Assembly: GCA_038087875.1 (NCBI GenBank)
Contig: JAXLNO010002817.1
Location: 508-64,000, forward strand
Direction of reading: 5' to 3'
Source: Malacoraja senta
Lineage: Eukaryota
DNA: 63,493 bases
Shown: positions 1 to 63,493 of the stretch, piece by piece
Layout: the number at the start of each line of letters is the position of its first letter
Position numbering within the stretch: the stretch's first letter is position 1
Notes under the pieces: generated by a model
The model's input: only the letters and a program-made list of their open reading frames with translations
Databases searched by the model: none
What the model was told of the DNA's origin: nothing
Position numbers and translations under genes: made by a program

Positions 1-35
1 ATTACAGACAGTGGACTTTGTTTATGGAACTATGT

Positions 36-160
36 AGGAAGGAACTGTAGATGCTGGTTTAAACCGCAGATAGACACAAAATGCTAGAGTAACTCAACGG
101 GTTAGGCAGCATCTCTGGAGAGAAGGAATGTGTCACGTTTCCTGTCGAAACCCTTATCTA
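36..160 (-). mobile_element. Penelope-like pseudo-LTR fragment (degenerate)
   Basis: Contains gtaactcaacgggttaggcagcatctctggagagaagg. The same motif terminates the GIY-YIG-bearing element at 6765-7550 and recurs at about 1313-1380, 1540-1610 and 14402-14598. Confidence 0.6.
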
Positions 161-324
161 ATGGAACTGGTGTGCTACATTGCTGAGAACTATATGCCAC
201 ACTCTGTACCTTCCCCTTTGCTCTACCTACAGTTCTTGAGTTTGATGATCATATATATGTATTTTGTTACCTCATCCAATTGGATAGCATGCAAAACATA
301 GCTTTACACACTACCTCAGTACAT

Positions 325-618
325 GGGCAGCACAGTGGCGCAGAGGGAAAGTTGCTGCCTTACAGTACCACAGACCAAAGTTCAATCCTGACAATGGGTG
401 CTGTCTATCTAGAGTTCATATATTCTCCCTGTGACCATGTGAGTTATCTCCGGGTGATACAGTTCCGTCACATTCAAAGACGTGCAGGTTTGTAAGTTTT
501 TTGGCTTCTGTAAATTGTCCCTCGTGTGTAGGATAGAACTAATATTTGGGTGGTCGTTAGTCAGCACAGGTTCAGTGGGCCAAAAGGCCTATTTTCATGC
601 TGTACCTCGAAACTAAAC
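325..618 (+). mobile_element. tRNA-derived HE1-like (V-)SINE, diverged
   Basis: A-box-like ggcagcacagtggcgcag, B-box-like gttcaatcc, central aaagacgtgcaggtttgtaag core and ctaaac tail. Homologous to 2871-3163. Confidence 0.8.
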
Positions 619-656
619 GTGACAATAATAAACCGAAACTTATCCCTGTGCCTATC

Positions 657-708
657 TGTAGATTAGTGTCACTCATACTGTGGCTCCGCCCACAGGCTTA
701 TTAGACAG

Positions 709-739
<31 letters not shown>

Positions 740-852
740 AGACTGGTAGTAAGCATGCTGAGAAGAAAGCACCTTGTGTTTCCTCTGCAGAGTTACTAAT
801 AAAAGACTATGGATTCTAACCACTATGTGTGAGTTTGATCATTCTTCCAACA
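657..852 (+). mobile_element. Solo LTR (196 bp) with 5-bp target-site duplication
   Basis: Begins TGTA (657) and ends AACA (852), flanked on both sides by CTATC (652-656, 853-857). Has an internal GC box (ccgccc), a (CT)n tract and AATAAA about 50 nt before the 3' end. Confidence 0.8.
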
Positions 853-1312
853 CTATCTCTTGTGTTGTTACGTCTCTGGAACTAAGTGGTAGCTGCTCTT
901 AACTGTTGTAGCATAACTGTTTATGCTGAACAATTCATGAAAAAGTCTAAAAAGGATAAAAAAAACAAGTGATTCCAGCATGTTGAAAGATAATTGTGAC
1001 ATACGTAATGGGTGGCACTGCGACACAGTTCCAGTGACGAGGGTTTGATCACAATCTTGAAACAGAAAAACTTAAACTGAGGCAGGCGCCTCTACTTCAT
1101 CAATCCAGTGCTGTTATGACACTGGGCCTTAACATGAGAAATGTGAAATTGGGTATTTCCTTAGGGCAAAATCAGACTTCTCAGAGACTTGAAAGCTGCA
1201 AGATAGTCCTGAAATGTGGTGGATCTCTGCGTGCTGTTCCAGAAGAGGACGAATTGTACTTATGTACAGTATGACTTGACTGGGGAGAATGCAGAACAAC
1301 CATTTCACTGCA

Positions 1313-1402
1313 GATAGACACAAAAAGCTGGAGTAACTCAGCGGGACAGGCAGCATCTCTGGAGAGAAGGGACGGGGTGTCCAGCATCTGCTGTTCCATC
1401 CA
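1313..1402. mobile_element. Short Penelope pseudo-LTR-containing insert between 15-bp direct repeats
   Basis: AACCATTTCACTGCA occurs at 1298-1312 and 1403-1417, flanking gatagacac...gtaactcagcgggacaggcagcatctctggagagaagg. Confidence 0.55.
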
Positions 1403-1664
1403 AACCATTTCACTGCATCTCTGCAAGCATGAAACTAAACAGTGTTATATAAAATGCAGCACATACTGCAGTACTCAAGTAGGTCAGGCTGTCCTAATTT
1501 TGCAGGTGGATAACTTTACTGTAATTTAAAAAAAACACAAAAACGTGCAGGTGTAACTCAGTGGCTCAGGCAGCATCTGGAAGACATGGTTATGTAATGT
1601 TTCAGCTTGGTGTCCTTCTTCATACTTCTTGCATCTGTTCTTTCTGACTTCAACTTAACAGTTG

Positions 1665-2170
1665 AAAAGGACCATCGTGAGCCCCACCACGGGGCGTGGA
1701 CTTACCATCGGAGCGGATCCCTTGCCTGGGATCGCTCCCACCGCGGCCTGCGGACTTACCATCAAGGGCTCCCAGACTCGGGAGAGGCTAGTCGGGAGCT
1801 CCAACGCCACAGAAGGTTCGTCCAGCCCCGACGCGAGGGTCGATCGCCCGGCGCGGGGGAGCTGACAATCCCCCGATGCGGGAGCTGATCACCTCGACGC
1901 GGAGGGCCCGAACGCCGCCGGCTACGGGACTCAAGACCGTCCGTTCAACGGGGGCTCGAGGCCCCCGACCAAGGAAGAACAACAAGGGAAGGACTTGGAA
2001 CTTTATTTTCGCCTTTCATCACAGTGAGGAATGTGTAGGAGTCACTATGATGGATGTTTATGTCAAAATGTGTTTTTGAGTCTGTTGCTTTTTAAAATTG
2101 TATGACTGACCTGGCCAGTGAATTTTACTACACCAATTGGTGTATGTGACAATAAATGAACATGAACTTA
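1665..2170 (+). mobile_element. GC-rich non-coding retroposon family, copy 1 (unclassified)
   Basis: GC-rich body with repeated ggacttaccatc. The 3' end ...gcctttcatcacagtgaggaat...tgtgacaataaa plus a short tandem tail is shared with 7860-8350, 10915-11412 and (reverse) 11615-12790. Confidence 0.6.
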
Positions 2171-2194
2171 TGAAATGACCAGTTCTTTTATCGA

Positions 2195-2785
2195 CAGGGA
2201 ATACAACTCGTTGAATGTGGAATGGAGTGTGAAAGGCTGCAACATGTCAAGGCAGAAGCTGAGTTGTTGGTCCTCAAGGTTACTTTCACCCTTGTTATCC
2301 TAGTGTACAGCAGATGGATGGATCATGGTGGGTGTTGAATGGAGAATTAAAGTGGCAGGAATTAGGAATCTTAGAAAGTCCCATGGATTGAATGCAGGTT
2401 CTCCAGAAAGCAGCCATTCTATTTGTTTCATTGATGCAATGTGGAAGATTACGTCATGAAAACTAAATGCAGTAGATTTGACTGGAAGTCCAAGTGTTTC
2501 ACGCTGTTTCACTTTGAAGAACTGCCTGGGTCTATGGACAGTGGGAAGGGAAGAGGTAAATGGATAGATGTTGCATGCACCAAGACAGGAAAGTAGAGGA
2601 AAGTTGTGGGGATAGTAGACAGACCAGGGAGTGAAAAAGGGAATGACTACTTCAAAATATAGAATAGGGAGCAGGGCAGGAGGGGAGGGAGAAATGGATT
2701 GACAAATTGAATCAGATTTAAACTGGGAGTAAGTATTCAACATGGAGGCTGGAGGAGTGGAAAACATATCTCTGCCCTGTCCAAT
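2195..2785 (-). mobile_element. Old, degenerate Penelope-like remnant
   Basis: 2461-2580 aligns by eye to 7250-7375 (aactaaatgcagtagatttgactggaagtccaagtg vs aactgaaacagcggatacagtacatgaggttggaagaggtgcaagtg). Confidence 0.45.
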
Positions 2786-2787
2786 GA

Positions 2788-3400
2788 GAATATATAGAAC
2801 ATAGAACAGTACAAGAACAGGACTTTCAGCCTGCAATGTCCATGTGGAACAGGATACCAAGTTAAACTAAGGCAACACAGAGGCACAGTGATAGAGTGGC
2901 TGTCTTACAGCATTAGAGACCCGGGTTCGATCCTGACTAGAGTGCTGTCTGGACGGAGTTTGTACGTTCTCTCTGTCACCCCGTGGGTTTTCTCTGGGGG
3001 CTCCGGTTTCCTCCCAAATACAAAAGACGTGCAGGTTTGTAGGTTAATTGGCTTCTGTAAATTGTCCCTAGCTTGTAGGACAAAAATAGTGAATGGGCAA
3101 TTGCTGGTCAGTGCAGACTCAGTGGCCCAAAGATCCTGTTTCCATACTCTATCTCTAAACTAAACCAAAACTAATCTCCACTGCCTGCATGTGATCCATA
3201 TCCTTGTATTCCCTGCACATTCACAAGCCTGTCCAAAACCTTCTTAAGCACCATTATCATGTCCTCCTCTACCACCACTCCTGGTAGCGCATTCTAGGTA
3301 TCAAGCTCTCTCTGCAAAAAAACACTTGACCTGCACATCTCGTGTAAATGTTGCCCTTCGAAGCTTAACGCTGTGCTCTTTTGAGATGTGTGATAGACAT
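2788..3400 (-). mobile_element. CR1 LINE 3' fragment interrupted by a SINE
   Basis: catagaacatagaac tail at the left end. The CR1-type 3' UTR continues after the SINE, and aactaa occurs on both sides of the SINE. Confidence 0.6.
2871..3163 (+). mobile_element. tRNA-derived HE1-like (V-)SINE
   Basis: A box ggcacagtgatagag, B box gggttcgatcc, core ctccggtttcctccca...aaagacgtgcaggtttgtaggttaattggc and (ctaaa)n tail. Confidence 0.88.
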
Positions 3401-3479
3401 GCAATCCCATTAGGGGCTGTCAACTGTGGTCAATAAAATCCATGGTTAACTAATATGAAAGACATCAATTACACTTTCT

Positions 3480-5433
3480 CCCTGTCAAACAGGGATGTAT
3501 TGCTGAGGTTCTATAAGGCGCCGGTCAAGCCACATTTGGAGCATTGTGAGCAATTTTGGGCACCATATCTGAGGAAGGATGTGCTGGCTCTGGAGAGGGT
3601 CCAGAGGAGGTGTACAAGAATGATCCCAGGAATGAGTGGGTTAACATATGATGACCATTTGATGGCAGTGGGCCTGTACTTGCTGGAGTTTAGAAGAATA
3701 AGGGGGGACCTCATTGAATCATACAAAATAGTGAAAAACTCTTTGCCTTTTGAAATTGGTTCAATTATGTTTGCTCCCACAAAATTGCATTAAAAAAACT
3801 ATAGTGAAAATCCTGTAATATATAGTGGTAAACGAATTTGAAAACAATTAAAAAAGACTTTAAAATTGGATAATTTATCACTCTGTCTTCCCATTATAAA
3901 CAACCCTTTATTCAAACCTTCCATGTTGGATAAAGGCTTTACACAATGGAAAAATTATGGAATTAAAAAGATGGGACATCTTTATAGGAAAGGCACTTTT
4001 CTTTCAGTTCAGGAGTTACAACAGATTTACGGACTACACTCAAATAACTTTTTCAGATATTTACAACTTAAAGATTACATTAAATCAAATACACAAGATT
4101 ACAGAACTAGGGAACCGGATGAATTCCTTGATGAATGTTTGAATAAACATCCTAATACAGAAAAATTAATATCTCATATTTATAATACCCTCTTAGATAG
4201 TGAGGTCTCGCCGACGGATTTATATAGACACACATGGGAAAATGAATTAGGCCAACCCATAACGAAAGATATTTGGGACGAAAGTCTACAATATATACAT
4301 CAATGCTCGTTAAATGCCAGACATGCTTTAATACAATTTAAAGTATTACATAGATTACATTATTCTTAAACAATATTAAATAGAATCTTCCCATATATCT
4401 CTCCTATTTGTGATAAATGCCAGCATTTAGAGGCTAACTTAACTCATACCTTTGTAAATTGTATAAAAATCAAAAAATTCTGTCCGGAGATTTTCAGAAT
4501 AATTTCTGAATTAGTCAATTGGATCCCGACTCAAAACTAATAATATTAGGAATATCAGAACAAAGCCTAAGACTTACAATAAACCAAAGAAACTTTCTTG
4601 ATTATAGTATAATAATTGGGAAAAAATTAATATAAACATTTTGGAAAGGTCCTATAACCCCCACAATTAAAATGTGGATTATGGAAATGTCAGAGACCTT
4701 ACATTTGGAAAGAACTAGACTTGTCTTAATTGACAAACATGAATTATTTAATAGAATATGGTCTCCATTTATTGATTTTTTGAAAGGGTAAATTGGTTCA
4801 GCATGGGAATCTGACTGAAATCCAAGCTCAGGATTAGATGAATAGTTTATGCTTTATAACTTACGGACCTATCTCCAAAGTTGTATTATTGGTTAATTAT
4901 TCCATTCTTCTTTATCATGCCTTTTTTTTTAAATTTCTCACTTTCTATCTATAAAACAAAACTAAATAGAAGCAGATTTAATATACAATTGATAAATGAG
5001 GACCACTATTATTTTGATAGCTGGACTCCCACCTATTAGCAAAGTAGGATTGATATATAAGCAATGTTTGTATTATGATATGCACATGCTTCTAATAACA
5101 ATATTTTAAAAACAAAAAAATAGTGAAAGGCTTGGATAGATGTGGATGTGGAGAGGATGTCTCCAATGGTGGGAGAGTCTACGACGAGAGGTCATAGTCT
5201 CAATATTAAAGGACATTCCTTTAGGAAAGAGATGAGGATGAATTTATTTTGTCAGAGGGTGGTGATTCAATGGATATTTTTAATTCTTGATTAGTATGCA
5301 CGTCAGGGGTTATGGGGAGAAGGCAGGAGAATGGGGTTAGGAGGGAGAGATAGATCAGCCATGATTGACTGGCGAAGTCGACTTGATGGGCCGAATGTTC
5401 TAATGCTGCAGCCATCACTTATGACCTTATGAC
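3480..5433 (+). mobile_element. CR1 LINE 3' fragment (RT C-terminus) split by an L1 insertion
   Basis: Peptide RDVLLRFYKAPVKPHLEHCEQFWAPYLRKDVLALERVQRR...RGDLIESYKIVK. It resumes at 5117 (ggcttggatag...) and ends in a (ttatgac)n tail. Confidence 0.88.
3737..5116 (+). mobile_element. 5'-truncated L1-clade LINE (ORF2 C-terminus, 3' UTR, A-tail) with 12-bp TSD
   Basis: ORF 3866-4369 (NNPLFKPS...QLKDYI...QFKVLHRLHY) is followed by a Cys-rich region. AAAATAGTGAAA occurs at 3725-3736 and 5117-5128. Same family as 31471-35265. Confidence 0.88.
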
Positions 5434-5745
5434 TCAGTTGGCTTCCTCCATGTGCTCCAGTTTTGTCCCATATACCAAAGACGTGCCAGTGAGTTAGTTG
5501 GACATTGCAAATTATCCGTCGTGGAGCTGAATGCAAGGAGAATCCGAGGGACCTGCGTGCAAGTTGTGAGAGAGAGCTGTGGAACAGTTTGTCGACATTG
5601 CATAGAAAACTAGCATAGAATCAATGGGCCGAATGACCTTTCCCTCTGTCATGATTGGGTCAGAGATAATATTACTCATTGCCTCAGAGTGAAATATTAC
5701 TCATTGCCTATCATCACAAAACAACATCCTTTCTTCTGAACTCAC

Positions 5746-6021
5746 CTTTTCTGGTCAGGTATGTCTTTCCAATTGCATAGTATGTAAGCCATAGATCCAC
5801 ACAGTCATGTTCTAACAAGCTCTTGAAATAACGGTTCATTTTTTCATTCTTGTCCCATTTCTCTTTGAAGGGCTCAGCTATTGGACCATGCACCGTCCAC
5901 TTTAGTTTGTCCTTATCAAAACTAAATGCATATCTTCCATCAAAAGCCAACTTCAATATCCCTACAGTGGGACTGTGATCGTCCACCTCACAACCAAACT
6001 GTCCTTGAACGTAGTGATAAT
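5746..6021 (-). CDS. MHC class I-like heavy chain, alpha-2 domain exon (nonclassical type)
   Basis: Acceptor tttttatttttatttcag, exon of exactly 276 nt, donor G|GTGAGT, phase 1 at both ends. Translation (D)YHYVQGQFGCEVDDHSPTVGILKLAFDGRYAFSFDKDKLKWTVHGPIAEPFKEKWDKNEKMNRYFKSLLEHDCVDLWLTYYAIGKTYLTRK. It has H93, Q96, G100-C101, A117-F-D119-G120, W133, K146-W147, C164, Y171 and G175-K176 (HLA numbering by eye). Open frame with no stops. Confidence 0.93.
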
Positions 6022-6174
6022 CTGAAATAAAAATAAAAATCATTATTTGATTAATTGTTATGACTGGGTAATTTCTGAACACCAGGGTCCAAGTCATTTA
6101 TATATGTCACAAGTAGCAAGGGTCACAGCACAGATCCCTGCAGAACTCTACTTGTCACTGAACTACAGCCTGAA

Positions 6175-6635
6175 TATTTGGCCTTCCGTACAACTGTAGA
6201 GACCATATTATTGTACGGGTGTGAGGCATGGACTCTCACTCCAGCACTGTCCAAGTCTCTCGATGGTACCTACACCCGAATGCTCGGAAAAGTTCAAAAT
6301 GTCAGATGGAGGGACCACATCACCAACGCCCAGCTCTATGGGTAGAATCCACCTCTGACCGAGAAGATCACGTTGAGAAGGATGAGGCTCGCAGGTCACT
6401 GGCTCCGCCACCCAGAAATGCCAGCAAACAAGGTTGTGCTGTGGGAACCCACCCATGGAAGACTTGACCCAGGATGGCCAATCAAGACGATGGTGAAGAC
6501 GTTGATGGAAGACGCATGTGTAGAGATAAACGAGGCGCCTGCCAGCTGCATGGAGGAGAGATGTGTGGTGCGTCCGTCACCGTGCCCGTCGGAAACCAGC
6601 ACGGCACTAATGTTTTCAACGATTATTATTATCAT
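6175..6635 (+). mobile_element. RTE-clade LINE 3' fragment
   Basis: ETILLYGCEAWTLT...LDGTYTRML...W.DHITN..LYG...RRMRLAGHWLRHPE.PA.KVVLWEP is typical of RTE ORF C-termini. Ends in a (TTA)n tail at about 6622-6635. Confidence 0.8.
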
Positions 6636-6764
6636 CCACTACACCCCTCTGTCCTGGGGATTTATCCACATTTCTCTTCAAGTGATCCAACATCTCCTTC
6701 TTGCTTAACTTCAAAGTGTCCCTGCATGTTAGCATTCTCCACATTGATTCTCCATGTGTAAGAA

Positions 6765-7550
6765 AGAAATGCAGATGCTGCAAATGTTAAAATCGAAGAG
6801 AGACACAAAATGCTGGCGTAACTCAGCGGGTCAGGCAGCTTCCCTGGAGAGATGGAATGGGCATTGTTTTGGGTCGAGACCCTTCTTTAGACTGATGTCA
6901 GGGGAGGGACAAAGATAGAATGTCGGCGGAGACAGTAAGACTGGTGGCAGAATTGAGAAGGGGGAGGGGATGGAGAGAGAAATCAAGGGCTATCGAAAGT
7001 AATAGAAGTCAATGTTCATATCGCTGGAGTATAGACTACCCAAGCGAAATATGAGGTGCTGTTCCTCCAATTTGGGCTGGCCTCACTCGGACAATGGAGG
7101 AGGCCCAGGACAGAAAGGTCAGATTGGGAATGGGAGGGGGAGTTGAAGTGCTGAGCCACCGGGAGATCGGGTAGGGTAAGACGGACTGAGGGGAAGTGTT
7201 CAGCAAAACGATCGCCGAGACCGCGCTTGGTCTCACTGATGTAGAGAACTGAAACAGCGGATACAGTACATGAGGTTGGAAGAGGTGCAAGTGAACTTCT
7301 GCCTCACCTGGAATGACTTTAGGTCCTTGGACAGAGTCGAGGGGGGACGTACAGGGACAGGTGTTGCATCTCCTGCTGTTGCAGGGGAAAGTATCCGGGG
7401 AGCGGGTGGTTTGGGTGTGAAGGGACGAGTTGACCAGGGAGTTTCGGAGGGAACGGTCTCTGCGGAAAGCAGAAAGGGGTGGAGATGGGAAGATGTGACC
7501 AGTAGTGGGATCCCGTTGGAGGTGGCAAAAATGTTGGAGGATTTTATGAT
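6765..7550 (-). mobile_element. Penelope-like element 3' part (GIY-YIG endonuclease remnant plus pseudo-LTR)
   Basis: The minus strand reads FQVRQKFTCTSSNLMYCIRC...(LYI)...DLPVAQHFNSPSHSQSDLSVLGLLHC..A..KLEEQHLIFRLGSL. The pseudo-LTR motif lies at 6790-6900. Confidence 0.85.
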
Positions 7551-7859
7551 GTACTTACTATTAATGGTCCTTACTATTCTACATGTCTTCCTTGGTGAAA
7601 CCAAACCTCGCCTATATCCACAAACTCCAAGCACATATTCCCTTCTATATCCTTAAGCAATCCACCTTTTGCTGTAATGGTTGCCTCGCCAACAGTATGT
7701 CTGTCCCTTCCTTCTTTGTGTCTTTGTACGTGTTAAATGTATATTCTTTAGTGTTCTTTAGCTTGTTTTGGGGTGGGGGGGGGTGGGGGAGTTGTGGGAA
7801 ACTTTTCCTAATCTCTTACCTCGACGTTGATGCGATATTTTCTGTATCGTATCTCCGTC

Positions 7860-8350
7860 CACAATGCGGCCTAACATTGAGGAATGGCGGCCTTTGCTAG
7901 AGATCGACCGGGAGATCCATCGCAGGAGCTTGTGGACTTACCACCATGGAGATCGCAATCCCTGTCGGGGATCGACTTTAGGGCTCCAACTGTGAGAGGC
8001 TGCAAGACATTAACATCGCGGAGCCCGCGGTCCTCGGTCGAGACCGACATCCGGGACCTCCAAGCCGCAGGAGTTTCGACTGCTCCGATGTGGGAGTTTC
8101 GATTCCAGGTTTCGACCACCGACTGCAGATTGTTTGACTGCCCCGACCGCGGGAGATAAAGAGGAAGGAGATTAGACTTTATTGCCTTCTCTCACAGTGA
8201 GGAACGTGCGGGCTCCTCTGTTGTGGATGTTTATGTTAACTTTTACGTTATTGGGTATCTTGTTGCTTTTTTTTGTATGGTGTATGGTAGTCTGCATTTC
8301 AATGTACCTTAATTGGTATATGTGACAATAAACTAACCATGAAACCTTGA
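7860..8350 (+). mobile_element. GC-rich non-coding retroposon family, copy 2
   Basis: tgtggacttaccacc body and the 3' end ttgccttctctcacagtgaggaac...atgtgacaataaactaaccatgaaacc. Confidence 0.6.
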
Positions 8351-8557
8351 AAAAGATGTGGGATTTTCTGTAATCCGACTCACTAAAGCCACTTTGTGGC
8401 CTTTATTTGCCCCTTTACTTTTAAGCATTAGAGCAGTTGTTCTTAACCTTTTTGGCCCCACGACCCCATCAGGCATTCTTGATCAGTACCGTGACTTCTG
8501 AAACAAAATTTGAAAAAAAACAGCCCGATTTATTAAAACATGTCTGCCATTGCTCAG

Positions 8558-10317
8558 TCAATGGGATGGCTGAAATTGCTTCGCAGTCATCAGGCAATCA
8601 AAACATGGACGAATGCTCGACAGGCAGCATCTCATGTCAGTGTCGATCACAAGCCTATTGCGTACCTTCGTTTTCAGAGTTACCATAGTTGAGAATCCAC
8701 CCTCACAGTGAGAGGTTGAGGGGGACTGGAACAATAGGGTCAGGGCCCTATTTGAAAGAGCAGGACAGTCCTTCACTTTCAGCCAAAACGTGGCGAGCTC
8801 TTGTTCCATGAAGTCACTCTTGAGCTGCGCATCTTCAAGAATTCGGTAAAATTCAACCTTCGCAGTCACGTCAGTATCACTGATGCCACCATCTTCAACG
8901 GAAAAGGGTCGGATGATCCACTGATCACGAGAGCGGTCGTCCAGTCCGAGGAAGTAACGTTCGATGGCTTCACTAATTGCCAGAAGGTGGGTTGAGATCT
9001 CCTCGTGGAAGTGGCATTCAGCATCAGGCGTAGCATCCAGGAGAGTCGTCATCTCAGGGAAGATAGCCGTGTCACCATCCTGGACTCTTCTCTGGTAAAG
9101 GTTCCTCCTGAATGCTGCCACTTTGCCACAAGCTGTGTGTAGCATTGGGATGTTTCCTTGAAATTAGAGGTTCAAGGAATTCACCTCAGCGAAGAAGTCA
9201 GCCAAGTAAGCAACCTTCATCACGAACAGTTCATCCTGCATCTTTTCATGAAGCTGATTCTCCTTCTCAGTACACCTTCTCTCCAAGAACAGCGCTATTT
9301 CCACTCGAAGTTGAATCACATGATTGAGAACTTTACCACGCAAAAGCCAGCGCACTTCTGTGTGGAATAACAGAATAGTGAAATCGGCGCCCATTTCTTC
9401 ACACATCGCTTGAAGATTCTTGAGTTTGTTGCGCTCTCGGATGTGGTTCACAATCTTCACCACACCTGAAAGCACTTCTCGAAGACCAAGAGGGAGAGTC
9501 TTCATCGCTAAAGCATGGCGATGTATCATGCAGTGGGTGAAGGAGACATGGGGAGCGACATCCTTCACGAAGGCTTGGAAACCGGTTCTGCAACCGACCA
9601 TGGAAGGTGCCCCAACTGTACACGTCCCAACAAGGCATTCCCAGCCAAGCTCATGTTTGATGAGGAAGGCTTCCAGCATTCTGAACACATCTTCTTCCTG
9701 AGTGGTAGTAGCCAATGGCTCCGAGAACAGGTACTCCTCCATTGAGGTAACGAACGTAGACTAGCAGTTGGGAACATGAGGCAACATCTGTTGACTCGCC
9801 CAGTTGCAGTGAATACACTGGACTGCTCGTCACAGCCCTCACTACTTCCAGCAGAATATCATTACCCATATCCGAGATTCTACTTTTGACTGTGTCATTC
9901 AAAAGGGAAATCTGTCTGAACTTGTTTGACTGCTGTTCCCCCAGCACCGCTGCTTCGAGAAGGCATGGCTTGATAAGCGCTTCACCGATGCTGTGAGGTT
10001 TCTTAGTCTGTGTGATTCGATAAGCAATCCGGTATGAAGCCTGCAACGCTGCTTCATTTTGATGAGCGAGTGACCCGTTGAATAGATGCGGGATCCCTTG
10101 AGTACGGCTTCTTTTCGTTTGAAATAGTCCACGCTCTTCCCCGCCAGGTTGCTGTGACAAGACACCAAATGGATCTTCAGTTTGCTGGGCTTCATGCTCT
10201 CGTGACTCTAAACCTTAACACAGAGAACACATTGCAGCATGACCACGGATTTTGAACAATGCTTGTGAAGCCGAACTTGGGAAATGCTTCACTATACGTG
10301 CGCGTCTTGGAAGACAT
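8558..10317 (-). pseudogene. Buster/ZBED5-family hAT transposase, frameshifted
   Basis: Starts MSSKTRTYSEAFPKFGFT. Has a BED finger (CVLC...SHESMKPSKLKIHLVSCH), YSLQLGES(T)DVAS, CTVGAPSMVG, THCMIHRHALA, LLFHTEVRWLLRG, AYLADFF and a C-terminal CEGGFSTM...K.RNRL dimerisation motif, split over four ORFs. Confidence 0.93.
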
Positions 10318-10914
10318 GGTTCACAACACACACTGTTTGTGCGTGTATATGCAGGGCCTCAGAGGAATTTTATCAGTGGGTACAAAGCATCTTTTGGGCC
10401 CCCTTCCCTTCTCCATTAGTCATCCTGTTTTTATCCACTATGCTACAGTTTTATGCCATGAGCTGTAGCGTGCACGGCAAAAAGGGGTATGGAAGATGAG
10501 AGAGGGGTGGAATGGGGCGCTCTGTTGATTTTCTGCATTTGAGGCCTTATGTCCCTATACACCCTCCATGATAAATATAAATAAATATAAATAAAATAAA
10601 AGGATCAGAAAGCACATTTGTTTTCCTTCACTCTATAAATGCTGCCTCACCCGTTGAGTTTCTCCAGCATTTTATCTACCTTTGTTTTGAACATCTTTGT
10701 TTATGCTACAATACAGATAAGGAGAAAGAATTCACATTGAAACATCCTTTTATGTTTCAATGCAGATCATATCATCAAAGGACATAATTATTAGTAAAAA
10801 GTAAAAGATTTATTATATAAATTTACTTTATATAAAGAGGTTTCCTGGCCTTTTTTGTGAAAAATGTCAAATCACAGCATGAAAATGTATTGTTCTGGCA
10901 ATGTTTGATTCAAT

Positions 10915-11412
10915 ACTATTGATTCAATACGTTGACACCGTGGAGCTGTGGTCTGCGGAGCTTCTAGCCGCTGGCGTGGCGTGGACTTGCCATCCAGAGT
11001 CTGGAATCCCTCGCCGGGGGTCACCAGAGACGAGCTCGAACCGCTGGCCTGCGGCTTATAACATCCTAAAGCTGCGGTCTCCACTAGGAAAGTGCCGAGT
11101 CGGGACCTCCAAGCCGCAGAGTGTGTTTGTCCGTCCCAACGTCGGAGTTTGGATCATCCCGACGAGAGTGCCTTGTACATCGGGCCGTCCCTAGCGGCGA
11201 CTATGGAGGGGTTATGGCCCCGAACACGGGTGAACAAAGGAGGACGACTGGCTGAAACTTGTTGCCTTCCACCACAGTGAAGAATGCTGTAGTGGATGTT
11301 TGTGTTCAATTTTATTGTGTATTGTGTGTTCTTTTTACGTGTATCACTGCTGGCAAATTCATTTCACTGCACCTTTGGGTATATGTGATGAATAAAACTG
11401 ACTTTGACTTTG
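10915..11412 (+). mobile_element. GC-rich non-coding retroposon family, copy 3
   Basis: gtggacttgccatcc body and the 3' end ttgccttccaccacagtgaagaatgc...atgtgatgaataaaactgactttgactttga. Confidence 0.6.
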
Positions 11413-11614
11413 AATACTTAGCCTGGCCAAATCCACAAGACGTTCATGAGACATTGTCGACCTTAAATAATTCTTAATCAGCTTGAGTTTGCTAAATGAC
11501 CTCTGCAGAAGCTACTGTTGCTGGAATTGTTAATAGTATTCTGAAGCTAACACAAACATTTGGAAACAGGTTACCAAGGCAATAGTCTGTTAACAAGTTC
11601 AACAGATCTAATGG

Positions 11615-12353
11615 TTCAACAATCAACAATCAGTTTTATTCGTCACGTTGCACATAAAGTGCAAGTGAAATGAATTTGCCAGCAGCGGTACAATCATAAA
11701 GAACACACAAAAACACACTAAACATTTAACACAAACATCCACCACAGCATTCATAACTCTGGTGGAAGGCACAAAATTTGGCCAGACCTCCTCCATTTTC
11801 CCCCGTGGTCGGGACCTCAACCCTCCGCAGCTGCCGCTGCGGGCATCCAGATGAGTGAAATTCAGGTAAGTCCTGAAACGGTGCCCCCACCGGAGACCTC
11901 GGCTTCAGGTTGGTGTGGGCCGCAGGCCGGCGGTCGGTGATTTAAAGTCCCCGCCGAGCCGCAGCCAGAAGCACCGCAGTCCGCAGGGCCGGCAGTCGAA
12001 GCTCCCCTCCAGGGGTCCCCGGCGAGGGCCCCGCTCCCGATGGTAAGTTGCCGCCGCGCCTGCGGTAGAAGCTTCTCCTTCTCCCGGATCCCGCACGAGG
12101 GATCACAGGCTGCAGACGCCGCACCTGGAGCTCTGCAGACCGCGTCACAGGCCAGCGAAACGTAGCGCTCCCCCTCCAGGCCCGCTCCACGCCGAGAGGC
12201 CACGCTGCGCCCGCCGCTGAAGTCCCGGGCGCGTTTTGACACAGCGCCAGCCCCAGCCCCACACACCCACACCCCCCCACCCCCACACACACACCCACAC
12301 ACACACACACCCATACACCCACACCCACACCCACCCCCCCCACCCCCCTACTC

Positions 12354-12384
<31 letters not shown>

Positions 12385-12790
12385 CTCACATATACCCACA
12401 CACACACACACACACTCACTCACTCACACACACCCTCACCCTCACCCACACCTCACCCACTCACTCACTCACACCCACCCACCCACACTGACCCACACCC
12501 ACTGACCTACACCCCCACCCACACAAATCCACCCACTTACCCACGCCCACAAACACACCCACCCCCACCCCCACCCAAACGCAGGCCCGGACGACTGAAA
12601 CAGCCGTGGCTGCCAACTCTCACCACCTCCCCGGGCGGGGCCACCACAGCCACTGTCGCTGGAAAGCCCATATCTCCACTCCAGCTCCCCACGGGCCTCC
12701 ACCAGCGACTCCGCCGACACTTGCCTCTCCACCGGCCACCAGCGGGCCAGAGCCGTCACCTTCCCAGTTCAGCACCAGGCCCTCAACCTC
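11615..12790 (-). mobile_element. GC-rich non-coding retroposon (related family, reverse) with internal CA-rich tract
   Basis: The minus strand ends ...acgtgacgaataaaactgattgttgattgtt. The body carries cttaccatcgggag, and 11711-11790 is the reverse complement of the family 3' region seen at 11260-11340. Confidence 0.55.
12250..12575. repeat. (CA)n / (CCCA)n / (CTCA)n compound low-complexity tract
   Basis: Seen directly. It explains the HTHTHT and VCVCV ORFs. Confidence 0.9.
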
Positions 12791-12826
12791 CACCATGCAG
12801 ACAGCACGTGGTCTAATTCTGCTGGC

Positions 12827-13040
12827 TCCTAGTGCCCCCCCTCCTACAGGGAAGATCCATCAGTAGTGATGACTCTGGTGGGTCCTAGTGCTCCCCCCCT
12901 ATAGGGCAGATCCATCAGTCAGTTGGGTCCTAGTGCTCTCCCTCCTCCTGCAGGGAAGATCCATCAGTAGTGATGACTGTTGGGTCCTAGTGCTCTCCAG
13001 CCTCCCCTCTCCTACAGGGAAGACCCATCAGTAGTGATAG
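12827..13040. repeat. Minisatellite, about 50-58-bp unit, about 4 copies
   Basis: Repeated cctagtgctc(c)n...cagggaagatccatcagtagtgatgact...gggt. Confidence 0.85.
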
Positions 13041-13480
13041 GTCTTCCCCTTCCCCCTCTTTTAATCAGGTTACCCCGACCACACACCCACCAGTTAAAAT
13101 TCCCTGCTTTATTATGGATCACAATTTCTACGAATTACGATATATAAAACTCTCAAGGCACAAAATGTAAATGCTAGTCTTCACAAAATATATGCAAACA
13201 TTTTCTGAAATTTCAGGAAATTCCCACCCCCCCTCCTTCAGCTCCCGGGCTCGTATTGGACTCTGGGCCCGCATACGATGTACCCCCTGCACCCCCCTCT
13301 CATAGGCCCTGTGTATACGTAAGCGCATTCGTGAACAAAATACTGTGTGTGGTATGTACCTTTGTTAGGTTCCTAAAAATAGGCTCAACAAATTGATGTT
13401 CTTTACAACCCCTTCATGACCCCCGGAAAAACCCCAAACGACCCCCATGGGGGTCACGACCCCCAGGTTAAGAACCACTG

Positions 13481-13682
13481 CTTTGGAGATACAGTGCTGA
13501 AACAGGCCCTTCAGCCCAGACTAGGGACAATTTACATTTACACCAAGCCAATTTACCTACATCTCAGAGTAAAGTCACACAGGTTACGGGGAGAAGATGC
13601 AAACTCCGTACAGTCACCACTCGTAGTCAGGTTCAAACCAGGGTCTCTGGTGCTGCAAGGCAGCAACTCGTGTAAGGCCACG
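13481..13682 (-). mobile_element. HE1-like SINE (internally deleted), reverse
   Basis: The reverse complement gives cttgcagcaccagagaccctggtttgaacctgac...ggagtttgcatcttctccccgtaacc...gggcctgtttcagcactgtatctccaaag. Confidence 0.75.
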
Positions 13683-14401
13683 ATCTCTTGGCTTTGCTTA
13701 TAATTATTATCATGTTTTATCTTCTATTGTGTTCTTTTTGCTTATTGCATATAAACAAATATAAAGCTGCACATAAGGTTGGATCTTTTCGAGGCCCGAG
13801 CTGCCCCATCTTTTACCACAAAACTGCTTCCTATATTTAGAGAAACATAGATATAATAAGGCTCACCCCTCATGGGCATTGAAGGCTTTCTCTAAAATAT
13901 GGAGACCATTAAGCTGTTCACAGCCAAGTTTATTTTTCACTATTGGCCATGACCCCTAGTGTACTCGGCGTTGGCATTGAACAGGTTAAATATATCCAGT
14001 GATGTGTAGCTGCGCTACCCTTCATTGGTATTTTTAAGGGCCTGTCCCACTTACGTGTCCTTGGCACACAAATTATGCGACCTTGTGGTCGCATTGAGGC
14101 GCACGGGCATCCTATGGCCGCGCGGTGCCGGTCCCACTTGGAAGCGCGGAGGTGTATGTAGTTGTGCGCGACATCGCTCGGGGCTCCGAAAATTTTGTAG
14201 TGAATGAAATCTTCGCGCGCCCACGGCCTGTGGCGGAACTGACGGCCAAAGTGGGACAGGCCCAAGACCCCGGCGCGACGCAAAGTCTCACTTTCAACAG
14301 CAGCAGAAGCAGGCAAACGATCGCCGAACTCGGCCTGGGGCTCACGGCCGTTGCGTTCCAGATCCGCCCCCACTTCTACTCCCAGAGCGGGGCCAAGAAA
14401 A

Positions 14402-14598
14402 TTGAAGATAGACACGAAATGCAGGAGTAACACAGCGGGACCGGCAGCATCTCTGGAGAGAAGCAATGGGTGATGTTTCGGGTCAAGACCCTTCTTTTCA
14501 GACTGAAGAAGAGTCTCGACACGAAACGTCACCCATTGCTTCTCTCCAGAGATGCTGCCGGTCCCGCTGAGTTACTCCAGCCTTGTGTCTATCTTCAA
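14402..14598. mobile_element. Inverted (tail-to-tail) pair of Penelope pseudo-LTRs forming an about 197-bp palindrome
   Basis: ttgaagatagacac...tctctggagagaagcaatgggtga...tcacccattgcttctctccagaga...gtgtctatcttcaa, centred near 14500. Confidence 0.85.
14503..14530 (+). ncRNA. Minimal hammerhead ribozyme core (Penelope-associated), probably inactive
   Basis: CUGAAGA-A-[GAGUC-UC-GACAC]-GAAA-CGUC matches the minimal PLE-type hammerhead core. Helix II has one mismatch and no helix I partner is evident. Confidence 0.6.
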
Positions 14599-15199
14599 AT
14601 GACGTCACGCACTCCAGACGGCTGTGCGTACGCATGTAATAGCGCCCGACCTTCGCCGGACCATCGTGGCTCAACGCGTAATATGCGTGCCAAGGACACG
14701 TAAGTGGGACAGGCCCCTTTACTTAGATGATTCATTCCCTCTGGCATTGATTGATGAATCAAAGTGGGGGGGGGGGGTGATGGAATTTGTAAGGATTTTC
14801 TGGTCAGTTTGATTAAAACTGCTCACTCCTTGAAAAGGAGAGTCTGTGAACTTTAGCCCAGAGACAAAGAACAGTTTGTGAACTCAAGGTTATAATTGAT
14901 AAAAACCTAGGCACAACTGTGAACAACAACCCTTTATTAGGATGAAGGTAATGAGCTAATGCCAACCATGCCCCTGGGACCAGGAGTAATAAGGAAGGGT
15001 CAAAACTTGGATGATGTTTTCATTCCAATAAGAAACTCTACAAACAATGATAGCTGAATAAAACATAATTATGTTGTATAGATGAAGAGCCTCCTTTTCA
15101 AGCTGCTTTCTGCAGTCTTTTAGTTGTTCTGCAGATCCTGTACATTCTCTCGTCTTCGTGTTTTCAAGAAACACCACAAATAGTCGAATGTATACTAAT

Positions 15200-17130
15200 T
15201 ATAGAAACATAGAAAAATAGGCACAGGAGTATGCCATTCGGCCATTCGAGCCAGCACCGCCATTCAATATGATCATGCCTGCATCTAGAATCAGTACCCC
15301 ATTCCTGCTTTTAGAAACATAGACACACAGAAAATAGGTGCAGGAGCAGGCCATTCGGCCCTTCGAGCCTGCAACGCCATTCAATATGATCATGGCTGAT
15401 CATTCAACTCAGTATCCTGTACCTGCCTTCTCTCCATACCCCCTGATCCCTTTAGCCACAAGGGCCACATCTAACTCCCTCTTAAATATAGCCAATGAAC
15501 GGGCATCAACTACATTCTGTGGCAGAGAATTCCTGAGATTCACCACTCTCTGTGTAAAAAATGTTTTTCTCATCTCATTCCTAAAAGATTTCCCCTTTAT
15601 CCTTAAACTGTGACCCCTTGTTCTGGACTTCCCCAACATCGGGAACAATCTTCCTGCATCTAGCCTGTCCAACCCCTTAAGAATTTTGTAAGTTTCTATA
15701 AGATCCCCCCTCAATCTTCTAAATTCTAGCGAGTACAAGCCGAGTCTATCCAGTCTTTCTTCATATGAAAGTCCTGACATCCCAGGAATCAGTCTGGTGA
15801 ACCTTCTCTGTACTCCCTCTATGGCAAGAATGTCCTTCCTCAGATTAGGAGAACAAAACTGTAGGCAATACTCCAGGTGTGGTCTCACCAAGACCCTGAA
15901 CAACTGCAGTAGAACCTCCCTGCTCCTATACTCAAATCCTTTTGCTATGAATGCTAACATACCATTCGCTTTCTTCACTGCCTGCTGCACCTGCATACCT
16001 ACTTTCAATGACTGGTGAACCATGACACACCAGGTCTCGTTGCATCTCCCCTTTTCCTAATCGGCCACCATTCAGATAATAGTCTACTTTCCTGTTTTTG
16101 CCACCAAAGTGGACAACCTCACATTTATCCACATTATACTGCATCTGCCATGCATTTGCCCACTCACCCAGCGTATCCAAGTCACCTTGCAGCCTCCTAG
16201 CACCCTCCTCACAGCTAACACTGCCCCCCAGCTTCGTGTCATCCGCAAACTTGGAGATGTTGCATTCAATTCCCTCGTCCAAATCATTAATATATATTGT
16301 AAATAGCTGGGGTCCCAGCACTGAGCCTTGCGGTACCCCACTAGTCACTGCCTGCCATTCTGAAAAGGACCCGTTTACTCCTACTCTTTGCTTCCTGTCT
16401 GCCAGTCAGTTCTCTATCCACATCAATACTGAACCCCCATAACCGTGTGCTTTAAGTTTGTATTTTAATCTCTTATGTGGGACCTTGTCGAAAGACTTCT
16501 GAAAGTCCAGATATAACACATCCACTGATTCTCCCTTATCCACTCTGCTAGTTACATCCTCGAAAAATTCTATAAGATTCGTCAGACATGATTTACCTTT
16601 CATAAATCCATGCTGACTTTGTCCAATGAATTCACCATTTTCCTAATGTGCTGCTATCCCATCTTTAATAACTGACTCTAGCAGTTTCCCCACTACTGAT
16701 GTTGGACTAACTGGTCTGTAATACCCCGTTTTCTCTCTCCCTCCCTTTTTAAAAAGTGGGGTTACATTAGCTACCCTCCAATCCTCAGGAACTACTCCAG
16801 AATCTAAAGAGCTTTGAAAAATGATCACTAATGCATCCACTATTTCTGGGGCTACTTCCTTAAGTACTCTGGGATGCAGCCTATCTGGCCCTGGGGATTT
16901 ATCGGCCTTTAATCCATTCAATTTACCTAACACCACTTCCCGACTAACCTGGATTTCACTCAGTTCCTCCATCTCATTTTACCCCCGGTCCCCTGCTATT
17001 TCCAGCAGTTAATTAAGTCTTCCTTAGTGAAGACAGAACCATAGTAGTTATTCAATTGGTCTGCCATGTCCTTGTTCCCCATGATCAATTCACCTGTTTC
17101 TGACTGCAAGGGACCTACATTTGTTTTAAC
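15200..17130 (-). mobile_element. CR1 LINE, 5'-truncated (RT domain, several disruptions), with a second short CR1 3' end at 15200-15310
   Basis: ORFs contain KADKSPGPD, YRPVSPTS, SCLTNLIEFF, LDFQKSFDKV, SGVPQGSVLGP and FADD. (catagaaa)n tail at about 15312-15335. Confidence 0.95.
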
Positions 17131-17269
17131 TAATCTTTTCCCCCATATCCCTTGATTCCTTTAGCCTTAGAGCTAAATCTAACTCTCTCTTGAAAGTACG
17201 TTGTTTAGATAAGAGCCTTCTTTTCAAGCTTCTTTCTGCGGTCTTTTAGTTGTGTTTTGCAGGTGCTTT

Positions 17270-17672
17270 AAAGGCCTGTCTCACGAGTCTGCTGTCATTG
17301 GCGGCGAAACGGGAAGAATCTACCGCTCCTGGGCCGCCATAGACCGCGCACTCGTGAGAACGCACAATCCCGGGGCCGTGCGGCGTTGTTCCCAACACCG
17401 CACAGTGCTAAAATAAAACCTACACTGTTCAAAAATATTTTCCTACCGCACAGCCTCCACCAGTGATGCACGAGTGCGGCACGGCCGCCGCCACAGCCGC
17501 CGCCAGTGTGGCTCGAGCGCCGTGCGTCGAACTTGCACCGTCACAGCCTCCGCCAGTGAGGCACGTGTGCGGCACGGCCGCCAGCACAGCGCCGCAATCA
17601 GGACGGCTGCTGCCACAGCCGCCGCTCGTGGGTCACGTGCGGCGGGCCGACGTCATCGCAGTCTGCCCGCCC
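17270..17672. other. CpG-rich segment with a 93-bp imperfect tandem repeat abutting the satellite
   Basis: acagcctcc[a/g]ccagtga.gcacg.gtgcggcacggccgcc occurs at 17450 and 17543, with a third weaker copy near 17612. The segment starts with the Harbinger-like aaggcctgtctcac. Confidence 0.6.
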
Positions 17673-20600
17673 TTTGTAAATGGTGGTTTGGTTTGAAATT
17701 GCAATTCGTGGTTTGGTGTGAAAATGCAAATGATGGTTTAGTTTGAAATCGGAAATGTTGGCTTGGTTTGTAAATGCAAAAGGTTTGCTGTGAAAATGCA
17801 AAAGGTTTGCTTTGAAAGGGCGAAAGTTGTGCTTTGAAAATGCAAATGAAGGTTTGCTTTGAAAATGCAAATGGTGGTTTGGTTTGAAAATGCAAATGGT
17901 GGTTTGGTTTGAAAATGCAAAAGGTTTGCTTTAAAATGCAAACGATTTGCTTTGAAAATGCAAAAGGTTTGCTTTGAAAATGCAAATTAACGTTTGCTTT
18001 GAAAATGCAAATGGTGGTTTGGTTTGAAAATGAAAATGGTGCTTTGGTTGAAAATGTAAATGGTGGTTTAGTTTGAAAATGCAAACGGTGCTTTGTTGTG
18101 AACATGCAAATGTTGGTTTGGTTTGAAAGTGCAAATGGTGGTTTGGTTTGAAAATGCAAAATGTTAGGTTTGAAAATGGAAGGGGATTGGATTAAAAATG
18201 CAAATGGTGGTTTGGTTTGAAATTGCAAATGGTGGTTTGGTCTGAAAATTCAAAAGGTTTGCTTTGAAAATGCATAAGGTTTGCTTTGAAAATGCAAACG
18301 GATTGATTTGAAAAATGCAAATGCGGGTTTGGTTTGAAAATGCAAATGGTGGTTTGAAAATGCAAAAGGTTTGGTTTGAAAATGGAAATGGTGGTTTGGT
18401 TTGAAAATGCAAATAGTTGTTTGGTTTCAAAATGCAAATGGTGGTTTGTTTTGAAAAAGGAAAAGGTTTGCTTTGAAAATGCATAAGGTTTGCTTTGAAA
18501 ATGCAAACGGTTTGATTTGAAAAATGCAAATGAAGGTTTGCTTTGAAAATGCAAATAAAGGTTGGCTTTGAAAATGAAAATGGTGGTTTGGTTTGAAAAT
18601 GCAAATGGTGGTTTGTATTGAAAATGCAAAAGGTTTCGTTTGAAAATGCAAAAGGTTTGCTTTGAAAATAGAAATGGAGGTTTGATTTGAAATTGCAAAT
18701 GGTGGTTCGGTGTGAAAATGCAAATGATGGTTTGGTTTGAAAATGCAAACGTTTGCTTTGAAAAGGCAAAAGGTGTGCTTTTAAAATGCAAAAAGTTTTG
18801 CTTTGAAAATGCAAATGAAGGTTTGCTTTGAAAATGCAAATGGTGGTTTGGTTTGAAAATGCAAATGGTGGTTTGGTTTGAAAATGCAAACGTTTGCTTT
18901 GAAAAGGCAAAAGGTGTGCTTTTAAAATGCAAAAAGTTTTGCTTTGAAAATGCAAATGAAGGTTTGCTTTGAAAATGCAAATGGTGGTTTGGTTTGAAAA
19001 TGCAAATGGTGGTTTCGTTTGAAAATGTAAATGGTGGTTTGGTTTGAAAATGCAAATGGTGGTTTGAAAATGCAAAAGGTTTGGTTTGGATATGCAAATG
19101 GTTTGCTTTGAAAATGCAAAAGTTTGCATTGAAAATATGAAAGATTTGCTTTGCAAATGCAAATGGTGATTTTGTTTGAAAATGCAAATGGTGCTTTGGT
19201 TTGAAAATGCAAATGCTGGTTTGGTTTGAAAAAGCAAATGGTGGTTTGGTTTGAAAATGCATTTGGTGGTTTGGTTTGAAAATGTAAATGGTGGTTTCGT
19301 TTGAAAATGCAAATGGTGGTTTGGTGTGACAATGCAAATGGTGGTTTGGTTTGAACATTGAAATGGTGGTTTTGTTTGAAAATGCAAAAGGTTTGGTTTG
19401 AAAATGGAAAAGGATTGGATTAAAAATTCAAATGGTGGTTTGGTTTGAAATTGCAAATGGTGGGTTGGTGTGAAAATGCAAATGATGGATTGGTTTGAAA
19501 ATGCAAAAGGTTTGCTTTGAAAAGGCAAAAGGTTTGCTTTGAAAATGCAAATGGTTTGCTTTGAAAATGCAAAAGATTTGCTTTGAAAATTCAAAAGGTT
19601 GCTTGCTTTGAAAATGCAAACGGTGATTTAGTTTGAAATTGCAAATGTTGATTTTGTTTGAAAATGCAAATGGTGCTTTGGTTTGAAAATGCAAATGGTG
19701 GTTTGGTTTGAAAATGCAAATGGTGGTTTGGTTTGAAAAAGCAATGGTGGTTTGGTTTGAAAATGCATTTGGTAGTTTGGTTTGAAAATGTAAATGGTGG
19801 TTTGGTTTGATAATGCAAATGGTGGTTTGGTGTAAAAATGCAAATGGTGGTTTGGTGTGAAAATTGAAATGGTGGTTTGGTTTGAAAATGCAAAAGGTTT
19901 GGATTGAAAATGGAAAAGGATTGGATTAAAAATGCAAATGGTGGTTTGGTTTGAAAAGGCAAAAGGTTTGCTTTGAAAAAGCAAAAGGTTTGCTTTGAAA
20001 ATGGGAAAGACTTGCTTTGAAAATTCAAAAGGTTGTTTGCTTTGAAAATGCAAACGGTGATTTAGTTTGAAAATGGAAATGGTGCTTTTGTTTGAAAATG
20101 AAAATGGTGCTTTGGTTTGAAAATGCAAATGTTGGTTTGGATTGAAAATGCTAATGGTTTGGTATGAAAATGCAAAAGGTTTGCCTTGAACATGCAAATG
20201 GTGATTTGGCTTGAAAATGCAAATGGTGGTTTGGTTTGAAAATGCTAATGGTGATTTGGATTGAAAATGCAAATGATGGTTTGAAAATACAAAAGGTTCT
20301 GTTTGAATATGCAAATGGTGGTTTGGTTTGAAAATGCAAATGGTGATTTGGTTTGAAAATGCAAAAGGTTTGCTTTGAAAATGCAAAAGGTTTGCTTTGA
20401 AAATGCAAAAGGTTTGCTTTGAAAGATGGAAATTAATGTTTGCTTTGAAAATGAAAATGGTGGTTTGGTTTTAAAATGCAAATGGTGGTTTGGTTTGAAA
20501 ATGTAAATGGTGGTTTAGTTTGAAAATACAAATGGTGGTATGGTTTGAAAATGCAAATGGTTGATGGGTTTGAAAATGCAAAAGGTTTCGTTTGAAAATG

Positions 20601-23600
20601 CAAAAGGTTTGGTTAAAATTGAAAATAATTGGATTAAAAATGCAAATGGTGGTTTGATTTGAAATTGCAAATGGTTGTTTGGTGTGAAAATGCAAATGAT
20701 GGTTTGGTTTGAAAATGCAAACGGTTTGCTTTGAAAAGGCAAAGGTTTGCTTTGAAAATGCAAAAAGTTTGCTTTGAAAATACGAAAGATTTGCATTGAA
20801 AATTCAAAAGGTGGTTTGCTTTGAAAATGCAAAAGGTGGTTTGGTTTGAAAAAGCAATGGTGGTTTGGTTTGAAAATGCATTTGGTAGTTTGGTTTGAAA
20901 ATGTAAATGGTGGTTTGGTTTGAAAATGCAAATGGTGGTTTGGTGTGAAAAAGCAAATGATGGATTGGTTTGAAAATGCAAAAGGTTTGCTTTGAAAAGG
21001 CAAAAGGTTTGCTTTGAAAATGCAAATGGTTTGCTTTGAAAATGCAAAAGATTTGCTTTGAAAATTCAAAAGGTTACTTGCTTTCAAAATGCAAACGGTG
21101 ATTTAGTTTGAAATTGCAAATGTTGATTTTGTTTGAAAATGCAAATGGTGCTTTGGTTTGAAAATGCAAATGGTGGTTTGGTTTGAAAATGCAAATGGTG
21201 GTTTGGTTTGAAAAAGCAATGGTGCTTTGGTTTGAAAATGCATTTGGTAGTTTGGTTTGAAAATGTAAATGGTGGTTTGGTTTGAAAATGCAAATGGTGG
21301 TTTGGTGTGAAAATGCAAATGGTGGTTTGGTGTGAAAATTGAAATGGTGGTTTGGTTTGAAAATGCAAAAGGTTTGGATTGAAAATGGAAAAGGATTGGA
21401 TTAAAAATGCAAATGATGGTTTGGTTTGAAATTGCAAATGGTAGTTTGGTGTGAAAATGCAAATGATGGATTGGTTTGAAAAGGCAAAAGGTTTGCTTTG
21501 AAAAAGCAAAAGGTTTGCTTTGAAAATGCGAAAGACTTGCTTTGAAAATTCAAAAGGTTGTTTGCTTTGAAAATGCAAACGGTGATTTAGTTTGAAAATG
21601 GAAATGGTGCTTTTGTTTGAAAATGAAAATGGTGCTTTGGTTTGAAAATGCAAATGGTGGTTTGGATTGAAAATGCTAATGGTTTGGTATGAAAATGCAA
21701 AAGGTTTGCCTTGAACATGCAAATGGTGATTTGGCTTGAAAATGCAAATAGTGGTTTGGTTTGAAAATGCTAATGGTGATTTGGATTGAAAATGCAAATG
21801 ATGGTTTGAAAATGCAAAAGGTTCTGTTTGAATATGCAAATGGTGGTTTGGTTTGAAAATGCAAATGGTGATTTGGTTTGAAAATGCAAAAGGTTTGCTT
21901 TGAAAATGCAAAAGGTTTGCTTTGAAAATGCAAAAGGTTTGCTTTGAAAAATGGAAATTAACGTTTGCTTTGAAAATGAAAATGGTGGTTTGGTTTTAAA
22001 ATGCAAATGGTGGTTTAGTTTGAAAATACAAATGGTGGTATGGTTTGAAAATGCAAATGGTTGATGGGTTTGAAAATGCAAAAGGTTTCGTTTGAAAATG
22101 CAAAAGTTTTGGTTAAAATGGAAAATAATTGGATTAAAAATGCAAATGGTGGTTTGATTTGAAATTGCAAATGGTTGTTTGGTGTGAAAATGCAAATGAT
22201 GGTTTGGTTTGAAAATGCAAACGGTTTGCTTTGAAAAGGCAAAGGTTTGCTTTGAAAATGCAAAAAGTTTGCTTTGAAAATACGAAAGATTTGCATTGAA
22301 AATTCAAAAGGTGGTTTGCTTTGAAAATGCAAAAGGTGGTTTTGTTTGAAAATGCAAATGGTGATTTTGTTTGAATAAGCAAATGGTGCTTTGGTTTGAA
22401 AATGCAAAAGGTGGTTTGGTTTGTAAATGCAAACGATTTGCTTTGAAAATGCAAAACGTTTGCTTTGAAAATGCAAAAGGTTTGCTTTGAAAATGGAAAA
22501 AGTGGTTTGCTTTCAAAATGCAAAAGGTGGTTTGGTTTGAAAATACAAAAATGCAAAAGGTTTGCTTTTAAAATACAAAAGGTTTGCTTTAAAAATGTAA
22601 AAGGTAGTTTGTTTTGAAAACACCAAAGGTGGTTTGGTTTGAAAATGCAAATGGTGATTTTGTTTGAAAATGCAAATGGTGCTTTGGTTTGAAATGCTAT
22701 TGGTGGTTTGGTTTGAAAATGCAAAAGGTTTGGTTTGAAAGTGCAAAAGGTTTGGTATGAAAATGCAAAATGCTTGCTTTGAAAATGCAAAAGGTCTGCT
22801 TTGAAAAAGCAAATTGTGGTTAGGTTTAAAAATGCAAATGGTGGTTTGGTTTCAAAATGCAAATGGTGGTTTTGTTTGAAAATGCAAATGTTGGATTGGT
22901 TTGAAAATGCAATAGGAGGTTTGGTTTGAAAATGTAAATTATGGTTTGATTTGGAAATACAAAAGTTGGTTTTGTTTGAAAATGCAAAAGGTTTGCTTTG
23001 GTAATGCAAAAGGTTTGATTTGGAAATGCAAAAGATTTACTTTGAAAATGCAAAAGGTGCTTTAATTTGAAAATGCAAAAGGTGGTTTGCTATCAAAATG
23101 CAAAAGTTGGTTTGCTATCAAAATGCAAAAGATGGTTTGCTATGAAAACTGCAAAAGGTTATTTGCTTTGAAAATGCAAAAGGTTTGCTTTGAAAATGCA
23201 AATGGTGGTTCGGTTTGAAAATGCAAAGGGTTTGGTTTGAAAATGGAAAAGGATTGGATTAAAAATGCAAATGGTGGTTTGGATTGAAATTGCAAATGGT
23301 GGTTTGGTGTGAAAATGCATATGGTGGATTGGTTTAAAAACGTTAATGGTGGTTAGGTATGTAAATGCAAATGGTGATTTTGTTTGAAAATGCAAATGTG
23401 CTTTGGTTTGAGCATCCAAATGGTGGTTTGGTTTGAACAAGCAAAAGGTTTGGTTTGAAAGTGCAAAGGGTTTGGTATGAAAATGCAAAAGGCTTGCTTT
23501 GAAAATGCAAAAGGATTGCTTTGAAAATGCAAATGGTGGTTACGTTTAAAAATGCAAATGGTGGTTTGGTTTCAATATGCAACGGGTGGTTTGGTTTGAA

Positions 23601-26600
23601 AATGCAAAAGGTAGTTTGGTTTGAAAATGCAATAGGAGGTTTGGTTTGAAAATGTAAATGGTGGTATGATTTGGAAATGCAAAAGGTGGTTTGGTTTGAA
23701 AATGCAAAAGGTTTGCTTTCAAAATACAAAAGCATTTGTTTTGAAAATGCAAAAGATTTGCTTTGAAAATGCAAAAGGTTTGCTTTGAAAATGCAATAGG
23801 TTTGCTTTGAAAAATGGAAATTAAGGTTTGCTTTGAAAATGAAAATGGTGGTTTGGTTTGAAAATGCAAATGGTGGTTTTGTTTGAAAATGTAAATGGTG
23901 GTTTAGTTTGAAAATGCAAATGGTGGTTTGGATTGAAAATGCTAAAGGTTTGCTTTGAAAAGGCAAAAGGTTTGCTTTGAAAATGCAAAAGGTTTGCTTT
24001 GAAAATGCGAAAGATTTGCTTTGAAAATGCAAAAGGTTGTTTGCTTTGAAAATGCAAACGGTGATGTTTGAAAATGCAAATGGTGCTTTTGTTTGAAAAT
24101 GAAAATGGTGCTTTGGTTTGAAAATGCAAATGGTGGTTTGGATTGAAAATGCTAAAGGTTTGGTATGAAAATGCAAAAGGTTTGCCTTGAACATGCAAAT
24201 GGTGATTTGGCTTGAAAATGCAAATGGTGGTTTGGTTTGAAAATGCTAATGGTGGTTTGGATTGAAAATGCAATTGATGGTTTGAAAATGCAAAAGGTTC
24301 TGTTTGAATATGCAAATGGTGGTTTGGTTTGAAACTGCAAATGGTGATTTGGTTTGAAAATGCAAAAGGTTTGCTTTGAAAATGCAAACGGTTTGATTTG
24401 AAAAATGCAAATGAAGGTTTGCTTTGAAAATGCAAATAAAGGTTGGCTTTGAAAATGAAAATGGTGGTTTGGTTTGAAAATGCAAATGGTGGTTTGTATT
24501 GAAAATGCAAAAGGTTTCGTTTGTAAATGCAAAAGGTTTGCTTTGAAAATGGAAATGGATTGGATTAAAACTGCAAATGGAGGTTTGATTTGAAATTGCA
24601 AATGGTGGTTCCGTGTGAAAATGCAAATGATGGTTTGGTTTGAAAATGCAAAAGTTTTCTTTGAAAAGGCAAAAGGTGTGCTTTTAAAATGCAAGTTTTG
24701 CTTTGAAAATGCAAATGAAGGTTTGCTTTGAAAATGCAAATGGTGGTTTGGTTTGAAAATGCAAATGGTGGTTTCGTTTGAAAATGTAAACGGTGGTTTG
24801 GTTTGAAAATGCAAATGGTGGTTTGAAAATGCAAAAGGTTTGGTTTGGTATGCAAATGGTTTGCTTTGAAAATGCAAAAGTTTGCATTGAAAATATGAAA
24901 GATTTGCTTTGAAAATGCAAATGGTGATTTTGTTTGAAAATGCAAATGGTGCTTTGGTTTGAAAATGCAAATGCTGGTTTGGTTTGAAAAAGCAAATGGT
25001 GGTTTGGTTTGAAAATGCATTTCGTGGTTTGGTTTGAAAATGTAAATGGTGGTTTCGTTGGAAAATGCAAATGGTGGTTTGGTGTGACAATGCAAATGGT
25101 GGTTTGGTTTGAAAATTGAAATGGTGGTTTTGTTTGAAAATGCAAAAGGTTTGGTTTGAAAATGGAAAAGGATTGGATTAAAAATTCAAATGGTGGTTTG
25201 GTTTGAAATTGCAAATGGTGGTTTGGTGTGAAAATGCAAATGATGGATTGGTTTTTAAAATGCAAAAGGTTTGCTTTGAAAAGGCAAAAGGTTTGGTTTG
25301 AAAATGCAAAAGGTTTGCTTTGAAAATGCGAAAGATTTGCTTTGAAAATTCAAAAGGTTGCTTGCTTTGAAAATGCAAACGGTGATTTAGTTTCAAAATG
25401 CAAATGGTGATTTTGTTTGAAAATGCAAATGGTGCTTTGGTTTGAAAATGCAAATGGTGGTTTGGTTTGAAAATGCAAATGGTGGTTTGGTTTGAAAAAG
25501 CAATGGTGGTTTGGTTTGAAAATGCATTTGGTAGTTTGGTTTGAAAATGTAAATGGTGGTTTCGTTTTAAAATGCAAATGGTGGTTTGGTGTGAAAATGC
25601 AAATGGTGGTTTGGTTTGAAAATTGAAATGGTGGTTTGGTTTGAAAATGCAAAAGGTTTGGATTGAAAATGGAAAAGGATTGGATTAAAAATGCAAATGG
25701 TGGTTTGGTTTGAAATTGCAAATGTTAGTTTGGTGTGAAAATGCAAATGATGGATTGGTTTGAAAATGCAAAAGGTTTGCTTTGAAAAGGCAAAAGGTTT
25801 GCTTTGAAAATGCGAAAGATTTGCTTTGAAAATTCAAAAGGTTGTTTGCTTTGAAAATGCAAACGGTGATTTAGTTTGAAAATGGAAATGGTGCTTTTGT
25901 TTAAAAATGAAAATGGTGCTTTGGTTTGAAAATGCAAATGGTGGTTTGGATTGAAAATGCTAAAGGTTTGGTATGAAAATGCAAAAGGTTTGCCTTGAAC
26001 ATGCAAATGGTGATTTGGCTTGAAAATGCAAATGGTGGTTTGGTTTGAAAATGCTAATGGTGATTTGGATTGAAAATGCAAATGATGGTTTGAAAATACA
26101 AAAGGTTCTGTTTGAATATGCAAATGGTGGTTTGGTTTGAAAATGCAAATGGTGATTTGGTTTGAAAATGCAAAAGGTTTGCTTTGAAAATGCAAAAGGT
26201 TTGCTTTGAAAAATGGAAATGAACGTTTGCTTTGAAAATGTAAATGGTGGTTTAGTTTGAAAATACAAATGGTGGTTTGGTTTGAAATTGCAAATGGTGG
26301 TTTGATGTGAAAATGCAAATGGTGGTTTGGTGTGAAAATGCAAATGATGGTTTGGTTTGAAAATACAAATGGTGGTTTTGTTTTAAAATGCATTTGGTGG
26401 TTTGGTTTGAAAATGCAAATGGTGGTTTGAAAATGCAAAACGTTTGGCTTGAATATGCAAATGGTGGTTTGGTTTGAAAATGCAAAACGTGGTTTGGTTT
26501 GAAAATGCAAAAGGTTTGCTTTGAAAAAATGCAAATGAAGGTTTGCTTTGAAAATGAAAATGGTGGTTTGGTTTTAAAATGCAAATGGTGGTTTGGTTTG

Positions 26601-28747
26601 AAAATGTAAATGGTGGTTTAGTTTGAAAATACAAATGGTGGTATGGTTTGAAAATGCAAATGGTTGATGGTTTTGAAAATGCAAATGGTGGTTTTGTTTG
26701 AAAATTCAAAAGGTTTCGTTTGAAAATGCAAAAGGTTTGGCTAAAATGGAAAATAATTGGATTAAAAATGCAAATGGTGGTTTGATTTGAAATTGCAAAT
26801 GGTGGTTTGGTGTGAAAATTCAAATGATGGTTTGGTTTGAAAATGAAAATGGTTTGCTTTGAAAAGGCAAAGGTTTGCTTTGAAAATGCAAAATGTTTGC
26901 TTTGAAAATACGAAAGTTTGCATTGGAAATTCAAAAGGTGGTTTGCTTTGAAAATGCAAAAGGTGGTTTTGTTTGAAAATGCAAATGGTGATTTTGTTTG
27001 AATAAGCAAATGGTGCTTTGGTTTGAAAATGCAAAAGTTGGTTCGGTTTGTAAATGCAAACGATTTGCTTTGAAAATGCAAAACGTTTGCTTTGAAAATG
27101 CAAAAGGTTTGCTTTGAAAATGGAAAAAGTGGTTTGCTTTCAAAATGCAAAAGGTGGTTTGGTTTGAAAATACCAAAATGCAAAAGGTTTGCTTTGAAAA
27201 TACAAAAGGTTTGCTTTGAAAATGTAAAAGGTAGTTTGTTTTGAAAACACCAAAGCTGGTTTGGTTTGAAAATGCAAATGGTGATTTTGTTTGAAAATGC
27301 AAATGGTGCTTTGGTTTGAAATGCTATTGGTGGTTTGGTTTGAAAATGCAAAAGGTTTGGTTTGAAAGTGCAAAAGGTTTGGTATGAAAATGCAAAATGC
27401 TTGCTTTGAAAATGCAAATTGTGGTTAGGTTTAAAAATGCAAATGGTGGTTTGGTTTCAAAATGCAAATGGTGGTTTTGTTTGAAAATGCAAATGTTGGA
27501 TTGGTTTGAAAATGCAATAGGAGGTTTGGTTTGAAAATGTAAATGATGGTTTAATTTGGAAATACAAAAGTTGGTTTTGTTTGAAAATGCAAAAGGTTTG
27601 CTTTGATAATGCAAAAGGTTTGATTTGGAAATGCAAAAGATTTGCTTTGAAAATGCAAAAGGTGGTTTGATTTGAAAATGCAAAAGGTGGTTTGCTATCA
27701 AAATGCAAAAGTTGGTTTGCTATCAAAATGCAAAACATGGTTTGCTATGAAAACTGCAAAAGGTTGTTTGCTTTGAAAATGCAAAAGGTTTGCTTTGAAA
27801 ATGCAAATGGTTGTTCGGTTTGAAAATGCAAATGGTTTTGTTTGAAAATGGAAAAGGATTGGATTAAAAATGCAAATGGTGGTTTGGATTGAAATTGCAA
27901 ATGGTGGTTTGGTGTGAAAATGCATATGGTGGATTGGTTTCAAAACGTTAATGGTGGTTACGTATGTAAATGCAAATGGTGATTTTGTTTGAAAATGCAA
28001 ATGTGCTTTGGTTTGAGCATCCAAATGGTGGTTTGGTTTGAACATGCAAAAGGTTTGGTTTGAAAGTGCAAATGGTTTGGTATGAAAATGCAAAAGGCTT
28101 GCTTTGAAAATACGAAAGGATTGCTTTGAAAATGCAAATGGTGGTTAGGTTTAAAAATGCAAATGGTGGTTTGGTTTCAATATACAACGGGTGGTTTGGT
28201 TTGAAAATGCAAAAGGTAGTTTGGTTTGAAAATGCAATAGGAGGTTTGGTTTAAAAATGTAAATGGTGGCTTGATTTGGAAATGCAAAAGGTGGTTTGGT
28301 TTGAAAATGCAAAAGTTTGCTTTCAAAATGCAAATGCATTTGCTTTGAAAATGCAAAAGATTTGCTTTGAAAATGCAAAAGATTTGCTTTGAAAATGCAA
28401 AAGGTGGTTTGATTTAAAAATGCAAAAGGTGGTTTGGTTTGAAAATGCAAATGGAAGTTTGGTTTAGAAATGCAAAAGTTGGTTTGGTTTGAAAATGCAA
28501 AAGGTTCGCTTTCAAAATGCAAAAGGTGATTTGCTTTGAAAATGCAAAAGGTGGTTTGCTTTGAAGATGCAAATGGTGGTTTGGTTTATGCAAACGGTGG
28601 TTTGCTTTGAAAATGCAAAAGGTGGTTTGCTTTGACAATGCAAAATGTGGTTTGCTTTGAAAATGCAAAAGGTGGTTTCCTTTGAAAATGCAAAAGGTGG
28701 TTTGATTTGAAAATGCAAAAAGTGGTTTGCTTTGAAAATGCAAAAGG
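17673..28747. repeat. Satellite array, left block (about 11 kb; 22/25-bp monomers)
   Basis: Units GAAAATGCAAATGGTGGTTTGGTTT (25 bp) and GAAAATGCAAAAGGTTTGCTTT (22 bp) plus variants, uninterrupted and in one orientation. Confidence 0.97.
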
Positions 28748-28843
28748 GAACTTCCGGTGGCACTATGGAGTAACAGAGACTCGCACCGTCTAGTTCCACA
28801 CAAAAAATTGCTTGAAAACGGGAGAAAAGAACGGGACTGACCT
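28748..28843 (+). mobile_element. Probable L1 5' end inserted in the satellite
   Basis: (ga)ACTTCCGGTGGCACTATGGAG is near-identical to the start of the element at 62475. L1 3' half lies downstream in the same orientation. Confidence 0.55.
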
Positions 28844-31470
28844 GTAGAAACATAGAAACATAGAAACATAGAAAATAGGTGCAGGAGTAGGCCATTCGGC
28901 CCTTCGAGTCTGCACCGCCATTCAATATGATCATGGCTGATCATCCAACTCAGTATCCCGTACCTGCCTTCTCTCCATACCCCCTGATCCCCTTAGCCAC
29001 AAGGGCCACATCTAACTCCCTCTTAAATATAGCCAATGAACTGGCCTCAACCACCCTCTGTGGCAGAGAGTTCCAGAGATTCACCACTCTCTGTGTGAAA
29101 AGGTTTTTCCTCATCTCGGTCTTAAAGGATTTCCCCCTTATCCTTAAGCTGTGACCCCTTGTCCTGGACTTCCCCAACATCGGGAACAATCTTCCTGCAT
29201 CTAGCCTGTCCAACCCCATAAGAATTTTGTACGTTTCTATATGATCCCCTCTCAATCTCCTAAATTCTAGCGAGTCTAAGCCAAGTCTATCCAGTCTTTC
29301 TTCATATGAAAGTCCTGACATCCCAGGAATCAGTCTGGTGAACCTTCTCTGCACTCCCTCTATGGCTATAATGTCCTTCCTCAGATTTGGAGACCAAAAC
29401 TGTACGCAATACTCCAGGTGTGGTCTCACCAAGACCCTGTACAACTGCAGTAGAACCTCCCTGCTCCTATACTCAAATCCTCTTTCTATGAAGGCCAACA
29501 TACCATTCGCTTTCTTCACTGCCTGCTGCACCTTTATGCCTACTTTCAATGACTGGTGTACCATGACACCCAGGTCTCGCTGCATCTCCCCATTTCCTAA
29601 TCGGCCACCATTTAGATAATAGTCTGCCTTCCCGTTTTTGCCACCAAAGTGGATAACCTCACATTTATCCACATTATACTGCATCTGCCAAACATTTGCC
29701 CACTCACCCAGCCTTTCCAAGTCACCTTGCAGTTTCCTAGCACCCTCCTCACAGCTAACACTGCCCCCCAGCTTAGCGTCATCCGCAAACGTGGAGATGT
29801 TGCTTTCAATTCCCTCGTCCAGATCATTAATATAAATTGTAAATAGCTGGGGTCCCAGCACTGAGCCTTGCGGTACCCCACTAGTCACTGCCTGCCATTG
29901 TTAAAAGGACCCTTTTACTCCTACTCTTTGCTTCCTGTTTGCCAGCCAGTTCTCTATCCACATCAATACTGAACCCCCAATACCGTGTGATTTAAGTTTG
30001 TATCCTAATCTCTTATGTGGTACCTTGTCGAAAGCCTTCTGAAAGTCCAGATACAACACATCCACTGGTTCTCCCCTATCCACTATACTAGTTACAGCCT
30101 CGAAAAATTCTATAAGATTCGTCAGACACGATTTACCTTTCGTAAATCCATGCTGACTTTGTCCAATGATTTCACCACTTTCCAAATGTGCTGCTATCCC
30201 ATCTTTAATAACTGACTCTAGCAGTTTCCCCACTACCGATGTTAGACTAACTGGTCTGTAATTCCCCGTTTTCTCTCTCCCTCCCTTCTTAAAAAGTGGG
30301 GTTACGTTTGCTACCCTCCAATCCTCAGGAACTACTCCAGAATCTAAAGAGTTTTGAAAAATTATCACTAATGGATCCACTATTTCTGGAGCTACTTCCT
30401 TAAGTACTCTGGGATGCAGCCTATCTGGCCCTGGTGATTTATCGGCCTTTAATCCATTCAATTTACCCAACACCACTTCTCGACTAACCTGGATTTCACT
30501 CAGTTCCTCCATCTCCTTTGACCCGCGGCCCCCTGCTATTTCGGCAGATTATTTATGTCTTCCTTAGTGAAGACGGAACCAAAGTAGTTATTCAATTGGT
30601 CCGCCATATCATTGTTCCCCATGATCAATTCACCTGTTTCTGACTACGAGGGACCTACATTTGTTTTAACTAATCTCTTTCTCTTCACATATCTATAAAA
30701 ACTTTTGCAGTCAGTTTTTATGTTCCCTGCCAGTTTCATTTCATAATCTATTTTCCCTTGCCTAATTAAGCCCTTTGTCCTCCTCTGCTGGTCTCTGAAT
30801 ATCTCCCATATTCTGAATATCTCCCATATTTCTGGCTAATTTGTACGCATCATCTTTTGCTTTGATACTATCCCTGATTTCCCTTGTTATCCACGGATGC
30901 ACTACCTTCCCTGATTTATTCTTTTGCCAAATTGGGATGAACAATTTTTGTAGTTCATCCATGCAGTCTTTAAATGCCTTCCATTGCATATCCACCGTCA
31001 ACCCTTTTAGAACTAATTGCCAGTCAATCTTGGCCAATTCACGTCTCATACCCTCAAAGTTACATTTCTTTAAGTTCAGAACCCTTGTTTCTGAATTAAC
31101 AATGTCACTCTCCATCCTAATGAAGAACTCAACCATATTATGGTCACTCTTGCCCAAGGGGCCACGCACAACAAGACTGCTATCTAACCCTTCCTCATTA
31201 CTCAATAACCAGTCTAGAATAGCCTGCTCTCTCGTTGGTTTCTCTACATGTTGGTTTAGAAAACTATCCCGCATACATTCCAATAAATCATCTTCCTCAG
31301 TACCCCTGCCACTTTGATTCACCCAATCTATATGAAGATTGAATTATAACTGTTATACCTTTGTTGCAGGCATTTCTAATTTCCTGTTTGATGCCATCCC
31401 CAACTCCACTCCTGCTGTTAGGTGGCCTGTACACAACTCCCACTAGGGCTTTCTGCCCCTTAGTGTTTCG
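28844..31470 (-). mobile_element. CR1 LINE, 5'-truncated, relatively young
   Basis: The RT is nearly open: ORFs 29901-30512 and 28950-29888 are in one frame separated by a stop, with an endonuclease C-terminal part in 30762-31322. (catagaaa)3 tail. Close relative of 15312-17130. Confidence 0.95.
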
Positions 31471-31938
31471 GATATATATCCCATTTTTTGTTTAAAGTCG
31501 ATTCCATTGTTACAAGCTTAATTGGGAATATACGAATCATATAATAAGTAAAAAACATCTATGTAAATCAAAGACAAATGGAGGTTTAGCTATACCAAAT
31601 GTTTTGTTTTACTTTTGGGCAGTCCATATTAAAAACATGAATTTCTGGCTGGAAGAAATGGATCAGCAACCAAATTGGTTAAGGATGGAAAAGGAAGACT
31701 GTTTGCCTTTTGAAATTGGTTCGATTATGTTTGCTCCCACAAAACTGCACAAAAAAACCTATAGGGAAAACCCTATAATATACAGTGGTATACGAATCTG
31801 GAAACAATTAAAAAAGACTTAAAAATTGGAATATATATCACTCTGTTTCCCCATTGTAAACAACCCTTTATTTTAACCCATCATATTGGATAAAGGTTTT
31901 ACCCAATGGAAAAAATGATGGAATTAAAAAGATGGGAC

Positions 31939-34168
31939 TGTAGCGGCACCAAACGTGGTGAATAAAGAGGAGACCTGTCAGGCCGGTTCAAACAGTTGTT
32001 TATTCAAGGGTCGACACGTTAGGTTGGTGCGCTAACTATTATTAATGTTGTTGCTGAAGCTGAGCGAGGTTGTTCCCTCGGGCTCAGCTACCGGTTGAAC
32101 ACCTGGTGGTCTCGAGGTGAGATGACCTTAAGTACCAGGACACTCCCTCTAGCCCATGACGTCACGTGCCCGCCCTCGTACTTCCTGACGAGGGTTCGAG
32201 CATAAGTGGCCCGTGTATAGGCTGCCGCCACAGGACCCCCCCCCAGAACCAGAGGAAGGAATAGCATGGTCGAGGGCGTCTACTGCATGTGGGTCTGGGA
32301 CACCCCGGGCGTGGGTCGGGACGGAGGGCCCACGGGCGCAGTAACGCTCTGCGTGGGCGATCCCGAGGTACCGAGGGGTGCGAGGGGACCGATGCAGAAA
32401 CCGCCGGACGGAAGGAATAGCATGGTCGAGGGCGGCTACTGCATGTGGGTCTGGGACACCCCGGGCGTGGGTCGGGACGGAGGGCCCACGGGCGCAGTAA
32501 CGCTCTGCGTGGGCGATCCCAAGGTACCGAGGGGTGCGAGGGGACCGATGCAGTAACCGCCGGACAGAAGAGACACAGTCGCATCTCCTCGACCAGCTAA
32601 GGGAGAGTGTCCTGTAAAATGCGGCCCCCAGGAATGGCTGGGAGACGTCGTCATCTTTGAGGGGAAAAAAAAAAAAAAAAAGAAAACCCGAAATAAAATA
32701 AACAAACTAATTGCTGAACTCAGCGTGGTGCGTGGTGATGCAGTGAACACAAAATGAACAGAAAAAAAACACAAATTACAGTGCAATCAGTGCAAGTTCA
32801 AATTGTCCAATGTTCATAGTGCAGCATTTGAAAGCTGTGCAGCGTTGCAGTGACAGCCTCCGACCTGACAGTGGCGCTGTTGCCGGTAGTCAGGATGCAG
32901 GGACGACATCCAGCTGGAAGCTGGCGCTGTGGACGGCGGTGAGGCTGCAGTGACGGTATCCGGCCGGAAGGTGGCGCTGTTGATGGCGGTCAGGTGAGTT
33001 CGATCTTTTCTCAGCGGCCATTTTTGTAGTTTTGTTCGGCCGCTTGTTCAGGAGGCCGCGGCGGCCATTTTGCCGTCCGGCTGAGGCGGCCTTCACCAGC
33101 AATTGAATCCCTGAGCCGGACAGGCAGCCAGCCAGCACCCAGGGATCTTCGGAGTCCACGCCGGTGAGGAGGAAAAGGGCGTCTTCGGCAGGCGCCCCAG
33201 GTAAGACCGCCCTATCGGGTGGCCAGGCCCTCGGCAGCGGCCGGCGGGGCCAGGTGCGGTGCAGGACGTGGAGCCGTGGCTGCGGTGCGGTGCTGGGCGT
33301 GTAGCCGCGGCGAGCCTGTTGCAGTGCCGGGTCCGCGATGAGGTGAGGCCGGGGCACGGCCTGGAGCGGAGAGGCCCGGTGCAGTGCAGGGCCTGGAGCC
33401 ATGTTCGCGGTGTGAGGCCGGGCCCTGGTCCGTTGTCGGGAGTGGGAGAGCGGCAGGTACTCTCTCCGCTCCAGGAGCCGTCGGGCGTGCGTCGGGTTTG
33501 CTGTGGGCAGGAGGCTGCTACGCTCGCAGCTCCTGCAGCAGCTGGTGGGGCAACGGGGGCAGGTAAAACCTCTCCACTGCGGTAGTCGGCTCCGGGCAGG
33601 TCATGCGGGGGAGCTCGGTGGCCGTCACACAAGGCGGCCTGCCCCGTTGCCGGGAGCGGGAGAGCGGCGGCAGCCGTGGCTTCTTAGCTCCGGTGAGCAG
33701 CAGCTGGTGGGGAAGCGGCGGCATCCCAGATGTACGGCATACCTTATTGCAGGGCCGGGTTGGCGGCAGCGTAGTTCTGCAGGGCTGGGCAGTCGGATGC
33801 AGACATCAGGTCTCCCGAGGCTGCGAGCTTCAGGAGAAATCCAAATTTCAATTTGGACAGTCGGGGGTCACCAATGTAGCGGCACCAAACGTGGTGAATA
33901 AAGAGGAGACCTGTCAGGCCGGTTCAAACAGTTGTTTATTCAAGGGTCGACACGTTAGGTTGGTGCGCTAACTATTATTAATGTTGTTGCTGAAGCTGAG
34001 CGAGGTTGTTCCCTCGGGCTCAGCTACCGGTTGAACACCTGGTGGTCTCGAGGTGAGATGACCTTAAGTACCAGGACACTCCCTCTAGCCCATGACGTCA
34101 CGTGCCCGCCCTCGTACTTCCTGACGAGGGTTCGAGCATAAGTGGCCCGTGTATAGGCTGCCGCCACA
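31939..34168 (-). mobile_element. Non-autonomous LTR retrotransposon (2230 bp; Ty3/Gypsy-like, tRNA-Trp primed)
   Basis: Two 294-bp LTRs (31939-32232, 33875-34168), TGT...ACA, identical by eye. 4-bp TSD GGAC (31935-31938, 34169-34172). PBS TGGTGACCCCCGAC (33860-33873, minus) and a G-run PPT at about 32236-32244. Confidence 0.93.
33860..33873 (-). promoter_or_regulatory. Primer-binding site complementary to the tRNA-Trp 3' end
   Basis: TGGTGACCCCCGAC versus the canonical tRNA-Trp PBS TGGTGACCCCGAC (one extra C), 1 nt from the 5' LTR. Confidence 0.8.
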
Positions 34169-35265
34169 GGACACCATTTATAGGAAAGGCACTTTTCTTT
34201 CATTTCAGTAGTTAAAACAGATTTACGGACTACACTCAAATAACTTTTTCAGATATCTACAACTTAGAGATTACGTTAAATCTAATACACAAGATTATAG
34301 GACTAGGGAACCAGAAATCCTTGATGAATGTTTGAATAAACATCCTAATACAGAAAAATTTATAACATATGTATAACACCCTCTTAGATAGCGAGATCCC
34401 ATCGATGGAATTATATAGACACACATACGAAAATGAATTAGGCCAACCTATAACGAAAGATATTTAGGACGAAAATCTACAATATATACATCACTGCTCG
34501 TTAAATGCCAGACATGCCTTAATACATTTTAAGTATTACACAGATTACACTACTCTAAAAACACTAAATAGAATCTTCCCACATATCTCTCCTATCTGTG
34601 ATAAATGTCAGCATCTAGAGGCTAACATAACGCATACTTTTGTTAATTGTACAAAAATCAAATTTTCTGGATTGATGTTTTTAGAATAAATTCTGAAGTT
34701 GTCAATACCCAATTGGATCCCGACTCAAAACTAATAATACTAGGAATATCAGAATAAAACCTAACACTCACAACAAGCCAAAGAAACTTTCTTTACTATA
34801 GTATAATAACATGGAAAAAATTAATATTAACATTTTGTTAAGGCCCTATATCCCCCACAATTAAAGTGTGGATTATGGAAATGTCGGAGACCCTACACTA
34901 GCAAAGAATTAGACTTGTCTTAATGGACAAACAAGAACTTTATGTCAGAACATGGTCTCCATTCATTGACTATATGAAGGGGTAGTTTAGTTCAGCACGG
35001 GAACCTAACTGAAGCTTGAAGGATTAGATGAAATGTTATACTTTATAATTTACGAACCTATCTCCAAATGATGTATTATTAGTAAATTATTCCATTCTTT
35101 TTTTATCATACCATTTGTTTTTCTTTCTTTCTCCCTTACTCTCTATATATAAACATAACTAGCAGCAGAATCAATTCACAACTGATATTATTAATAATGT
35201 ACGACATATAGATGAAATGTTTTTATTATGATATGTGCTTGCTTCTAATAAAAATATATTTTTTA

Positions 35266-38200
35266 AAAAGCAAATGGCGGTTTGCTTTGAAAATGCAAAA
35301 GGTTTGCTTTGAAAATGTAAATGGTGGTTTGCTTTGACAATGCAAAAGGGGGTTTGCTTTGAAAATGCAAAAGGTGGTTTCCTTTGAAAATGCAAAAGGT
35401 GGTTTGCTTCGAAAATGCAAAAGGTGGTGTAGATTGAAAATGCAAATGGTGGTTATGTTTGGAAATGCAAAGGGTGGTTTGCTTTGAAAATGCAAATGGT
35501 GGTTTTGATTGAAAATGCAACTGGTGATTTTGTTTGGAAATGCAAAAGGTGGTTTGCTTTGAAAATGCAAAAGGTGGTTTGGTTTGAAAATGCAAAAGGT
35601 TGTTTGGTTTGAAAATGCAAATGGTGGTTTGGTTTGAATATGCAAAATGTTTGCTTTGAAAATGCAAATGGTTTGCTTTGAAAATGCAAAAGGAGGTTTG
35701 CTTTCAAAATGGAAAAGGTGGTTTGGTTTGAAAATGCAAATGGTGGTTTGATTTGGAATTGTAAAATGTGGTTTGGTTTGAAAATGCAAAAAGGTTTGCT
35801 TTGAAAATGCAAAAGGTGGTTTGTTTTGAAAATGTAAAAGGTGGTTTGCTTTGAAAATGCAAAAGGTGGTTTGCTTTGAAAATGCAAAAGGTGGTTTGCT
35901 TTGAAAATGTAAACCGTGGTTTGCTATGAAAATGCAAAACATTTGAATAGAAAATGCAAAAACTTTGCTTTAAAAATGCAAAGATTTGCTTTGAAAATGC
36001 AAAAGGTGGTTTGCTTTGACAATGCAAAAGGTGGTTTGCTTTGAAACTGCAAACGGTGGTTTCCTTTGAAAATGCAAAAGGTGGTTTGCTTCGAAAATGC
36101 AAAAGGTGGATTAGTTTGAAAATGCAAATGGTGGTTTTGTTTGGAAATGCAATAGGTGGATTGCTTTGAAAATGCAAATGGTGGTTTGGTTTGAAAAAGA
36201 AACGTGATTTGGTTTGAAAATGCAAATGGTGTTTTGATTCGAAAATGCAAAAGGTGGTTTGCTTTGAAAATGCAAAATGTAGTTTGCTTTGAAAATTCAA
36301 AACGTGGTTTGCTATGAAAATGCAAATGGTGGTTTACTATGAAAATGCAAAAGGTTTGCTTGAAAAATGCAAAAGGTGTGGTTTAAAAATGCCAAAGGTG
36401 TGGTTTGAAAATGCAAAAGAGTTGCTTTGAAAGTGCAAAAGGTGGTTCGCATTGAAAATGCAAAAGGTGGTTTGTTTTGAAAATGCAAATTGTGGTTTGG
36501 TTTGAAAATGCAAAATGTTTGGTTTGAAAATGCAAAAGGTTTGGATTGAAAATGCAAATGGTGGTTTGGTTTGAAAATGCACAAGGTGGTTTGGTTTGAA
36601 AATGCAAAAGGTTGTTTGGTTTGAAAATGAAAATGGTGGTTTGGTTTGAATATGCAAAATGTTTGCTTTGAAAATGCAAATGGTTTGCTTTGAAAATGCA
36701 AAACGAGGTTTGCTTTGAAAATGGAAAAGGTGGTTTGGTTTGAAAATGCAAATGGTGGTTTGGTTTGAAAATGCAAAAGGAGCTTTGGTTTAAAAATGCA
36801 AATGGTGCTTTGGTTTGAAAATGCAAAAGGTTTACATTTAAAATGCAAATGGTTGGCTTTGAAAATGTAAAAGGTGGTTTGCTTTGAAAATGCAAAAGAA
36901 GGTTTGCTTTGAAAATGCCAAAGGTGGTTTGCTTTGAAAATGCCAAAGATAGTTTGCTTTGAAAATGTAAAAGGTGGTTTGCTTTGAAAATGCAAAAGGT
37001 GGTTTGCTTTGAAAATGCAAAAGGTGGTTTGCTTTGAAAAATGCAAAAGGTGGTTTGCTTTGAAAATGTAAACCGTGGTTTGCTATGAAATTGCAAAACA
37101 TTTGCATAGAAAATGCAAAAGGTATGCTTTAAAAATGCAAAGATTTGCTTTGAAAATGCAAAAGGTGGTTTGCTTTGACAATCCAAAAGGTGGTTTGCTT
37201 TGAAACTGCAAAAGGGGGTCTCCTTTGAAATTGCAAAAGGTGGTTTGCTTCGAAAATGCAAAAGTGGAATAGTTTGAAAATGCAAATGGTGGTTTTGTTT
37301 GGAAATGCAATAGGTGGATTGCTTTGAAAATGCAAATGGTGGTTTGGTTTGAAAAGGCAACGTGATTTGGTTTGAAAATGCAAATGGTGGTTTGGTTTGA
37401 AAATGCAAAATGAGGTTTGGTTTGGAAATGCAAATGGTGGTTTGCTCTGAAAATGCAAATGGTGGTTTGGTTTGAAAATGCACACGCTGGTTTAGTTTGA
37501 AAATGAAAATGGTGGTTTGGTTTGGACATGCAAAAGGTTGCATTGAAAATGCAAAAAGGTTTGCTTTAAAAAATGCAAAGGTTTGCTTTGAAAATGCAAA
37601 AGGAGATTTGGTTTGAAAATTCAAAAGGTGGTTTGCGTCGAAAATGCAAAAGTTGGTTTAGTTTGAAAATGCAAATGGTGGTTTTGTTTGGAAATGCAAA
37701 AGGTGGTTTGCTTTGAAAATGGAAATGTTGGTTTGGTTTGAAAATGCAACGTGATTTGGTTTGAAAATGCAAATGGTGATTTAGTTTGAAATTACAAAAG
37801 GAGGTTTCCTTTGAAAATGCAAAGGATGTTTTGCTTTGAAAATGCAAAACGTGGTTTGGTTTGAAAATGCAAGTTGTAGTTTGGTTCGAAAATGCAAATG
37901 GTGGTTTGGTTTTGAAAATGCAAAAGGAGGTTTGGTTTGAAAATGCAAATGGTGGTTTTGTTTGAAAATGCAAATGGTGGTTTGGTTTGAAAATGCAAAT
38001 GGTGGTTTGATTTGGAATTGTAAAATGTGGTTTGGTTTGAAAATGCAAAAAGGTTTGCTTTGAAAATGCAAAAGGTGGTTTGTTTTGAAAATGTAAAAGG
38101 TGGTTTGCTTTGAAAATGCAAAAGGTGGTTTGCTTTGAAAATGCAAAAGGTGGTTTGCTTTGAAAATGTAAACCGTGGTTTGCTATGAAAATGCAAAACA

Positions 38201-41200
38201 TTTGAATAGAAAATGCAAAAGCTTTGCTTTAAAAATGCAAAGATTTGCTTTGAAAATGCAAAAGGTGGTTTGCTTTGACAATGCAAAAGGTGGTTTGCTT
38301 TGAAACTGCAAAAGGTGGTTTCCTTTGAAAATGTAAAAGGTGGTTTGCTTCGAAAATGCAAAAGGTGGATTAGTTTGAAAATGCAAATGGTGGTTTTGTT
38401 TGGAAATGCAATAGGTGGATTGCTTTGAAAATGCAAATGGTGGTTTGGTTTGAAAAAGCAACGTGATTTGGTTTGAAAATGCAAATGGTGTTTTGATTCG
38501 AAAATGCAAAAGGTGGTTTGCTTTGAAAATGCAAAATGTAGTTTGCTTTGAAAATTCAAAACGTGGTTTGCTATGAAAATGCAAATGGTGGTTTACTATG
38601 AAAATGCAAAAGGTTTGCTTGAAAAATGCAAATGGTGTGGTTTAAAAATGCCAAAGGTGTGGTTTGAAAATGCAAAAGGGTTGCTTTGAAAGTGCAAAAG
38701 GTGGTTCGCATTGAAAATGCAAAAGGTGGTTTGTTTTGAAAATGCAAACTGTGGTTTGGTTTGAAAATGCAAAATGTTTGGTTTGAAAATGCAAAAGGTT
38801 TGGATTGAAAATGCAAATGGTGGTTTGGTTTGAAAAGGCACAAGGTGGTTTGGTTTGAAAATGCAAAAGGTTGTTTGGTTTGAAAATGCAAATGGTGGTT
38901 TGGTTTGAATATGCAAAATGTTTGCTTTGAAAATGCAAATGGTTTGCTTTGAAAATGCAAAACGAGGTTTGCTTTGAAAATGGAAAAGGTGGTTTGGTTT
39001 GAAAATGCAAATGGTGGTTTGGTTTGAAAATGCAAAAGGAGCTTTGGTTTAAAAATGCAAATGGTGCTTTGGTTTGAAAATGCAAAAGGTTTACATTTAA
39101 AATGCAAATGGTTGGCTTTGAAAATGTAAAAGGTGGTTTGCTTTGAAAATGCAAAAGAAGGTTTGCTTTGAAAATGCCAAAGGTGGTTTGCTTTGAAAAT
39201 GCAAAAGATAGTTTGCTTTGAAAATGTAAAAGGTGGTTTGCTTTGAAAATGCAAAAGGTGGTTTGCTTTGAAAATGCAAAAGGTGGTTTGCTTTGAAAAA
39301 TGCAAAAGGTGGTTTGCTTTGAAAATGTAAACCGTGGTTTGCTATGAAATTGCAAAACATTTGCATAGAAAATGCAAAAGGTATGCTTTAAAAATGCAAA
39401 GATTTGCTTTGAAAATGCAAAAGGTGGTTTGCTTTGACAATGCAAAAGGTGGTTTGCTTTGAAATTGCAAAAGGGGGTCTCCTTTGAAATTGCAAAAGGT
39501 GGTTTGCTTCGAAAATGCAAAAGTGGATTAGTTTGAAAAAGCAAATGGTGGTTTTGTTTGGAAATGCAATAGGTGGATTGCTTTGAAAATGCAAATGGTG
39601 GTTTGGTTTGAAAAGGCAACGTGATTTGGTTTGAAAATGCAAATGGTGGTTTGGTTTGAAAATGCAAAATGAGGTTTGGTTTGGAAATGCAAATGGTGGT
39701 TTGCTCTGAAAATGCAAATGGTGGTTTGGTTTGAAAATGCACACGCTGGTTTGGTTTGAAAATGAAAATGGTGGTTTGGTTTGGACATGCAAAAGGTTGC
39801 ATTGAAAATGCAAAAAGGTTTGCTTTAAAAAATGCAAAGGTTTGCTTTGAAAATGCAAAAGGAGATTTGGTTTGAAAATTCAAAAGGTGGTTTGCGTCGA
39901 AAATGCAAAAGTTGGTTTAGTTTGAAAATGCAAATGGTGGTTTTGTTTGGAAATGCAAAAGGTGGTTTGCTTTGAAAATGGAAATGTTGGTTTGGTTTGA
40001 AAATGCAACGTGATTTGGTTTGAAAATGCAAATGGTGATTTAGTTTGAAATTGCAAAAGGAGGTTTCCTTTGAAAATGCAAAGGATGTTTTGCTTTGAAA
40101 ATGCAAAACGTGGTTTGGTTTGAAAATGCAAGTTGTAGTTTGGTTCGAAAATGCAAATGGTGGTTTGGTTTTTTAAAATGCAAAAGGAGGTTTGGTTTGA
40201 AAATGCAAATGGTGGTTTTGTTTGAAAATGCAAATGGTGGTGTGGTTTGAAAATGCAAGTTGTAGTTTGGTTCGGAAATGCAAATTGTGGTTTGGTTTGA
40301 AAATGCAAAAGGAGGTTTGGTATGAAAATGCAAATGGTGGTTTGCTTTGAAAATGTAAAAGGTGGTTTGCTTTGAAAATGCATACGGTTTGCATTGAAAA
40401 TAGAAAAGGTTTGCTTTAAAAATGCAAAGGTTTGCTTTGAAAATGCAAAAGGTTTGGTTAGAAAATGCAAAAGGTGGTTTGTTTTCAAAATGTAAATTGT
40501 GGTTTCGTTTGAAAATGCTAAAGGATTGGTTTGAAAATGCAAAAGGTTTGCTTTGAAAATGCAAAAGATGGTTTGCTTTGAAAATGCAAAAGGTGGTTTG
40601 GATTGAAAATGCAAATGGTGGTTTGGTTTGGAAATGCAAAAGGTGGTTTGCTTTGAAAATGCAAAACGTAGTTTGCTATGAAAATGCAAAAGGAGTTGTG
40701 ATATGAAAATGCAAAAGATTTGCTTTGAAGATGCAAAAGATTTGCTTTGACAATGCAAACGGTTTGCTTTGAAAATGCAAATGAAGGTTTGCTTTGAAAA
40801 TGCAAATGGTGGTTTGGTCTGAAAATGCATAAGGTGGTTTTGTTTGAAAATGCAAATGGTGGTTAGGTTTGTAAATGCAAATGGTGGTTTGGTTTGAAAA
40901 TGCAAATGGTGGTTTGTTTTGAAAATGCAAATGGCTTGCTTTGAAAATGCAAACGGTATGCATTAAAATTGCAAAAGGTTTGCTTTGAAAATGCAAAAGG
41001 TGGTTAGCTTTGAAATTGTAAAAGGTGGTTTGGTTTGAAAATGCAAATGGTGGTTTGGTTTGGAAATGCATAATGTGGTTTGGTTTGAAAATGGAAAAAG
41101 GTTTGCTTTAAGAATGCAAAAGATTTGCTTTCAAAATGCAAAAGTTACTTTGCTTTGAGAATGCAAATGGTGGTTTGGTTTGAAAATGCAAATGGTGGTT

Positions 41201-44200
41201 TCGTTTGAAAATGCAAAACGTTTGATGTGAAAATGCAAAAGGTTTGCTATGAAAATGCAAAAGGTGGTTTGCTTTGAAAATGCAAAACGTGGTTTGCTTT
41301 AAAAATGCAAAAGGTGTATTGCTTTGAAAATGCAAATGGTGGTTCGCTTTGAAAATGCTACTGGTGGATTGGTTTGAAAATGCAAATCGTGGTTTGGTTT
41401 GAAAATGCAAACGGAGGTTTGGTTTGAAAATGCAAATGCAAAAGGTTTGCAAATGCAAATGGTGCTTTGGTTTGGAAATGCAAATGGTGGTGTGGTTTGA
41501 AAATGCAAAAGGTTTGCTTTGAAAATGCAAAAGGTGGTTTGCTTTGAAAATGCAAATGGTGATTTGGTTTGAAAATGCAAAAGGTTTGCATTTAAAATGC
41601 AAATGGTTTGCTTTGAAAATGTAAAAGGTGGTTTGCTTTGAAAATGCAAAAGGAGGTTTGCTTTGAAAATGCAAAAGATAGTTTGCTTTGAAAATGTAAA
41701 AGGTGGTTTGTTTTGAAAATGCAAAAGGTGGTTTGCTTTGAAAATGCAAAAGGTGGTTTGCTTTGAAAATGCAAAAGGTGGTTTGCTTCGAAAATGCAAA
41801 AGGTGGATTAGTTTGAAAATGCAAATGGTGGTTTTGTTTGGAAATGCAATAGGTGGATTGCTTTGAAAATGCAAATGGTGGTTTGGTTTGAAAAAGCAAC
41901 GTGATTTGGTTTGAAAATGCAAATGGTGTTTTGATTCGAAAATGCAAAAGGTGGTTTGCTTTGAAAATGCAAAATGTAGTTTGCTTTGAAAATTCAAAAC
42001 GTGGTTTGCTATGAAAATGCAAATGGTGGTTTACTATGAAAATGCAAAAGGTTTGCTTGAAAAATGCAAAAGGTGTGGATTAAAAATGCCAAAGGTGTGG
42101 TTTGAAAATGCAAAAGGGTTGCTTTGAAAGTGCAAAAGGTGGTTCGCATTGAAAATGCAAAAGGTGGTTTGTTTTGAAAATGCAAATTGTGGTTTGGTTT
42201 GAAAATGCAAAATGTTTGGTTTGAAAATGCAAAAGGTTTGGATTGAAAATGCAAATGGTGGTTTGGTTTGAAAATGCACAAGGTGGTTTGGTTTGAAAAT
42301 GCAAAAGGTTGTTTGGTTTGAAAATGCAAATGGTGGTTTGGTTTGAATATGCAAAATGTTTGCTTTGAAAATGCAAATGGTTTGCTTTGAAAATGCAAAA
42401 CGAGGTTTGCTTTGAAAATGGAAAAGGTGGTTTGGTTTGAAAATGCAAATGGTGGTTTGGTTTGAAAATGCAAAAGGAGCTTTGGTTTAAAAATGCAAAT
42501 GGTGCTTTGGTTTGAAAATGCAAAAGGTTTACATTTAAAATGCAAATGGTTGGCTTTGAAAATGTAAAAGGTGGTTTGCTTTGAAAATGCAAAAGAAGGT
42601 TTGCTTTGAAAATGCCAAAGGTGGTTTGCTTTGAAAATGCAAAAGATAGTTTGCTTTGAAAATGTAAAAGGTGGTTTGCCTTGAAAATGCAAAAGGTGGT
42701 TTGCTTTGAAAATGCAAAAGGTGGTTTGCTTTGAAAAATGCAAAAGGTGGTTTGCTTTGAAAATGTAAACCGTGGTTTGCTATGAAATTGCAAAACATTT
42801 GCATAGAAAATGCAAAAGGTATGCTTTAAAAATGCAAAGATTTGCTTTGAAAATGCAAAAGGTGGTTTGCTTTGACAATGCAAAAGGTGGTTTGCTTTGA
42901 AACTGCAAAAGGGGGTCTCCTTTGAAATTGCAAAAGGTGGTTTGCTTCGAAAATGCAAAAGTGGATTAGTTTGAAAATGCAAATGGTGGTTTTGTTTGGA
43001 AATGCAATAGGTGGATTGCTTTGAAAATGCAAATGGTGGTTTGGTTTGAAAAGGCAACGTGATTTGGTTTGAAAATGCAAATGGTGGTTTGGTTTGAAAA
43101 TGCAAAATGAGGTTTGGTTTGGAAATGCAAATGGTGGTTTGCTCTGAAAATGCAAATGGTGGTTTGGTTTGAAAATGCACACGCTGGTTTGGTTTGAAAA
43201 TGAAAATGGTGGTTTGGTTTGGACATGCAAAAGGTTGCATTGAAAATGCAAAAAGGTTTGCTTTAAAAAATGCAAAGGTTTGCTTTGAAAATGCAAAAGG
43301 AGATTTGGTTTGAAAATTCAAAAGGTGGTTTGCGTCGAAAATGCAAAAGTTGGTTTAGTTTGAAAATGCAAATGGTGGTTTTGTTTGGAAATGCAAAAGG
43401 TGGTTTGCTTTGAAAATGGAAATGTTGGTTTGGTTTGAAAATGCAACGTGATTTGGTTTGAAAATGCAAATGGTGATTTAGTTTGAAATTGTAAAAGGAG
43501 GTTTGGTTTGAAAATGCAAATGGTGGTTTGCTTTGAAAATGCAAAAGGTGGTTTGCTATGAAAGTTTAAAAGGTGATTTCCTTTGAAAATGCAAAGGATG
43601 TTTTGCTTTGAAAATGCAAAACGTGGTTTGGTTTGAAAATGCAAGTTGTAGTTTGGTTCGAAAATGCAAATGGTGGTTTGGTTTTGAAAATGCAAAAGGA
43701 GGTTTGGTTTGAAAATGCAAATGGTGGTTTTGTTTGAAAATGCAAATGGTGGTTTGGTATGAAAATGCAAGTTGTAGTTTGGTTCGGAAATGCAAATTGT
43801 GGTTTGGTTTGAAAATGCAAAAGGAGGTTTGGTATGAAAATGCAAATGGTGGTTTGCTTTGAAAATGCAAAAGGTGGTTTGCTATGAAAATGTAAAAGGT
43901 GGTTTGCTTTGAAAATGCAAAAGTTGGTTTGCTTTGAAAATGCAAAAGGTGGCTTGCTATGAAAATGCAAAAGATGGTTTGCTATGAAAATGCATAAGGT
44001 TTGCATTGAAAATAGAAAAGGTTTGCTTTAAAAATGCAAAGGTTTGCTTTGAAAATGCAAAAGGTTTGGTTAGAAAATGCAAAAGGTGGTTTGTTTTCAA
44101 AATGTAAATTGTGGTTTCGTTTGAAAATGCTAAAGGATTGGATTGAAAATGCAAAAGGTTTGCTTTGAAAATGCAAAAGATGGTTTGCTTTGAAAATGCA

Positions 44201-47200
44201 AAAGGTGGTTTGGATTGAAAATGCAAATGGTGGTTTGGTTTGGAAATGCAAAAGGTGGTTTGCTTTGAAAATGCAAAACGTAGTTTGCTATGAAAATGCA
44301 AAAGGAGGTGTAATATGAAAATGCAAAAGATTTGCTTTGAAGATGCAAAAGATTTGCTTTGACAATGCAAACGGTTTGCTTTGAAAATGCAAATGAAGGT
44401 TTGCTTTGAAAATGCAAATGGTGGTTTGGTCTGAAAATGCATAAGGTGGTTTTGTTTGAAAATGCAAATGGTGGTTAGGTTTGTAAATGCAAATGGTGGT
44501 TTGGTTTGAAAATGCAAATGGTGGTTTGTTTTGAAAATGCAAATGGCTTGCTTTGAAAATGCAAACGGTATGCATTAAAATTGCAAAAGGTTTGCTTTGA
44601 AAATGCAAAAGGTGGTTAGCTTTGAAATTGTAAAAGGTGGTTTGGTTTGAAAATGCAAATGGTGGTTTGGTTTGGAAATGCATAATGTGGTTTGGTTTGA
44701 AAATGGAAAAAGGTTTGCTTTAACAATGCAAAAGATTTGCTTTCAAAATGCAAAAGTTACTTTGCTTTGAGAATGCAAAAGTTGGTTTGGCTTGAAAAAT
44801 GCAAATGGTGGTTTGGTTTGAAAATGCAAATGGTGGTTTCGTTTGAAAATGCAAAACGTTTGGTGTGAAAATGCAAAAGGTTTGCTATGAAAATGCAAAA
44901 GGTGGTTTGCTTTGAAAATGCAAAACGTGGTTTGTTATCAAAATGCAAAAGGAGGTTTGTTATGAAAATGCAAAAGGTTTGCTTTAAAAATGTAAAGGTT
45001 TGCTTTGAAATGCAAAAGGTTTGCTTTGAAAGTGCAAAAGGTTTGCTTTGAAAATGCAAAGGAGGTTTGGTTTGAAAATGCAAAAGGAGGCTTGGTTTGA
45101 AAATGCAAATGGAGGTTTGGTTTGAAAATGGAAATGTGGTTTTGTTTGAAAATGCAAAGGGTTTGCTTTGAAAATGCAAATGAAGGTTTGCTTTGAAAAT
45201 GCAAATGGTGGTTTGGTTTGAAAATGCAAATGGTGGTTTGGTTTGAAAATGCAAATGGTGGTTTGAAAATGCAAATGGTGGTTTGGTTTGTAAATGCAAA
45301 AGGCTTGCTTTGAAAATGCAAAGGGTATGCTTTGAAATTGCAAAATGTTTGCTTTGTAAATGCAAAAGGTGGTTTGCTTTGAAATTGTAAAAGGTGGTTT
45401 GGTTTGAAAATAGAAATGATGGTTTGGTTTGGAAATGCAAAAGGTGGTTTGGTTTGAAAATGGAAAAAGGTTTGCTTTAAGAATGCAAAAGATTTGCTTT
45501 GATAATGCAAAAGGTGGTTTGATTTGAAAATGCAAATGGTGGTTTGGTTTGAAATTGCAAATGGTGGTTTCGTTTGAAAATGCAAAACGTTTGGTGTGTA
45601 ATGCAAAAGGTTTGGTTTGAAAATGCAATCGGTGCTTTGGTTTGAAATTGCAATTGGTGGTTGGGTTTGAAAATGCAAATGGTGGTTTGGTTTGGAAATG
45701 CAAAAGGTGGTTTGGATTGAAAATGCAAAAGGTTTGCTGTGAAAATGCAAAAAGTTTGCTTTGAAAATGCAAAAGGAGGTTTGCTTTGGAAATACAAAAG
45801 GTGGTTTGCTTTATGCAAACGGTGGTTTGCTTTGTAAATGCAAAAGGAGGTTGGCGTTGAAAATGCAAAAAGTTGGTTTGCTTTGAAAATGCAAAAGGTT
45901 TGCTTTGAAAATGCAAAAGATTTGCTTTGAAAATGCAAAGGATTTGCTTTGAAAATGCAAAGGATTTGCTTTGAAAATGCAAAAGATTTGCTTTGAAAAT
46001 GCAAAGGGAACTTTGGTTTGAAATGCAAAAGATGTTTGGTTTCAAAATGCAAAAGGTGGTTTGGTTTGAAAATGCAAATGGTGCTTTGGTTTAAAAATGC
46101 AAATGGTGGTTTGGTTTGAAAATACAAATGGTGGTCTGGTTTGAAAATGCAAAAGGTTTGCTCTGGCAATGCAAAAGGTTTGCTTTGAAAATGCAAAAGG
46201 CATGCTTTGAAAATGCAAAAGGTGGTTTGCTTTGAAAATGCAAAATGTGGTTTGCGTTGAAAATGCAAAAGGTGGTTTGCTATGAAAATGCAAAAGGTTT
46301 GCTGTGAAAATGCAAAAAGTTTGCTTTGAAAATGCAAAAGGAGGTTTGCTTTGGAAATACAAAAGGTGGTTTCCTTTATGCAAACGGTGGTTTGCTTTGT
46401 AAATGCAAAAGGAGGTTGGCGTTGAAAATGCAAAATGTTGGTTTGCTTTGAAAATGCAAAAGGTTTGCTTTGAAAATGCAAAAGATTTGCTTTGAAAATG
46501 CAAAGGATTTGCTTTGAAAATGCAAAAGATTTGCTTTGAAAATGCAAAGGGAACTTTGGTTTGAAAATGCAAAAGATGTTTGGTTTGAAAATGCAAAAGG
46601 TGGTTTGGTTTGAAAATGGAAAAGGTTTGCTACGAGAATGCAAAAGGTTTGTTTTGAAAATGCAAAAGTTGGTTTGCTTTGAGAATGCAAAAGGTTTGCT
46701 TTGAAAATGCAAAATGTGGTTTGGTTTGAAAATGCAATTGGTGCTTTGGTTTGAAATTGCAATTGGTGGTTTGCTTTGAAAATGCAAAAGGAGGTTGGCG
46801 TTGAAAATGCAAAAAGTTGGTTTGCTTTGAAAATGCAAAAGGTTGTTTGCTATGAAAATGCAAAAGGTGGTATGATATGAAAATGTAAAAAGGTTTGCTT
46901 TGAAAATGCAATGGTTTGCTTTGAAAATGCAAAAGATTTGCTTTGAAAATGCAAAAGGAAGTTTGGTTTGAAAATGCAAAAGAGGTTTGGTTTGAAAATG
47001 TAAAAGGTGGTTGGGTTTGAAAATGCAAATGGTGCTTTGGTTTGAAAATACAAATGGTGGTTTGGTTTGAAAACACAAATGGTGGTCTGGTTTGAAAATG
47101 CAAAAGGTTTGCTTTGGCAATGCAAAAGGTTTGCTTTGAAAATGCAAAAGGCATGCTTTGAAAATGCAAAAGGTGGTTTGCTTTGAAAATGCAAAATGTG

Positions 47201-50200
47201 GTTTGCGTTGAAATTGCAAAAGGTGGTTTGCTATGAAAATGCAAAAGGTTGTGTGCTATGAAAATGCAAAAGGTTTGCTTTGAAAATGCAAAGGTTTGCT
47301 TAGAAAATGCAAAAGGTTGGTTGCTTTACGCAAACGGTGGTTTGCTTTGGAAATACAAATGGTGGTTAGCGTTGAAAATGCAAAAGGTGGTTTGCTTTAA
47401 AATTGCAAAAAGGTGGTTTTAGCATTGAAAATGCGAAAGGTGATTTACTATGAATTTGCAAAAGGTAGTTTGCTAGGTAAATGCAAAAGGATTGCTTTGA
47501 AAATGCAAAAAGGTGGTTTGCTTTGAAAATGCAAAAGGAGTATTCGTTTGAAAATACAAAAGGAGGTCTGGTTTGCAAATGCAAAAGGAGGTTTGGTTTG
47601 AAAATGCAAATGGTGCTTTGGTTTGAAATTGCAATTGGTGGTTTGCTTTGAAAATGCAAAAGGAGGTTGGAGTTGAAAATGCAAAAAGTTGGTTTGCTTT
47701 GAAAATGCAAAAGGTTGTTTGCTATGAAAATGCAAAAGGTGGTATGATATGAAAATGTAAAAAGGTTTGCTTTGAAAATGCAATGGTTTGCTTTGAAAAT
47801 GCAAAAGATTTGCTTTGAAAATGCAAAAGGAAGTTTGGTTTGAAAATGCAAAAGAGGTTTGGTTTGAAAATGCAAAAGGTGGTTGGGTTTGAAAATGCAA
47901 ATGGTGCTTTGGTTTGAAAATGCAAATGGTGGTTTGGTTTGAAAATACAAATGGTGGTCTGGTTTGAAAATGCAAAAGGTTTGCTTTGGCAATGCAAAAG
48001 GTTTGCTTTGAAAATGCAAAAGGAATGCTTTGAAAATGCAAAAGGTGGTTTGCTTTGAAAATGCAAAATGTGGTTTGCGTTGAAAATGCAAAAGGTGGTT
48101 TGCTATGAAAATGCAAAAGGTAGTGTGCTATGAAAATGCAAAAGGTTTGCTTTGAAAATGCAAAGGTTTGCTTAGAAAATGCAAAAGGTTGGTTGCTTTA
48201 CGCAAACGGTGGTTTGCTTTGAAAATACTAATGGTGGTTAGCGTTGAAAATGCAAAAGGTGGTTTGCTTTAAAATTGTAAAAAGGTGGTTTTAGCTTTGA
48301 AAATGCAAAAGGTTGTTTACTGTGAATTTGCAAAAGGTAGTTTGCTATGTAACTGCAAAAGGTTTGCTTTGAAAATGCAAAAAGGTGGTTTGCTTTGAAA
48401 ATGCAAAAGGAGTTTTCGTTTGAAAATACAAAAGGAGGTCTGGTTTGCAAATGCAAAAGGAGGTTTGGTTTGAAAATGCAAAAGGTGGTTTGGTTTGAAA
48501 ATGGAAAAGGTTTGCTATGAGAACGCAAAATGTTTGCTTTGCAAATGCAAAAGGTTTGCTTCGAAATTGGAAATGTCGATTTGCTTCGAAAATGCAAATG
48601 GTGGTTGCTTTGAAAATGCAAAAGGTGGTTTGCTTTGAAAATGCAAAAGATGGTTTGCTTTGAAAATGACAACCGTGGTTTGCTATGAAATTGCAAAAGG
48701 TTTGCTTCGAAAATGCAAAAGGTGGTTTGCTGTTAAAGGCAAAAGGTGATTTGCTTTGAAAATGCAAAAGCTGGTTTGATTTGAAAATACAAAAGGTGGT
48801 TTGGTTTGAAAATGTAAATGGTGGTTTGGTTTGAAAATGCAAAAGGTTTGTTTTGAAAATGCAAATGGTTTGCTTTGAAAATGCAAAAGTTGGTTTGCTT
48901 TGAAAATGCAAAAGTTGGTTTGGTTTGAAAATGCAAATGGTGGTTTGGTTTGAAAATGCAAATGGTGGTTTGGTTTGAAAATGGAGATGGGTTGCTATGA
49001 GAATGCAAAATGTTTGCTTTGAAAATGCAAAAGGTTTGCTTCGAAAATGCAAATGGCGGTTTGCTTCTAAAATGCAAATGGTGGTTTGCTTTGAAAATGC
49101 AATGCAGGTTTGCCTTAAAATGCAAAATGTGGTTTGCTTTGAAAATGCAAAAGGTGGTTTGCTTTGGAAATATAAAAGGTTGTTTGCCTTGAAAATGCGA
49201 AAGGTGATTTGCTTTAAAAATGCAAAGGTTTGCTTTGAAAATGCAAAAGGTGGTTTGCTGTGAAAATGCAAAAGGTGGTTTGCTTTGAAAATGCAAAAAG
49301 GTGGTTTGCGGTGAAAATGTAAATGGTGGTTTGGTTTGAAAATGCAAAAGGATTGAGTTGAAAATGCAAAAGGTTTGCTTTCAAAATGCAAAAGGTGGTT
49401 TGCTTTGACAATGCAAAAGGTGGTTTGGTTTGAAAATGCAAATGGTGGTTTGGTTTGGAAATGCAAATGTAAAATGTTTGCATTGCAAATACATAAGGTT
49501 TGCTTTAAAAATGCAAAGGTGGTTTGCTTTGAAAATGCAAAAGATAGTTTGCTTTGAAAATGTAAAAGGTGGTTTGTTTTGAAAATGCAAAAGGTGGTTT
49601 GCTTTGAAAATGCAAAAGGTGGTTTGCTTTGAAAATGCAAAAGGTGGTTTGCTATCAAAATGCGAAACATTTGAATAGAAAATGCAAAAGCTTTGCTTTA
49701 AAAATGCAAAGATTTGCTTTGAAAATGCAAAAGGTGGTTTGCTTTGACAATGCAAAAGGTGGTTTGCTTTGAAACTGCAAAAGGTGGTTTCCTTTGAAAA
49801 TGCAAAAGGTGGTTTGCTGCAAAAGGTGGATTAGTTTGAAAATGCAAATGGTGGTTTTGTTTGGAAAAGCAACGTGATTTGGTTTGAAAATGCAAATGGT
49901 GTTTTGATTCGAAAATGCAAAAGGTGGTTTGCTTTGAAAATGCAAAATGTAGTTTGCTTTGAAAATTCAAAACGTGGTTTGCTATGAAAATGCAAATGGT
50001 GGTTTACTATGAAAATGCAAAAGGTTTGCTTGAAAAATGCAAAAGGTGTGGTTTAAAAATGCCAAAGGTGTGGTTTGAAAATGCAAAAGGGTTGCTTTGA
50101 AAGTGCAAAAGGTGGTTCGCATTGAAAATGCAAAAGGTGGTTTGTTTTGAAAATGCAAATTGTGGTTTGGTTTGAAAATGCAAAATGTTTGGTTTGAAAA

Positions 50201-53200
50201 TGCAAACGGTTTGGATTGAAAATGCAAATGGTGGTTTGGTTTGAAAATGCACAAGGTGGTTTGGTTTGAAAATGCAAAAGGTTGTTTGGTTTGAAAATGC
50301 AAATGGTGGTTTGGTTTGAATATGCAAAATGTTTGCTTTGAAAATGCAAATGGTTTGCTTTGAAAATGCAAAACGAGGTTTGCTTTGAAAATGGAAAAGG
50401 TGGCTTGGTTTGAAAATGCAAATGGTGGTTTGGTTTGAAAATGCAAAAGGAGCTTTGGTTTAAAAATGCAAATGGTGCTTTGGTTTGAAAATGCAAAAGG
50501 TTTACATTTAAAATGCAAATGGTTTGCTTTGAAAATGTAAAAGGTGGTTTGCTTTGAAAATGCAAAAGAAGGTTTGCTTTGAAAATGCCAAAGGTGGTTT
50601 GCTTTGAAAATGCAAAAGGTAGTTTGCTTTGAAAATGTAAAAGGTGGTTTGCTTTGAAAATGCAAAAGGTGGTTTGCTTTGAAAATGCAAAAGGTGGTTT
50701 GCTTTGAAAATGGAAAAGGTTTGCTATGAGAATGCAAAAGGTTTGTTTTGAAAATGCAAAAGTTGGTTTGCTTTGAGAATGCAAAAGGTTTGCTTTGAAA
50801 ATGCAAAATGTGGTTTGGTTTGAAAATGCAAATTGTGGTTTAGTTTGAAAATGGAAAAGGGTTGCTATTAGAATACAAAATGTTTGCTTTGCAAATGCAA
50901 AAGGTTTGCTTCGAAATTGGAAATGGCGATTTGCTTCGAAAATGCAAATGGTGGTTGCTTTGAAAATGCAAAAGGTGGTTTGCTGTTAAAGGCAAAAGGT
51001 GATTTGCTTTGAAAATGCAAAAGCTGGTTTGATTTGAAAATACAAAAGGTGGTTTGGTTTGAAAATGTAAATGGTGGTTTGGTTTGAAAATGCAAAAGGT
51101 TTGTTTTGAAAATGCAAATGGTTTGCTTTGAAAATGCAAAAGTAGGTTTGCTTTGAAAATGCAAAAGTTGGTTTGGTTTGAAAATGCAAATGGTGGTTTG
51201 GTTTGAAAATGCAAATGGTGGTTTGGTTTGAAAATGGAGATGGGTTGCTATGAGAATGCAAAATGTTTGCTTCGAAATGCAAAAGGTTTGCTTCGAAAAT
51301 GCAAATGGTGTTTTGCTTTGAAAATGCAATGCAGGTTTGCCTTAAAATGCAAAATGTGGTTTGCTTTGAAAATGCAAAAGGTGGTTTGCTATGGAAATAT
51401 AAAAGGTGGTTTGCCTTGAAAATGCGAAAGGTGATTTGCTTTAAAAATGCAAAGGTTTGCTTTGAAAATGCAAAAGGTGGTTTGCTGTGAAAATGCAAAA
51501 GGTGGTTTGCTTTGAAAATGCAAAAGGTGGTTTGCTGTGAAAATGTAAATGGTGGTTTGGTTTGAAAATGCAAAAGGATTGGGTTGAAAATGCAAAAGGT
51601 TTGCTTTCAAAATGCAAAAGGTGGTTTGCTTTGACAATGCAAAAGGTGGTTTGGTTTGAAAATGCAAATGGTGGTTTGGTTTGGAAATGCAAATGTAAGA
51701 TGTTTGCATTGCAAATACATAAGGTTTGCTTTAAAAATGCAAAGGTGGTTTGCTTTGAAAATGCAAAAGATAGTTTGCTTTGAAAATGTAAAAGGTGGTT
51801 TGTTTTGAAAATGCAAAAGGTGGTTTGCTTTGAAAATGAAAAAGGTGGTTTGCTTTGAAAATGCAAAAGGTGGTTTGCTTTGAAAATGTAAACCGTGGTT
51901 TGCTATGAAAATGCAAAACATTTGAATAGAAAATGCAAAAGCTTTGCTTTAAAAATGCAAAGATTTGCTTTGAAAATGCAAAAGGTGGTTTGCTTTGACA
52001 ATGCAAAAGGTGGTTTGCTTTGAAACTGCAAAAGGTGGTTTCCTTTGAAAATGCAAAAGGTGGTTTGCTGCAAAAGGTGGATTAGTTAGAAAATGCAAAT
52101 GGTGGTTTTGTTTGGAAGAGCAACGTGATTTGGTTTGAAAATGCAAATGGTGTTTTGATTCGAAAATGCAAAAGGTGGTTTGCTTTGAAAATGCAAAATG
52201 TAGTTTGCTTTGAAAATTCAAAACGTGGTTTGCTATGAAAATGCAAATGGTGGTTTACTATGAAAATGCAAAAGGTTTGCTTGAAAAATGCAAAAGGTGT
52301 GGTTTAAAAATGCCAAAGGTGTGGTTTGAAAATGCAAAAGGGTTGCTTTGAAAGTGCAAAAGGTGGTTCGCATTGAAAATGCAAAAGGTGGTTTGTTTTG
52401 AAAATGCAAATTGTGGTTTGGTTTGAAAATGCAAAATGTTTGGTTTGAAAATGCAAACGGTTTGGATTGAAAATGCAAATGGTGGTTTGGTTTGAAAATG
52501 CACAAGGTGGTTTGGTTTGAAAATGCAAAAGGTTGTTTGGTTTGAAAATGCAAATGGTGGTTTGGTTTGAATATGCAAAATGTTTGCTTTGAAAATGCAA
52601 ATGGTTTGCTTTGAAAATGCAAAACGAGGTTTGCTTTGAAAATGGAAAAGGTGGCTTGGTTTGAAAATGCAAATGGTGGTTTGGTTTGAAAATGCAAAAG
52701 GAGCTTTGGTTTAAAAATGCAAATGGTGCTTTGGTTTGAAAATGCAAAAGGTTTACATTTAAAATGCAAATGGTTTGCTTTGAAAATGTAAAAGGTGGTT
52801 TGCTTTGAAAATGCAAAAGAAGGTTTGCTTTGAAAATGCCAAAGGTGGTTTGCTTTGAAAATGCAAAAGGTAGCTTGCTTTGAAAATGTAAAAGGTGGTT
52901 TGCTTTGAAAATGCAAAAGGTGGTTTGCTTTGAAAATGCAAAAGGTGGTTTGCTTTGAAAAATGCAAAAGGTGGTTTGCTTTGAAAATGTAAACCGTGGT
53001 TTGCTATGAAATTGCAAAACATTTGCATAGAAAATGCAAAAGGTATGCATTAAAAATGCAAAGATTTGCTTTGAAAATGCAAAAGGTGGTTTGCTTTGAC
53101 AATGCAAAAGGTGGTTTGCTTTGAAACTGCAAAAGGGGGTCTCCTTTGAAATTGCAAAAGGTGGTTTGCTTCGAAAATGCAAAAGTGGATTAGTTTGAAA

Positions 53201-56200
53201 ATGCAAATGGTGGTTTTGTTTGGAAATGCAATAGGTGGATTGCTTTGAAAATGCAAATGGTGGTTTGGTTTGAAAATGCAACATGATTTGGTTTGAAAAT
53301 GCAAATGGTGGTTTGGTTTGAAAATGCAAAATGAGGTTTGGTTTGGAAATGCAAATGGTGGTTTGCTCTGAAAATGCAAATGGTGGTTTGGTTTGAAAAT
53401 GCACACGCTGGTTTGGTTTGAAAATGAAAACGGTGGTTTGGTTTGGACATGCAAAAGGTTGCATTGAAAATGCATAAAGGTTTGCTTTAAAAAATGCAAA
53501 GGTTTGCTTTGAAAATGCAAAAGGAGATTTGGTTTGAAAATTCAAAAGGTGGTTTGCGTCGAAAATGCAAAAGTTGGTTTAGTTTGAAAATGCAAATGGT
53601 GGTTTTGTTTGGAAATGCAAAAGGTGGTTTGCTTTGAAAATGGAAATGTTGGTTTGGTTTGAAAATGCAACGTGATTTGGTTTGAAAATGCAAATGGTGA
53701 TTTAGTTTGAAATTGCAAAAGGAGGTTTGGTTTGAAAATGCAAATGGTGGTTTGCTTTGAAAATGCAAAAGGTGGTTTGCTATGAAAGTTTAAAAGGTGG
53801 TTTGCTTTGAAAATGCAAAAGGTGGTTTCCTTTGAAAATGCAAATGATGTTTTGCTTTGAAAATGCAAAACGTGGTTTGGTTTGAAAATGCAAGTTGTAG
53901 TTTGGTTCGAAAATGCAAATGGTGGTTTGGTTTTGAAATGCAAAAGGAGGTTTGGTTTGAAAATGCAAATGGTGGTTTTGTTTGAAAATGCAAATGATGG
54001 TTTGGTTTGAAAATGCAAGTTGTAGTTTGGTTCGGAAATGCAAATTGTGGTTTGGTTTGAAAATGCAAAAGGAGGTTTGGTATGAAAATGCAAATGGTGG
54101 TTTGCTTTGAAAATGCAAAAGGTGGTTTGCTATGAAAATGTAAAAGGTGGTTTGCTTTGAAAATGCAAAAGGTGGTTTCCTTTGAAAATGCAAAAGATAG
54201 TTTGCTTTGAAAATGCAAAAGGTGGTTTTCTTTATGCAAACGGTGGTTTGATTTGAAAATGCAGAAGGTGGTTTGCTATGAAAATGCAAAAGGTGGCGCT
54301 TTGAAAATGCAAAAGTTGGTTTGCTTTGAAAATGCAAAAGGTGGCTTGCTATGAAAATGCAAAAGATGGTTTGCTATGAAAATGCATAAGGTTTGCATTG
54401 AAAATAGAAAAGGTTTGCTTTAAAAATGCAAAGGTTTGCTTTGAAAATGCAAAAGGTTTGGTTAGAAAATGCAAAAGGTGGTTTGTTTTCAAAATGTAAA
54501 TTGTGGTTTCGTTTGAAAATGCTAAAGGATTGGTTTGAAAATGCAAAAGGTTTGCTTTGAAAATGCAAAAGATGGTTTGCTTTGAAAATGCAAAAGGTGG
54601 TTTGGATTGAAAATGCAAATGGTGGTTTGGTTTGGAAATGCAAAAGGTGGTTTGCTTTGAAAATGCAAAACGTAGTTTGCTATGAAAATGCAAAAGGAGG
54701 TGTGATATGAAAATGCAAAAGATTTGCTTTGAAGATGCAAAAGATTTGCTTTGACAATGCAAACGGTTTGCTTTGAAAATGCAAATGAAGGTTTGCTTTG
54801 AAAATGCAAATGGTGGTTTGGTCTGAAAATGCATAAGGTGGTTTTGTTTGAAAATGCAAATGGTGGTTTGGTTTGGAAATGCATAATGTGGTTTGGTTTG
54901 AAAATGGAAAAAGGTTTGCTTTAAGAATGCAAAAGATTTGCTTTCAAAATGCAAAAGTTAATTTGCTTTGAGAATGCAAAAGTTGGTTTGGCTTGAAAAA
55001 TACAAATGGTGGTTTGGTTTGAAAATGCAAATGGTGGTTTCGTTTGAAAATGCAAAACGTTTGGTGTGAAAATGCAAAAGGTTTGCTATGAAAATGCAAA
55101 AGGTGGTTTGCTTTGAAAATGCAAAACGTGGTTTGCTATCAAAATGCAAAAGGAGTTTGTTATGAAAATGCAAAAGGTTTGCTTTAAAAATGTAAAGGTT
55201 TGCTTTGAAATGCAAAAGGTTTGCTTTGAAAGTGCAAAAGGTTTGCTTTGAAAATGCAAAGGAGGTTTGGTTTGAAAATGCAAAAGGAGGCTTGGTTTTT
55301 AAAATGCAAATGGAGGTTTGGTTTGAAAATGGAAATGTGGTTTTGTTTGAAAATGCAAAGGGTTTGCTTTGAAAATGGAAATGAAGGTTTGCTTTGAAAA
55401 TGCAAATGGTGGTTTGGTTTGAAAATGCAAATGGTGGTTTGGTTTGAAAATGCAAATGGTGGTTTGGTTTGAAAATGCAAATGGTGGTTTGAAAATGCAA
55501 ATGGTGGTTTGGTTTGTAAATGCAAAAGGCTTGCTTTGAAAATGCAAACGGTATGCCTTGAAATTGCAAAATGTTTGCTTTGTAAATGCAAAAGGTGGTT
55601 TGCTTTGAAATTGTAAAAGGTGGTTTGGTTTGAAAATGGAAATGATGGTTTGGTTTGGAAATGCAAAAGGTGGTTTGGTTTGAAAATGGAAAAAGGTTTG
55701 CTTTAAGAATGCAAAAGATTTGCTTTGATAATGCAAAAGGTGGTTTGATTTGAAAATGCAAATGGAGGTTTGGTTTGAAATTGCAAATGGTGGTTTCGTT
55801 TGAAAATGCAAAACGTTTGGTGTGAAAATGCAAAAGGTTTGGTTCGAAAATGCAATTGGTGCTTTGGTTTGAAATTGCAATTGGTGGTTGGGTTTGAAAA
55901 TGCAAATGGTGGTTTGGTTTGGAAATGCAAAAGGTGGTTTGGTTTGAAAATGCAAAAGGTTTGCTGTGAAAATGCAAAAAGTTTGCTTTGAAAATGCAAA
56001 AGGAGGTTTGCTTTGGAAATACAAAAGGTGGTTTGCTTTATGCAAACGGTGGTTTGCTTTGTAAATGCAAAAGGAGGTTGGCGTTGAAAATGCAAAAAGT
56101 TGGTTTGCTTTGAAAATGCAAAAGGTTTGCTTTGAAAATGCAAAAGATTTGCTTTGAAAATGCAAAGGATTTGCTTTGAAAATGCAAAAGATTTGCTTTG

Positions 56201-59200
56201 AAAATGCAAAGGGAACTTTGGTTTGAAATGCAAAAGATGTTTGGTTTGAAAATGCAAAAGGTGGTTTGGTTTGAAAATGCAAATGGTGCTTTGGTTTGAA
56301 AATGCAAATGGTGGTTTGGTTTGAAAATACAAATGGTGGTCTGGTTTGAAAATGCAAAAGGTTTGCTCTGGCAATGCAAAAGGTTTGCTTTGAAAATGCA
56401 AAAGGCATGCTTTGAAAATGCAAAAGGTGGTTTGCTTTGAAAATGCAAAATGTGGTTTGCGTTGAAAATGCAAAAGGTGGTTTGCTATGAAAATGCAAAA
56501 GGTAGTGTGCTATGAAATTGCAAAAGGTTTGCTTTGAAAATGCAAAGGTTTGCTTAGAAAATGCAAACGGTTGGTTGCTTTACGCAAACGGTGGTTTGCT
56601 TTGAAAATACAAATGGTGGTTAGCGTTGAAAATGCAAAAGGTGGTTTGCTTTAAAATTGCAAAAAGGTGGTTTTAGCTTTGAAAATGCAAAAGGTGATTT
56701 ACTATGAATTTGCAAAAGGTAGTTTGCTATGTAAATGCAAAAGGTTCGCTTTGAAAATGCAAATAGGTGGTTTGCTTTGAAAATGCAAAAGGAGTTTTCG
56801 TTTGAAAATAAAAAAGGAGGTCTGGTTTGCAAATGCAAAAGGATGTTTGGTTTGAAAATGCAAAATGTGGTTTGGTTTGAAAATGGAAAAGGTTTGCTAT
56901 GAGAATGCAAAAGGTTTGTTTTGAAAATGCAAAAGTTGGTTTGCTTTGAGAATGCAAAAGGTTTGCTTTGAAAATGCAAAATGTGGTTTGGTTTGAAAAT
57001 GCAATTGGTGCTTTGGTTTGAAATTGCAATTGGTGGTTTGCTTTGAAAATGCAAAAGGAGGTTGGCGTTGAAAATGCAAAAAGTTGGTTTGCTTTGAAAA
57101 TGCAAAAGGTTGTTTGCTATGAAAATGCAAAAGGTGGTATGATATGAAAATGTAAAAAGGTTTGCTTTGAAAATGCAATGGTTTGCTTTGAAAATGCAAA
57201 AGATTTGCTTTGAAAATGCAAAAGGAAGTTTGGTTTGAAAATGCAAAAGAGGTTTGGTTTGAAAATGCAAAAGGTGGTTGGGTTTGAAAATGCAAATGGT
57301 GCTTTGGTTTGAAAATGCAAATGGTGGTTTGGTTTGAATATACAAATGGTGGTCTGGTTTGAAAATGCAAAAGGTTTGCTTTGGCAATGCAAAAGGTTTG
57401 CTTTGAAAATGCAAAAGGCATGCTTTGAAAATGCAAAAGGTGGTTTGCTTTGAAAATGCAAAATGTGGTTTGCGTTGAAATTGCAAAAGGTGGTTTGCTA
57501 TGAAAATGCAAAAGGATGTGTGCTATGAAATTGCAAAAGGTTTGCTTTGAAAATGCAAAGGTTTGCTTAGAAAATGCAAACGGTTGGTTGCTTTACGCAA
57601 ACGGTGGTTTGCTTTGAAAATACAAATGGTGGTTAGCGTTGAAAATGCAAAAGGTGGTTTGCTTTAAAATTGCAAAAAGGTGGTTTTAGCTTTGAAAATG
57701 CAAAAGGTGATTTACTATGAATTTGCAAAAGGTAGTTTGCTATGTAAATGCAAAAGGTTCGCTTTGAAAATGCAAATAGGTGGTTTGCTTTGAAAATGCA
57801 AAAGGAGTTTTCGTTTGAAAATACAAAAGGAGGTCTGGTTTGCAAATGCAAAAGGAGGTTTGGTTTGAAAATGCAAAATGTGGTTTGGTTTGAAAATGGA
57901 AAAGGTTTGCTATGAGAATGCAAAAGGTTTGTTTTGAAAATGCAAAAGTTGGTTTGCTTTGAGAATGCAAAAGGTTTGCTTTGAAAATGCAAAATGTGGT
58001 TTGGTTTGAAAATGCAATTGGTGCTTTGGTTTGAAATTGCAATTGGTGGTTTGCTTTGAAAATGCAAAAGGAGGTTGGCGTTGAAAATGCAAAAAGTTGG
58101 TTTGCTTTGAAAATGCAAAAGGTTGTTTGCTATGAAAATGCAAAAGGTGGTATGATATGAAAATGTAAAAAGGTTTGCTTTGAAAATGCAATGGTTTGCT
58201 TTGAAAATGCAAAATATTTGCTTTGAAAATGCAAAAGGAAGTTTGGTTTGAAAATGCAAAAGAGGTTTGGTTTGAAAATGCAAAAGGTGGTTGGGTTTGA
58301 AAATGCAAATGGTGCTTTGGTTTGAAAATGCAAATGGTGGTTTGGTTTGAATATACAAATGGTGGTCTGGTTTGAAAATGCAAAAGGTTTGCTTTGGCAA
58401 TGCAAAAGGTTTGCTTTGAAAATGCAAAAGGCATGCTTTGAAAATGCAAAAGGTGGTTTGCTTTGAAAATGCAAAATGTGGTTTGCGTTGAAATTGCAAA
58501 AGGTGGTTTGCTATGAAAATGCAAAAGGTTGTGTGCTATGAAAATGCAAAAGGTTTGCTTTGAAAATGCAAAGGTTTGCTTAGAAAATGCAAAAGGTTGG
58601 TTGCTTTACGCAAACGGTGGTTTGCTTTGAAAATACAAATGGTGGTTAGCGTTGAAAATACAAAAGGTCTGGTTTGCAAATGCAAAAGGAGGTTTGGTTT
58701 GAAAATGCCAAAGGTGGTTTGGTTTGAAAATGGAAAAGGTTTGCTATGAGAATGCAAAAGGGTTGTTTTGAAAATGCAAAAGTTGGTTTGCTTTGAGAAT
58801 GCAAAAGGTTTGCTTTGAAAATGGAAAATGTGGTTTGGTTTGAAAATGCAAATTGTGGTTTAGTTTGAAAATGGAAAAGGGTTGCTATTAGAATGCAAAA
58901 TGTTTGCTTTGCAAATGCAAAAGGTTTGCTTCGAAATTGGAAATGGCGATTTGCTTCGAAAATGCAAATGGTGGTTACTTTGAAAATGCAAAAGTTGGTT
59001 TGCTTTGAAAATGCAAAAGGTGATTTGCTTTGAAAATGACAACCGTGGTTTGCTATGAAATTGCAAAAGGTTTGCTTTGCTGGTTTGCTGTTAAAGGCAA
59101 AAGGTGGTTTGCTGTTAAAGGCAAAAGGTGGTTTGCTTTGAAAATGCAAAAGCTGGTTTGATTTGAAAATACAAAAGGTGGTTTGGTTTGAAAATGTAAA

Positions 59201-62200
59201 TGGTGGTTTGGTTTGAAAATGCAAAAGGTTTGTTTTGAAAATGCAAATGGTATGCTTTGAAAATGCAAAAGTTGGTTTGCTTTGAAAATGCAAAAGTTGG
59301 TTTGGTTTGAAAATGCAAATGGTGGTTTGGTTTGAAAATGCAAATGGTGGATTGGTTTGAAAATGGAGATGGGTTGCTATGAGAATGCAAAATGTTTGCT
59401 TTGAAAATGCAAAAGGTTTGCTTCGAAAATGCAAATGGCGGTTTGCTTCTAAAATGCAAATGGTGGTTTGCTTTGAAAATGCAATGCAGGTTTGCCTTAA
59501 AATGCAAAATGTGGTTTGCTTTGAAAATGCAAAAGGTGGTTTGCTTTGGAAATATAAAAGGTGGTTTGCCTTGAAAATGCGAAAGGTGATTTGCTTTAAA
59601 AATGCAAAGGTTTGCTTTGAAAACGCAAAAGGTGGTTTGCTGTGAAAATGCAAAAGGTGGTTTGCTTTGAAAATGCAAAAGGTGGTTTGCTGTGAAAATG
59701 TAAATGGTGGTTTGGTTTGAAAATGCAAAAGGTTTGGGTTGAAAATGCAAAAGGTTTGCTTTCAAAATGCAAAAGGTGGTTTGCTTTGACAATGCAAAAG
59801 GTGGTTTGGTTTGAAAATGCAAATGGTGGTTTGGTTTGGAAATGCAAAAGTAAAATGTTTGCATTGCAAATACATAAGGTTTGCTTTAAAAATGCAAAGG
59901 TTTGCTTTGAAATTGCAAAAGGTGGTTTGCTTTGAAAAGGCAAAATGTGGTTAGCTTTGAAAATGCAAAAGCTGGTTTCCTTCGAAAATGAAAATGGTGG
60001 TTTGCTTCGAAAATGCAAAAGGTGGTTTGGTTTGAAAATGCAAATTGTGGTTTTGTTTGGAAATGCAAAAGGTGGTTTGCTTTGAAAATGCAAATGGTGG
60101 TCTGAAAATGCAACGTGATTTGGTTTGAAAATGCAAATGGTTGTTTGGTTTGAAAATGCAAAAGGATGTTTGGTTTGAAAATGCAAAAAGAGGATTGGTT
60201 TGAAAATGCAAAAGGTGGTTTGCTTCGAAAATGCAAAAGGTGGTTTGCTTTGAAAATGCAAAGGTGGTTTGCTTTGAAAAGGCAAAATGTGGTTAGCTGT
60301 GAAAATGCAAAAGGTGGTTTGCTATGAAAATGCCAAAGGTTTGCGTGAAAAATGCAAAAATGTAAGGTTTGAAAATGCAAAAGGGTTGCTTCGAAAATGC
60401 AAATGGCGGTTTGCTTCTAAAATGCAAATGCTGGTTTGCTTTGAAAATGCAATGCTGGTTTGCCTTAAAATGCAAAATGTGGTTTGCTTTGAAAATGCAA
60501 AAGGTGGTTTGCTTTGGAAATATAAAAGGTGGTTTGCCTTGAAAATTCGAAAGGTGGTTTGCTTTAAAAATGCAAAGGTTTGCTTTGAAAATGCAAAAGG
60601 TGGTTTGCTGTGAAAATGCAAAAGGTGGTTTGCTTTGAAAATGCAAAAGGTGGTTTGCTGTGAAAATGCAAATGGTGGTTTGGTTTGAAAATGCAAAAGG
60701 TTTGGGTTGAAAATGCAAAAGGTTTGCTTTCAAAATGCAAAAGGTGGTTTGCTTTGACAATGCAAAAGGTGGTTTGGTTTGAAAATGCAAATGGTGGTTT
60801 GGTTTGGAAATGCAAATGTAAAATGTTTGCATTGCAAATACATAAGGTTTGCTTTAAAATGCAAAGGTTTGCTTTGAAATTGCAAAAGTTGGTATGCTTT
60901 GACAATGCAAAAGGTGGTTTGCTTTGAAAATGCAAAAGCTGTTTTCCTTCGAAAATGAAAAAGGTGGTTTGCTTCGAAAATGCAAAAGGTGGTTTGGTTT
61001 GAAAATGCAAATTGTGGTTTTGTTTGGAAATGCAAAAGATGGTTTGCTTTGAAAATGCAAAAGGTGGTTTGCTTTGAAAATGCAAAAGGTGGTTTGCTTT
61101 GAAAAGGCAAAATGTGGTTAGCTGTGAAAATGCAAAAGGTGGTTTGCTATGAGAATGCCAAAGGTTTGCGTGAAAAATGCAAAAAGTAAGGTTTGAAAAT
61201 GCAAAAGGATTGCTTTGAAAGTGCAAAAGGTGGTTTGCTTTGAAAATGCAAAAGGTTTGGGATAAAATGCAATAGGTGGTTTTCTATGAAAATGCAAAAG
61301 GTGGTTTGCTATGAAATTGCAAAAGGTGGTTTGCTATGAGAATGCAAAACGTTTGCTATGAAAATACAAAAGGTTTGCTTTGAAAATGCAAACGCTTTGC
61401 TTTGAAAATGCGAAAGGAAGTTTGGTTTGAAAATGCAAAAGGGGTTTGGTTTGAAAATGCAAAAGGTGATTTGGTTTGATTTGAAAATGCAAAAGGATTT
61501 TGGTATGAAAATGCAAAAGGTGGTTTGCTATGAAAATGCAAACAGTTTGCTTTGAAAATGCAAAAAGGTGGTTTGCTTTGAAAATGCAAAAGGTTTGCTT
61601 TGAAAATGCAAAAAAAGGTGGTTGGCTTTGAAAATGCAAAAAGCTGGTTTGTTTTGAAAATGCAAAAGGAGGTTTGGTTTAAAAATGCATAACGAAGTTT
61701 GGTTTGGAAATGCAAAATGACGTTTGGTTTGAAAATGCAAAAGGTGGTTTCGTTTAAAAATACAAATTGTGGTTTGGTTTGAAAATGCAAATAGTGGTTT
61801 TGTTTGAAAATGCAAAAGGAGGTTTGCTACGAAAATGCAAAAGGTAGATTGCTATGAAAATGCAAAAGGTGGTTTGCTATGAAAATGCAAACGGTTTGCT
61901 TTGAAAATGCAAAAAGGTGGTTTGCTTTGAAAATTCAAAAGGTAGTTTGCTATGAAAATGCAAAAGGTTTGCTTTGAAAATGCAAAAGGTTTCCTTTGAA
62001 AATGCAAAGGTTTGCTTTGAAAATGCAAAAGGTTGTTTGCTTTACGCAAACGGTGGTTTGCTTTGAAAATACAAAAGGTAGTTTGCTTAAAAATTGCAAA
62101 AAGGTGGTTTTAGCTTTGAAAATGCAAAAGGTGGTTTACTATGAAAATGCAAAGGGTGGTTTACTATGAAAATGCAAAAAGTTTGCTTTGAAAATGCAAA

Positions 62201-62474
62201 AAGGTGGTTTGCTTTGAAAATGCAAAAGGTGGTTTGGTTTGAAAATTCAAAAGGTGGTCTAGTTTGAAAATGCAAAAGGAGGTTTGGTATGAAAATGCAA
62301 AAGGTGGTTTCGTTTGAAAATGCAAATGGTGGTTTGGTTTTAAAACGCAAATGGTGCTTTGGTTTGAAAATACAAAAGGTTTGCTTTGAAATTGCAAAAG
62401 GTGGTTTGGTTTGAAAATGCAAATGGTGGTTTAGTTTGAAAATGGAAAAGGATTGCTTTGATAATGCAAAAGGT
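35266..62474. repeat. Satellite array, right block (about 27 kb; same monomer family)
   Basis: GAAAATGCAAAAGGTGGTTTGCTTT is especially frequent, mixed with the left-block units. Diagnostic variants recur at kb-scale offsets. Confidence 0.97.
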
Positions 62475-62782
62475 GACTTCCGGTGGCGCCATGGAGCTGT
62501 AAGGGCGCAGCTTTGAGCTCCGCTCCCGCTAAAATAGCGAAAAAGCCATTTTGAAAGACGAGACCGATTTAAAAACACTCACCGGAGCTGTTTGACATCG
62601 CTTAAGTGACGTCATCAGAAATCGCCGCGAAAAATCGGAGTTTAACGGGAGTTTCAAATGAGTAAAGGGAATCGTTCACGGAGACCTTAAAAACCTGCTA
62701 CCAAACTCCATCTTCAGGAACCTTGTAAAACTCCGCAAACTCTGCAATCAACAACAGAAAGCTCGGAAGAAGAAGTTGACTC
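62475..62782 (+). mobile_element. Probable L1 5' UTR and start of ORF1
   Basis: GACTTCCGGTGGCGCCATGGAG start and CpG-rich UTR, followed by ATG-SKGNRSRRP*...TTESSEEEVDS, cut by the DIRS element. Confidence 0.55.
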
Positions 62783-63493
62783 TAGTAAGATTAAACGAGA
62801 ACTTACCAAGTTTGAAGTTTGATCTTTATTTTATGAGGAGTAACGTTGAGGGATTACGTGAAGAAGACCCCGTCCAGCCGCATACGCGTCAATCCTTCAA
62901 AGCAGCGGAGTGACAATCACAGACGATAATTACTGAAGTATGATAGTAAGATGCATAAAGACTTAGAACTACCAGCTTGATCTTTTTATGAGGGTGGAAG
63001 CGGAGGGCACGTAATCCCTCAACGTTACTCCTCATAAAATAAAGATCAAACTTCAAACTTGGTAAGTTCTCGTTTAATCTTACTATTTTACTTCGGAGTC
63101 ACGTGAGTGACTACGTGAAGATTTCAAAGCTCTGTGATTTCACACCGTGGATTCAAATCCAGGTGTTCACTGCATCGATTGACTCTATTTGAGTAAGCAC
63201 AATCAACAATGCATAACCACAACATTTGAATGTAATCAGTTAATGGTTTTATTTATTTTAATAAAAGTAACAAAATTAGGCCCATTTATTATAATGGGGG
63301 ATTTAATACTGTATCCAGCACGGCATCACCAAACCCTCTGAGATCTTTAATCTCCTTATGGTAATACTTGTGAAACATCTGTTCACTTGCCCATCCTGCG
63401 GCCGCGAGAATAAAGTCTATTGCACGTCTGAATCCCTGGCCGCTGATGTTGATGCCGCCCTGGTGGATTGAGATTTAAATTTATCAGTATCAA
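62783..63493 (-). mobile_element. DIRS1-like tyrosine-recombinase retrotransposon, 3' end (YR C-terminus, ICR, right terminal repeat)
   Basis: YR remnant on the minus strand plus a perfect 78-bp inverted repeat (62783-62860 / 63008-63085), as expected for the ICR pairing with the 3' terminus. Confidence 0.85.
63289..63493 (-). pseudogene. Tyrosine recombinase C-terminus (DIRS type), frameshifted
   Basis: FKSQSTRAASTSAARDSDV / IDFILAAAGWASEQMFHKYYHKEI...*. The HSTR motif has H changed to Q and there is a 1-nt frameshift, while AAGW and the catalytic Tyr region are retained. Confidence 0.85.

What the first reader, a model, noticed from the sequence alone, without database searches (positions are those of the whole stretch)
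5746..6021. Intact alpha-2 exon of a divergent nonclassical MHC class I-like gene with a hydrophobic groove
Seen: an open 276-nt phase-1/1 exon with clean splice sites, in a region where nearly everything else is decayed TE. Known: classical class I alpha-2 domains keep Y123/F123, T143, K146, W147, Y159 and Y171 for peptide termini, and Q96 and D122 contact beta-2-microglobulin. By eye, this exon keeps Q96, C101/C164, K146, W147 and Y171 but has T143F, Y159L, Y123A, D122Y and W167L, with W shifted to 168. Floor positions 99, 114 and 116 are F, L and L. The loop after C101 is one residue short and the 147-164 helix one residue long, as in non-mammalian class I. Inference: a nonclassical lineage, possibly binding lipid or another non-peptide ligand (CD1/ZAG/EPCR-like). 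It may be a known elasmobranch lineage (UBA/UCA/UDA/UEA or CD1-like) or an undescribed one.
Basis: partly seen in the sequence, partly recalled or inferred. Interest (0 to 1): 0.85.

Follow-up and report, generated by a model that had tools for sequence, protein, structure and literature searches.

The report
Skate UGA class I alpha-2 exon
This is a real, intact alpha-2 exon, but it belongs to UGA, an already described CD1-like (lipid-binding) non-classical MHC class I gene of sharks and rays, so it is a new copy of a known gene rather than a new lineage.

Summary
The exon is real. It lies on the minus strand at 5746-6021: 276 nt, phase 1/1, with an AG acceptor, a GTGAGT donor and an open frame.

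It is not a new lineage. The peptide is 94.5% identical to the annotated Amblyraja radiata protein XP_032898133.1 and 92% to Leucoraja erinacea copies. It is about 66% identical (E 1e-34) to PDB 9CH4, titled "shark nonclassical MHC class I, UGA". A maximum-likelihood tree puts it inside the batoid branch of that lineage. Reviews already describe UGA as CD1-like and lipid-binding. This scan had already found UGA copies on other pieces of this genome (s1-140081, s1-140082).

The window holds only this exon. Alignment with three skate loci runs from window base 1, about 1-1.5 kb short of where alpha-3 should lie, to about 17 kb in intron 2. Collinear alignment then stops. Most of the rest is about 38 kb of a 25-bp satellite, in two arrays, that the relatives lack. 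No alpha-1 exon lies in the 57 kb upstream.

Near-identical public DNA contigs carry the lineage-typical N104 and D137 where the window has D and G. Some also carry a 2-nt frameshift inside the exon. Whether this copy works is therefore open. Interest is low.

The parts
5746..6021 (-). Alpha-2 exon of a skate UGA (CD1-like non-classical MHC class I) gene copy. It is 276 nt, phase 1/1, and encodes the peptide YHYVQGQFGC...TYLTRK.
   Evidence: Open frame. Pfam MHC_I 2.2e-12. PDB 9ch4_A 1e-34, with the UGA title. 94.5% aa and 96.7% nt identity to the A. radiata orthologue. Placed in the UGA clade. All lineage-invariant residues are kept.
6022..6035 (-). 3' splice site of intron 2: a polypyrimidine tract followed by AG (tatttttatttcag).
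   Evidence: same form as in L001-L003. An RNA-type contig of a related species (X20) starts matching exactly at 6021 and has 65 further letters on its 5' side.
5740..5745 (-). 5' splice site of intron 3 (gtgagt).
   Evidence: A contig of a related species (X21) leaves the window exactly at 5746 and continues into sequence that translates VSPEVTLAAR, the start of alpha-3.
1..5739 (-). Part of intron 3, collinear with the skate UGA loci. The window's first base corresponds to a point about 1.0-1.5 kb upstream of the alpha-3 exon in the relatives. A 1.4-kb repeat at about 3737-5118 is an insertion relative to them.
   Evidence: blastn blocks 1-1070, 1122-1667, 2171-3680 and 5118-5667 against L001, L002 and L003. 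Alpha-3 lies at L001 74155, L002 64491 and L003 59402. Substitution identity is 92-94%.
6036..17139 (-). The 3' part of intron 2, collinear with the relatives in blocks up to about 16.6-17.1 kb. It is interrupted by insertions, including the long ORFs at 8561-10214 and a LINE fragment at 15312-17139.
   Evidence: Blocks 6314-7565, 13576-13994, 15315-15581 and 16411-16649 match L002 and L003 in the expected order and strand.
17678..28744 (.). First array of a 25-bp satellite, about 464 copies. It lies where the relatives have the rest of intron 2 and the alpha-1 exon.
   Evidence: Tandem Repeats Finder. The satellite is absent from L001-L003. tblastn finds no alpha-1, leader or alpha-3 anywhere in the window.
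35261..62475 (.). Second array of the same 25-bp satellite, about 1129 copies.
   Evidence: Both arrays end in the same flank, ACTTCCGGTGGC.C.ATGGAG.

Best explanation
The stretch is the alpha-2 exon of a skate copy of UGA. UGA is a non-classical MHC class I gene conserved across sharks, rays and skates and described as CD1-like.

In the mature protein this exon would supply half of the ligand-binding platform: four floor strands and the long alpha-2 helix, pinned by the C101-C164 disulphide. Its groove-facing positions are mostly large hydrophobic residues (F99, L114, L116, F124, F143, M152, Y155, F156, L159, L160, L167). Residues that classical class I uses to clamp peptide ends (Y123, T143, Y159) are replaced. 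This fits a lipid tail rather than a peptide. That step is inferred from the lineage; it is not shown for this copy.

The exon sits in a segment of at least 17 kb that is collinear with the UGA genes of Amblyraja and Leucoraja, from intron 3 to intron 2. So it is a piece of a UGA locus, not a stray domain.

The rest of the gene is not in the window. Alpha-3 is expected just beyond the left end. Alpha-1 is missing from the 57 kb upstream, which is mostly satellite. I put the odds that this copy is part of a working gene at a little under even.
For: Identity:
- PDB 9ch4_A matches at E 1e-34 over alpha-2 residues 90-179, and its title names UGA.
- The representative search gives only three clusters below 1e-30, all elasmobranch and annotated as class I-like.
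- The peptide is 94.5% identical to A. radiata, 92% to L. erinacea and 90% to Rhinoraja.
- The ML tree places the exon in the batoid clade (100/99) of the lineage (97/98).
- All columns invariant in 18 lineage members are kept.

Locus:
- Intron blocks are collinear with three skate loci.
- The exon is 96.7% identical while the introns are 92-94%, so the exon has been under constraint.

Splice use in relatives:
- Contigs X20 and X21 break exactly at 6021 and 5746, and the X21 overhang translates to the alpha-3 start.

Groove:
- 15 of 18 groove-facing alpha-2 positions are hydrophobic, as in UGA generally (mean 0.82), against 0.69 in 38 other class I sequences.

Function of the lineage:
- PMC12562908 reports crystal structure and mass spectrometry suggesting CD1d-like lipids, cited there as a personal communication.
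- The A. radiata orthologue models confidently (pLDDT 92.4) and superposes on 9CH4 with Z 31.2, rmsd 2.3 A over 268 residues.
Against: - No alpha-1, leader, alpha-3, TM or tail exon is in the window.
- Collinearity with the relatives stops at about 17 kb, and about 38 kb of a satellite they lack follows. A connected alpha-1 would need an intron longer than 57 kb, against 11-26 kb in the relatives.
- Four residues (D104, T109, G137, L169) occur in none of 18 lineage members.
- Near-identical public DNA contigs (99%, introns included) read N104 and D137, so the two exon differences specific to this copy are both non-synonymous.
- Those same contigs include a form with a 2-nt deletion in the exon (GGG to G at 5870-5872), which would stop the frame nine codons later. 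It is present at about 1:1 with the intact form in one run and is the only form in the other.
- No RNA run of the window's own organism was available.
- Lipid binding is reported for the lineage only through a review's personal communication. The primary paper is not in the library.
Confidence: 0.9

Rival explanations
1. The exon is a dead remnant. It would be the 3' portion of a UGA copy (intron 2 to intron 3, perhaps onward) cut off from its promoter, leader and alpha-1 by a rearrangement or by the arrival of satellite DNA. It would still be open only because the break is recent. This accepts the UGA identity and disputes function only.
For: - No alpha-1 lies in 57 kb upstream, and collinearity ends at the satellite edge.
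- Both copy-specific exon changes are non-synonymous and give residues unseen in the lineage.
- A frameshifted near-identical form circulates in public reads.
- Earlier scan notes list several class I fragments on other pieces of this genome, one of them at a satellite edge. I did not check those notes.
Against: - The frame is open and both splice sites are canonical and identical in form to the working orthologues.
- The exon is more conserved than its introns.
- The unseen residues fall at positions that vary within the lineage.
- UGA genes of relatives span 55-99 kb with very long introns, so a long intron is not absurd.
- The window ends before alpha-3 could appear.
Confidence: 0.5
2. The window is an assembly by-product: an alternative-haplotype contig, or an unplaced contig that broke in satellite. 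It would be the same single UGA locus that the scan saw on another piece. It could even be the 'missing alpha-2' of one of the alpha-1/alpha-3 class I models noted elsewhere in this genome.
For: - The window length is odd (63,493), and no other scan note lies on the same piece.
- It starts about 1 kb short of alpha-3, and most of its far side is satellite.
- Public contigs show two near-identical forms at about equal depth in one run, as a heterozygote would.
- Scan notes report a frameshifted UGA copy and four class I models 'lacking alpha-2' on other pieces.
Against: - None of those other pieces could be read here.
- Neither form in the public runs is identical to the window: both have T at 5886 and 5983.
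- The 'lacking alpha-2' notes are unchecked first readings and may concern other lineages.
Confidence: 0.35
3. The exon belongs to an undescribed class I lineage, distinct from all named elasmobranch lineages.
Against: - 94.5% identity to an annotated skate gene and 66% to the solved shark UGA.
- Placement within the UGA clade is well supported.
Confidence: 0.02

Closest known systems
Shark UGA, non-classical MHC class I (PDB 9CH4, released 2026-03-18)
   Same: - Same lineage.
- Alpha-2 is about 66% identical, ungapped over residues 90-179, at E 1e-34.
- Same disulphide cysteines.
- Same hydrophobic groove residues: F99, L114, Y122, F124, F126, F143, M152, Y155, F156, L159, L160, L167.
- K146, W147 and Y171 are also shared.
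- The skate orthologue model superposes with Z 31.2.
   Different: - It is a shark protein, not a skate one.
- Positions 116, 123 and 168 differ: F, I and L in 9CH4 against L, A and W here.
- 9CH4 is a complete ectodomain, whereas the window holds only the alpha-2 exon.
Annotated skate orthologues: Amblyraja radiata XP_032898133.1; Leucoraja erinacea XP_055521885.1 and XP_055486429.1; Rhinoraja longicauda (P0164)
   Same: - Alpha-2 identity is 94.5%, 92% and 90% for Amblyraja, Leucoraja and Rhinoraja.
- Exon length, phase and splice sites are identical.
- Introns are collinear.
- The complete orthologue proteins P0154 and P0156 carry the full leader, alpha-1, alpha-2, alpha-3 and TM, plus a DYQNI tail.
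   Different: - Five amino-acid differences from Amblyraja: E102, D104, T109, G137 and L169.
- Introns differ by about 7%, against 3% between Amblyraja and Leucoraja. The window is therefore either an orthologue from a more distant skate or an older paralogue.
- No other exons are in the window, and a satellite lies where the relatives have the upstream part of intron 2.
CD1 (mammals, birds, reptiles)
   Same: It is a working analogy only. Both have a hydrophobic groove that lacks some of the peptide-end clamps. The lineage is reported to bind CD1d-type lipids (PMC12562908). The orthologues carry a YxxI tail motif, like endosome-targeted CD1 isoforms.
   Different: - No sequence-level membership.
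- No chain named CD1 is among the 60 best PDB matches shown; after UGA the best are chicken and other non-mammalian class I, MR1 and ZAG.
- The Pfam MHC_I_3 model scores 18.5 bits, below its cut-off of 35, while MHC_I passes.
- Orthology between CD1 and the shark lineages is stated to be unresolved (PMC10751288).
Neighbouring skate class I-like gene XP_055486430.1 (P0015), possibly UFA
   Same: - It is the sister branch of the UGA clade in the alpha-2 tree, with 96/94 support.
- It lies on the same L. erinacea contig as a UGA copy.
- Its best PDB match is also 9CH4.
   Different: It is only about 43% identical in alpha-2. The name UFA is my guess; no tool result names it.
Classical elasmobranch class I, UAA (PDB 6LUP)
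   Same: Same fold, with the same 276-nt alpha-2 exon plan and the same disulphide.
   Different: The match is weak (E 1.8e-08). Residues that classical class I uses to bind peptide ends (Y123, T143, Y159) are replaced here by A, F and L.

Membership tests
UGA lineage (elasmobranch non-classical MHC class I) | Sequence groups with named UGA rather than with other class I lineages. | tested here: met
   The best PDB match is 9CH4 'UGA' at E 1e-34, against 5e-12 for the next. The ML tree places the window inside the clade with 97/98 support, and inside its batoid branch with 100/99. Caveat: the only reference named UGA by a tool is 9CH4, and it was not itself a row of the tree. The other members are automatic annotations.
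UGA lineage (elasmobranch non-classical MHC class I) | Lineage-invariant alpha-2 residues are present. | tested here: met
   Every column invariant in 18 members is kept: H93, Q96, F99, G100, C101, L114, K115, A117, D119, G120, F126, D127, L131, W133, W147, F156, K157, L159, C164, L179 and R181.
UGA lineage (elasmobranch non-classical MHC class I) | Exon plan: alpha-2 on one 276-nt phase 1/1 exon with canonical splice sites. | tested here: met
   The same junctions are used in spliced contigs of relatives.
UGA lineage (elasmobranch non-classical MHC class I) | Complete gene: leader, alpha-1, alpha-3, TM and a tyrosine-motif tail on the same locus. | tested here: not met
   tblastn with six full-length members finds only alpha-2 in the 63.5-kb window. 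Alpha-3 is expected about 1-1.5 kb beyond the left end by collinearity, so the gene beyond the window ends is untested.
UGA lineage (elasmobranch non-classical MHC class I) | Linkage to the MHC, in the class Ib cluster near UDA and UEA. | not testable with these tools
   The window holds no other recognisable gene. PMC10751288 gives the map position, for UFA, UDA and UEA.
UGA lineage (elasmobranch non-classical MHC class I) | This copy is transcribed and spliced. | tested here: inconclusive
   No RNA run of the window's organism was offered. Only relatives' contigs show the junctions.
UGA lineage (elasmobranch non-classical MHC class I) | Binds lipid in a hydrophobic groove. | not testable with these tools
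   Sequence proxy only: 15 of 18 groove-facing alpha-2 positions are hydrophobic, equal to the lineage mean and above other class I. The biochemistry is known only from PMC12562908, as a personal communication.
CD1 family | Sequence or profile membership in CD1. | tested here: not met
   No chain named CD1 is among the 60 best PDB matches shown. Pfam MHC_I_3 scores 18.5 bits against a cut-off of 35.
Classical peptide-presenting MHC class I | Conserved alpha-2 residues that bind peptide termini: Y123, T143, K146, W147, Y159 and Y171. | tested here: not met
   Only K146, W147 and Y171 are kept. Positions 123, 143 and 159 are A, F and L (numbered on landmarks; conserved so across the lineage).

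The most novel reading that the evidence does not exclude
In this skate species the otherwise conserved, low-copy CD1-like gene UGA may exist in both broken and unbroken forms. One form has a 2-nt frameshift in alpha-2. The window holds an unbroken alpha-2 on a haplotype or duplicate whose intron 2 has been invaded by tens of kilobases of satellite. If these are alleles of one locus, a lipid-presenting gene kept in both sharks and batoids would be segregating as a null in a natural population. This contig could also be the 'missing alpha-2' of a class I model elsewhere in the assembly.
Probability: 0.2. Interest if true: 0.4.

Novelty: already known. Interest (0 to 1): 0.18.

Why it matters
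It matters little as a discovery. UGA is named in the literature, has a deposited crystal structure and is annotated in several skates.

The practical value is for annotation. The window's exon can be labelled as UGA alpha-2. It also warns that class I models in this fragmented, satellite-rich assembly may be split across pieces.

The one thread worth following is the status of the gene in this species. A frameshifted near-identical form is present in public reads. This copy has private amino-acid changes and no alpha-1 within 57 kb. If UGA is being lost or is polymorphic for a null here, that would bear on how indispensable CD1-like lipid presentation is in cartilaginous fish.

Tried and rejected
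- **Plus-strand reading:** all three frames hold stops, so the exon is on the minus strand.
- **Partner exons in the window:** I looked at stop-to-stop ORFs of 50 aa or more on the minus strand over 1-18 kb. I also ran tblastn with six full-length lineage members at E up to 10 and word size 2 over the whole window. Only alpha-2 was found.
- **Resumed collinearity beyond the satellites:** the stretches at 28.7-35.3 kb and 62.5-63.5 kb match only dispersed repeats. These are a LINE copy and a repeat that also lies in intron 3.
- **Satellite in the relatives' loci:** absent.
- **Literature:** a search for '9CH4' gave only irrelevant hits. Searches for a primary UFA/UGA paper found only two mentions, PMC10751288 and PMC12562908. 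The lineage name therefore rests on the PDB entry title.
- **The look-up of encoding contigs for P0156:** not on record. The locus was reached through the longest isoform instead.
- **Earlier scan notes by sequence:** blank.
- **RNA evidence for this copy:** no RNA run of the same organism was offered, and run X24 from the same study laid nothing.
- **Rfam on the whole window:** no match.
- **Pfam on the long ORFs at 8561-10214, 7039-7554 and 13933-14571:** no match.
- **dN/dS as a test of decay:** 3 synonymous and 6 non-synonymous nucleotide differences from Amblyraja is too few to separate constraint from drift.
- **An early tree script:** it failed on an off-by-one slice and was rerun correctly.

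Full report
**1. The observation**

The stretch 5746-6021 has stops in all three plus-strand frames. On the minus strand, window:5746-6019 translates into 91 residues without a stop: YHYVQGQFGC...TYLTRK.

The minus-strand sequence shows tatttttatttcag directly before base 6021 and gtgagt directly after base 5746. That gives a 276-nt exon with two bases completing a codon at its start and one base opening a codon at its end, the classic class I alpha-2 plan. The stop-to-stop frame around it is 127 codons.

Pfam MHC_I matches at E 2.2e-12 over profile positions 93-178 of 179, the alpha-2 half.

- Q96, C101, C164, K146, W147 and Y171 are present.
- The floor positions are F99, L114 and L116.
- Y122, A123, F143, L159 and L167 are as stated, with W at 168.
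- The C101-D119 stretch is one residue shorter and the W147-C164 stretch one residue longer.

**2. What it is**

Against all solved structures, one chain stands far above the rest. It is 9ch4_A, at E 1e-34, ungapped over its residues 90-179. The next group (chicken and other non-mammalian class I, MR1, ZAG) sits near 1e-11.

A search of 1.84 billion representative proteins gave only three clusters below 1e-30. One is a skate cluster, 92% identical. It includes Leucoraja erinacea and Amblyraja radiata proteins that NCBI annotates as 'class I histocompatibility antigen, F10 alpha chain-like'. The other two are sawshark proteins.

A word-based search with the full-length Amblyraja protein found the same family in 13 further elasmobranch species, both sharks and batoids. 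The window's peptide is 94.5% identical to Amblyraja radiata XP_032898133.1, 92% to the Leucoraja copies, 90% to Rhinoraja, 80% to a sawfish copy and 62-71% to sharks.

I modelled the Amblyraja ectodomain (pLDDT 92.4) and compared it with the PDB. 9CH4 is the top match, with Z 31.2 and rmsd 2.3 A over 268 residues. The entry title reads 'Crystal structure of shark nonclassical MHC CLASS I, UGA'.

An ML tree of alpha-2 domains (57 rows, 91 columns) places the window inside the batoid branch (100/99) of this lineage (97/98). There it is sister to Amblyraja plus Leucoraja. All columns invariant among 18 lineage members are kept in the window. The exon is therefore UGA alpha-2.

**3. What is known about UGA**

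PMC10751288 (2023) mentions a CD1-like elasmobranch lineage, UFA, as unpublished data. It maps in the class Ib cluster with UDA and UEA.

[quoted passage not shown] It adds that crystal structure and mass spectrometry suggest they bind lipids like those of human CD1d, citing a personal communication. I found no primary paper in the library.

The scan itself had already identified UGA copies on other pieces of this genome (s1-140081 and s1-140082). The possibility of an undescribed lineage is excluded.

**4. The groove, as far as sequence can tell**

I scored 18 alpha-2 positions that face the groove in classical class I. The choice of positions rests on established knowledge of HLA-A2 pockets, and the mapping is mine. 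The window has 15 hydrophobic residues there (0.83). That equals the UGA mean (0.82) and exceeds the mean of 38 other class I sequences in the set (0.69).

The five differences from Amblyraja lie at positions 102, 104, 109, 137 and 169. By the usual class I layout these fall in an outer loop, at the start of the helix and on the upward face of the helix, not among the groove positions scored. Position 169 differs in every skate sequence compared.

**5. The locus**

The relatives' genes are very long. The Amblyraja gene spans 78 kb, and the two Leucoraja gene models span 55 and 99 kb; the 99-kb model is the read-through fusion noted in passing.

| Locus | Intron 2 | Intron 3 |
|---|---|---|
| Amblyraja (L001) | 11 kb | 20 kb |
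| Leucoraja (L002) | 26 kb | 10 kb |
| Leucoraja (L003) | 18 kb | 9 kb |

The window aligns with all three loci in the expected order and strand, from base 1 to about 16.6-17.1 kb. Base 1 corresponds to a point 1.0-1.5 kb upstream of their alpha-3 exon, so alpha-3 probably lies just off the left end.

In the other direction the alignment stops. Then come an 11-kb array of a 25-bp satellite (17678-28744), 6.5 kb of repeats, and a 27-kb array of the same satellite (35261-62475). The satellite is absent from the three related loci. No alpha-1, leader or other class I exon is found anywhere in the window.

Substitution identity in aligned intron blocks is 92-94% to both genera. Amblyraja and Leucoraja are 97% alike, and the two Leucoraja loci 99%. 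So the window is either the orthologue from a more distant skate or an older paralogue. The exon, at 96.7%, is better conserved than the introns, which indicates past constraint.

**6. Read evidence**

No RNA run of the window's organism was available. Two RNA-type contigs from related species show the exon's borders in use.
- One 341-nt contig matches exactly 6021 down to 5746 at 95% identity and has 65 further letters on the 5' side.
- The other runs to 5746 and continues with letters that translate VSPEVTLAAR, the start of alpha-3.

Two runs of 'organism A' hold the exon with its intron flanks at about 99% identity, so they are DNA. Their contigs read T where the window has C at 5886 and 5983. 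That gives D137 and N104, the lineage-typical residues, where the window has G and D.

One form of these contigs lacks two of the three G at 5870-5872. On the coding strand this shifts the frame after residue 49 of the peptide and reaches TGA nine codons later. In run X1 the intact and deleted forms have similar depth (1087 and 1321). In X2 only the deleted form was assembled.

An earlier follow-up in this scan reported a UGA copy with a 2-base frameshift on another piece of the same genome. I could not check whether it is the same deletion.

**7. Reading**

Shown:
- The exon is intact.
- It is UGA.
- It sits in a genuine UGA gene segment of at least 17 kb.
- Its splice sites match those used in relatives.

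Inferred:
- If spliced to alpha-1 and alpha-3, it would form half of a hydrophobic, lipid-type groove.

Open:
- Whether this copy is functional.

For function: the open frame, the canonical sites, and an exon more conserved than its introns. Against function: no alpha-1 in 57 kb and a satellite that the relatives lack. Also against: two private non-synonymous changes to residues unseen in the lineage, and a null form of nearly the same sequence in public data.

I put a working gene at a little under even odds. A dead or truncated copy and an assembly haplotig are both live alternatives, and they are not mutually exclusive.

**8. Verdict**

Novelty: already known. Interest is low. The only thread of some interest is the possible null or duplicate status of UGA in this species.

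Noticed in passing
window 17678-28744 and 35261-62475: There are two arrays (about 464 and 1129 copies) of one 25-bp satellite with a strong G-over-C skew, about 38 kb in all. It is absent from about 280 kb of the related skate UGA loci. Both arrays end in the same flank (ACTTCCGGTGGC.C.ATGGAG), as if the satellite belonged to a larger repeated or mobile unit.
   Followed up: partly
window 5870-5872, seen in public runs X1 and X2: Near-identical (99%) DNA contigs of 'organism A' carry a 2-nt deletion (GGG to G) inside the alpha-2 exon. It gives a stop nine codons later. Intact and deleted forms are at about equal depth in X1, and only the deleted form is in X2. Both forms read N104 and D137 where the window has D and G.
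   Followed up: partly
window 15312-17139 and 28853-30679: Two copies of one LINE fragment, 93% alike and in the same orientation, sit near the ends of the first satellite array. One ends about 540 bases before it and the other begins about 110 bases after it. The first has a reverse-transcriptase ORF (Pfam RVT_1, 8e-14) and appears to be orthologous to a copy in the Leucoraja intron 2.
   Followed up: partly
window 8561-10214 (minus strand): Three adjoining long ORFs (201, 198 and 187 aa) have no Pfam match. They lie in a stretch of intron 2 that has no counterpart in the related loci, so they are probably a decayed transposase-type insertion.
   Followed up: partly
window 3735-4994 and 31695-35187: A repeat inserted in intron 3 (it is absent in Leucoraja) recurs between the satellite arrays at 84-87% identity. 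There it is split by a 2.2-kb insert (31939-34168) in a 61%-GC stretch that holds a 156-bp tandem duplication (32254-32570).
   Followed up: no
L003 (Leucoraja erinacea JAMYXN010000161.1), about 10001-108607: NCBI isoforms X1-X4 of LOC129716032 fuse the UGA exons to a downstream GPR139-like 7TM gene (Pfam MHC_I + C1-set + 7tm_1). This looks like a read-through annotation artefact. The 341-aa isoform X6 with the DYQNI tail is the sensible product.
   Followed up: no
Leucoraja erinacea contig JAMYXN010000384.1 (P0015, XP_055486430.1): A second class I-like gene lies on the same contig as a UGA copy. It is the sister branch of UGA in the alpha-2 tree (96/94), about 43% identical, and its best PDB match is also 9CH4. 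It may be UFA, the other CD1-like lineage named in the literature.
   Followed up: partly
L002 versus L003 (Leucoraja erinacea): The two Leucoraja UGA loci are 99% identical in introns but differ at alpha-2 positions 110, 167 and 169 (V/L, L/Y, H/R). Transcript-derived proteins of both types exist (P0160-P0162), so both alleles, or very recent duplicates, are expressed.
   Followed up: partly
L001 80478-80861 (Amblyraja radiata): A second stretch resembling alpha-3 plus TM (44% identical to residues 206-328 of the UGA protein) lies inside the span of the annotated UGA gene, downstream of its own alpha-3 exon.
   Followed up: no
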